This document shows, in pieces, positions 1-64,000 of a stretch of DNA of 64,000 nt. Each line of letters starts with the position of its first letter. Within the stretch, counting starts at the first letter, position 1. A model generated the notes under the pieces. That model had not been told where the DNA came from. It saw only the letters and a list, made by a program, of their open reading frames with translations, and did no database searches. Origin of the DNA: Camelus ferus (lineage: Eukaryota); NCBI RefSeq assembly GCF_009834535.1, contig NC_045696.1:40798001-40862000 (forward strand), read 5' to 3'. Position numbers and translations under genes: made by a program.

Positions 1-1087
1 ATTTTCCCCAAACTCTTTATGTTGAGATCCTCAGGGCTTTAGTCTTCTTCTCCTCTCTTATACACTCACTTCCTAGGAAACACCATCCACCTCCTAGGTT
101 CAAATACCATCAATCACCAACACCCTATTTTATATCTCTAGCCCACACCTCTCTTCCAGTATCCACCCTTGTATTTCCAGAAGCCTTCCTCAGGTCACCA
201 TTCAGATGTCTAATAGATATCTGAAACTCAACGTTTCCAAAACTGAACTCCTGATATCCATTCCTCCCCCTTATTTACTCTACACACCCCACCCCCCCTT
301 AAAAACAAAAACAAAAAACCTGTTCCACCCACAGACTTCTTAATCTCAGGTGAAAATAACTCTGTCCTTCTGGTGCTCAAGCCAAAAGCCCAGGAGTCAT
401 TCTTGACTCCTTTCACTCTCTCACACCTCGTATCCGTCCATCCTACTGGCCCTACCTTCAGAATATATCCAAAGTATATTCACCTCTGCCCCCTCTGCTG
501 CTACTACCCAGCTCCACACCACATTCACCTCTCAGGTGGGGTTCTGAAATAGCCTCCTATCAGGTCTCCCTGTTATATCTATAGCTCAATATAGCAGCCA
601 GAGTGAACGTTTTGAAGCATAAGTCATACGTTACTCCTTTGCTCAAAAATTTCTGCAATGGCTTCTCTTTCCACTCAGTGAAAAAGCCTAAGTCCTTACA
701 AGCCCTTACATGATCCTCTTAACCTCCTCCCTTCATTCTCTTCCCCCATCCCCACTCTGACCACACTGTACTTCTTGTTCCCCAAACAAGTCAGGCATTC
801 TCTTATGCCTGTCCCCAATTTTTGGTTGGCATTATCACCGAATAAGGCCTACACTGCCCATCCTATTTCACTGCAACCTGTCGCCTCACCTCACCCTGCA
901 CTCCTAACTTTTGTTACCTCGCTGTATTTCCATTGTTTTCCACAGTATTCATCACCTTGTAACATGCTATATAAATGAACAGTTTATTATATGTATTGTT
1001 TATTGTCTGTCTCTCACTGTAATATCCCAAGCACCTGTAACAATGCCTGGCACACTGTAGTTGCTCAATTAATGGTTATGGAATGAA
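1..1087 (+). mobile_element. L2 LINE 3' portion
   Basis: Pyrimidine-rich L2 motifs (ccaaaactgaactcctgat, ggagtcattcttgactcc, tagcctcctatcaggtctccc) ending in gcctggcaca...gctcaat...gaatgaa. Confidence 0.8.
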
Positions 1088-3487
1088 CATATGAATCTTT
1101 GCTTCCTCCACAGTGTATAGCACAGTAATTTTACATGGTAGATGCTCAGAAAATGTTTGCTGAAATGTTAAATTAATGGAAGAAAGATAAAGTGCTAAAT
1201 TATATGGCTTTATGCTCCAGGAAGTTTTGGTGTTTTGTGTCCCTTTCCTATTTCCCAATTGACCCCGGATGAACGCATGTTGGCATCAGTAATATTCTGA
1301 ATACAACTGTGTCTCTAATCATTTTTGTGAGTGTAAGTCAGACACAGATTATAAGGAAATTACTGAGCTGTACCTGGGTTGTAAGTGATATCTATATAAG
1401 GTCACTGGGAGAAGTTTTATATATGTGTTCTTTATTAGAGATCAAAACTGAGAATTTTGAGAATTCTCAAATTGTAATTCTCTACAGTTGCTGCCCTTTC
1501 TTGCCTTCCTCCACTCACTCTGCTGCCCCCATCAAAGTAAAAGTTAGTGTTGCTTTTTTTTTTCCTAAAAGCATTAAAAATTTATTCTCTAGAAATCAGA
1601 AGTCTGAAATCAGGGTGTCAGCAGAGTTGGCTCCTTCTTGAAGGCTCAGAGTGCTTACAATTTTAAAGAAGAAAATCCAAAAGATAAAAACCTTAAAGTG
1701 CTTGGGTTCCCATCTGTCTGTCCTTTAAAATCCTAAAGGCAAGTAAGTGTTACCAGCTGCTAACCATTCCTTTCAGGCAAAGGCTTTCTCATAAAAATCC
1801 AACCAAACTACTCAGGGAAACCACAGGGCCTTCAGCTCACCAGGTCACACATATCACACGTGCTAGACAATGGATCCACGGAGAGCTCTCTACCGTAACC
1901 TAGGAATTCGGCACCAAGTACCACAGGAGAGGAACAGCCTCACGAAGCGCATTGTGCCTCCAGGACTAATAAACAAGACAATGGTCTCGGAGGCCTTGTT
2001 AAGCTAAATCTTGGACAAAGAATCATTGAAAAAGGGTCATTAAACCACTTTTGTCCCTAGTGTGTGAGTGTTCTCTGCCTGCTGATTTTGTCATTTATAT
2101 GAACATATAACTTTGGGTAAGGAGAATTCTCTTTTAGCTCCCAAGAAAATGCACAGTCAGTCCCATGCCCCGGATTCCAGATTTTCTCGCGTTGTGGGCC
2201 AGCAGCAAAGGCTCCCTCTTCAGATGAGGAAGCACAGTCAGGGCTTCCCACTGCGCCTGGCCTGCTGGCCGTCACACCCACGCTCTCCTTTCGTGATGCC
2301 CCAGCCCACCTCTTTCTCAGGGTGCAGCGGCTCCCCTCCTCGCTGTTGCAGAGACTCTTCTCTGACCAGGGACCACGCTCTTCAGCCTTGGTTGTCTTCT
2401 ATACTGGGCCACACTTACCGTGACCTTCATTTTCAGCCTGCCCTGGGTACCAGCTCCCGTCTCCCATGCTCATCCTCTTCAAGGTCCTTAGGGTGAGGCC
2501 ATATTTGCATGGAACGAGAGAATCAGTTGCCTCAGGAAGTTGTAAAGGACTGCTTTTGTATTTCTAGCACTGAACATAGCACCTAACACATGGGAGGCAC
2601 TAAATAAAATTTAGGCTTTCATATTGTGGATGCAGGCCTTTATTAGTTTGGAGATAGGTAGTATATTAATCATGAACAGCTACATCGGACAGTTACATTT
2701 GCATCATATGTGCTGTTAGTAAAATCTGCATCAAGTCTGCCTGGAGAAGTTCCAGGGCCTTGGTACTTCACCATAAAGGTAGAAGCATTGATGGTAGCCC
2801 GTGCCTGGGCAGCCACATACAACAGCATCCATGAAAAAGTTTATCTCCCATGGCAACCAGGCTGCGTATTGCCAAGGTGAAAATCACCTTTCTTCTAGAT
2901 TAGCAAACCATTCCATCTTTTTGTCCATAACAAATGGTTCACCATTTCTTGACCAAGCATTTTATGACAGAGTACTGTGCTAAATCCTTGGGGTAAAAAG
3001 ACAACACGGGGCCTGGATCCCAAGGAGCTAGTCTCATGTCTTTCACGTGTCTAGTACGTACATGCACCTAGACATGTTCAGTGGCCCCAGTTTTATTCTA
3101 TGGATTTGCTTTGAAACAATGTGAATTTGATGCTTACCACAACCCCTAGGCAAAGCAGCTTTCCCAGAACTGCTGGGAAATAATTGTAAAGCCAAATTTT
3201 ACATATTGAGAATACAAATGATAAATTTTTTTAAGGCAAAGTGTGGTGACCCTTCCAAAAACATTAAAAGTAAATTATTTAGTCCTTTTAATAATTCTAT
3301 GTAGACCAGGATTTTCCAACACTGATTTTTAGAAATAATTTCTCGGGATTCTATTTGATATAAAGAAACTTTCAGTTCCCATCAATATTTTTCTGTACTA
3401 CTTTTGCATTTAAAAAATCCTGTCCATGTTTATTAACAGTCCAGCTTATTTTCCTCTCACCTTACTGCTTCCTCTTCTCCTCTACAG

Positions 3488-3589
3488 GGTGATGTTTATA
3501 TGTTCTACAAACTGTACGGCTTCTATCAGAACCTCTATCAATATGTTCTATCCAGGAGTAATAGCCAACTGATGGGTATAGATATAAAG
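3488..3589 (+). CDS. TMEM30C: TMEM30C (CDC50C, P4-ATPase beta-subunit family) internal coding exon, GDVYMFYKLYGFYQNLYQYVLSRSNSQLMGIDIK
   Basis: Polypyrimidine tract + ctacag acceptor, AAG|gtaagg donor, 102 nt, phase 0/0. Matches the CDC50 motif V(Y/F)MYY-L-xFYQNxxxYxxSR. Confidence 0.93.
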
Positions 3590-4851
3590 GTAAGGCTTTA
3601 TTTAACTTGTTATAACACTCTTTATTTTTTTTTTTAAACCTGATGAAGCTTTCAGTCTAAAAGAGAATATGGAAAATAAACTCAAAAGCTAAGGTTTTAC
3701 AAGACAGAAATGCTCATTTTATTCTTGCGTGAACTGCAGGGGCCGGGTATTCAGGATAACTGCTCCTGAGAAGCAGCCCTTTCCCTCTTCAGAGCAGGAA
3801 TGCGAATCTTGTCCAATTAAGTGGTTATGCTTTCATGCACCAACCATTTTTTTATTTGACAGCATTTTATATTAAAACCAGATATGTAGTGGGTTGCCCA
3901 AGTCTTGGTAATAGTGAATGTGTCAGAAGGGCAAATCTTCATGTACATTTCAATCATAATTCAGGATATACGCTTCTGTGAATAAAGTTGATGGCATGTT
4001 GGAGCTGCTTCAAAGAGTAGAGTTTTTGCTTTTAAATGACTGACACATCAATTAGATTTCAGTATTGCTTCTTCACACTTAATTTCTGTAGTTATCTTGA
4101 AAGTTGCCCATTTTACCTAATGGATGCATCTGCCATTTTGATAGTGGCTGGTCTCAGTCTGGCTCACTCTATATCCACCATCATCCTCCCTATAATGGGC
4201 CTTCAATCAATATAGTTTAAGGAAATTGGACTTTACTTGATTGAATAAAAGCCTTTGGTTTAATTGAATATTCTTTCAGACTACAAAAAAAATCCTTTCA
4301 GATTACAAAATTTTACTCTTTCTTGGTAGATGGTATTCAGCATACTGGCAAGAAAAGCTAGAAGGAAACCTTTTCTATAGCGATATTATATAAAAGTGCT
4401 TTTTAGCAGCTACTCTTTTAAAAATGTATTCTGGTAGTTAGGTGGATGGATTCCCTGTGATAAGTCATCTATCTGTAGACTCACAATTTTATACTTTTTG
4501 GAATATAAATTACACTTCAATAAGAAAAAGCCTTTGAAAATGTAATCTGGTGGGGGCTTAAGTGTGGCATTTAGCACAGCCAACAAAGTTCCTTCCTGCA
4601 GACATAGTTGGTATGCTGTGTACAGCTAATGAGGAAAAAAAACTACACACACATGCATGTACACATACACATTATCTTCAAAACATGAAAATTTTCTAGT
4701 CTAAGTGAGCCAGTAGCCTGGGAACAACAGTCCATAATCCTGGTCTGTGCCAATAAATCAGTGTGGGTTAATTTACATTTGCCAGTGTTTTCGTTTTCAG
4801 CATTTTAAGAATTTACTGAAAGCGCTTATTCCTGTATCATTTCACATCCAG

Positions 4852-4939
4852 GATGTTAGTAACTGTGCTCCTTTCAAAAACTCCCACAACGGGATCCCCA
4901 TCGCTCCTTGTGGTGCTATTGCCAACAGCATATTCAATG
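4852..4939 (+). CDS. TMEM30C: TMEM30C coding exon, DVSNCAPFKNSHNGIPIAPCGAIANSIFN
   Basis: atccag acceptor, G|gtaggt donor, 88 nt. Contains the CDC50 signature PCGAIANSxFND. Confidence 0.95.
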
Positions 4940-5324
4940 GTAGGTGACTTTTCTTATCTCCATTATGTTCCCTTTTGTAAGTGTGTAACAATCTAAATGT
5001 CCAGAAGATCACTTCTGCAGCTGAGTGGCCGGGCATCTCTAAGAAATGTTTGTATACATTATCCACTGATTTATGGTATTTCATTTGCAAATGGGTTCCC
5101 CCTTATCAGAGATTTGAATAGTTAAATGAAGCCGAAGAGTATTTTTCAGTTAACTGGGGCATTGGAAGGAAAAAGAAGAGTCTTTGGAGTCCAGCATCTA
5201 TGACATGTCGGCATGTTGAGAAGCTGCTAATACTCTGGTTTATTTTTCAGCTGTGTCTGGTTGTGCAATTCCAAATGTGGCAAAAATACTTGTATCTCTA
5301 ATACAGTTTTTAATTTCCTTATAG

Positions 5325-5465
5325 ACACCATTGTTCTTTCATACAACCTTAATTCATCCATGAGTATCAAAGTCCCAATGCTAAGGAGTGGAATTTCATG
5401 GTGGACAGACAAGTATGTCAAGTTTTGGAATCCAGGTTCCCAAAATCTTTCTAGTGCATTTGCAG
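5325..5465 (+). CDS. TMEM30C: TMEM30C coding exon, (D)TIVLSYNLNSSMSIKVPMLRSGISWWTDKYVKFWNPGSQNLSSAFA(G)
   Basis: ttccttatag acceptor, CAG|gtaaga donor, 141 nt, phase 1/1. Contains the GIxWWTDKxVKFxNP CDC50 motif. Confidence 0.95.
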
Positions 5466-5711
5466 GTAAGATCCATAGATTAGCTCAACATTCTTCTCTC
5501 TTTATGGAAACTTTGGTTTTGATATGTGGGGAGGTGTTTATGATGCCTGCTTCTTTACTTCTTTGTTGACCTCCTTTTGCTTTTTCCCCTACCTGTGGGC
5601 ATCTCCATCGCATACCTATCAGAAACATGAGGTGATTGGTACCCTGGTTCCCTCCAGTTTACCGTTGGGAAAAAGACAGTGTTTTAAGAAATTTGCTGCT
5701 TAATCTATAAT

Positions 5712-8451
5712 TAGAGTGATCATGTAATTTACTGTCCAAACTAGTATGCTTTTGAGAGTGAAAGGGACACTAGAATAACTAAAGTTATATATTTATTTGA
5801 AAGTTTTATTTATTGACCAGTAAACTGACATTACCATATTGATGGACCTATAAAAGAATTCTACTATGAACTATTTTAAAAATGCAATTCTTTAAAAAAT
5901 TAAAATAATAAATTTGTGTACATTAAATCAAGTTTTAAAAATTTATATATTATCTAAACATTGAAGGATAATGTAAACAAAATAATTATTCTGGATACAG
6001 AATCACATACTTTAATCAGTTTCTTGGCCATATCTGTCTTCACTACATGCCCCTGTATTTTTCTAATGAATTTTTTAAACAATATTTTATTAAAATATTA
6101 TTTTTAATTTTTTCACAAAATTGTCTGCAATCATTTTTGAAGTTGCATTTTATGGTTAATCAGTTTGAAATTGTTGCACCTTAATTGATTCTTCTCTTTT
6201 GACTCTGTTTTTTTTTTTAATTGAGAAAATATGTATACTTGATGAGGTACCTATTATGTTTACAATTTTACTAAATAGAGGATATTCTCATTTTTAATTC
6301 TTCTGTATTGAAATATGCTAGTATTGTAACCCAAGTATTTTTGTAGGCCCTGTCACTTTTCGACTTCACATTTTTTCTATGTTTTTTTGAATATTTTACT
6401 AACTTTAAATGCTACAAAACCTTAGACCTTCTTGATATCCTTTAATTCTGATAGAGAAGAAAATTTTATCCAATCAAAACAGGAAAACTCCACCAAAATA
6501 GTTTTCACAAAATTGAGGTATTCCAAAGCACAATTACAGAATTTAAAAATTAAGTTGTATACCTTTTGAACTTTCATTATGCAACATGGTCAGTTGTTCT
6601 CTTGCTTTTATAGGGGTAAATTTCAGTATCTTCTTGTTTGCAAACTTGGTTTTCAATAATTACAATTAACTAAATCTTCAAAAATTATGTTTTATGGCAT
6701 TCCGTATTTAGAATACTTCGTCTAAAACTTTTCAACTATTTTGAACAAAATTTCACCAGAAGTTAGAGGGCTGATTTATCAAAATAAGTTTGAGGATTAT
6801 CGTGAGACATGTCATTTGACATAGAAAACAGCTCTTTGAAGGCTCAAACACTTGTGAAATTCTGGTTGATGATGTATAACAAAAATAGGCCACGTGTACT
6901 TCCTTGCCAAAGCATTTCTTTAACATCTTTGTCACTGTAAAAATTTTGCAGTTTATTTTCTGTGTGGATATATAAAAATATTTAAATTTCCACAACTCTT
7001 CTTTTGATAACAAAATATTGTAACTTGCTTGGATACAGTTAATTATATATGTAAAACAACCAATTTAAAACTCATTTCTCCATAAATTTCCAGTTTACTA
7101 AGAACATTATCTTTACTCTGATGTTTTCCTCCACCAAATTTGCATTTATGTTATCACTACAAAACCAAAAAATTTACACTTGATTGCTTAATTTTTTAAC
7201 TGAATTTATGGTAATATTTATAATAATGTCAGAGGTTTTATCTTCCAAGATTGAATATTGAGAATCTTTGCTTTGATTCCATGAAGAAGCAAATTTAAAA
7301 AATCAAACCAATATATTCAGATGGATGGATACATCTGAAGACATAGATATAAAAATGGCCTCATTTAACTGTTTACAAAGTTCGTTTTGTGCTCATAGAG
7401 CCAACACATTAAAGCTTTCCTTTGATTACAAAAATAATTAATAAAAAAGTGAAAGTAAAGGGAAACTCATTTGACCTAAATAAAAAGCCATGCTCTAGAC
7501 CAGAAACTGACACATTGTAAACTGACTATACTTCAATAAAAATATATATATTCAAAAAAAATTCATGCTCACATAATGATATATAAATAGACTTTCACTA
7601 GCTATATGAGGTAAAGCATTGTCTTTGAATACATTCTTTTGAAAATACATACAAATTTTTGGAGTAGATTCTGATGTTCTTCAGCAGATTTATATCTTTT
7701 GATTTTCCCGTGGTCATTGACATCATGATAGTTCCCATAGTGGGGGGTAAATGTCAACCAACATTGCAGTTATCACATCATCAACTTTCTTTGAAAAAGA
7801 ATTCTTAATTTCACATTAAACATGTATGTTCCATTTTTTAGCTCTTCACAGCTAAAGGGATTTACTAGCAAATAAAAAAAAAAAAACAATACCAAACAAT
7901 AAAATAGTTGTAAATTTACAGCATATAATAAATAACACTGTTGCAAGAGAGTTCAAAGTACTCTCAGCAAGACTGTTCAGCATCTATTTTTCACACGGCG
8001 TCATGCATGTATAACATAATCTGTGCTACCCCACATTTCCCACTGACCCCACTGACTTGCACCCTGGCAGCTTCACACATCTCACAGGCCAAAACAGAGG
8101 CTATGGCCTAACTGGCTGGAAGGTCACACAGCGGCAGGGGTCACAGGGATCTGTTATGTTTTGCTGTGAAGGGCCTCTTGTTATCTTTCATTAGTGACAT
8201 GTTAAAGTAAGCTCTCTATTCATTGCACACGGGTCTCTGTCACGACTATGAAGATGATGGCTGGCAGCTGGAAGGATCAAATTGTATGTATATTATTTGT
8301 TTGGAATAAATGCTAAATTAGATGAGATAATGGACAACAGACGTAAATAAACCTTTTGATAACAAAATATTGTAGCTTGCTTGGATACAGTTAATTATGT
8401 ATGTAAAACAACCAGACTGTCTTAGGCAAACTGGCATGTATGGTCACTGTA
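5712..8451 (-). mobile_element. Near full-length hAT-Blackjack DNA transposon fossil with decayed transposase
   Basis: Ends TAGAGTGATCAT... and ...GTATGGTCACTGTA resemble MER81/Blackjack termini. Perfect 8-bp TSD TCTATAAT at 5704-5711 and 8452-8459. The AT-rich interior has broken transposase-like peptides on the minus strand. Confidence 0.8.
7496..7561 (+). mobile_element. Severely 5'-truncated young L1 3' end inserted in Blackjack
   Basis: ccagaaactgacacattgtaaactgactatacttcaataaa plus A-rich tail, flanked by repeated catgctc. Confidence 0.7.
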
Positions 8452-10401
8452 TCTATAATTAAATTCCCAGTTTTTGAAAGGAAATTGGCAACCTTCTATT
8501 GTTTTGTCTTACCATAACCACAGGCCTGTAACACAAAGCATCCTTGGCATTCTCTTATCTCCTGCACTTTGTTCTTAACTTGTGTTATAAGAGTTACCAT
8601 GTTATACCATAATTATCTGTTTGAATACCTGTCATCCCCACTTCAGTATGTGAATTCCTTGAGAAAAGGGATTGGATCGTGTGTAGTTTTGTATCCCTGG
8701 TGCTTGACACAAATGAGCAATCAAGAAGTGCTTATTGTTGAGTGAATGGATGAACACAAATGACCCAGCTGAACTCAGAAAATGAAAGAAGTTGGTACTT
8801 CCTACACCATGCCTCTCATATCCTCTGAAGAAATAGGTTGGGGTGAGATCAGAGGTTGGTAAAGAAAGGCGTGCTTGAACCTACGTTGTTTTTACTCCCT
8901 GGGTGATTCAGATATCAGTGGCCCATAGGACAGGTAGCCTTGGGGCATAAGCCCTGGCTAAAGTGGAGAGAGGGTAAGGTCCATATGCAGGTACCAAAGG
9001 TAATTTTGATTTTGATCAAAATCCTTCTGGCAACAGCAATTAAAGTCTTAGGAAGGGCCAACATAAGTGAGCTGCACAATTTTTTCAGAGGAAGTTTCTC
9101 CAGCAAAGGATTATTTCCAGAGGAAGAATAAGTATAGAAACATACTTCAGCAGATTAATCCAACAAAATTTGGCACATGCTTTTATAAGCACTGCAACCC
9201 ATGCTTAGAAAACAGGACTGGGTCTCTTTTAGAAGAAAATTGTCAGTGGTCAGAGTTGAGAAAGAATGGTTTCCTACAAATAGTAGAACCAGTTTTATGG
9301 AAGTAAAAATTTCACTGAACTCTTGCTGACTTTCTTTAAAATTCAGAATGCTTTCTACTGTCAACTTCTGTCTGCTCTCATTGGACTCGCTCATCCCTTT
9401 ACAAGCATTTATTGAACCACGTACCACATGCCAGGCTCTGGACTAAATGCCAGTGAAAAAAAGTTGAGGGAGATATTGTACTCAAGAGACAGCCATAGAG
9501 TGGGAAAGACAGACATGCCCACGCAGTAAAGTGGGGGGTCAACTCAACAGACTGAGCTCCTGACACTGGTCTTCCACCCTGTGCTGCCAACATTCCTCGG
9601 CACAGCACCCAAACCTACCCAGCTTCCTGCCTTTGGAACAGGCTTGCAACACGTTTGCTGTCCACCTTCTCCCTTTTACCAATTCCTCTTCCTTGCTTCC
9701 GACTTTGAGCTCTTAGGCACAGGGCTGCAGGGAATCTCTGTGTAACATGATCTTCCTGCACTTCCATGATTATTTCCTTAGAATACAGTCCTAGAAGTAG
9801 ACATTCCAGGCCCAAATGTATGCAAAATACCTTAAACCTTTTGCTGCATCTTCCTAGATTGCCAAAGATATGGTTAATCTACACACACATCTGCTCTGTG
9901 CAAGAGTTCCCATTTCTATTGCCTCATTGATGGTTCTAATTCTTGTCTATAAATGTTAAATCATTTTTAGGTGAAACAGTATCTTGTTTTAATTTGCTGT
10001 TTTCAGATTACTAGTGAAGTTAAAGAAAATAAAGACATTCCCCATGATGCTATCACGGAATACCACCACTGTTATCATTTTGCTCTACCTATTTTTTCAA
10101 TGCTTTATTATGCATTTAATATAGTTGAACACATCATACACATATAATATGATATTCTGCTTTTTTAAACCCTATAGCAATATCATCAGCATTTCTCCCC
10201 ACATTTCTCTAGAGTCTCTGTAACTATTATTTGTAATGGTTGTATACTCCAGCAGCTTAAACACATACACTTTTTTTAAAAGTAGAATTTCGACTTCTCT
10301 TTCCTCAAGAATGTGAAAGTTGTTTCATTCTCTACACTTTAAGGAAAACTGAAGAGAGCAGATGATTTTTCTCAACCACATCCATTGTTAACTCTCCACA
10401 G

Positions 10402-10611
10402 GAACTGCAAAGCCCCCATCCTGGCCCAAGCCCGTCTATGAACTGGATGAAGAGGATCCAGAAAACAATGGCTTCATCAATGAAGACTTCATCGTGTGGA
10501 TGCGGACGGCCGCCTTTCCCACTTTCAAAAAGCTTTACCGCCGACTCAGTCGAATACAACATTTTACTGAAGGCTTGCCGGCTGGTAGCTATAGTTTCGG
10601 CATCACCTACA
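10402..10611 (+). CDS. TMEM30C: TMEM30C coding exon, (G)[69 protein letters not shown](N)
   Basis: ctctccacag acceptor, 210 nt, ends at a U12-type donor A|gtatccttt. Contains the family hallmark [25 protein letters not shown]. Confidence 0.96.
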
Positions 10612-13117
10612 GTATCCTTTTAAGTATCATAGCCAAGGGAGCCCTGGATCCAGCGGGCAGGTTCCATTCATTTAGCCCCCCAGAGCCGTGGTACGAGCTC
10701 TGCCCTGAGAGTGCTGGGTCCTCCCTCTGTTCCTCCCTGTATTAGGTATGGAGCCGGCTAGCAGGAGCCAGGGCCTTGGGTGTGGACACACGGGCCATGT
10801 CAGGAGACGTGCTTTATTATGAGATTCTGAATGTTTTCACTGAATTTAAAAATACAAACGTAATTCTTGACTTAAGAACAAAAAGGATTTCAAAATGACA
10901 CTAAACATTATCTTTTAAAAATGATATACTTAAACACAATTTATACTAACTCTGGTCTTCAGACTTAAAGTCCCTTCCCGATTCTCCCTGAGGCAGAATC
11001 TCTCCAGGGCTTGCACACAGCTTTGAGACGTCAGCCCAATTAGGCATTAGCACCTTCTCAGAGCTACTGGCCAGGAGTCATTTGTGGGACCCCCAGCAGG
11101 CCAGCGGATCTGAACACCAAACTCTCTACCTCCTTTGTCTCTCAGGGAGCTTGGTTGAGAGATTCTTGGGATCAGTGAATGATGGTATGTGTTCCAGTTC
11201 CCTGCTCCATCTTTTCTTCTTTTCTATCTTGGAGCAGAACGCAGACATCTCCACTCTGACAGGGGAATGGGGACAATCCTCGAGCAGAGATACTCCCACT
11301 GATGTGACACCATCTCTACCTCTCAACTTGTTGCCACCTTATGTTTACTGACCAGGAGTATGGATTCCTTCAGCCATTCCTCTAGCATGGTCTCTAACTC
11401 TGTTCTATGAAAAGGAAAGCCAGAAATTGCTCTGTCTTACGCAGCATTATATGTGCAGATCAGAAAGTAAGCCGTAGAATACTACCTTTTAAATAGGATT
11501 TCAGCAACCCCTTCTCCCTCCACCCCTCAGAATTTGAGATTGGAAGTTGCTTGACTGTAATCTCTCGAGTTGGACCTTCTGTTCCCAACAAGTTTGTCTG
11601 TGATTGCCCTACCAGTAAAGCAGTTATGGTTGCAATCAAGATACAGGAAAAATAACACATCGTGTACTGCTGCCCTCACAATGCATTACAGTGAGTTTGA
11701 GGTTGAGGGGAAAAGGAAGGGAGTCCACATTCCAAACATGGGAGACACTATTTGTCCTCTTAAAACACGCCCTCCCTGGGCGTCTTCACTCACAGTCATA
11801 TTTTAATTCTGATGATTCTCAAAGCTAAATCTTTGTGCAGAATCTCAATCCTGAGCTTTGGTCCTATGCCTGCGTTGAACCCTGGTGTGAGTGTTACCCA
11901 TCCTGCCTCACAGCCTGGCTAATATGCAAGGAGTCCTAAGCCTGAGCTGCAGAAAATGCCTACCACTTCTACGGGGGCAAAGACCCTCTTAACGAAACTG
12001 ACAAGAGAAGACAACAGCCAGGTGGCTGAGTTGAGATAGCACCCAAGGACCTGGTGACAATGAGGAATTTTTTATTTTGAAATATAGTCAATTTACAGTG
12101 TTGTGTTAGTGTCAGGAGTACAACAAAGTGATTCAGTTATACATATATAACAATTCTTTTTCATATTCTTGTCCGTTATAGGTCATTATAAGATACTGAA
12201 TGTAGTTCTCTGAGCTATATAGTAGGTCCTTGTTGTTTATTTTATATATAGTGGTGTGTATCTGTTAATCCCAAACTCCAAATTTATCCCTCCTGCCCCT
12301 ACAATGAAGAATTTTGATGTAAAAGAAAGAGACTGAGTTTCCTAACAAGTTTCCTTGTGCCTTTAAATAGCATGATGCCAAATGATTTGAGGCCTTTTAA
12401 GAGCTTTGCTGGGAAATGCCGTTGCTATGAGAAGACTTTATTTGTTTATTAGTTTGGTTTACAAAAGGCACCAGATGTTTAAAAACCTCAAGCCACATGC
12501 ATAATCAGAATGACATCATTAAAATGCTAATGATAGCAAACCCACTTCAAACACTTTCTCCCCAGCAGTGAGGGATGCTGGCCTTTTCAAAACCCAAATG
12601 AATGCACCACCTTTAGTTTTCCTACTAAAAATGTTTTGCCATCTATCTCCTTTTTTTTTTCCTCTTCACTCCTTTTGAAGAATTTTCCCTGAAGTAGAAA
12701 TTCAAACCTTAGCCTATGAAAGACTTTAGCCTACCCTCAGTATCCTGATCCATAAACAAAAATTTAGATTTACTGTAAAATCTATCTGTATTCTTTTCTT
12801 TTCCTTGAGTTTGCCGAAGAAAATTAAATATATTTGTTCATTACTGAGTTGTTTCTAAGTTGTTCAGATCTATTTGTGTCAGAATTTCTTTTGTAGATTA
12901 TAACTATGTAAGAGGGAAGGCGTGTCTTTATTTAATTTCCTTCCAGCAAGTACAACATACTGCTTGGTAAAGATCAGACTGTATGAAATTGAATATTTGA
13001 CCATTTTTTACCTACAAAAACAGGAATATTATATGGTTCAACCTAATGTATTTAGGATATGTTGAGGTAGTGCTGAGACGTGCTGAGACAGATCCTTAAC
13101 AGGTTTTCTTTTCTTAG
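10612..13117 (+). other. TMEM30C: U12-type (minor spliceosome) GT-AG intron of TMEM30C
   Basis: 5' splice site GTATCCTTT at 10612. Branch site TCCTTAAC at 13093-13100, ending 17 nt before the 3' end of the intron. Confidence 0.93.
12072..12300 (-). mobile_element. L1 3' end fragment within the U12 intron
   Basis: L1 3'UTR motifs. TSD ACAATGA(G/A)GAATTTT at 12057 and 12301. Confidence 0.8.
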
Positions 13118-13308
13118 ATTTTCCAGTAACCAAGTTTCAAGGAGAAAAATCAGTTGTTCTTTCCACCCTGACATGGAGTGGAGGCAGTAGCCTCTTCTTA
13201 GGTCTCGCCTACACAGTGACAGGAGCCCTGACGTGGCTGGCCTTCTTTGCCATGATGGCAATTCACTTGAGGCTGAAAGAAAGGAAAACGTTATTTCACC
13301 AGGAGTAA
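13118..13308 (+). CDS. TMEM30C: TMEM30C terminal coding exon with second TM helix, (N)FPVTKFQGEKSVVLSTLTWSGGSSLFLGLAYTVTGALTWLAFFAMMAIHLRLKERKTLFHQE*
   Basis: ttcttag acceptor preceded by the TCCTTAAC branch site. Phase is compatible with the previous exon. STxxWxGGxxxFLGxAY motif followed by a hydrophobic segment; TAA at 13306-13308. Confidence 0.94.
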
Positions 13309-13448
13309 AGTCAAGCTTTAAAAAGAAAAGCAGAAAACACAGAAATGGACGGTGAAGTAATGGAGCCAAAGATCCCTGACAAGGTTCAACATGACTGGGA
13401 TATTTCATCAAAGGAACTGAATTAACTGATCAAGTACATTCCCAGATG

Positions 13449-13454
13449 AATAAA
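13449..13454 (+). terminator. Putative polyadenylation signal of TMEM30C
   Basis: AATAAA about 140 nt downstream of the stop codon. Confidence 0.6.
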
Positions 13455-14166
13455 TAATGAGAGTTTCAGAGTGAAGAAGAAGAAAAGAAGAGGAGGAGGA
13501 GGCCTAATTAGGTATAGTAAAATGTCCTGAGAATGGGGAAGATAAATCATCCTTGAGCTCTAAACCAAGTCTTGGGTATTTATTTGAAGCCCTTGTGCCT
13601 GAAGGTAGGTGAATACCTAGAAGAGTGGCATCACCAGACAAGAGTAAGTAATTCTGGGGTCCCCAGGATTAAGTGACTCCTTTTAACCATCAGTCAGGCT
13701 CAGACAATGAGTCTTCGTGGGCTGGTTGAAATGATAGACTTCCCAACAGCAATTGTTAGCGTTGAATTGAGTGATAAGGGTGGTTTTTGAAAACTGATTT
13801 ATTAAATGTTTTCTCCTTTCTGTTGAGTCAAAATGAAGTCTTTTCTGCAAAGAGTAAACCAAGGTTATAGCAGTGCCTCAGCACCCAAAATACATAAGTA
13901 CGCCAAAAGAAAGTGCAGGGATTTCCCTAAAATTCCCATGTAGCCAAGAGGGAAGCATGGAAAGTGACTGAATCTCTCAAAAACCACTCAACGTTTGAGG
14001 GCCCAACACAATTCTAAAACTTATATTGGGATGACATATTCTAGAATGCAGATAATGACATGGATTTGTGGCATTTGAATTATATGTGTTGAGGGAGCTT
14101 CTCAGGGTTCATCTTAAAAGGTTTGAATTCCTGCTAAATGTCACTTACAGGAGACTGAACGAAGTA

Positions 14167-14380
14167 CAGCTGACCCTTGAACAACGCAGGGGTTAGTGGC
14201 ACAGACCCCTGTGCAGTCGAGAATCCACCTGTAACTTTATAGCTGGCCCTTAGTATCTATGGTTTTGCATTCATGGGTTCAACCAACTGTGGATCATGTA
14301 GTACTGTAGTATTTATTGAAAAAAATCTTTGTATAAGTAGCCATATGCTGTTCAAACCCGTGTTGTTCAAAGGTCAACTG
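14167..14380. mobile_element. Tigger2-family MITE (MER8/Tigger2a-like)
   Basis: TIRs CAGCTGACCCTTGAACAAC ... GTTGTTCAAAGGTCAACTG. Confidence 0.8.
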
Positions 14381-14746
14381 TCCTTGGAAAAGCTGCCAGG
14401 ACAAGAGACTCCATAGATTTATGTACCTAGATAACCAGAATATTATACTTTAAAAACCATATTTATAGTATTTTATTTCTTAAGGTGAGGGAAGCTTTAC
14501 TCTGTGATGACTCTAAGAGCTGAATTTTCATTGTTAAAGAAAAACATAGTATCTACACATATTTGTCTCTTTAGCAGCCAAGAAAACATTTCTTTGTTGC
14601 AACATTCTACATTCGCCAAGCAGTCAAGTACTTTTCCAAATAAAATAAAATAACCAAAATGGTTTCAAATACCAACTCTGAAATCTTGGAATCCCTCCTC
14701 TGTCTCATCTTTCATCTGTAAGCAGTGAGCCCTGGTGACCAGATCT

Positions 14747-15204
14747 GGTAGGCTGAATAATTACATCCCACCTCCCACTCCGAAGATACCCACATCCTAA
14801 TCCTTGGAACCTGTGAATGTCATCTCGCATGGCAAAAGAAACGTTGCAGATGTGATTAAGGTAAGGATACTGGTATGGGGAGGTTATCCTGGATTACTTG
14901 GATGGGCCCAATGTAATCATAAGGGTCCTTATAAAAGAGAGGCAGGAGGTCGGAAGAGTAGAAGGAGCTATGGCAATGGAAGCAAGAGGCTGGAGTGATA
15001 CAGAGAAGGGGTCGTGATCCAAAGACTGCGGGAGTCCTCTAGAAGCTGAAAGAAGCAAAAAACAGATCATCTTCTGTAGCTCCAGACGTCCTGCTGACAC
15101 CTTCATTTGAGAGTCTGACCTCTAGAACTGTAAGAAAATTAATTTCTGTTGTTTTAAGCACTGAGTGTGGTAATTTGTTACAGTAATAATAGAAAACTAA
15201 TATA
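14747..15204 (+). mobile_element. MaLR LTR (MLT1C/D-like)
   Basis: tggtaggctgaataat...cacatcctaatcc...gcagatgtgattaag...tgtggtaatttgttacag...gaaaactaata. Confidence 0.8.
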
Positions 15205-15431
15205 CCACAGGTTGGCAGTGCTCTAATCATCTGAACAGTTGTTTCTTGAGCTTAGGTGACTATGCAGGGCAGAAAGCTAGGAAGGAACAGGGCTCACACA
15301 GGAACCAAGCCCAGTGACTTCAGATCCTGGGCTGCCGCCCTTTTAGTCCGCACTCCTCAGTTATGGGGCTGATTGGAAGGAGGTGTGAACACATTTGTCA
15401 CATCTCAACCTTGTTGGTCAGCTTATAAGAT

Positions 15432-15936
15432 GCTGTCTTGGCTAAGGATCTCCAGAGAAACAGGACCAATAGGAGGTGTGTGTGTGTGTAAAAAGATTTA
15501 TTTTCAGGAATTGGCTGACATGATTGTGGAGGCTTCTCAAGTGTAAAATCTGATGGTGGGGCTAGCAGGCTGAATGTTCAGGAAAAGGTTGCATGCAGTT
15601 CAAGCCAAAAGGCCGTCTGCTGGAACACCAGGAAGAACTGACATTGCAGACAGAGCCCAAAGTCTGTCAGCTGGAGAATTCCCTCTTGCTCAAGGGAAGC
15701 TAACGTTTTGTTCTATTCAGGCTTTCCACGGATTAGATGAGACCCACTCACATTGTGGAGGGCTATCTGTTTTACTCAGTCTACTGGTTTAAATGGAAAT
15801 CTCACCCAAAAACAGCCTTACAAACAACAAAAACAACAACAACAACGACAGCCTTACAGAAACATCCAGAATAATGTTTGACCAAATATCTGGGCACCAT
15901 GGCCCAGTCAAGTTCACACATAAAATTAACCACCAC
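15432..15936 (-). mobile_element. ERVL LTR (MLT2-like)
   Basis: tctccagagaaacaggaccaatagg...ggaattggctgacatgattgtggaggc...gaccaaatatctgggcacc...ataaaattaaccaccaca. Confidence 0.8.
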
Positions 15937-18499
15937 AAAAGGCACATGCAACTCATCAAGTAGTCAAGACTTCTCCAAAAAAGTACTCCTTGTTTCACTT
16001 TGCACTAAAGTTGGCTCAATGCGGGAAAAAAAAATCTATATAAAAGCAAGTATGTCCACAAGAAACTAAACCTTCGAAGAAAAGTAAGTGGCCGGAATTG
16101 ATGACAGATTGCAGCTGTAGTTCCTTTTTTCTACTTCTCCACAAGTCACCAAGCCCAAAGCGGTTTATCTTTGTAAGACTCTTTCTTACTCTGCCACAAA
16201 GGCTCCGAGCCACCCTCCTCTTCCCTGTTAGGGGAAGAGCCTCAGCACTCAGTTAACTCCCCACCCACACTGGGCTTTCTCTCCTCTTCTTCCTCTTCCC
16301 TCTCCTGTCATCTCGCTCTTGTCTTCTTCCTCTGCTTTTCTAATTCTTCATCCTTGTGCTTTTGTGGATGGCTGGTGAAGGCTTGGAACAACTAGCCTTT
16401 CTTTCTCCAACTCCTGGCAACAATTCTGGAGGGAGAAAAAGTGAGATCAAGAGAGACAAGAAAAGTGCAAATCAATGAGAGTTTGTGAGCGTGTGTTTGG
16501 GTGTTAATGTGTTCAGGCATTTGTGTGAGTGTGAGTGTTTAGAAACTATTGGGGTCATGAGGTGCTTTTACTTAGGCATTTATTCTGAGCGTATGAGCAG
16601 ATGCAGCAGGTATAAAATTGGGTACGGTGAAATTATGGGTGACTAAAAGTGTAGATTTAACCTTTATTTGCAATTTAACCAATTAACCCCTCCCTTGTGT
16701 GACAAATTTACAATGCCAAGGATACCAAAATGAGCCAGCTAGGGCCCTGCTCTCAAGGGACTCATCTCACATGGATCTTTGTATCCTTCCAAATCCCCTT
16801 GCATAGTTTAGCATGAATCCCTTACTCGCCTTATGTAGATTTCTCTCAGCTTCCTGCACATCATTCTGGCCTCCAGGACAGAGGAGAGAGTATGCTCCCT
16901 CAGGGCAGTGCCAGCTTCCCACCCGCTCTGTGTGACCCCTGAGCACCCAGGTCCAAAGTGTTCACGTTAATAAAAAATCTCCAGACTTGGCGACAACTAC
17001 ATCATCCTTCGCAGCCGGCACTAAGGCCTCCCCCGTGAAGGCTGGTTTTTCAGCTGGTTTGTTTTATGGTAGGGGCTTTATTAACCAAATCTTAATAAAG
17101 GAAAACCAGCATCAGTCAGCTGCTGGTGGTTTTCCTTTGCCAGACGTCCATCGGAATCCCACGGCGCCACCGCCTGCCCTTGTCAACAGTTTTTGTCTCT
17201 GGATTTTCCTAAATGATAGGATTGTGGAGCAGAGATCTCCTGGGTGCGACACAGGGAAGCCCATTACCCCTTGTCGGAGCCAGGAGAGTCACTCAGGCGC
17301 GCAGCCCGGTTGTCCCTGTTCTCAGGACTGGCTCACAAGTCCATTGCTGAGTACCAGCCTTGGTTTGAAATGAGCACAGCCCTTTGAAGTCTTTATCACT
17401 CCTAACCAAGTTTCAGATAGCTTCATTCTCCTTTTACCTGTTAACAGTGTCAATGTTTCTTTGACACTTCTTAGATAAATGCATTCTAGGATGAGCCATG
17501 GCCCCCTTTTTATCTCCAGTCCCCCTACCCCAGCCCCCTTAAAATAGCTGGCTATCTGGTGAATGATTAGAAGAGAGGAGGTGAAATGATGAGATTTAGA
17601 TTGCAATGACTCAGCACCCAGAGAAGTTCATTTAGGGGAAAAAAAAACATTTTCTGCAAAGGGTCAGGCTTGTACAGTATCCCCGTTCTAACCCTGTGGC
17701 GGTCTGTGAGCCACTCTGACAAATGTAGGAACTCTTCAGAGTCTGGGGAGAGAAATATTGTCTTATAATGAATCTTCCTTTTTTGATTAGTGTGGAGCCT
17801 GTATCCTGCTTCCAGAGGCAGGATCCAGTTTTCTTATTCATTTTCACCGCAGTTGGAATGGAAAAACTGAAGTCATTGCTCTGATGGCAAGAAACATCTT
17901 GTGGCGCCTACAGAGCCAGCAGTCAGTGCAGACAGGCGTGGGGGTGACTTTCTCTCCTTTTCTGTATGGAAAAGAGCTTCACTCCACTGAAACAGATGAT
18001 TTTTAGTGCTGGCTAACATTGCAGAACTCACTTAGACTCAGTTGATTTTTTTTCTTTTTTGTTTATAAAGATTTCTCAGTTTCTTTCTTATCATCAACAT
18101 CCTTGGATTGGCCATAAAAATGTATTCCTCAGTCTGAGGTCAGGGACTTTTCTGAGAGGTCAGGGAGATTCCAAATGGTTTGTGGAAACTAGAGCTGCAG
18201 AGCTCCAAAAAGTAGGTTGGGGTGGAAGAGACAAGCAGTGCCTTTGTTTAGGGAAGCTGAGCAAAATTTGGATTTCCGTCTTTCTCCTAAAGCTGAAAAA
18301 TGAGGAAGGAAATCTGAAGGGGAGAAAGAAATGAAACAATGAAATAAAGATGTGCCCAGCCTAGTCAGATGTGCCCTACCCACATTCCTCCCTTAAATCC
18401 TCTCAACAATGAGGCAGATCTGTTAGCCTCCTGGGAGTCACTTCCCTTTTTCCCTCCTGTCAAAGCCCACTTCACATGATACAAATTAAAGTGCTAGAT

Positions 18500-21305
18500 A
18501 TATACTTTGCTTTGGGTAAGAATGGCAAAGGGACCCAGTTCTGACTATGGGACATAAGAGAAAGTGTGTTGGGGGATTTAGGAGAAGATTTTCTTACAAG
18601 ACAAGCCAAAGCACACATGAAAAGAGCTCTCATGTTACCTTACCTGCCTCTGCTTCCTACATACAAATGCAATTGTATGACGATGTGATGCCTGGAGCTG
18701 CAGTAGCCATCTTGCAACCAAGAGGTTAAAAAAAAAAAATGAGGGCCAAAAGTTTTCATACTGAGGACAGTGGAATGGAGGCTTTAAAAAGCTGGATTCT
18801 TTTTTTAAAAAGTTTTAAAAATTGAAATGTACTTGATTAACAATATTGTGTTAGTTTCAGGTGTACAACAAAGTTATTCAGTTATGTATATATATTTTTT
18901 CAGATTATTTTCCATCGTAGGTTATTACAAGATACTGAATATAGTTCCCTGTGTTATATGGTAAATCCTTGTTGCTTACTATTTTATGTGTAGTAGTTTG
19001 TATCTGTTAATACCATACTCCTAATTTATACCTCTTTGGTAACCATAAGTTTGTTTTCTGTGTCTTTGAGTCTATTTCTATTTTGTATACAGATTCCTTT
19101 GTTTAATTTTTTTTTAGATTCCACATATAAGTGATATAAAATCCTTGTCTTTGTCTGACTTATTCACTTAGTATAATATTCTCTTGGTCCCTCTATGTTG
19201 CTACAAATAGCAATATTTCATTCTTTTTTATGGCTGAGTAATGTTCCATTGTGTATATATACACTACATCTTCTTAAGCTAGTCATCTGTTGATGGACTT
19301 TTTTTTGTTGTTTTCATGTCTTGTTTATTGTAAATAGTGCTGCTATGAACATTGGGATGCATGTATATTTTCAAATTAAGGTTTTTGTCTTTTTCAGATA
19401 TATGCCCAGGAGTGGAATTGCTGGATTATGTGGTAGCTCTATTTTTAGTTTTTAAAGGGACCTCCCTACCATTTTCCATAGTGGCTGCACCAATTTGCAT
19501 TCCCACCAACAGTATAGGAACGTTCCCTTTTCTCTACACCCTCTCCAGCATTTATAATTTGGAGACTTTTTGATGACAGTCGTTCTGACTAGTGTGGGGG
19601 TGATACTTCATTGTAGTTTTGATTTGCATTACTCTAATAATTAGCAAGTTTTGAGCATCTTTTCATGTGCCTGTTGGCCATCGGTATGTCTTCTTTTGAG
19701 AAATGTCTGTTTAGGTCTTCTGTCCATTTTTGATTGGGTTGTTTGTTTCTTCAATATTGAGTTGTATGAGCTGTTTGTATATTTTGGATATTAAGACCTT
19801 GTTGGTCACATGGTTTGCAAATGTTTTCTCCTGTTCTTTAGGTTGTGTTTTTGTTTTGTTGGTGGTTTCCTTTGCTGTGCAAAAGCTTTTACATTTGGTT
19901 TGGTCCCATTTGTTTATTTTTGCTTTTATTTATTTTGCCTGGAGAAACTGATCTAAGAAAATATTGCTACAATTTATGCCCAAGAATGTTTTGCCTTTGT
20001 TCTTTTCTAGGAGTTCTATGGTGTCATGTTTTATATTTAGGTCTTTAAACCATTTTGAGCTTATTTTTGTGTATGCTGTGAGGGAGTGTTCCATCTTCAT
20101 TCTTTTACATGTAGCTGTCCAGATTTCCCACTTGTTGAAAAGACGGTCTCTTCTCCATTGTATATTCTTGCCTCCTTTGTTGTAGATTAATCGACCGTAG
20201 GTGTGTGGGTTTATCTCTGGGCTCTCTATTCTGTTCCGTTGAACTGTGTATCTGTTTTTGTGCCAGTACCATACTGTTTTGATTACTATAGCTTTGTAGT
20301 ATTATCTGAAATCTAGAAGGGTTATACCTGCAGCTTTGTTCTTTTTCCCCAGGATTGCTTTGGCAATCCTGGGTCTTTTGTGATTCCACATAAATTTTAA
20401 GATTATTTGTTCTAGTTCTGTGAAAAATGTCCTGGTTAATCTGATAAGGATCACATTAAATCTGTAGATCACTTTGGATGCTATGGCCATTTCAACAATA
20501 TTATTTCTTTCAATCCAAGAGCATGGGGTATCTTTCCATTTCTTTGAATCATCTTCAATTTCCTTTTTCAGTGCTTTATAGTTTTCAACATATAGGTCTC
20601 TCACTTCCTTGTTTAAGTTTATTCCTAGGTATTTTTTGACAATTTTAAATGGGATTGTTTTCTTTACTTTTCTTTCTGATATTTCATTTTTAGTATAAAG
20701 ATATGCAACAGATTTCTGTATATTAATCTTGTATACAATTACCTTGCTGAATTCATTTATTAGTTCTTTTATGTGGGGACTTTAGGGTTCTCTCTATAGA
20801 GTAGCATGTCATTTGCATATAGTGACAGTTCTACCGTTTTCCCTTCCTATTTTGATATTTTTTATTCCTTTTTTCTAATTGCTCTGTCTAGGACTCCTAA
20901 TACTGTACTGAATAGAAGTGGTGAGAGTGGGCATCCTTGTCTTGTTCCTGAATTTAGTGGGAAGGCTTTCAGCTTTTCACCATTGAGTATTATGTTACAG
21001 TCTGTGGATTTGTCATAAATGGCTTTTATTATGTTGAGACGTGTTCTCTCTATATCCACTTTGGTAAGAGTTTTTATCATGAATAGATGTTGTATTTTGT
21101 CAAATGCTTTTTCTGCATCTATTAAGATAATCATGTGGCTTTTGGAAAGAGCAGGATTCTTCATGACATTGTTGAGACCACTGATTCAGTCCTGGAACTA
21201 TCTACTTCTAGACATTTTTTAATGTGAGATAAGAAAGCCTCCCTCTTATTACTTTAGCTTCTTTCCACTGAATATTCTGTTACTTGCAGCCAAAAGCATC
21301 CTAAT
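18500..21305 (+). mobile_element. Old MLT1-type LTR interrupted by an L1 insertion
   Basis: gatgtgatgcctggagctgcagtagccatcttgcaacca before the L1; it resumes after 21160 and ends ctgttacttgcagccaaaagcatccta. Confidence 0.6.
18802..21145 (-). mobile_element. 5'-truncated L1 (ORF2 RT and C-terminal part plus 3'UTR), inactive
   Basis: Minus-strand ORF fragments [11 protein letters not shown]...[13 protein letters not shown] and [11 protein letters not shown]... are L1 ORF2. Degenerate TSD aa(a/g)agc(t/a)ggattctt. Confidence 0.92.
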
Positions 21306-22367
21306 AGATAAAATATGAATATTTCCAGTTTACTGTACTAAATATGTTTTATCTGACCATATCAAATATGTTTGATCTGAAAATTATACCACTGCAGTAG
21401 AAACAAAGCATAGTTGCTTTGCAATCTGCTAGAAATCATCTCTTGCATGACTCTGTAGTTTTCAGCGTAATATATTTCCTCCTCACTGTGCTTCATGTGT
21501 AGATGATGACATGTAGCAATCCATGAAGTGGCCATGTACCACAGATGGTAACCTTACATTCTGTTATTTCTTGTGATCCAGTTGCTAAAAGATTGACACT
21601 AGTTCTCAACCATTAGTCTTGTAATTTGGCTAACATTCTTCCTAGCAGACTGATAGAAGTTCAAAGGCTGTTGCTCTGGGCTGATACAACATATGAATCT
21701 ATGATTATTGTCTTATGATTATGATACCAGGATCATGGTTTAGAACAGTTCTGTTATTCAAAATGGCTGCTAGTAAAGCTATCAGTCACACTTAAGCTTC
21801 TCCTTACAGATATAACGTGTTACACACTATATGACATTCTCAAAAAGATAAAACTATAGTGATGAAGATTAGTGGTTGCCAGGAATTCAAGGTAGGAGGA
21901 AGATGTGGCAATAAAGGGATAGAATGCAGGAGTTTTTCTAGGGTAATGGAACTGAGCTGTATCCTGATTGTGGTAGTAGTTACATGAATCTGTCTATAAA
22001 TGTCCAAAAAAGTTCATTTTACTATATGATCATTTAAAAATTAAAATAAATCCATCCCATCCAAAATGGTTTCCAGCCATTCATTGATAAGTCCAAACTG
22101 ATTTACCATTTTGTCTAAATGTTAGCAAGAAAGAAGGAAGTCTACAACTGACTATTGCTGGGTTTAAGAAAACAGTAGCTAGATCAAGAGAAGGGAATAG
22201 CTAGATCTGATTGCTGTAATTGACACCCAGTGGTTGGCTTCACTAAGAGGCATGGAGGAAAACAGAGTCTCAGGAAATAAAACTGCAAGTTCTTAATTGC
22301 TGAGGCCTCTCCCCACTTGGAGAGGCCAAGAATAAGAGCTATTTCCCTGGTTACAAAATTTCAGGGT

Positions 22368-22720
22368 GATCTCAATTGATGTAGAAAAAGCATTTGACAA
22401 AATTCGACACCTTCCATAATAAAAACACTCAACAAATGAGGATTAGATAAAAGTTACTTCAATATAATAAAGGCAATATATGAAAAACGCACAACTAATG
22501 TGCTCGATGGTGAAAGACTGAAAGCTTTTCCTCTAAGACCAGGAACAAGGTAAGGAGGCTTACTTTCACCACCTGTATTCAACATAGTCCTAAAAGTTCT
22601 ATTCAGAGCGATTAAGCAAGATAAAAAATAAAAGACATCCAAAATGGAAAGGAAAAAGGACATAAATTTTTGTTTGCAAATGACAGGATCATATATATAG
22701 GAAACCCTAAAGATTACATG

Positions 22721-22752
<32 letters not shown>

Positions 22753-24988
22753 GACACACCCTGTTAAAACTAATAAGAGAATTCAGCAAAGTTGTAGGAT
22801 ACAAAATCAACACACAAAAATCAGTTGTGTTTCTATGCACTAACAGTGAACAATCCAAAAAGAGGTTAAGAAAACAATTCAATTTATGATAGCATCAGAA
22901 AGAATGAAATAGTTAGCAATAAACTTAACCAAGAAGGTTAATTACACTGAACACTATAAAACACTGCTGAAAGAAATTAAAAACAATAAATGGAAAAACA
23001 TCCTATGTTCATGGATTAGAAGGTTTAATATTGTTAAGATGTCAGCGCTACCCAACATGATCTACAGATTTGACACAATCATCATCAAAAACTCCACATT
23101 GTTTTCAGAAATAGAAAATTCATCCTAAGATTATTATGGAACTTTATCAATGGATCCTGAATGGTCAAAACAATCTTGAAGAAAAAGGACAACACATAGA
23201 GGTCTCACATTCCTGATCTAGAAACTTATTATAATGCTATGGCAATGAAAACAGTGTGGTACATAAAGAGACATATATTCCAATGGAATACAATAGAGAA
23301 TCCAGAAGTAAACCCACACATATATGGTCAAATGATTTTCATTAAGGGTGCCAAGATTATTCAATTAGGAAAAAGACAGTCTTTTAAACAAATGGTCTTG
23401 GGGAAACTGGATCTCCAAATGCAAAAAAAAAGAAAAAAAAAAAAAGAAAAAAAAGAAAATGCAAAAAAGTTAAGTTGGACCCTTGCTTACACTACAAAGA
23501 AAATTAAAATGGATCAAAGACCTAAATGTTAGAGCTAAAACTTAGAAGAAAACATAGGAAGAAAGCTTTAGGACATTGGATTTGGCAGTGTTTTCTTGGA
23601 TATGACACCAAAAGCACGGTCAAGCAAAGAAAAATAGATAAATTGGACTTCATCAAAATTAAGAACTTTTCTGCATCAAAAGACACTATCAACAGAGCAA
23701 AAAGTAAGCCCCCAGAATGAAAGAAAATATTCACAAATCATATGTCTTATAAGGGACTAATATTCAGAATATATTTTTGAAACTACAACTCAACAACAAC
23801 AAAAAAACAATCCAGTTTTAAATGGGCAAAAGACTTGAATAAACATCTCCAAAGAAGATACACAAATGGCCACTAAGCACATGAAAAGATGCTCAATATC
23901 TAATCATTGAGGAAATTAATATCAAAACCACAATGAACTATTACTACACACACATTAAGATGGCTATTATCAAAAAAACAGAAAATTACAAGCGTTGACA
24001 AGGATGTGAAGAAGTGGAATCCACTGCTGGTGGGAATATAAAATGCTCCAGCCACTGTGGAACATGGTATGATAAGTTTTCAAAAAAATAAAAAGAGTTA
24101 CATGATCCAGCAATTCCACTTCTGAGTATATACACTAAAAAGCAGGAACTTTAAGAGATACTTGTACACCCATGTTCATAGCAGCGTTATTCATAATAGC
24201 CAAAAAGTGGAAGCAACTCAAGTGTCCACTGACAGATGAATAGATAAACAAAATGTAGTATTAGTATATATAGAGAAAGTGATAGATACATACATATGTA
24301 CATACACACATATAATACAGACACACAGTTGATACTTGAAAAACCCAGGGTTTATGGGTGTTGTACCCTCTGCGGAGTCGAAAATCTGCATATAACTTTA
24401 CATCTGCCCTTTATATCCGCAACGGAATTCAAGATCCAAGGATCAATCAACCATGGATCATGTAGTGTTGTAGTACATATTTAGTGAAAAAAAATCAGTG
24501 TACCAGCGGACCTGCACAGTTCAAACCCATGTTGTTCAAGGGTCCACTGTGGGTGCATGTATATATGTGTGTGTGTGTGTGTGTATTTGTATGTATATAC
24601 ACACAATAGTAGATATTTGAGCCTTTAAAAGCAAAATTCTAACACATGCTACAACATGGATGAACCTAGAGGACATTATGCCATGTGAAATAAGCCACAC
24701 AAAGAGACAAATAATGTGTATACTCTTATATACCTTATTTACTCTTATATACCTATGTCAGACAGAGACAGAAAGTAGAATGGTGGTTGCCAGGGGCTTG
24801 GCGTAATGGGGAATGGAAAGTTATTTTTTAACTGGAACAGAGTTTCATTTGGGGAAGATGAAGTAGTTCTGGAGATGGATGGTGGTGATGGTTGCACAAC
24901 AAAGTGTTCTTAATGCCACTGAACTGTATACTTAAAAATGGTTAAAAGGGTAAATTTTATGTTATGTATATTTTACCACCGAAAACAA
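22368..24988 (+). mobile_element. 5'-truncated L1 (ORF2 3' part plus 3'UTR), inactive
   Basis: gatgtagaaaaagcatttgacaaaattc... and ORF pieces KIDKLDFIKIKNF. Degenerate TSD acaaa(at/gt)(t/c)tcagggt at 22353 and 24989. Confidence 0.92.
24326..24549. mobile_element. Tigger2-family MITE nested in L1
   Basis: TIRs CAGTTGATACTTGAA ... TTGTTCAAGGGTCCACTG; homologous to 14167-14380. Confidence 0.75.
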
Positions 24989-26699
24989 ACAAAGTCTCAG
25001 GGTCAGTGTGCCATGCTTGGAATTTAGAATGGCAGATACCAAAAAGCCTTTATGAGTGCACCTGTGCTAAGCATTTGAATAAACCAAATATCAGTAAGGA
25101 AGATGGAGTGAAAATGGTGGTAGCTTTCAGCTGCAGTATCTTCCAATAAGTTAGGACAGCACGCTTTTTGTGTGAGGTTCCTGTCTTGCTAGTTTCATTG
25201 GAAATGAATAGTGTCCACATCAATGGGGAGTTTTATTAACTAGGGTTTATTGGGTTCACTAAAACAGTCCCATTATTTAGCAACTCAAAAAGTTCTTCAG
25301 CCACAGACATCTTATGTCACTACAGCACCGAACAGAACTCTGTCTAAGATGCTCTGTAGATAACTTCTTAGCACAAGGAATGCATTCTCCTGGGAACACA
25401 CTGGAGCCTCCACATGGCCCTTAAGAAGACACTGACCTCTTTGAAACTAGGACTGCAAGATCCAGGGGACTAGGGCGACTTCCAGTTGCACAGATTTTTC
25501 TGAACTCTGGTTCTCAAGAAAGACTAAATGAAGGAATCATCGGAAGACTCAAAATAGAATCTGCCACATACCAATCCTGTGAGGTAATGCATGAACTTGC
25601 GGAGGCATTAAGATGCAGGAAGGCAGATAATCTGGGCCTCTTTTAACGTGATTTATTGGCTTCTAGTAAGACTCAAAAGACTGGAAAAATTCTCCTCTTC
25701 TATAAAAATATATTAAAATATATAGACCTATTGGACTCTCTTAAACTGAAAATGATAGTTAAATCCTAGGATCAGGACTAGCACCAGCATAAGGAAGGAG
25801 TTTCCGATTCCCCAGCCTCCTTCCAGCCGGCTCAGATACTATCAGTCTCCCAGCCAATGTGGAGATGAAGTCTGTATTTCAAGATTTTCATCTTTGACCT
25901 CTTTCTGTATAAAACATAAAATAGCATCATCAGCTGTTTTAGATAGCCTATAGCTTCGTGCAAGTTTTTTAGTTCACACCAGTGAGAATTTCCCATACAG
26001 ACTGAGGTCAATTCTTGACCTCTGGAATCCTTCATATGTTATCCTCAAGGCAGTTGCCTTCTTATAAATTAGCTGTGTATTTTCTGGGATCAACCACATC
26101 CTTGGAAAACTTACTGCATCTCATCCAAGAAACTTGGCTTCCATTCTGTGCTCTCCAGAGAGAGCTGTGTGAACTTCAGGAGCAATAACTCAGGCAGAGG
26201 GTCCTCAGTGGTCAGGGAAGCCCCAAATTTGGATAAGGTTTCACTTGAATATTCATTGGCTTTAACAGTTTGGTAAAAGTAGGAGAAGATTCCTAGTTCC
26301 AAGGGGTCAAATATCCTCCCTGAAACTAAAATGGAAAAGATGAACTTAGTCATGGAAAGAATTTCATGATAAACCTAATGTCCTAGGGCCACTTTCATAA
26401 TAGTACCTCCTCTTCTCACCACTCATTTCCCTTGTGTGTCTCTTGAATAATATCATTTTAAAGGATTTAATAAAGATTTCTCTGTCAGCAGCCCAAGTCA
26501 AAGCCTCTAGAGGAAGTGGTATATTGTTTGAAAACTCCAGGGCCCTTAGTTCCAGTGAAGTGTAGGAATAAAGAGGACGTCAGAACAAGATGTCTACTGG
26601 GGACAGAGAGCCTGAGTCAACAGCTTCCTGGGATTAGGAAGAATTAAGAAACATCAGCCCAATAGAGATACTTAGACTGGGAATCAGATGATATTAGCA

Positions 26700-27007
26700 A
26701 TTACATATACAGATGGCAAATAAGCATTTAAAAGGATACTCAACTTCACATGTCATTAGGGAATTACAAATTAAAACAAGAGATATCACTACATACCTCT
26801 TAGAATGGCTAACATCCAAGCATTGACAATACTAAATGCTGACCGTGAAAAGATCAGTGGTTGCCAAGGGTTTTGGGGGGGAAGGGAAGAAAAGATGAAT
26901 AGGTGGAGCCCATGGGAGTTATAGGGGGTCTCTGGGAACTCTCTGTACTTTCCATTCAATTTTTCTGTAAATCTAAAACTTCTCTAAAACAATAAAATGT
27001 ATTAATT
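26700..27007 (+). mobile_element. L1M fragment with internal deletion
   Basis: cagatggcaaataagcat...tagaatggctaa joined directly to the 3'UTR motif gatcagtggttgcc...ctgtaaatctaaaac. Confidence 0.65.
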
Positions 27008-27143
27008 TGCGGGGGTGGGGGTGGGGAGGAGAGCTGTTGACAAGAGGGCTGGTGATGCTTATCTGTGTAAAGATAGGAGCCAGGTAGGGATTTGCATCTT
27101 CTCAATCATGTGGAGCATTTGTGTGTTTGTTAAATGGGAACCA

Positions 27144-27322
27144 AAGTGGGCTTTCTCAAAATGAGTTTCAAGAACCACCTCCATCAGAATCAACTGGGTT
27201 GATTACTAAATGCAGATTCCTGTGCCCGAACTATTGAATCAAATTCTCTTGGAGTGGAACCTAGCAATCTGTACTTAGAACGCTCCAGTGATTCCTTATG
27301 CACTTTAAGGTCTGCGACCCAT
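27144..27322. mobile_element. MER5A-like hAT-Charlie MITE
   Basis: tttctcaaa...catcagaatca...aaatgcagattcctg...gtgattccttatgcacttta. Confidence 0.65.
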
Positions 27323-28894
27323 TCGTGTACACTGTACAAACATATTAAATTGTTGGTCTTCTATTTTATTTTTGTCCACTACATTCTTATCAAATATATG
27401 TTAACAAGCCTGTGAAGAAGGAGGCTGGAGATGGAAAGAGTGGGATGGACACATACAAATTGAGACCAATTTACAACCTGTCTGGAGAAGCTTCTGAGTC
27501 TGTATCAATCAGAAATTACCAGTGGGAGATAGTTCATGAGCTTTGAGTCAAGGAGTCATAAGGGGTTTCCAGGAAGAAATGTAAAAAAAAACCCGCAAAA
27601 ACAAAAAACTGAAGTCCCCCCAACCACACACAAAACCCAAACCAAAACAGAGAAACAATATGAAAGGTGAGCATTTTCCATCATTGGTGTTACTTTCATA
27701 TATTTGTCAGATTGTGGTTTTCTTTCTACTTGAATAAATTACTGTAATTGTAACCTGAGACTGAAGTAATAAAAGTAAATGAAAGAACAGTAGGAGGGAG
27801 AATAGAATATCTTTCTCATTTGTCCCACATATGCTTGTGTAACAAACTAAGGTCCTTTTATGTTTACATATGATTTATTATTGATATTTTAGAACTTGTA
27901 GCCAGATGTGTACCTATCTGTAGCTTTCACTAGTCTGTGGCTATTAAAAGGCTCTTATTTATCTCTGGGTTCTCAGTGTCAGACACGTAGAATGTATTTT
28001 GTAAATATTTGTTTTGTTAATTAAGTAAAACAGCATCTCAGGATAGAGTCACACTCTCCATTAGAAGTGACGTTGTATAGATGAGGGTAACAGAGCAAAA
28101 CCTTGTTGATTTAAAATAAATGGAAGGGAAGACTGACAGGAAGGAAGGTTAGGGTCAGCAGCTGCAAAGAGTAAGGACAGAGATGACAATTGTCTTTAGA
28201 GCTCCCAGAGCTTGAGCATTTTTGCCAGATCACAGAATAGACCCATGATTGGGTCTGCTAATAATTATAGCCATTGTTAAGTACAGGCTTCTCCCTTCCT
28301 CTCCTCTATCCAATGTTGCTCTTATTCTCAGAAAGAAACTGATAGAATTTCTCAAAAGAGCCCACAAAGTCAGATGTAGTGAAGTCAGGCTGTGGACGTA
28401 GAAGAAATAGGATGAATTCTGGTTTTAGTGTTTGGGTGACTAAGTTTGCACAGGAATGTGATTTGCATTTTAAGTGAGTGTGTTTGCTGCCTGCTAAATT
28501 TTCCCAGCCTGTGGTATAGAGTTGAGCTCCTCTAGGTTTTTACAAACTGGGAGGAATTAGTCTCTGTTGTCTGTAGAACTAAAGGATGTCATTAGCATTT
28601 CTGAGAAACACTCTAGTAAAATTAGGAAAATTTAATTCAGTTTGGTTATTGGGCTTGTTTTTATTTGGATGAACAAAGGCATAACTTAATTAAGGCTGCC
28701 CCAGAGGGTAGCAGCAGTTTGAAGAGAAGCTGTGAGCAGTTAAGTGGCATTCATAGTATTACCTTCGACTCACCTTAAATTACTTTGGAACAAGACAAAC
28801 TAGTAAAATAAAATTATGAAGCATCTTGCATTTGAAGGAGATTTATGTTTTTTGAAATTATTTTATGTATATTAAATCTCAACAGAGAAAATCC

Positions 28895-29515
28895 CAAGTG
28901 TTGGAGATGTGCAGCAACCAGATATCTCATCCATTACTTGTGGGATTGTCAACCAGATCAACTATTTTGAACAACTGTTTGGCAGTATTTGCTAAAGCCA
29001 AACATACGTACAAGCTATGACCAAGAAATCTCAATTCTAGGTGTATACCCAGCAGAAATGAATATATCTGTTCTCCCATTCATAAAGCCAGAAGCAAACA
29101 CTATCCTAATGCCCATCAACAGAGAAATGTATAAATAAATCATGGTACTTTCATAAAACTGAATACCATACAGCAAGGAAAAGGAATGGTCCATAAACTG
29201 CACACAGTAGGGATGAATCTCATAAACATAATGTTGAGTGAAACAACTCGGGCATAAAAGAGTACATCCCATGTGAGTCCTTTTATATAAAGTTCAAGCA
29301 TAAGCAAAAGTCTATAGCATTAGAAATCAGGATAGTGAATGCTCTTGGCAGGGAGTAGTGACTTGAAGGGATGTGAGTGATATTTCTAGGGTATGGGGAC
29401 ATTCTGCTTCATGTCTTGCATGTTTATTACATGAGCATACTCGGTAAAAATGTATCAAGCTGTACACTTTCAAAATGTACGATTTTCTCTATAGTATATT
29501 CTAACATTTTGTTTT
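28895..29515 (+). mobile_element. Old L1M 3' fragment
   Basis: ccaagtgttggagatgtgcagcaac...gatgaatctcataaacataatgttgagtgaaa...gaaatcaggatagt. Confidence 0.7.
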
Positions 29516-29755
29516 TAATCTCAATAGATGCACAAATCCTAGGAAGTTGTCGAGGAAGCTATTATTATATCTCTATTTTGTAATTGAAAAAAATGAGGTA
29601 AAGAGAAGATAAATGACTTTTTCAAAGTACCTAAGTTACTTTTGACATTATTGATCAGGGCTAAAGCAGTGCTTTTTCATTGTATTGAAGGTGAAGAAAT
29701 ATTGTGCCTTGTCTTAATTGTGTTTTTTTTCCTCTTTGTAGGAAGTAATGCTTTA

Positions 29756-29851
29756 CTTATTTATTTATTTTAGAGGGGGTACTGGGGATTGAACTTGGGA
29801 CCTCGTGCTTGCTAAGCAGGCGCTCTACTGCTTGAGCTACACCCTCCCCTC
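29756..29851 (-). mobile_element. tRNA(Ala)-derived SINE (camelid Vic-1-like)
   Basis: Minus strand GGGGAGGGTGTAGCTCAAGCAGTAGAGCGCCTGCTTAGCAAGCACGAGGTCCCAAGTTCAATCCCCAGTACCCC plus (TAAA)n tail. A and B boxes present. 15-bp TSD GGAAGTAAT(G/A)CTTTA at 29741 and 29852. Confidence 0.85.
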
Positions 29852-30944
29852 GGAAGTAATACTTTAGAAATATACATTACTAGTTATATACCAACATCTC
29901 ATATACCCCAAGATGGGGGTAGAAAGAATGGAGTAAAGGTGTATTTCACGTCTCTTAGTAGAAGTAAATACAGAGTATGTAGAAGTTTATTATTCTGACT
30001 TTACCGAAAGAGATGACCATCTACAATCATTCACTAGGAAATTTTTATTCTAAATAAAACCAAAAATACCAAACCAAATAACCAATCACATCTTTGGGTA
30101 AAAATTTTTATATATACAAAATTGTATACCTAAAGCCCTCATTTTTCATGTGAGGAAAACAGTGAGAACTAAGATAACTTACGTGGAATTATCTACCAGG
30201 GCTAATACAAATATAAAGAAAAGATGATTTCCTTCACAACTAGTCTTGGTATAAATTAACTCAGACAAATTTTACAATCACACAAAGGAGTGAGAGAGAG
30301 AGTAGTAAAGAAATGGCCAGGAAAGCCAACAATCTTACACTGAATGTCCTCTTAAGCATTGTAATGTTAAAGTAAAATGTTAATTTGAAAATGGAATTAT
30401 AATTTATAAACAAACCCCCAATAGATGAGACTACTCTTCTCCTTTGTTAGTTTTAATTTTAAAGTTATCACATGACAGAGTTTATGCATTTTATTCTTTG
30501 GAATGTTTCTTTTCTTACTGGAAAGCCAGTAAATAAGTAAGGTCATCTCAAGATCTTTTTGAAAAAATTTAGACAACTAAAATCTCATTTTTTAGCAAAA
30601 TAACTATTTTCATATTATCTTCCAGATGATTAAGTATATTTACATCACAGTAATCCTAAAGTGTGTACTTTCTTTCTTTTAAAATAACAATAGCAATATT
30701 ATACATGCTGTTTGAAATATTTTCAAGTAACAGAAGTATATAAAGCAAAAGTTCTGTTCCTTTTCACTCCCACTCAGGAGTAAGCACTGTTCACACATCC
30801 ACCTTTGTTTCTTGTGTACTCATACATACACACCTACTATTTTCTCTTGTGTTACTACCACTTAACATTTGGTTGTAAACATTTTCCCATGTTTCTGCAA
30901 AACTGCCATTGTAAAGGCTCCGTAGCATTCCTTTCTGTGGATGT

Positions 30945-31430
30945 AGTAATCAGGGCTCTTAACTGTAAGTGACAGAAAGCCACTTAGACTAGCTTAACAA
31001 AAATAGAGACTTAACGGCTTGTGTAACTGGAGAGGACATGAGTGGAAGCGATGTTAGGTGTGACTGGACCCAGGTCTCAAATTATGTTTTCAGGAATGTG
31101 CCAGCTAAGTCTCTGCCTCTCTTCATCTCTTGTGTCTGCTCATGTATTGGCCTTACTCGGTTTTGCTGCAGCCAGGCTGCATGTGGCTGGCAACATGGAG
31201 CTGTATTTTTCCAGTCCTTGACCGTAAAAGCAAGAGGATGTCTTCCTAACTAATTCTAAAGGAAAATTCCTAGGAAAGAACCTGAATCAGTTCATCCCTA
31301 AACCAGTCACAGTGTACTGTGGAGACGGGACAATCTGACTGGTCACCTCGGGTCATGTGCCTATCCTTATGTTCAAGAGGGATGAAGGAGGTGAGAGGGA
31401 AGGAACACGTTGGGCAGCAAGAAATCATAC
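30945..31430 (-). mobile_element. MLT1-type LTR nested in an old L1ME-like fragment (about 30680-31650)
   Basis: ctgtaagtgacagaaagccacttagactagcttaa...ctgactggtcacctcgggtcatgtgcctatcc. Confidence 0.55.
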
Positions 31431-34400
31431 CTTTCATACTGTATCCGGGGCTTTGAGACTTGTCAGTATTTTGCTTGTGATTGATCACCTTGAGAATATC
31501 TTCAAGGGGGTTGCTCCTATGGGATTTTTTCTTTATGAAAAATCCCTTGGAGTGGAATTCCTGAATCAAAGAGCATCACGCAGACATTCCTCTGGTTCTT
31601 GCTATGTGTTGCCTTATTGTTTTCCAAAAGGATGTTGTCAAAGAAACAGCTTATAAACAATGAGGGTCTATTAAAATTTTAAAGTCCATTTATTAATTCA
31701 ACAAATATGTGTTCAGCTATGTGCCAGGCAGTATATTTATCCACATGTCACACAGTTAGGGAGTCAGAAGTGTCTAAGTTCAAACCCATCTGAGTGATCT
31801 GTCTACATTATAGCAAGAAGAGTACAAGTCAGGAGACAGTAAATTCTTTTCAGAAGTCATTGTGGATCCTTGTGGGTGGGCAAATGGTCTTGAAGTGGAT
31901 CTATCAATGATGAACTTTCCTAAAATGGTTTCAGCCATTTTAAGTTACCCACATGATTCCTTTTCGTTCAAAACTGTATTCAAATTAACTTTACAGACAC
32001 AATATAAATTGTAGTCTGAGTCATCGTCACCCACTACCTAGCTTCTTCATTTCCCTAAGCTTTGGTTTGTTCATTTCTGACTGAGAATATCTGCCATGCT
32101 CTCTCCTCAGGGCCACTGAGGGGATCAAAGATGGAGAATGAGGAGTCAAGGAGACTAAATGTTTAAGGAGTGATGAGAAGGTTTAGAGGAGCCACTGAGG
32201 TGAATGTGATATGAAATTTAAAAACTGAAAAAGTAATTTGTTAAACTATCATGTCAAGCATGATATGAATGTAGGATTATGATTGGCAGAGGTCAGCTTT
32301 TTATGTATAAATATGACACAAAATTATAATATGAAGCTGGGTTTTGAAAATCTGTCACCATCTTTGCAAAGAAAAAAGGAAAAAAAATTCTGAACATGCC
32401 TCTTCCTTTTAGAAGCTCTTGCTAGATTATGACCATTTTATTACATATGTAGATGGAATGATGAGTTAATAAAAACAAGTGGATGAATTCACATAGAGTT
32501 GCTAACTTCCCTTCAGATTTGAGTTAAATTAATGGGCAAGAATTTATCATGTAAGGCATGAATAACAGGGCATGTGAATTGTATTTAGGCTTTAGGATTG
32601 ACTAAACTTTTTCAGGGTTAGAGCCATAGATTTTTTTCCTCATGACTGAAAGCAACCTTAGAGATCATTTAATTCAAGGCCCTCATTTTATAGACTATTT
32701 TTGTTTCATTGCTTTAGGAGAAACTTTCAATGCACGCTTCCATCTGGTTAATACCCATCTATTTCAAAAAGACATGTTGTGGCTATTTTTGAAAGGTATT
32801 TAACTAGGGAAACCATTAGAACTATTATGGAGAGGTCCAGATTGTTTAGGAAAACATTTTCATCATGGAATCATAAGATTTAAAAATAGTTGGCATTTAC
32901 ACTAAAAGGTTTATAAAATGCTTTATGAATAAAGGCCTCATTAATCTCTAAGATGCATTCACAGTTGTTTGGTTCCATTATAAGTAGTGGTGGGAATGGA
33001 AATTCTAGACTCTCATCTCTGTTGTTGTTCAATATCCAGTTTAAAGATTTACATACTTTTGGGATCCACCAGCTGTCTAGAAGCTTCTTCTGGGTGTTTG
33101 CCACACCATGTACACTGTTATCAAATGGTATCAGTTGATGAAAAGCCAAACTATGGCAGAAAGAAAGATTAATTAAGAGCTTAATTACAATTTTCTGCTA
33201 AGTGACATTGTTTAACTCATTCTTTATAATTTCGTCACCAGTGTCGGCATATGCAAATATTGGCTAATCTTATTTTCATGGTAAGAAACAGAAGGCTTAT
33301 TGAATTCATATGGCTCCCAAATGATACCCAAACATCAACCAAATCATGGATGACCTCAGGTCAAGGTAAAGAAACGGTTACAGTCAGATTTCCGAAGAGG
33401 AAACAGAAAATTCATGAGCTGGCCAATTATCCTTCCCATGATGTTAGGTACCTTCTTTAGAAGTAAATAAAGCAAGTGACAGCTATAATTTCTGTCACTG
33501 TTTTTATTGAAGTATGGCACAGAGGGTCATTTTCCTTTAATTCAAATTTGGTCATTAAATTGCTGTGAGGCCTTGAGCAGCTGACAACACTTACTACAGA
33601 CAGAGCCACGAGACATGGCACAAGGTGTACAGGCTTTGGTGTTGAACAGCTTGAGTGTGAGTCTTAACACTGACCCCTCATTTGTGGTTCTGTCGCTTGA
33701 TGATCCCTCACCTGACTTTTACTGAGCATCGTCTGTGTGTCAGGCATCGCCTGGGAAGTGTAGCTACAAAGCTACAGAAATGAATCAGACATGATATTTG
33801 CCTTCAAGGAACTTACATTTAGTGGTAAGAGATAGGTAACAAATAAGTCTATAAATAGGACTATTAAAACCTACAAAATGGGAGTCCTTTGAGGACTGAG
33901 ATGACATATACAAAATACTTGACATTGTCCCTAGCCTGCAACAGGCAGGTAACAAAACAAATTTAGTTGTTCTTCTTCATTCAATTATTTATTCATTCAA
34001 CAATTTTTTTTCAGTGCCAAATAAGTTTATGGCACTGTTCTGGTTATTGAACAAGTCAGGGTTGTCCAAGTTACAGCCCTGCCCTCAAGAATTACCATAT
34101 AAAAGGTGGAGGGAGAAGAACGGAAGTGAGTATCCAAGCACATGGATACCTCCTACACAAGGCAGAACTGGATAAATGTCCATTATCTCTTATAAATTAG
34201 ACACAATGTAAGTGGAACAGGGAGACAATAAGAACTGGATAAAAGGGTTGCTACAGTAAATGTGCTGATGAAACTGGCTGTCATTTAGACAGTAGATTTA
34301 CATGAATTTTTCCAGTAAGATTCATCACTCAAGTTTCAGAGGAAAGAAGACTGTGGGGTGACTCAGAACTAGACATCAGTCTGACAAGCATGAGAAACAA

Positions 34401-34682
34401 AGGATCAAGAGGAGCAGGAGGAGGCAACATTAAAATGCCAGACCCTGAGTCCAAGCTGGGGAACCTTGCTAGACAGGCCAGGAAATCAGGAGGGGACTGT
34501 CAAGATAGGGATAGAAGGATGGGGGTCACGGAGCGTGGGAGGAGCATGTTCAGGGCTCAGAGAGGGAGTGGACAGTATCAAAGGACAGAAGTTTGTGGTC
34601 AGAGAAAGGGAACTCATAATCTTCACATATAACTTACAACTGTCTCAAGTGGTGGCCCCAAGTAGAGTCATATTAGGGGCCA

Positions 34683-35088
34683 GTGTGGCAGACGGGAGAG
34701 ACACCACTCATGTCCTCCTTTTCAAGAAAGGACTTGCTACTCAGCTTCTAGAACTGAAATTAGCTGACGGCCTCCAGCTGTTATCTCCTTCAATACCTGC
34801 TCTGTATCACAGCTGAGGTCACACTCTTCATCGGGTGGCCCCCAACCAACTGGCTGAGCAAGGCAGTGGTACAAGGAACTGGCTATTCCATCCAACACGG
34901 ACTCCTTGACCTGGCCATCGCAGCTCTGTGCTGCCTGTTGGGCTGGCAGAGAAAGCAGCGTGGTCTAACCCCTCTCCTGCTCCACCCTCCTTACTCCTCT
35001 TTTATTTTACGGTGTCACTCCCACAGAAAACCTTTTGTACTCCTGACTTCATTGCACCATCTGTTTCCAAAAGAACCCACCTATAGAA
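34683..35088 (+). mobile_element. ERVL LTR16-like solo LTR
   Basis: agctgacggcctccagctg...gctgaggtcacactcttc...ctgtttccaaaagaacccacct. Confidence 0.6.
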
Positions 35089-36301
35089 TGTTAAGTCTTG
35101 TCAATACGTTACCTTGTTTTTATCCTAACAATAACTGAGGTGGTAGAGATAGTAAGAATACCTGTGCTTCGCTTTACAAAAGGAAAAGCTGAAACCCAGA
35201 ACACTTCAGTAACCTGACCGTGTTGCACAGCTAGGTTGGTCCAAAGCTGGATTAGGAACCTTCCTTCGAATCTTTTCTAAACCTGGTGCTGTTTACCGAG
35301 GGGATGCTAAGAGGAATAATGACTGGCAACAAAAAGCGCTAAAGAAAGTCACAATTGGGTATCTGACAAGCTTCGTAGAATTAGCATGAGGTTGAAAAAT
35401 AAAATATCATAGTCAAAAAGCAATCCCACACTTAAAGTAGAACATTTTGATTAAAGAGAACTGTAAATTATAAAAAAATTTATTTGCATCCCACTTCCAT
35501 TTTAAGGGTTCCTTTTGTGAATGTTTAGTACCATTGTAACGTTAATGAGTATTTCAGCCGTTACTTTGCCACCAGTGAATCAGACCAGAATCAAGTAACT
35601 TCCACATCTAAGAGAAATAACACAATCCCCTTTTGAAATCATTCTAGCTTTTTTTTTAAACCATAAACAAGGTAATTTACAAATAACTGTTTCTTTATAT
35701 AAACCTCCTGATCATTCTTCTTTCTTTCCTTCCTTCTCCTTCAGCATTTTGAAATAATACAACACAAAAACAAATTCTTGATCATTAAATAAAATTTGAT
35801 AAATACAGAAAGGTATACAGATGACAGTAAACATCACCCATAATGCCCCTGCTGTTAGTATTTTGGCTTTAGATCTTTTAGTCTTCGACCAGTGTGTGCG
35901 CATATGTACATTCATACCCTTACCCTAACTCTAACACCACACCATGCTCCACCCCGGGGTCTGGAAGTCATGACTGTACTTCAGCCCAGGGAGCAGATGC
36001 AGATCGAAAGCCCCTCATACTGACAGGTCTTGAAGTCACCAAAATCCACCTATTACTCCCGACATGAATTAACACTGTGAAACTTCTTAAATCTCTCCCC
36101 AGATCTCACAGTTAGATGCCAACTTAGTTCCTCCACTTTTATTTTTGTTGCTAAATCCTTGGATACTACCATTGTAGTCCTTGATTGAAGGAGAAGCATC
36201 TAAAAGGTGACTCTTGCCAATGAAGAAAGTAACACTGTTGGGAAAATATCCTGAACATTAAGGTCAAGTTCTGAAGCCAAGTTGAATCAGATTGCATTCT
36301 T

Positions 36302-36496
36302 TTATACACACGCACACGCATTTTTTTCTGATTCTTTTCCATTATAGGTTGTTACAAGATATTGAATATAGTTCCCTGTGCTATACAGTACATCCTTGTT
36401 GTTTATTTTATATATAGTGATGTATATCTGTTAATCCCATGCTCTTAATTTATCCCCCCTCCTTTCCCTTTAGTAACCATAAGTTGGTTTTCTATT
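36302..36496 (-). mobile_element. L1 3' end fragment
   Basis: ttccattataggttgttacaagatattgaatatagttccctgtgctatacagta. TSD AGA(T/C)TGCATTCTT at 36289 and 36497. Confidence 0.8.
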
Positions 36497-37068
36497 AGAC
36501 TGCATTCTTGAAATGAACCTGGACCAGAATGAACCTCTTGGAAACATCAGGACAAATCAGCTGTAGGGAGCAAGGCTTTGAACAAAAACCATGTCTGGGT
36601 GACCCTGTCCAGTGGCGACTCATCACAGGATAGAATCTCATTTGCTTGACGTTCAATGCTGGGACAGTGCTTCTCTCCTGGAAGTTACTCTGGCAGTGGA
36701 ATGTGACTGGGAGAACTGAATACTTGCTAAGGTAATATCACGTGCTTTTGTGTCACACAGGCATGTGTGTCTGGACAATGTTATAAATGTAGCTAAGCCA
36801 CAGGAAACAGTTTTCCCTATAATCTTCAAAAATTTGAGATGATAAAAAGGAGAGGATTATGAAATCAGAAGTACATTAGTGAAAGTAGCTGATAAAATGC
36901 AACAGGCACCCACAGATTCAAAGGCTTTTCTTGATGAAAGAAGGCCCAAGCAGACTTCCTAAAACTGCACTATTTCCTGAGCCACACCTAGCATGTCCCT
37001 GAGTCTTCTAAGGGACAAAAGGAGCCTGGCAGCCAACACAGTCTAACCACCCCCATCAGAGTTACACG

Positions 37069-37100
37069 AGCGCCACCTAGTGTCACTTTTTAATGCTGCA
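37069..37100 (-). promoter_or_regulatory. CTCF binding site with upstream motif
   Basis: Minus strand reads TGCAGCATT-AAAAAG-TGACACTAGGTGGCGCT: core xCACTAGGTGGCGC plus the TGCAG upstream module. Confidence 0.7.
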
Positions 37101-38991
37101 GGGGGTCTGGATCGACCATATAGTTCAGTTTACCTCATCTGAGGAAACCCAGGCCCTGAGAGTTGCAGTGACTGAAACGGGCCATGTCTATCTAGTTAGT
37201 GGCTGAGCCGGGACTAGGAATCAGACGTCCTGCTTCAGACAGGACAACTGGTGATAACCTCTGGAGTTTTGGAGTCAGGAGTCCTGGTAGCTAGACTATA
37301 CCAAGAATAAAGTTTAAACCCTTCAAGGCCTCAGGTGCCCCATGCATTAAACTCCTGAAGTAATATTTGCTTGTCCTTAAAGTCTTTGAGACGCCTGGGT
37401 GACAGAGAACAGGGTATGAGTTAGTATAGGCCCCATGGGCATTTAACCCGTTCCTGTCTGCCATGAACACCTGTCCCTCATACAGCTGTTCAAGTGATCA
37501 GATTTTTTCCTAGAAGCAAATGCTCTGGACCGAAGTCATCAGTCTTAACTCAGGGTGATAGTGAAGCTATGTCGCCTTTTACGCTTTCTGCCTTCAACAT
37601 CAACCTTTGTGAGCAAAGCAAGTCTGACACTGAGAGACCAGTGCCATTAGAACCACCAGGCTTTGATTTCCAGAAGTCACATATTCTCCAGTTCTCCAAG
37701 TAGTGTCTGCTTCAAGCTTAATCTCGGCCAGCGGTACTTAATGCTGCCTGCACGTGAGCATCACTCAAGGAACTTTTAGAACACTCCTGTGCTTGGTTGA
37801 CCCTAGACCAGCAGAGTCAGGATCCCAGGGGGTTAATTCCCACCTTGCTTTCTTGATTTTCTTTTCTTTTTTTAAAACTCCTCAGGTTATCCCGATGCTC
37901 AGGAGACTGAAAATCACAGTGATAGGCTGAATTTATACTGAATAAGAGAGTAAGAGAGGTGAAAGTAGGAAAGGTGGGAGGTAGATAAGGTCCCTCCACC
38001 CAGGGTCTAGAACAGAACTTAGTACATGCTAAGGTGCTCAGTAAATGGTGGTAGAAAGGAACTTGTCCAAAGGGAAATGGTACAATGATACTGAAGGAGT
38101 GCACAGTCTTCTAATGATTTCAGGATTCAAGAAACCTCTAAGAAGAACCACAAGTAAACATAAAAGTAGGAGAAGCAGGTAGACAAGACAGTATAGATCA
38201 AAGAAAGATTTCAAAACAAGAATACCATTCAAGCCTACATCACTCTCTGCCTTCCTTCTCCCTTCCCATTTTAAATTTCTTGTTTCCTCATTTAATCACA
38301 TGTAGTGTATCTAAAGACATATATATCAAAGAGGCCTGACATATTCTGAAATGCTGCCCTGTCACTTCCCGGAGGAAGTGACCACTGAGCTGAGATAAGA
38401 AGTAAGGGCAAGGTGTATATATGTCAGAGTCTGGGTGTGTTTGGGGTGGGGGATTTTTTTCAGGGCAGAAACAGCATATGCAAAGGCCCTGTGCTCAAAG
38501 GCTTATTCAAGGAACACAGAGGAGGCCAGTGTGAGGGGGAGGGAAGGTGCTATAAAAGGCGACTAGAATGTTCAGGAGGTGCCAAACCAGGCAGGGCCTT
38601 GTCCACTTGTTTTCATATACATATACACCACGTACTGCTTCCACACACTAAGTCCATCGCTTGTTTTCCTGCCTTGCTTTGACCTACTTTTATGATCTCA
38701 CCTCTAGTACCAGTGACTGAATGACCTCCTTAAGAAAGTCTGTAAGTGGTTTTCCTAAAATTCCAAACTTTTATTCTTATTACAAACATAATACATGCTC
38801 AGTGGAAAAAATTCTAACAACTGTAGATGAAGAAGGTGAATGTCTCCTCAAGTCCTACCCACCAAAAACTACCAGGGTTAACAATTCCATGTATTCTTTT
38901 AGACCTTTCTATATGTGCATGTCCAAACATGTATATCAATTTTTTTGAAAGTACAATTATGCTAGACACACCTTTTTGCAACTTGCTTTTT

Positions 38992-39282
38992 TCAATTCAT
39001 TTCATTTTTTTTAAATGAATAAAATGGATGACACAATTCCTAGCGGGTAGAGAAGTGACCTGCAGGTTTTTAAGGCCAGGTAGGACCAAAACATACACCA
39101 ATGAACTATTCTATTAGTCGAGGGGTGGGGTGGGATGTTTAAGAGGTTTTTTTAAAATTATAAATTTTTTCAGCTTTACTGAGGTATAAATGACAAAACT
39201 GAAAGATATTTAAAGTATACATGGTGATGATTTGATATACATATACATTATGAAAGGATTCTTCCCATTTAGTTAACACGTC
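38992..39282 (-). mobile_element. Truncated L1 3' end with extra 3' sequence, inserted in an older L1M (about 38760-39630)
   Basis: Perfect 15-bp TSD TGCAACTTGCTTTTT at 38977 and 39283. L1-like part is only about 39165-39282. Confidence 0.7.
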
Positions 39283-40826
39283 TGCAACTTGCTTTTTCTA
39301 CTTAATATATGCTAGATATCTTTCTGTGTCATATACATAGTTTCACCTCATGCTATTTTATCTGCAACATGGTATCTCATCAGATAGATGTGCCACCCAA
39401 TGATGGACATGTAGGCTGACTCTAATTTTTTGCCATTACAAGCCGAACAATACATCAATGAGCATCCTTGTATATACTCTTGCTCAACTGTGCAAATATC
39501 TCTGTAAGACAAATTGTACAGAGAATGTTTCAAAGGACATGCATATTTTAGATGTTAATGAGTATTTCCAAATTCTTGTCCAAAAACATTGCACCAATCC
39601 ACTTCCATAGTGACATGTGAGAGTGCCACTGCCACTCTCTGTCTCTTAATTGGTTACCCCTTATCCTACAGAGATTTTTACAGGATTTGTATCCTTAGAC
39701 CTGGTCCATTTTCTGGACCACAGCCCTAATATAGCCCATTTCCACCCAACCTCTATCCCCAACAGACCCTCTTCCTGAGGGTTCTGCTCCTGCTGTGGCC
39801 ACTGTCATCTGGACCACCATCCACTTCTCTTGTCTCTCACAGCTCATCAGGCACTCAGTCTCTCATCATCTTTCTCACTTTCATCACTCTCCTACCAGCT
39901 CTGTGGCTAATATCCCAGTTTAGGATCTCCCTGCCCAATGGCTGACCTCCCTTTCTCTGATCTCTTCCACCTTCAATCCAACTTGAACTCAATTCCATGT
40001 TCATCTCTGTAAAAGTCTCCTTGGATCACAGTCTTCTTCTATTTGAGAACCTTCAATTGCTCTCCATTCCCAGCCAATTCCCGGCCAAGCTGTCTATCCC
40101 GTCACTGGCCTACTCTCCGAACCACCAACATCCCTGGTGCTTTTCTGCATTTGATCGTGTCAGTCCCTCCTGGAGGTTCCTTCCCGTATCTCTGTCTACC
40201 TGAATGCTATCTACCCAGGGAGTCATAAACATATCTGGGGAAAGAGCTTTCCAGATGGAGGGAACATGGGGGTTGCTGATTATGCAGAGCCTCACAGGAC
40301 ACTGTAAAGAAACAAAATTTAAGCATTATCATCATCTATGAATATAGGCTTTGTCTCTGCTCACAGATTTTCTCCAAATGCTTTATACAAATCAATAATT
40401 TAAAAAATAGCATTTTGTGGCAAGAAGAAATTATTCTGCTTCAGGCTAAAAATGATGACATAAGATTTTGCCTCTCCCAGGAAGGATTTCATTAAACAGA
40501 AGCAGAAACATCCAATTGAGTAACTGCACCTATTTGTGATAAATCAGGAGCCTGAAGTAATGTCCTCCTTCTTCATCTTTTGTGTGTCTTCATTAACTTC
40601 TTTTTTTTATTTAATACAAACATGACAATCATTCCTATTTCTGAAGACATGCTTCTGAAATCATGATAGAAAACTACTTGCCTATTTGATCTAACTTGAA
40701 TTCAGATTTCATATTTATTCATTACTAATTCATAGGGGTGTTGGGAGGATTAAATGGGTTAACAGAAGTGCTTAGAATAATGCCTGGCACACAGTAACTC
40801 TTCTACAAGTGTTTGTAGTAATAATG

Positions 40827-40828
<2 letters not shown>

Positions 40829-40868
<40 letters not shown>
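40829..40868. repeat. (AC)20 microsatellite
   Basis: Uninterrupted AC run. Confidence 0.95.
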
Positions 40869-40870
<2 letters not shown>

Positions 40871-43399
40871 TCCATTCATTTATTTACTCACACAGCAGAT
40901 TACAGGAATGTATCAAGTACTATGCCAGGCACTGGAAATATAAACATATATTAAGCTGGTCCCAAGGATAGCATGTCTAGCAGAGAAAACAAATGCAGAA
41001 GCATATAATTTTAAGGTATATTTAAGGGGAAGTGGAAGCAAAAGGCAGGGATGAATAATTCTGCTTAAGAGAGAGGGTTACAAAGAAAATGCTGCTCAAG
41101 CCATATGGCTAGGTGTAAGCAGCTGAAGGAAGTTAGTAGCAAGCAACAAAGCAGAGGAAATAAGTTTTAACAAAGACAACACGTCCCAGAGCAGCAGGGC
41201 ATATCTGGGGCCTGTAAATATAGAATGGCTGAAGCATATGTTACGAGGAAAGAAGGGAAAGTACCTGAGATTATGAGAGTATTGTATCCATGATAAGGAA
41301 TTTGGACATTCTTTATAGGGGATGATGAGCAATGGAAAGATTTTAAGCAGATTTCCATTTTAGAAATATGTAGCAAGAGGCACAAATTCAAATACCTCTG
41401 AGGACCAAGAAAGTAACAAATGTGTAAATTGGGGGCTGGTCTAAAGGGATGGGGAGTGGTGGAGAAGAGAAACTGAAAAGTGTATAAAGACATCCACGTG
41501 ATTGAAAATGACAAGAGAAGAAAAGCTGTGAAGTAAATCTAGTCTGAGAGCAGCCAGTTTGAACCCCTGGTACAGAGGCTGTGTTGACTTCTTGGGGAAG
41601 AGAGTGGAAGAAGGTGGATCTAATTAACGAATCCCTCCCTGTAAAACAAAATGAAGAGCAAAGGCAAGAGAGGAGCTGCAGCGGTGGTGAAAAAGGACCT
41701 GACCGGAAAAATACTCAGAGAGGAAAATACACGCAGGCCCTGGTGACCTATGGGAAAGAAGAAGGAAAGAAGCTCGACTACCTCCCAAGTTTCTGGCTTA
41801 GATGACTGGATATATAATAAAATCATTTACCTCTACAGAAATGGTACCATCTGGGGAGCAGGTAGACATATGAGTTTGGTTTTAGAAATAATTGAGTTTG
41901 GACTGTTTGTGGATCATCCAAGTGCAAGCTCCCAGTAGATGGCTAGATTTATAAATGCAAAGTATAAAAGGCCCGGGTTGAAAATACAGATCTAGGAGTT
42001 ATCAGGTTACAGGTGGGAATTAACAACAGAGAAGTAGTTGATACTGTCCAGAAAAAAAGGTGTGAGCAAAATTATAGAGAAGAAATTCTTTATCTAAGTT
42101 TTTAAAAAATCCTTCTATTTCTATGGTCATTTTCATATTCATTATATCCTAAGAGTTCTTTTTGTTTAATTTTTTATTCTTATGTGAATTTGGAATATGG
42201 AAATGAAAGTGATAAGCTGTGTAAGGCCTGAATATCCAAAGGCAAGAACCACTGAGAGCCATCTTAGAGGCTGGCTGCCACTTGAGGTGTTATTAAATCC
42301 TGCACATTCTTCATCATTCAGTCAGTCTTCCCCTGAGATTCCCGCCCATATAACCTCAGCTCTCCTCAAGCTCTACCCACTCTGAACTCGCAAAGGACTG
42401 ATAGCAGGCCCTCTGCCTGGGGACTGAGTCATACAGCATCTGGTACTCTTTAACTCTGAGAATGGCAACCATTTTTAAGTTCTTTTGTAGCCCCCACTAT
42501 ACCAAACACAGGACTGAAAGTGTAGATGGTGCCCCAAAGTTCTTGTTGAATACAAAAGACTGATTTTTGTGAGAGTTTCAGAATTTTAGACTTTCCCAGG
42601 AATTGTCCTTATCTTTCAAAGACGAATGTTCTCACAATGATCAAAATTACTTTAGTTATTTCTAACTTTAAAATCCCATCAGGACCTGCATTCCAAGCCT
42701 CTTTAAACTCCTAAAGCCTAACATTTAATTTAATGATGAACAAAACCAAGTTAATTCCCATGCACAGATGACAAGTGAACAGTTGGCAGCAATTTCAACA
42801 TCTGCTTTTAATTCATTTAAAAGTGTTGAGCAAACAGTGATAAAGAGCTGAAAACTATAATATTTCTCCATTATCCTTCGAGGAGGTGTCATTGCTAATT
42901 GAAGTTGACTCTTAGTAGGTTATATAGATGAAACCAAAGTAAACATTTGGATAGGGAATGACGCATTCTTGGGTTTAGGATGGTTACACTTTAATGTGGG
43001 AGCCTGTTTCACTCTTTCCTCATTCCAGATTTGCTCCTAAATGTTCTAGACAAAAGGCTCTTATTAGGGTTGAGTCACTGCTGGTTGGAAAAGGGGGTAG
43101 TAAACAACATGTTGGCTGGAAATAGCCTTCGTTTTAAAACAACTTCTTGCTTTTTGTGAGTTCACACACACACACAGAAGCTGTAAGCATTATCCTTAGA
43201 CAATGGCTGTGCTATTCTTTATGTATAATCTGTCTCAATTCACCTCCTACCTTGAACTTAACCTTCCTTTTAGGCATATGTCTTTTCAAATAGAATAGTT
43301 AGCAAGTAACCACCTAAGGTAATTGGATGGAATTACATGACATATGCTTTTAACAATATGCATAAAAAATACAGGTATGTGTTACAATTCGTATGAATG

Positions 43400-43650
43400 T
43401 GTTATTTACAGGCTGGCTTTGATCTTGGTCTCTCTTGAACTCTCAGTCTAGGGGAAGCCAGCCTCTATGTCAAAAGGACATTCAAGTAGCCCATGGAAAG
43501 GTTCATCTGGAGAGAACCACAGGCATCCTGCCAGCAGCCAACACCAACTCATCAGGCATGTGAGTAAGCCACCGTCGAAGTGGAACCTCCAGCTCCAGTG
43601 AAGCCTTCAGATAACTGCATGACTGCAACCCTGGCCAATGTCTTGACTAA
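43400..43650 (+). mobile_element. MLT1F/G-like LTR fragment
   Basis: ggggaagccagc...gccagcagccaacaccaac...catgtgagtaagccacc...gaagccttcagataactgca. Confidence 0.6.
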
Positions 43651-44339
43651 ATGGCAGGAATTTGAGTATTTTTTTAAAGCACAAAAATACTCAAAAAGTT
43701 ACACCCCTAAAAACTTGTAGCCAGCTAGAAAATGTTCTGTGGGCATAGTGTGATCCTTGTCATCTCAGGAAGTGAGGCATGTTGGGGAAAATGTAGACAA
43801 ACCAGATTCAGAGTAAGAGGAAAGACTTATGAGAAAACTCATCAAGCAGGCGTCCGCCCTAATTCAGCAGCCTGGAGATCCCAGTGTGGTGTTTTTCCTT
43901 TCAGAAGACAAGGCAAAGTACAGGGGAAAATGTGGATGACCTTGACCCAGAGCAAAAGAAAAAGGAGAAAGGGCTTATGAGCAAAAGACTCAACTACCAC
44001 GGAGATCTGCAGTAACTCAGCAGCCTAGATATCAACAAGCCAAACAAGCAAACACGGCAGAGAGTGAACCAGTGAAATGGTTCAAGGCAGAGGAACCAAA
44101 GGCACACCAAGTTTCTAGGACTTCACCTAACAGATACCCAGAATTACCACTGGAGGAAGAGGATGTCATCACGGTGAATATCATGATTTCAGAGTGAATA
44201 CTCAGTACAACATAGAATGTTTCAATGAGTAAGGAACAGATGATATAAATACTCCAGAAAATATCATCACTAAACAATTTCAATTGGAATCTTGTCCCCA
44301 GTGGGTTGCATATCAATATCACAGCGACCCGATTCAGGA

Positions 44340-44518
44340 ATGGCTATGTAATTTGTTGGGGGCCTAGTACAGAATGAAAATGAATGGCCTCCTGTTCCAC
44401 CATTACTAAGAATTTCAAGATGGGAAAAACAGAGCACCAAATGAAGTGCAGGGCCATTCTCAGCAATGGGGTCTTGTGCTGCTGCACAGGCTGCACGCCC
44501 ATGAAGCTGACTCTGGCC
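44340..44518. mobile_element. MER45A-like hAT-Tip100 MITE
   Basis: gcctagtacagaatgaaaatg...aagaatttcaagatgg...tgcacaggctgcacgcccatgaagctgactctg. Confidence 0.6.
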
Positions 44519-45224
44519 CAGTTAAAGAGAATGGAAGTCAGAAGTTTCAACTTTACTACTACAGAATGAAGAACTGCTTGAAAATGTCAAGTGATGTATT
44601 TTTAATAAAATAATCTTTTTACTACATGAAGTATAAAGCAGCCACTGGTTTAATTACATTCAAAATGAATTACAATTGAGGGTTAGAATCACCTTAACCA
44701 AGAAACAACTGCTTGTCATATCACTGACTTAATAGTTTGTTTTTTTCTGACTTAATAGTTTAAAAACTATTTTAGAAAAGCTTCTGAAAACTCACTGACA
44801 ACAACTGAAGGGACCCAGCAGAGGTCCTGAATATCACTGATGGTAATCTGACCTAGACTCATGCCTTTTATTCTTTTTGATAGCTGCCATCTAAACCCTC
44901 AAACCATGTTAAAAGGATATTTTCCCCACAGAAGGACTGAACATCATGCAGAGATCCTGGGCTTAGAAGTGGGTGCATTAATGTGGCTCTGCAGTATCTC
45001 TCCTTTGGGAAGAGAATGAACATGTGTTTGGCTGTAAATGAAAGAGCTGTGTTATGCTTTGTGCTTATTTAATCAAACAGTTTTAAAATTATGAAACATT
45101 TTAGATACCAAAGTATAAACTCTATAAAGAATACTGATCACCTATGTAGCCACTTCTCAGTTCTTAAGAAATAAAATATTAAAAATATAACTGAAGCCAT
45201 TTCCTCCCCACCCACAAATGTAAC

Positions 45225-45843
45225 TGTGAGAACTGCAGAACATAACAACTCTCTGGAAACCCCTGCACTAAGGAACTTGACCAAACTCTTGCATGGTTGT
45301 TAGCAACTTAAGGCTGTGCCCCTAGGATGATCCCACACCCACTGAACCCCATTAAAATGCCTCATTGAGAAAGCTCACTGGCTGCCAGGAGAATTTGCTG
45401 TTGATCTAGCCAACATCTGATGATAGGCTACTAACCTCTCTTGGATCATGTACTAGAAAGGGCTTACAGTTGTGAATATGTGTCTCTTACAACTTAGAAG
45501 TGTCCTTCTCAAGGACCTGAGAGCCATTCCTTTGAAATGTAATCATCAAGAAAGTCAGGGTCTCTGTCTCCCATTTCTGTGGGAGGAAAGAATTCTAACC
45601 TTGAAAACTGCCAGCTAGCATATTCAGCTGGCCTAATCACAATGACACTGACCAACGCTTTGTAATTTTTCACTTGTCTGACTCTAATGAGTCTGCTCTC
45701 CCTGCTCTCTCATCCTCCCTTTAAAACCCCTAATCACCTCTGCACAAAATCAGAATGGAGCTCAGCCCTTTCCCCTACTGTCAGTAGTTTCTGAATATAA
45801 TCTATTTTCACTACTTTAATGTCTGGCTGTGTTTATCTTGAGA
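45225..45843 (+). mobile_element. ERV1 solo LTR (MER31-like) about 0.8 kb upstream of the TBC1D23 CpG island
   Basis: aaggacctgagagccattcctttgaaatgtaatcatcaag...gtctcccatttctgtgggagg...ctcagccctttcccctactgtcagtag. Confidence 0.65.
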
Positions 45844-46704
45844 ACTGCCATTCTGATTTTTCTGTGTCATTCCTGTGCATTTTTTTAAAAAAAGCACAGA
45901 TGCATCTAATTAATAACAATATGTGCTACCTATTTTTAATGCCAAATATAAACGACAGCATATTTTACCTATCCTTCTGAAATCTGTTTTGTTCATTTAA
46001 CATCATATTTTCCAGATTTATCCATAGAATTACATGTGGCTCTACTTTGTCAGCATTGGTTCCAGGGCTTGCAAAAGCATTACGCTAGGTCCATCCTCCT
46101 GGGCCTGTACCCACTCCTAGGCACAGGGACAGTCAAGGGGAGAGAAAGGGCCGACCCTTTGGTGGTGGTGGTGTGGCCCGAGCTTGGATGTGGAAGCCAG
46201 GTGGCCACCCACGTGGAGTGAAGGGGAAGTACGGTGTAAAGAGAAGAAACGTGGCAGCTCTCCCTGCTTGGAACTCCAGAGTTCTAGAATTTTAAATTTG
46301 GACTTGATCTTCCACGTTGTTAAGAAGGTACGTTTATAAAGGTGGCAAGAACATATTTCCTCTACTGTTTAGCATTAAAAAAATTTTTTTTAAGTATTCA
46401 GACATAAAGTATGTGGCTTCCATTTGTACTTCTGGCCGCGCCCACAAATAGGGGTGGGCGTGCCTTTTCCTTGCATCCCACTCTTTCCTCAAATACAGTT
46501 ATTACTCTAGGAAATGACTCGACTATGGCTATCTCCCTACCTCCCCTCCTCCCTCCACTACTTAGGATTCTCAAATTTGACTTTAAGGCGACGCCGAGAT
46601 GCAACGAAGGCGCCAACTGGACGCCAAGAAAGGACGCTCCCACGGGCCTCTACTGGCACGCGCGCCCTCGCCAAGCCCCGCCCCCTGCGCCCGGCCGGCC
46701 CCGC

Positions 46705-46725
46705 GGCATCCTGGGACATGTAGTC
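46705..46725 (-). promoter_or_regulatory. ZNF143 (SBS)/THAP11-HCFC1 promoter motif
   Basis: Minus strand reads GACTACATGTCCCAGGATGCC, matching ACTACAnnTCCCAnnaTGC. Confidence 0.8.
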
Positions 46726-46944
46726 TTTGCAGGCGCCGCGGCTCACCAAGTCTCCTCCTCCAAGCGGCCTTCCGCCCCCGGGACGCCGTGAGGTTGCGTC
46801 CCTCCGGTGCCTGGCCTCTTCCCTCTTCCTTTCCCTCTTCAGAAGCTCCGTCCCAGACTTCCGAGGACCTTTTACGACATTGGGTCTGAGTCTGTCTCGG
46901 CTCCGGGTCCACTTTTCGGCAAAGTGACGTGGACGTCAATAGCA

Positions 46945-46998
46945 ATGGCGGAAGGAGAAGAGGTCCTGTCCTCTGCCAACGTCGAGCGGCGACGGCTG
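46945..46998 (+). CDS. TBC1D23: TBC1D23 first coding exon (apparent 1-nt insertion; see findings)
   Basis: gcaATGGCG Kozak context in a CpG island. Reads MAEGEEVL, then in the +1 frame PLPTSSGDGW, matching the recalled mammalian N-terminus MAEGEDV(P/L)PLPTSSGDGW. Donor TG|gtgagt at 46999. TMEM30C-TBC1D23 adjacency matches known mammalian synteny. Confidence 0.92.
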
Positions 46999-47788
46999 GT
47001 GAGTGAAAGCCCGCGTTGATTCGTATTGCCCCTCTCTTCTCCTTTGTGACCACCCTGCCCGTCCCCGAGGCACCGGCAGGCGCCGGCATGGAACGGGAAG
47101 ACCCGTCCTCGCAGCCCAGCGCCCTGCCCCGCCCCCTCTGCCTGCCCGGTCCCCTCTGCCGGCCCCGTCCTGCCCAAGGGGCTGAGGCCGGACTCCCGAG
47201 GGAGAGTGGTCTTGTCCAGGGGCTGGGCCTCGGTTTGGCCCTCCTGCTTCACCCGTCGGTTTCCAAAATGTGATGGGGAAGAGTGGCTTCACGTCTGGGT
47301 TTGGCCGGAGTCCCTGGCCCCAGGGACTCAGAGTAGGCTGGTTGGAAAGGAAGTTTCGCGGATGCAGATCTGAGGCACTGGAATACCATTTGCCGAAAAG
47401 ACTACTTGAAATTACTCCCGCGACCTTTGCCTGAGGGTTCGGAGATGAAAGATACACCCAGGGAGGATCCCTCCCACATAATCGAGATTTTTTTTTTTGG
47501 TACTAGGTTTTATTTCTCGTTTCACGTTCCAACAGTTTCCACCATTCGTCCCTTTCACACAAGTCGTCTTTTTCCTTCCTAGCATTTTCCTCACAGCTCG
47601 ATCTTCAGATGTAGGACATTGCTCTTGCTGCTCCCAAGCCCTTGTTTGCTTACCTGATTTATACTCGTGGTTGTGGGGGAGGACCTTCAGTGATTCTTTG
47701 GTAGACTTTAGTCACTCGATGTTAATCTTTGGGAAAGTCTTCTACTTTTGAAATAGTTGATCTTCACAATACACTTTTAGGGACGACA

Positions 47789-47827
47789 TCACACACACAC
47801 ACACACACACAGACACACACACACACA
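47789..47827. repeat. Imperfect (CA)n microsatellite in TBC1D23 intron 1
   Basis: CA run with one GA interruption. Confidence 0.9.
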
Positions 47828-48343
47828 AATGGAACTTTTAGAGGCTTGTCGAATTTTTACAATTGATATAAGTGTATTTACCACATGTATTAGACAGTTT
47901 TAGATTTGCTTGTTTAATCATATTATACATGTACAGCTCACTGGCACTCTGCCTAAAAATAATCCAGGACATTTTTAGACAGGGACATTAATTCTGGAGA
48001 AAGCAATGGAAATCGTTGAAAGTGATAGAAGATATGCTAATTGAGACATTCAACTCTCAGCAGATATCAGGCAAACCTTAGTGCATGCCGTCTCCAAGGT
48101 ATAGGAGGAAAACTTCGGTGACCTAGATGTAGTTTCTTTTCTCAGTTTGCTTATCTTGGGGTTGAGGGGTGTAACAGGTACACTCAATAAGCAGGTGAAA
48201 TTGCTCTGGTTCTTTGGGACAGTGAATAAAAATATATGAGAGTTCAGGCAGACAGAAACCATGTTCACTTGGAATCACTGGGTAAAGCTTCATGGAGGTG
48301 GAGGTGTTTGGATTAGGCCCTGAAGAATGAGTAGGATTTAGAA

Positions 48344-48640
48344 TAGGGCTCTCCAGTAGAAGTAGTGAGCCACATAATATAAAGTTTTCTAGTAGCTACA
48401 TTAAAAACTAAAAAGAAACAGGTGAAGTTAATTTTAATCATCTATTTTATTTAATCAAATATATCCAAAATTTTATTTCACCATGTAATCATTTAAAAAA
48501 ATACTTTTACATCTTTTTTGTACCGAATTTTCAAAATTCAATGTGTATTTTACACTTACTGTACATCTCAGTCCCGTCTAGCCGCGTTTCAGATGTTAAA
48601 TAGCCACCCGTGGTGGTGGCTAACATGTTGGATAGTGCAG
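48344..48640. mobile_element. MER33/MER3-like hAT-Charlie element
   Basis: ttttctagtagctacattaaaaa...aaacaggtgaagttaattttaat...aatagccacccgtggtggtggcta...ttggatagtgcag. Confidence 0.7.
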
Positions 48641-49713
48641 GGTCAGATTAACAGAGGAGAAAGGTCTCTGAATGAAATAGTAGCATGAGCGAGGACTAGA
48701 CAGGGAAACTAATGATTTGTTTGGTGGGTAATGACTAGAACTTCATGAAGTTTGCTGTTTCAGAAGGATGAATTTGTTGTGTGGTAAACTGGCTGTAATC
48801 AGCTGATTGAAGGCCATGAGGGGACGTATTTCTAGAGGTAAGCTGTCTTTGATGGTTGCAAGCATGTGTCTGGCTTACAGAAGCAAGAAACATGGAGTGA
48901 ATGATTGCTAGAAGTAGCATTTGTTCTCTTCTAGCGTTGAGGTATCTCTGGTGTGGCTTCCATTTTTGTTCTTTTTACTTTCATAAATGGGGAAACACCG
49001 AGTGTTCTATGATTTTTATTCTTGCTCCATTTTCTTCTGATCTTTCTCCTTTTTCTATGCTCACTGCACTCACTGGTCCCCTAGAAGGGAGTTTGAATAG
49101 AGTCAGAAAAGACTTGCAGATTTGGAGCCATGAGTTCAGTAAAGCCTATGTTCTTAGAGTGCTTGTTGGTTGGATTTTTGTAGAATGGAGAGGCTTTACA
49201 CTTAAAAAAAAATGCTGTGACATTTTTATTGTACTTTTTTTAGATAGAAAATTTTCTGAAATGTGTTATACATGTCATTGTCTAACCAAACTCATCTTAA
49301 TAATTTGGGGTCATTCAGTTTACAAATGTAAGTGTGTAAGAATAAAACTAGGTCCCTGTCCTCAAGGAATTTGTGGTCTAGTTAGAGAAGGCACACTTAA
49401 GAACATCAATTACTGTTATACTTTTGTAATACACTAAGACCTTTAGGGTCCATATAGGTAGATAGGGTAGATTGTTGCTATTTAAATGGTCCTTTATACC
49501 CATCCCTTTTTGAGATTGGTTTTTATTAGTTTTTCCTGTGTTTTTTCATTGTTGTGAGTAGTATCTCCCAGTTTGTTCTGGATCTGTGAAACTAGATAGT
49601 TGAACTTGTTAAAATTGTCTGTACATTTGTAAAAAGGCTCAGAATGGGGCCTGAAGATGTTAAAAGTATGATGTCACTTTTACTTATTTACTGTTTTTAG
49701 TTATGTTCTAGAT

Positions 49714-49880
49714 CAGGGTTTCTCAAAATTTAAATGTGCATTGGGATTACCTGGAGATCTTGTTAAAATGCAGATTCTGATTCAGTAGATTTGTTTGGGA
49801 CCTGAGAGTCTGTGTTTCTGACTGATCAGCTACTGGATGATGGCATTTGTGGTTCATGGACCACACTCTAGTTATCAAGA
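49714..49880. mobile_element. MER5B-like MITE
   Basis: cagggtttctcaaa...cttgttaaaatgcagattctgattcagtag...ggaccacact. Confidence 0.7.
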
Positions 49881-52800
49881 TTCTAGATGATATTATCTCA
49901 GAATGAGTTGGCCAGAGGAATTTATCTCTCTGTATTACATGTTATGTTGTATCACCTAACACATTATACTATATAATACATAATTATATTATAATTTATC
50001 TGATTGCATGATTTATCTTTACTCTTTAGATAGTGAGCTTCTTCTCATGGGCAGTGGCTGATGGCATGTGGCTCAGTAAATTTTTTTTGTCTAATGTGTG
50101 CATGAATGAATACAGATTTTTGTCAAATCATGTGCAATAACATACCAAGCTGTCATTTCAAATAAGTTTTCTGACTTCATTGTTTCTGTGAGCTGTGTAA
50201 TTATCTGATGGTGTAAAGCTCTTTTTTTTTTTTTTTTTATGGAAAGTAAAGGTTATCAGAAACTGTCTTGGCTGTCAAACTTTCTGAAACTGCAGCCATG
50301 TAAGTTCAGAGGGTGTGGAGAAATCCTTGTAAAAATGTTTATAGTTTGAAATGATTTAAATTTAATTAAAAAGTTAACATAAGCTACAGATTTTTAAAAA
50401 TAAATGTTAAATTATTATAGTTCAAAGATTTGTCATTATTGTTCTTGGTATTGGAGAAACCAGCTTTGGAATTGAACACAAGTTCTCATTTTCTGAGGCT
50501 TTCTTTCTGAAATAATGCCTTAAGCTCTAAAGTCATGATTGAAAAAATTTTTTTGGTATTTATATTAATTGTACAACTTTTGGTATTCTGAGTTTAGTTC
50601 AAATTTTTGTACAACTTTTCCAAAATTATTGCTAAACTTTTCTTAAAATTGTTAAGATATCAGTTCCATAAAGAAGCTTCTATTGTTAATTTGAGATGTG
50701 AATAGGAATTGTTTTGAGAATAATGGGATCTTTTTCAAAGTTTTGTTCACTTTGTGAATGGTACTCTTAGTGCTTTCCATTTCATGAGCATTGAAATAGA
50801 GATTTAAAATGTCACTTAAGGAATAGGTGATTGCAATTTCAAACATGATATAATCAATAAAGAAATACATTTAATATGAAAGAGAATGAAACCCATTGTT
50901 AAGAAGAATATTGACAGCTTGTGGTTCTAGGAAGACTAGATATTGCCTTATAGAAAATGAATAGAAAATGAACCTTGTTGGCTTGAATTAAGGGTTTTTA
51001 AGTGACAACTGTTTGATTTTGTAAACTATAAATAGAGGGCAGACAAAAATTATAAATTAAAAAGATTTATTTTGTTTATACTATTTACTTTAATATTACT
51101 ATTATAATTCAGAAGTAATTCCTAAATAATAATTCATTTCTAGAGTTTTATTCCTGTGGATGTTTTAATATCCACAGGTAAGAGTAATTGGTTTTTGCAC
51201 GCTAAAGAAATGTATTAAATTAATTTATTTCTGTTTATATGTACTCACTGCTGAGAGTACAGGTGCATCTAAGCATAGTGAGGTAATTCTGGAGCACCAG
51301 TTAAGTGTACTTCAGTACACAGCCAACTTAAGGAGTTAGGGTGGTATTTCTTTCTCATTACATTTTGGATAAAGGGGAAATTTGTAATAGAAACAGGTAA
51401 GGTACTGTTCTATGTTGACTTGTGCTGTTTTCATCCCATTCTTTGTTTGAGGCAAAGAATGTACACTATTTTCAGTTTCCAAATAAACTAGTGTTTTGTT
51501 TGGGAGCTGGGGGAAAGAGCCTGATGCATTTCTGTGTTCATTAAAGGTGCTAGAAAGTCACCTCATTTGTATAGAAAAGAACAGTATGTTGGGGACTTTT
51601 TATTTTGAGGAAGCATGGAAGAGGAAAAGGATTTAGAGCACTCTAAAGTTAACTTCTCATCAGCAGAGGAGATATTCTTCCATTTTGTAAGCAACGTCTG
51701 ACAGCAAATGCATTGCGACATTGCACATCCAGTAAAGTTATGAGCAGCTTTTTTTCCTTACACAAAAATTCCTGAGTTTTTTCTTAGCAGAGAAAGGGGC
51801 ACCATTGGTATACCATTGGTGCAATTTGATCTACATGGATTATGGGTTAAAAATAAGTGTATGAAAATTTAAAGCATCTGTTCTGTTTGTACTAGAGTTA
51901 ATTTTAGTAGTTTACAGTGCAGCATTCTGTGATATCTGTCTCCTTTGCCTGTTGCACAGTGCTGAAATATTGTAGCTATCGTGTTTGTCCTGTGAAGCGA
52001 GATCACTAGATTTAGCACCTTCTTTACTTGGCCAAGACCCTAGTTAAAGACAGATTCTACAGAGGATTACATTATTTGATAAGGGAATCTCCCAAAGCTG
52101 TTGTGCTGTTGTGGATCTGATCCTCATACATAGTTTCACTGTTTTTTTTTTTTTTTTAAGCTGGTGAATGGGGTGTTTTCCCCCTTGGTGTTCAAATAAA
52201 TTAAAATACTATAACAAGTATGTCTGATTCTGACAAGAACCCAGATAACTTCAAGATTTCATATTTAACAAAATGTGTTCTCACAGACTGTAAGGTATCA
52301 CGGTCATTTCCAAATGTGCCATCATACTATTTGTTGTTAGAATGTTTTGATGGTTTGCGATTGGTATTTAGAAGTAAGTTACATAGTATTTATTATGGTC
52401 ATTTAACTCCATCCATAGTTGCTGTACAAGTGAATCTGTAACAGAGTACTCCTATTTCCATTTCTACTAAATGTCACACAGAATATTTAGGAGTTTTGGT
52501 GTGTTAGTAATTTGTAACAAGTGTGCCAACAGTAGTAGTAGAGTAAGTTCAGACAAAGCTTTGGTGCTGCCTCATGACCTGGGCATTAAGAAAAAACCAG
52601 AAGTATGATGGTACAAATTAAGTCATGAAACCACAACTCAACATGTGCAACCTGCCACTGTTACTGTTACCCAATTAGCTGGTGCCCACAACTAGTTAGC
52701 TGGCCATTTTTAGTTTTAAATAATTGATAAGAAGCTTGTGCCTGGGCATAAAGTATCCATGGGCAAGCTGGCCTGTCACTGTTCAATCTGTACTCATAGT

Positions 52801-53451
52801 GGTTTACATTCTAAACAAACTGAAATGAACTACACCCCAAAAAGAGCCACTCCCACCTCTGTTCAGTGGTTCTTAGATAATAGGACTTGGGCTAAAACCT
52901 TGGAATAGCCAGCTAGAATGTACACTATGGCTTTATGTTTACTGCCAGGTCTCCAGTGCCTCGCACAGCGGCTAGCATGTAGTAGGTGCTCAATACATAT
53001 TCATTGAAGGTTAAAAAAAAGAATACTGTTATTAAAGAGGAAAGAATTCAGAGCATTAATTAGAGTTATGGGAGAAGTACTGACACTGAAAGGGAGAATT
53101 CTAATGAGAGAGTCTAACTTTGCAGAGTATGTGAAGAGGATGAGGACTGAGAAAGATGACTAATGACTCCTTGGTGCAGTTTTGTTAGAGTGATGGAGGG
53201 TTTGAGTGAATGAGGAGAGAGTAAGCGATGAGTGGAGACTACTGTTTGCAGGAGTTGTACCGATAAGAGTAGGAGAGAGATGACTTTTTGAAAGGGAGTC
53301 ACATATCGGACCTTTTGAATAAGCAAATGTGGAAATATTTGAGGAAAGGTGAATAATAATCACAGGCTATATTGTTTTTTATATTTTTGAATGCTAGAAA
53401 TTCTTTCAGTGAAGATTTCTGAGTCCATTTGTTCTCCTGTCTCTGTTTGAC

Positions 53452-53639
53452 ATAGTAGGCCTTCTGTATCCTTGGGTTACATATCTGTGGGTGTGGAACC
53501 CACAGGTTTGGAATCCAAGAAAATGGAGGGCTGACTATGCAGTACACCATTTTATTTAAGAGATCTGAGCATCCTCAGATTTGGGTATCTACACAGGGTC
53601 CTAGACCCAATCCTCCAAGGATACCGAGGGACAGCTGTA
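53452..53639. mobile_element. MER2/Tigger-type MITE (internally deleted)
   Basis: Ends ...gccttctgtatcc and ggataccgagggacagctgta resemble MER2 TIRs. Confidence 0.6.
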
Positions 53640-55071
53640 CTACTGCTCGCAGAGATTTGAGCAGTATCCTGTCAGTAGAAATACCGTATTTAAGGTGTCT
53701 ACATAGCAAGTGTTGGGCTTTTATTGATCTTCCCAGTAACGTGGCTTTTTTATTTTTATTTTAATCAAATAATAATGTATCTTAGACACTGACCACTTTA
53801 AGACACAAAATTAATATTTTTTTAAATTGGTAATTGGGTTTTCTCTGTAGTTTCTCTGTACTCTACATTTATGTTTAAGTAATTATGCATTTTCTAGGTC
53901 CTAAGTGATCTTTCTGAACTACTGTAATCTTTGACTTTTTTATCATTACAGGAAAGAATTAGATTTTGAGAATTTTGAAAACTAATGAAGTTGACTTAGC
54001 TTACTTGATAGACTGAGAAGCTTTATAAATTAAAACAATTTGTTTCTAATCCAGGAAACATTCTGTCTTAAGTGTTTTAGCAATTTATCTCAATATGCTT
54101 AGGTGACAAAGTGCTATTCTGAAGTTGAATAGGCTGTGGGAAATCATACAGGCCATCTAATAAGTTGCTGGGAATGATTGCTAATGGCTTACTTCTAGGG
54201 CTAAATTTCATTATTTCATATGTATGCTATTAAAAAAATTTATTGAGTGCTTATTTTGTCTTTAAAGATTTATTCTTGTCTAAATGAAGAGTGACTATGT
54301 TTTCCTACACTCATGTTTTCTCTTGTCTTGTGATTTTAGTTTTTTCCACATTTGACGATTGTCTCATTTGTGCCTCAGGATTTGTGTCACACGTACCCAA
54401 CAGTGGTTCATGTGACCAGCAACTCACTGTCTAACACACTTCTTTTTTGGGAAACAATGAATCTTTAATGTCGGTGGAGTCTTGTATGGAGACCATCCTG
54501 AAAGAGAAAGTTGGAAAGGATAAATACAGGCAAGGTATAGGCATTAGGATGGAATGGGAAGAAGAGTGCGAGGGATATTCTGTTGGAAGAGAAGATAATT
54601 CATACGCTGTATGAATACTCTCCACCTCTTTTGATTAGGTGGTATCTGGTACTCTCCCCATTTTATAGGTGGAGAAACTGAGTTTGTATTCTAGGTCACA
54701 CAGCTGTTAAATGTGTGGAGTCTGATGTCACGTTTTCTGGTTTTAAATTTTATACTATTTTCTCTGAAACATGTTGTTTCTAAGTCTTTATATTTTTAAT
54801 TCCTTGGTGTTTTTGCTCTTGAGCTGCCATAGCAATTGTTTACAAGTCTGTTCTTTTCCCACAGTGGCTGTTAACATGTAATGCTATCAATTTGAGGAGT
54901 TAAAGAGGCAAGGCAAGCCCTTATCTCCTTAACAATCTTAAGATGTGGCTCGGACCCTTCATAGTGATGCTCTCTTTTTCTTGAAATGGTAAATGAAGGT
55001 TGGCTGCAGTAGCTTCCTCTAAAAACTCTAAATCGAAGCATCTCTAAATGTTCGCCAATGAACAGTAAACA

Positions 55072-57133
55072 TTTTTGTAACATTTTATTGACATAATTCA
55101 TGTATCATAAAATATATACATTTAAACTGTACAGCCCAGTGATTTTAGTGTATTCCCATAGTTTAGCAATCATCACCATGATCTAAAGTTCAGAATATTT
55201 TCATTAACCCCAAAAAAACCTTGTACCGATTAGCAGTTCCTCTTATTCCCCTTTCACCCCAGGCCCTAATGATCTATGTTCTGTTTCTATAAACGTGCCT
55301 ATTTTGGACATTTCATGTGAATGGAATCACACGATATGTGACCTTTGTGTCTGGTTTCTTTCACTGAGGATACTTTTCCAGGTTCATGCATGTGTTACAT
55401 GTTATGAACACTTCATTCCTTTTTATTTCTTAGTATTCCAGTGTATGAATACACATTTTATTTATCTATTCATCAGGTGATGGACATTTTGTTTCTACTT
55501 TTTGGCTTTTATGAATAATACAGTACTGTTATAAATATTTACTTACAAGCTTTTTATTATGGCCTTTTTTAATGTAGTAAAATATACATAACATAAAATT
55601 TGTTTAATGTGTACAATTCAGTGACATTAAGTACATTCACAGTGTTGTGCAGCCATCACCACTGTCTATCTCTAGAATTTTTAATCATCACAAACAGAAA
55701 CTCTGTATCTAATAAACAATAGTTCTCCATTCCTCTTTACCTTCAGGCCCTGTTAACCTCTATTCTACTTTGTGTCTCTGTGAATTTGCCTATTTTAGGT
55801 GCCTCATATGAGTGGAATCTTACACTATTTCCCCTTTTGTGACTGTTTTTTTCTCACTTAGCATTTGTTTTGAGAGTTCATCCACATTGTAGCATGTGTC
55901 AGAATTTCCTTCCTTTTCAAGGCTGATTAACATTCCATTATATATATATGTACACATTTTATATATATCTATATATAGATACACACACACGTACATACAT
56001 ACCACATTTTGCTTATCCATTCATACATCAAAGAATATTTAGGTTGTTTCCACTTTTTGGTTATTCTGAATAATGTGCTATGAACATGGATGTGTAAATA
56101 TCTGAGTCCTTGCTTTCGGTTCTTTGGGGTATATACCTGAAGTGGAATTGCTAGATTATATGGTAATTCTGTGTTTAACCTTTTAAAGAGCTGCCAAGCT
56201 TTTCCACAGTGGCTGCACCATTTTGCATTCCACCAGCAATGCACAGGGATTCTAATTTCTCCATATTCTTACCCTCACTTCCCCGTTTTTTTGACACTAG
56301 ATATCCCAATAAGTTTGTTGTATTGTATCTCGTTGTGGTTTATATACAAGTTTTTGTCTGTGTATGTTTTGTATTCTCTTCAATGTATACCTAGGAGTAG
56401 AATCGCTAGATTATACTGAAACTTTTTTTTTTTTTTTTATTGAAGTACAGTCAGTTATAATGTGTCTATCTCTGGTGTACAGCACAGTATCTCAGTCATG
56501 CATATAAATACATATATTCATTTTCATATTTTTTCCATTAAAGGTTATTAAAAGATATTGAACATAGTTCCCTGTGCTATACAAAAGAAATTTTAAAAAG
56601 TCTGTTTTTATATATAGTGGCTAACATTTGTAAATCTCAAACTCCCAAATTTATCCCCTCCCACTCCCTTTCCCCGGTAACCATAAGATTGTTTACTAAG
56701 TCTGTGAGTCTGTTTCTGTTTTGTAGATGAGTTCATAGTGTGTGCCCCCACCTTTTCTTTTTTAGATACCACATATAAGTGATATCATATGGTATTTTTC
56801 TTTCTCTTTGTGGCTTACTTCACTTAGAATGACAATCTCTAGGTCCATCCATGTTGCTGCAAATCATACTGTAACTTTATTTTTAACGTTCTGAGGATCT
56901 GTTAAACCAGTTTCATGAAAGGCTGTGCCATTTTACATTCCTACCAGAAATGTACGAAGGTTCCAGTTTGTATTATGTCTTTTTGGTATTAGCCATCCTT
57001 GTGAATGTGAAATGGTATCTCATTGTGGGGTCTTTTTTCATTGCGGTTTTGATTTGAATTTCCCTAATGGCTAATGATATTGAGTGTCTTTTCATGTACT
57101 TATTAGCTACTTGCTTATCCTTTTTTGGAGAAA
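55072..57133 (-). mobile_element. Nested L1 cluster: host L1, inserted L1 (about 55560-56340) and young L1 3' end (56423-56865)
   Basis: Three successive L1 3'UTR starts. The young copy has a T-tail and TSD ATACTG(A/T)AACTTT at 56413 and 56866. Confidence 0.8.
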
Positions 57134-59834
57134 GGAGAGTCATCAGATGCTGTGGAAAGGTTAAATTAAAGTAAAGAATTTGTTATTAGAAAGGTTATTA
57201 GGAAGGAGCATAGGAAGAATGGTTCCTCTGGAGTTGTGGGTATCAAAGAGGATGGACAAGTGATGGGCAGGGGATAAGAGGAGGAGTTGAGTGGAAAATG
57301 AGGGAGAAATGGTGACATATATTGTCAAGAATACCTTCAAAAAGCTTTGCCGTGAAAGGAACAATCAAAGATGCAGTTAACTACGTGGAAGGAAAGTTTG
57401 GAGGAGCTTTTGCGGTTGTCATTGTTGATGTTGTTTCTAATAGCAGTACATAAGCATATAGACTCAGAGGAAAGAGCCAGAGGAGAAAGAGAAGTGGAAG
57501 GTAGCAGAGAGGGGGTAATTGGTGACATGTGGTTCCAGAGGAGTTGGGAGGGGGCAGGTAATACCCAGGTGAAGTTAGTCTCAGGCTAGAGAAAGGATAC
57601 CTAGACATCTGTGCATGTAGGAAAGAAGGAAATGATTCCTGGGATGATATGCAGCTTATGTTTGTTTTTGGAGAGTGGCTGAGATCAAAGGGAAGAGAAA
57701 CCTGCTGGCCTGTAGTTTCTCCTTAGAGTTAGAAGTAAATGTCACTTGAAGGAAGGTGACTGGGTGGGGAGTCTGAAGAGAGTGGTGAATAGAAGATTTC
57801 TGGGTAGCATTGATGCCTAGAAGAAATAGAAGGTGGTGAATTTATGATAGCATCATAAAGTTGTGTTAATTTGTTTTCTAATGAAGTCCTCATTGAGCAG
57901 AGCGTAGGAACAAAGAAGGCAGAACTCGTTAGATTAACCTGATGTTAGGATTTTGCAGCTTTCTGAGTGTGGCAGGAAAACAAAGGAATGGAGTTCAGGG
58001 TGTTGAGAAGGTGCTTAAAGTCTCAGGCCATGGAATTAATACTGAGGACATAAAGTGAAGCCACACGAAAGTTCTTCTAACGACTCTGTGCCACCCTTCC
58101 ACACTCTACTTTTAACTCCATACACAGGAACCATGGGGAGCATACTCTTTCTCCAAAATTAATTTTCTTCCATGCTCAACAATAGAATCAAATATTTTTA
58201 CATTTTGTAACTTCCTTCCAAGTTTATCATATATGTAAACTTTTAGAAAAGAAAACAGTTGTCAGTATGGGTTGCACTTGTTTATCTTGTTTGCATTTTC
58301 AGTATTCGGTATGGGAGAACAAAAATACATACATATGTGCCACTATGCCACATTGTATTCTTATTGATTATGTGAAATATTCTTTCTTAAGTAATAGCTA
58401 CTTAATACTTTAAGTAAAGACATACATACTGAGATTTATTATCTTTTTTCTCCTTGCAAATATTTGTTTATTTTAGAGAATACAGTTAATAATGCCACCT
58501 CTTAAAAAAAAAAAAGACAAATTAAAATGCTCCTGTAAGTACACCACTAGAAATAAGATTTTAAAATATCCTTCCCTATGTGTGTGGGAAAGAATGAGGG
58601 TGGAATGAGAATAGTATATTTTCTCTTTCAAACATGTATGCTTACATGTTAATTTTCAAACTCTTTTTCTTAAAAAATTAATACAAGTCCTTAATAACAA
58701 ACATTTCCCATGTTATGAACTGTTTTTCAGCATTTTAAACCGTTGCTTAGTATTCCATATACTGATTTAAATCAATTCCTCATTTTAGGACATTTACATT
58801 GCTTGTAGTTTTTCATAGTTAAAATAAGCACTGCTTTGACATACTTGTAACTAAATCATTTTACTCATTCTTTTATTGCTTGGTGAAAGGTGTATGTGTT
58901 AAAAAAATCCATAAATGTTATCTAAATTATTCAAGTAGGATACATACAAATATAATACATATTCTAAGTATACTCAGGTTGTACTGACTGATGCTATGTG
59001 AGAAGTTAAAAGTTTCCTTCTATTTCACTTAATTAAGTAAGCATCTTTTATGATTTTGTTTTTTGTTCTAATGGATACTGCCGTAATTCTAAATAATATT
59101 TGATGCCTATGTTACTTAACTTTTAACATTAAGGAATATTGATTATTGAATAATTCTTGAGGGAATTTGTGCTAAGGATAAGTAGGAAAAGATTAATGCA
59201 AGGAAATTTTAGGAAGTGTGTAAATAGCAAGCAGTAGAGGAGCAGCCAGATAAATTTCTCCAGCCATTAAAAATCTTATTTTTAAGAGTATTGAATGAAT
59301 CAGAGAAATATGTATGATATTTTTGAAAAACACAAATAAGTGAATCCTGCAGGGTATAAAATTATATACTCAATATACCAGTTTTTATATGTATATATGT
59401 CTCTGTACACACACAGACATATATGAAGAACTGAAAAGTTATTCACAGAATGTTAACAGTGATTATCTCATAGTAATAGAATTGTGGTTGGTTTTAAAAT
59501 ATTTTTTTACATTGGCCAAATTCTCTAAAATGATTTTGATACATTAAGAAAAAGTTATTTTTAAAAAGTCAGCTATTGTTCAGTAATAATAACGATAATA
59601 GTATTCATGTCTTCTGTTTATTGAAGAATTATTATGTTCAAAGTATTGCACTGAGTGCTTTGTGTTCAGAAATTTGTTTAAGCGTTAACTGACCCTATAA
59701 GGTAGTCACTGTGTTTCTACATACGTTACTTGCTTAAGATCACATGGCTGTTGAGTTGGGCCAATATTGGATCTCAGATCTGACTCTAAAGCTTGGATTC
59801 ATGGGCTTTTGTGATATATTGAATACAGTTGAAT

Positions 59835-60570
59835 TTAAAAAATTATGGTAGAATATGCACATAAAACTTACCATCTTAACCATTTACGTATATAGTTCAG
59901 CAGTGTTAACTGTATTCTCATTGATGTGCAGCCAGTCTCCAGAACTCTTCTCATCTTGTAAAACTGAAACTCTGTAACCCATTAAAAAACTCCTCTTTAC
60001 CCCCTTGCCTCCAGTCCTTAGCAACCACCATCCTACTTTCTATCTCTATGAATTTGTCTATTCTAAGTACCTCATATATGTGAAATTGTACCCTGTCTTT
60101 TTGTGACTGGTTTATTTCATTTAGCATTATGTCCTCAAGATTCATCCATGTTGAAGCATGTGTCAGAATTTCCTTTTCTAAGGCTGAATAATATTCCATT
60201 GTGTGTATATGTGTGTATGTGTGTGTGTGTATCTCCCCTATTTTGTATATCCATCAAAGGATATTTAGGTTGTTTCCACCTTTGGCTTTTGTGAATAATG
60301 TTATAAACATTAATGTACAAATATCTGCTCTTTCTCGCTTTCACTTTTCTTGGGCATTATATCTAGAAGTAGAATTGCTGAAACATATGTTGATACTATT
60401 TTTAAATTATTTTGTGGAATCACCATACTGTTTTCTTTAGTGACTACATCATTTTACATTTCCACTGACAGTGTACAGGGTTTCAATTTCTCCACATCCT
60501 CACCAACATTTATTTTCTGTTTTTTTGTTTTTGTTTTCTAAAATAATAGCCATCCTAATGGGTGTGAAGT
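59835..60570 (-). mobile_element. L1M 3' fragment
   Basis: Minus ORFs MEYYSAL..ASTWMNLEDIMLNEI and KRWKQPKYP-like peptides (L1 ORF2 C-terminus) plus 3'UTR. Confidence 0.85.
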
Positions 60571-62902
60571 TTTAATAGACTTGATTTTTAAATTCTTCCA
60601 GATGTCCTTGGGAAGAATGAATAATAAACAAGTATATATGTATCATACACTTAACCAATTGGACTATTGATGTTTATGTTCAAAATTAAGAGATAGTCTT
60701 AATAGCCAAAGAATTGAAACAAATCAAATGGCCATTAACTGATGAATGGATAAATTATAGTATATACATACAATAGAATATTATTTGACAATAAAAAGCA
60801 TGTACTGATACATGCTACAACATTGAAAACATTATACTAAGGGAAAGAAACCAGACACAAAGATCACATATATATGATTCCATATATAAAATGTCCAGAA
60901 TGGGTAAATGTATAGAGACAGAAAGTAAATCAATGGTTGTGAGGTGCTGGGAGCTGGGTGCTGGGGCGTGGAGAGTGGCTGATATTGGAAATGGGTTTTA
61001 AGTGCAGAAAGATATATGTAAAAAAAAATTTTTAGGAAATGGATTGTCTTGCTTTCATCTTCTGTTAGGAGTGTGTACAATTAAACTTTTCAGACATTTT
61101 GGAATTATAGGGAAGAGAAGTGTTTAGAACATGACTAGGAGTAAAACAATTTGTAAATAAAGTATATAGGGTTTCTTTTCCCTAGTGGCAGATTTTCTGT
61201 AACTTTTTAAGTTTTAGGAATGCAGCGTATGCTATAATCTAGTTGCTTTTAAAAAATGTAATTTTAAATATGATTCAATGTATGGCTTATTTGAAAAATA
61301 GTTACAAAATTTCAAATTGAATTTATTAATCCTAGAAGCATTTAGAAATGAATGTTTAATTTGGTAGCATTTGAAAATTCATATCCCTTCACCCCCTTAA
61401 CTTGCATTGTGCAAATGCTTCCATGTACTAGAAATTACTCACCATTTGGTTGAGGAAGAGAAGTCTAATTCAGTTACTAGTTTAAATATAAACATTACAC
61501 TAATTTCATGTAAATTTAGTCATATTGTTTGCCTTGCTGTAATTCTAAAGCAACTTGGGTTAACAGTGTTTATTAGATTAGGTGATTTTTGCCACAGAAT
61601 ATCAGCAATGGGGAAATTCTGCTAAGTTTTATAAAAGTTTTGAAAATATGTCATTGCTAGATCATCAACAGTAACCTGTAGTGTTATTGCACAAACATAT
61701 GTTATAGTTTCAAGGTCACAGAGTCAGGAAGAGATGCATTTCTGCTAATTTACAACCCCCAAACTTTGGATTTGCTTTGCCTTGAATCTTCTGAGCAAAG
61801 AAGACAGTTACTTACTTTTCATAATTCCTAGAATACTTCTCTATTTTAAGACCTGTCTGAATATCCAGTACATTTTTATCAACCTTTAGCTTGTGAGGAT
61901 GGTAAGAAGCCACCATAATCAAAGATTTAAAAAATCAACCCACCCAGTCATACTCTACCAGACATGTGTTTTGCTTTTGAATGTTAGGTGTTGCTTGTTC
62001 AAAAGTAAAAAGAAACTTGGTTTAGGGGAAGGAAAATTCTATTTGAGAGCTAAATGCTGTAGAGTTGTTCTTTCCTTGATAGGAAATTGACCCTTTTATG
62101 AAATATTTAACTTCATTATTTTCAGCTCTTTTATTTCTTTTACAAGCACATTTGTAATGTTGAAGATCTGATAACTGAACCTTTGAACATCGTGTTCAGA
62201 TGATAACATTACTTTTAATTATTTAGATTGTGGGAAGTGCCTTTTACAACTTGAGGTGGAGCATTTTCTGGTTTCTTGTTCATGGCTCCTGGAGACCACA
62301 TTTGCGGTTCCCTGGGGGGAAGCATCAAAGACTCCAGTAGCAGCTGTATCAACAGAGATGTGTTTGTACATTATTAAGATTTTAAAAGTACATTGAGGAT
62401 TGGACATTTTGCCCCAAAGTACTAACTTTGTTGTCTGGAATAGTAAGGGATTTGGCAAAGTTACTTCAAAAAGAAACCAAGGATTTTGCACTGAAAAATG
62501 GAAAAATTCTAGTTCTTCATTTATTTGGTAAAACAATTTTATCTCATTAAATGATGTTTTCAGTTCATTTCCTCATTTTATCATTTAAAAGTATGGTATT
62601 TATTCATCAGAGATTCCATTAAATTTTCTTTGTTTAATGGTTACAAACAATCCTTCAGATACCAACAGGCTGTCTTGTACATTTTGGCTAAATAGAACAG
62701 ATAAACTTCAGTCTTTATCAACTACGAGCCTTAATTAACTATTTCTCAGCCGTAGACTTAAAGTCTCTTTTTTTCACTTTCTGATCCAGCACTTTGGTGA
62801 CCATATAGCAAAAGAACAAAATGTTTTTTTGTGTGTAGTTACTATTTAGATTTGATTAGTTGGACATACGAATTTGTAGTATTCTTGTTAAGAAATATTT
62901 CA

Positions 62903-63010
62903 TAAATATATGTATATTCACGTATGACTGAAGAATTGTGCTGTACACCAGAAATTGACACAACATTCTAAACTGACTATAACTCAATTTTAAAAAAATC
63001 TCAAAAAAAG
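62903..63010 (+). mobile_element. Short young L1 3' end
   Basis: tgtgctgtacaccagaaattgacacaacattctaaactgactataactcaa plus A tail. TSD AGAAATATTTCA at 62891 and 63011. Confidence 0.8.
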
Positions 63011-63774
63011 AGAAATATTTCAAATTTGACCAGTGCTTTTCTGTTGAATATGATCCCAAGTGATTACATTTTCGTTTAATTCCTTTCCCTTAAGGGGGCA
63101 ACACTTTAGTAAGTTTATACATTTAAACTAATATTCTTGGAATTCTATCAATAGGGGAGATACTCTTATTGAGAGAATGTGTAATTGAAGCAATTTATTT
63201 TTCTTAAAAAACTCAAAAATGTGACAAAATCCTTATTTTTTGGTCCTAGTGGGAAGTTCTGCCATTTAGCCTGCTTTAAAGAATCTGCCTAAGTTAGGGA
63301 TTTTTACTTGTAAAAATTTAATTTCTTATATATTGTGTACTAAAATTGTAAACGGTGACTGGAACCTCAGCTTTTGAGAATTCTGAGGGAATTTAACTAT
63401 TTTAAGTGGCTGTTTCCTGGCCCCAAAACAATTCATACTTTTGTGAAAGTTTTTTTTTTAATTTATTATTTAAACCATATATAAATGAAAATAAAATTTA
63501 TTTCATACTTTTTTTCCCCTTAAACATAGTAGACTAAACATAACTGCTTAATGATTTACTTGATAATTTACTAAATGATGTGGTATTATTTTGCTTTAGT
63601 ATATAACAAATACAGTGATGCCATTAGAGTTTTTTTGTTCCTCTAACATATATTGAATTTTTACTGTAAGCCAGGCACTGCTCTAGGCATAATATCGCTA
63701 TAATTTTGTACTAAGTATTCCCATACTTTGCATTCTTGGCCCAATTTTATACTTTCCCCTTCATGCCACTGTCT

Positions 63775-64000
63775 GGCATAATGCTAAGAGTATAAATTCT
63801 GGAACCAGACTGGTAAAATTTGAATCCTGACTCCCACTTAATAAATGTGTGACTGTAAGCTACACAACCACTCTTTCCCTCAGTTTTTGCATCTGTAAGC
63901 TGGGGCCAGTGATGTAACCTATTTCGTAGGGTTATTGCGAGAGTGTAAAAAAACACATGTGAAATGTTTGGAACAGTGGCTGGCACAAAGTTAGTGCTGT
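63775..64000 (+). mobile_element. MIR SINE
   Basis: tttgaatcctgactcccactta...tgtgtgac...cctcagtttttgcatctgtaa core. Confidence 0.75.

Follow-up and report, generated by a model that had tools for sequence, protein, structure and literature searches.

We report here that the first coding exon of TBC1D23 in Camelus ferus carries a frameshift as assembled, and that the extra base responsible for it is probably spurious, a consensus error of the assembly rather than a change in the gene; the likelihood given to this reading is our own judgement. The analysis covers one window, by which we mean the whole stretch of 64,000 nucleotides, which is free of N. The frameshift is a genuine feature of the assembled sequence and lies in a correctly identified gene. 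Under our preferred explanation camel TBC1D23 would indeed begin its coding sequence with this exon, to which the assembled sequence adds one spurious base in codon 8, and we infer that this base is absent from the DNA of the animal. The animal's own exon would then contain 53 coding bases and be spliced in phase 2 to exon 2, and the product would be the ordinary Golgi tethering adaptor.

The start codon of TBC1D23 is found at 46945-46947 on the forward strand, with G at both -3 and +4. From there the coding part of exon 1 runs to 46998 on the same strand, which gives 54 nt in the assembly, longer by one base than it should be, and an exon that ends in phase 0. It is followed by the intron 1 splice donor GTGAGT at 46999-47004 (forward strand), which agrees with the consensus at 8 of 9 positions and is the top scorer among the 20 GT sites that score at least 6 in a scan of 46600-49000. 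The frame shifted by one base, which is the conserved frame, translates over 46970-46998 of the forward strand as PLPTSSGDG, followed by TG before the donor. This corresponds to codons 9-17 plus two bases of Trp18. Upstream of the start the same frame is closed by a TAG at 46940-46942 (forward strand), and the sole ATG in 46600-46944, at 46718, shares the shifted frame, and its next codon is a stop. The first-pass annotation of this DNA had placed the ATG at 46945 and the donor at 46999, 54 nt apart, had translated the ATG frame, and had described the conserved frame as closed upstream; all of this was reproduced on the sequence. Its central claim of a +1 frameshift is likewise borne out, with the two flanks matching the human N-terminus in frames one base apart.

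The identification of the gene is based on its N-terminus and on its neighbourhood. A human TBC1D23 N-terminal peptide detected by mass spectrometry, AEGEDVPPLPTSSGDGWEK..., is listed in Table S1 of PMC5529458; it reads from residue 2 onward, so that the canonical start is used and the initiator Met is removed. When compared by eye to this peptide, the ATG frame is identical at 6 of the 7 residues in positions 1-7, and the shifted frame at all 9 residues in positions 9-17, plus the TG of Trp18 (PMC5529458). For a given 10-residue word of such composition, the expected number of occurrences across the window's six frames is 7.7e-9, and therefore the match is not due to chance. Both the human N-terminus given in the first-pass annotation, which this peptide backs, and the gene name TBC1D23 that it had assigned, for which these matches and the neighbouring TMEM30C speak, stand. 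The split of the Trp codon at the donor in the window suggests that human exon 1 has 53 coding nt; among the papers listed in a literature search for the boundary of this human exon, none mentions TBC1D23. The start-codon morpholino target of zebrafish tbc1d23, listed in S4 Table of PMC7274447, matches by eye 11 bases that span the ATG at 46945.

Human TBC1D23 (UniProt Q9NUY8) is an adaptor that tethers golgin-97/245 to WASH at the Golgi, and the camel sequence, which shares with it the residues described above, differs in having Glu at residue 6 and the extra base in codon 8. The later domains of TBC1D23 (TBC, rhodanese and PH) fall beyond the window, in whose 64 kb no convincing motif of exon 2 was found, and the camel gene is known here from exon 1 alone. 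Searches of PDB sequences with the read-through peptide and with the peptide as written returned one weak unrelated match each and no TBC1D23; a guess would be that the first residues, which are disordered, are missing from the deposited chain. The N-terminal peptide motif was absent from the main texts reached by a literature search. In the supplements of PMC10362333 the TBC1D23 peptide encountered is internal only, and a search of the supplements of PMC4770386 gave no result.

To which base the shift can be attributed was addressed by a scan in which single bases were removed. Deleting any one base of the interval 46965-46969 (forward strand) leaves residue 8 as the sole mismatch to human, while deletion of a base outside this interval, on either side, leaves at least two. 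The first-pass annotation had singled out T46969 as the extra base. We agree that one extra base is present, but T46969 is one of five candidates. Residue 8 becomes Leu if 46968 or 46969 is deleted, and unlike in human TBC1D23 it is never Pro, whichever single base is removed. A perfect 5-nt tandem pair at 46963-46972 encloses the interval. A homopolymer or microsatellite context, which is typical of consensus errors though not required for them, is not seen here apart from this pair, as the longest run of one base in 46962-46998 is 2. Programmed +1 ribosomal frameshifting of the antizyme or Ty type depends on site motifs in which a slip codon is followed by a stop or a rare codon. No such signal was seen at the site, where codons 7-10 of the ATG frame read, by eye, Val, Leu, Ser and Ser, with no stop.

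A CpG island covering the promoter and the first exon of TBC1D23 extends over 46601-47200, where three 200-nt bins show a GC content of 0.59-0.72 and an observed/expected CpG ratio of 0.74-0.96. Within it, the promoter motif ACTACAnnTCCC is found on the reverse strand at 46713-46724, the sole match in the window on either strand, which we take to be of the ZNF143/THAP11 type. A GC-rich tandem repeat with an 18-nt unit in 2.5 copies is present in intron 1 at 47126-47170.

We used TMEM30C (CDC50C), which lies upstream, both as a synteny marker and as an error control. Its last five coding exons span 3488-13308 on the forward strand (3488-3589, 4852-4939, 5325-5465, 10402-10611 and 13118-13308), with AG/GT boundaries and an open frame of 732 nt. 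From the end of TMEM30C to exon 1 of TBC1D23, on the same strand, the distance is 33.6 kb. On mouse chromosome 16 the order is Nit2 at 57.157, Tbc1d23 at 57.169 and Tmem30c at 57.266 Mb, in a table that is not a full gene list (PMC7298343), and TMEM30C is thus found alongside TBC1D23 in the camel as in the mouse. The five exons encode 243 residues; 240 of them agree with the alpaca record (P0004) and 242 with the dromedary record (P0003). At all three positions that differ from alpaca the window carries the dromedary residue, and the TMEM30C residues therefore point to an Old World camel. In the dromedary model, which has 261 residues, the part that corresponds to the first ~90 residues in alpaca is missing, and 9 residues are inserted at the last junction; the model is probably mis-predicted. 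Intact TMEM30C records exist in the databases for many mammals; human TMEM30C is a pseudogene. No frameshift was detected in the 732 coding nt of TMEM30C, an outcome that has a probability of 0.48-0.93 at Q30-Q40, and the power of this control to reveal a raised local error rate is low. A search for database proteins in which TMEM30C is fused to TBC1D23 gave 9 matches among 2668 candidates, none of them named TBC1D23 or with a recognisable TBC domain.

The first-pass annotation had put a consensus error first among its explanations, and this ranking is reasonable. One argument for a consensus error is that the lesion is isolated. Both flanks still encode the human N-terminus, and donor, start context and CpG island are all intact, which implies that selection has acted on the exon until at most very recently. 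With no decay around the lesion an old gene loss is unlikely, and the base would be either very young or not real. That biallelic frameshifts in this gene lead to PCH11, a pontocerebellar hypoplasia, in people (PMC12206363) also speaks for an error. Short indels that shift the frame are the commonest consensus error of long-read assemblies, whose accuracy rises from Q30-35 to about Q40 on polishing (PMC8081667). For an assumed 33 Mb of coding DNA, Q40 and Q30 translate into about 3,300 and 33,000 errors, respectively, with all error types counted. A human genome has some 100, in order of magnitude, true loss-of-function alleles, and the ratio of the two numbers is a prior, not a measurement. 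There are also points that count against an error: the site has no homopolymer, TMEM30C has no frameshifts, and the loss of TBC1D23 is survivable.

It might be that the base is real and belongs to a rare loss-of-function allele of the sequenced animal, probably heterozygous, which was picked up by the haploid consensus. We consider this unlikely. The message of such an allele would be read out of frame from codon 8 and end prematurely, and the other allele would supply the protein, a situation that is compatible with PCH11 being recessive and its carriers normal (PMC12206363). The undecayed flanks suit a young allele as well as they suit an error, and the extra base completes the perfect 5-nt tandem pair, a pattern that could have been made by replication slippage. 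However, by the allele number given above, a genome carries far fewer alleles of this kind than consensus indels, except in the best assemblies, and a literature search found no paper with both TBC1D23 and Camelus. That the base is real and moreover fixed seems to us decidedly unlikely. The camel lineage would in this case have recently lost the normal TBC1D23 start and would live without the protein or restart downstream, for example at the ATG at 47088. A pseudogene of very young age, with the base fixed and no protein made, we regard as extremely improbable. The frameshift at codon 8, for which we find no rescue in the window, would agree with it, and so would the viability of fly nulls (PMC6595604) and the existence of inducible knockout mice, which were examined at 4-8 weeks (PMC11914254). 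On the other hand, the loss of TBC1D23 leads to a severe brain disorder in humans (PMC12206363), and exon 1 is without a second lesion or drift. A unitary pseudogene would be expected to drift in its coding sequence, its splice site and its promoter; in exon 1, to which our observation is limited, all 9 residues after the lesion are unchanged, the donor still agrees with the consensus at 8 of 9 positions, and the CpG island shows no damage.

The other form of a fixed base, in which the shift is compensated, is in our view highly improbable. Compensation could come from an early indel or a shifted acceptor in exon 2, or from a restart, either at the ATG at 47088 with the donor at 47270 or at a near-cognate codon. 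The crystal structure shows residues 1-13 to be disordered (PMC7274447), so that a changed N-terminus might be tolerated. In the old frame, however, codons 9-17 have not changed, which leaves little time since the shift. The first-pass annotation had proposed a non-AUG or downstream start as one way of compensation, and for this our scans of the window gave no supported rescue. Five near-cognate starts are found in the shifted frame, all of them behind an ATG in strong context (G at -3 and +4); the two that come after the lesion have C at -3. One downstream candidate, itself unsupported, is an exon at 47088-47269 on the forward strand. Its ATG has G at both -3 and +4, and 60 open codons lead from it to a phase-2 donor at 47270, which is weak (6 of 9 positions). 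This candidate sits in the CpG island, inside intron 1. Pairs of this kind are common, as 10 of the 19 ATG-donor pairs that start in 46600-49000 are in phase 2, and the 60-residue product matched none of 286 database candidates (longer proteins) at E<=1, although this is weak evidence. No alternative donor or internal exon that fits was found within the window either. Among 10 GT sites in 46962-47119, three have the needed phase; two of these come after a stop, and the remaining one reaches 3 of 9. A compensating internal exon was sought in a strict scan of 47030-64000, which gave six candidates, none of which cancels the shift; the control stretch 14000-31000 likewise gave six, none compensating.

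When compared to known systems, the camel site shares with the long-read consensus indels described by Rhie et al. 2021 (PMC8081667), for example in TLK1, that a single short indel is found in an otherwise intact and constrained coding exon. It differs from these indels (PMC8081667) in the lack of a homopolymer, and it is judged to be an error here from sequence alone. Biallelic frameshifts in TBC1D23 cause PCH11 in people, and those affected are born alive (PMC12206363). If the camel base were real, it would be an early frameshift in the same gene, as in PCH11 alleles such as c.511_512delTT p.F171Qfs*8 (PMC12206363), but it would lie much closer to the start, at codon 8; unlike that allele (PMC12206363), it is so far read only from an assembled sequence. 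If the base is an error, the TBC1D23 annotation has to be corrected, and reads should be consulted before any single-base frameshift in this genome is taken as a gene loss. A base that is real and fixed would mean a healthy mammal that lacks, or re-routes, a human brain-disease gene. This would offer a direct test of how essential golgin-to-WASH tethering is and of whether TBC1D23 can do without its N-terminus.

Public sequencing runs contain the region as well. The segment 46400-47700, or part of it, is contained in 20 of the 24 runs listed (10 studies), with a best share of 0.94 of the sampled words and none at 1.0. One private difference would limit this share to near 0.976 and the missing words cannot be placed, so the share was not counted as evidence. 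Five runs recorded as RNA contain 0.22-0.78 of the sampled words of 46400-47700, which was not counted as evidence of expression.

Elsewhere in the window, a Pfam search with two pieces of L1-like reading frames gave nothing above the cut-off. These frames, at ~19700-21200 on the reverse strand and 22400-23550 on the forward strand, are broken, presumably resemble L1 ORF2, and are found in opposite orientations with opposite AT skew.
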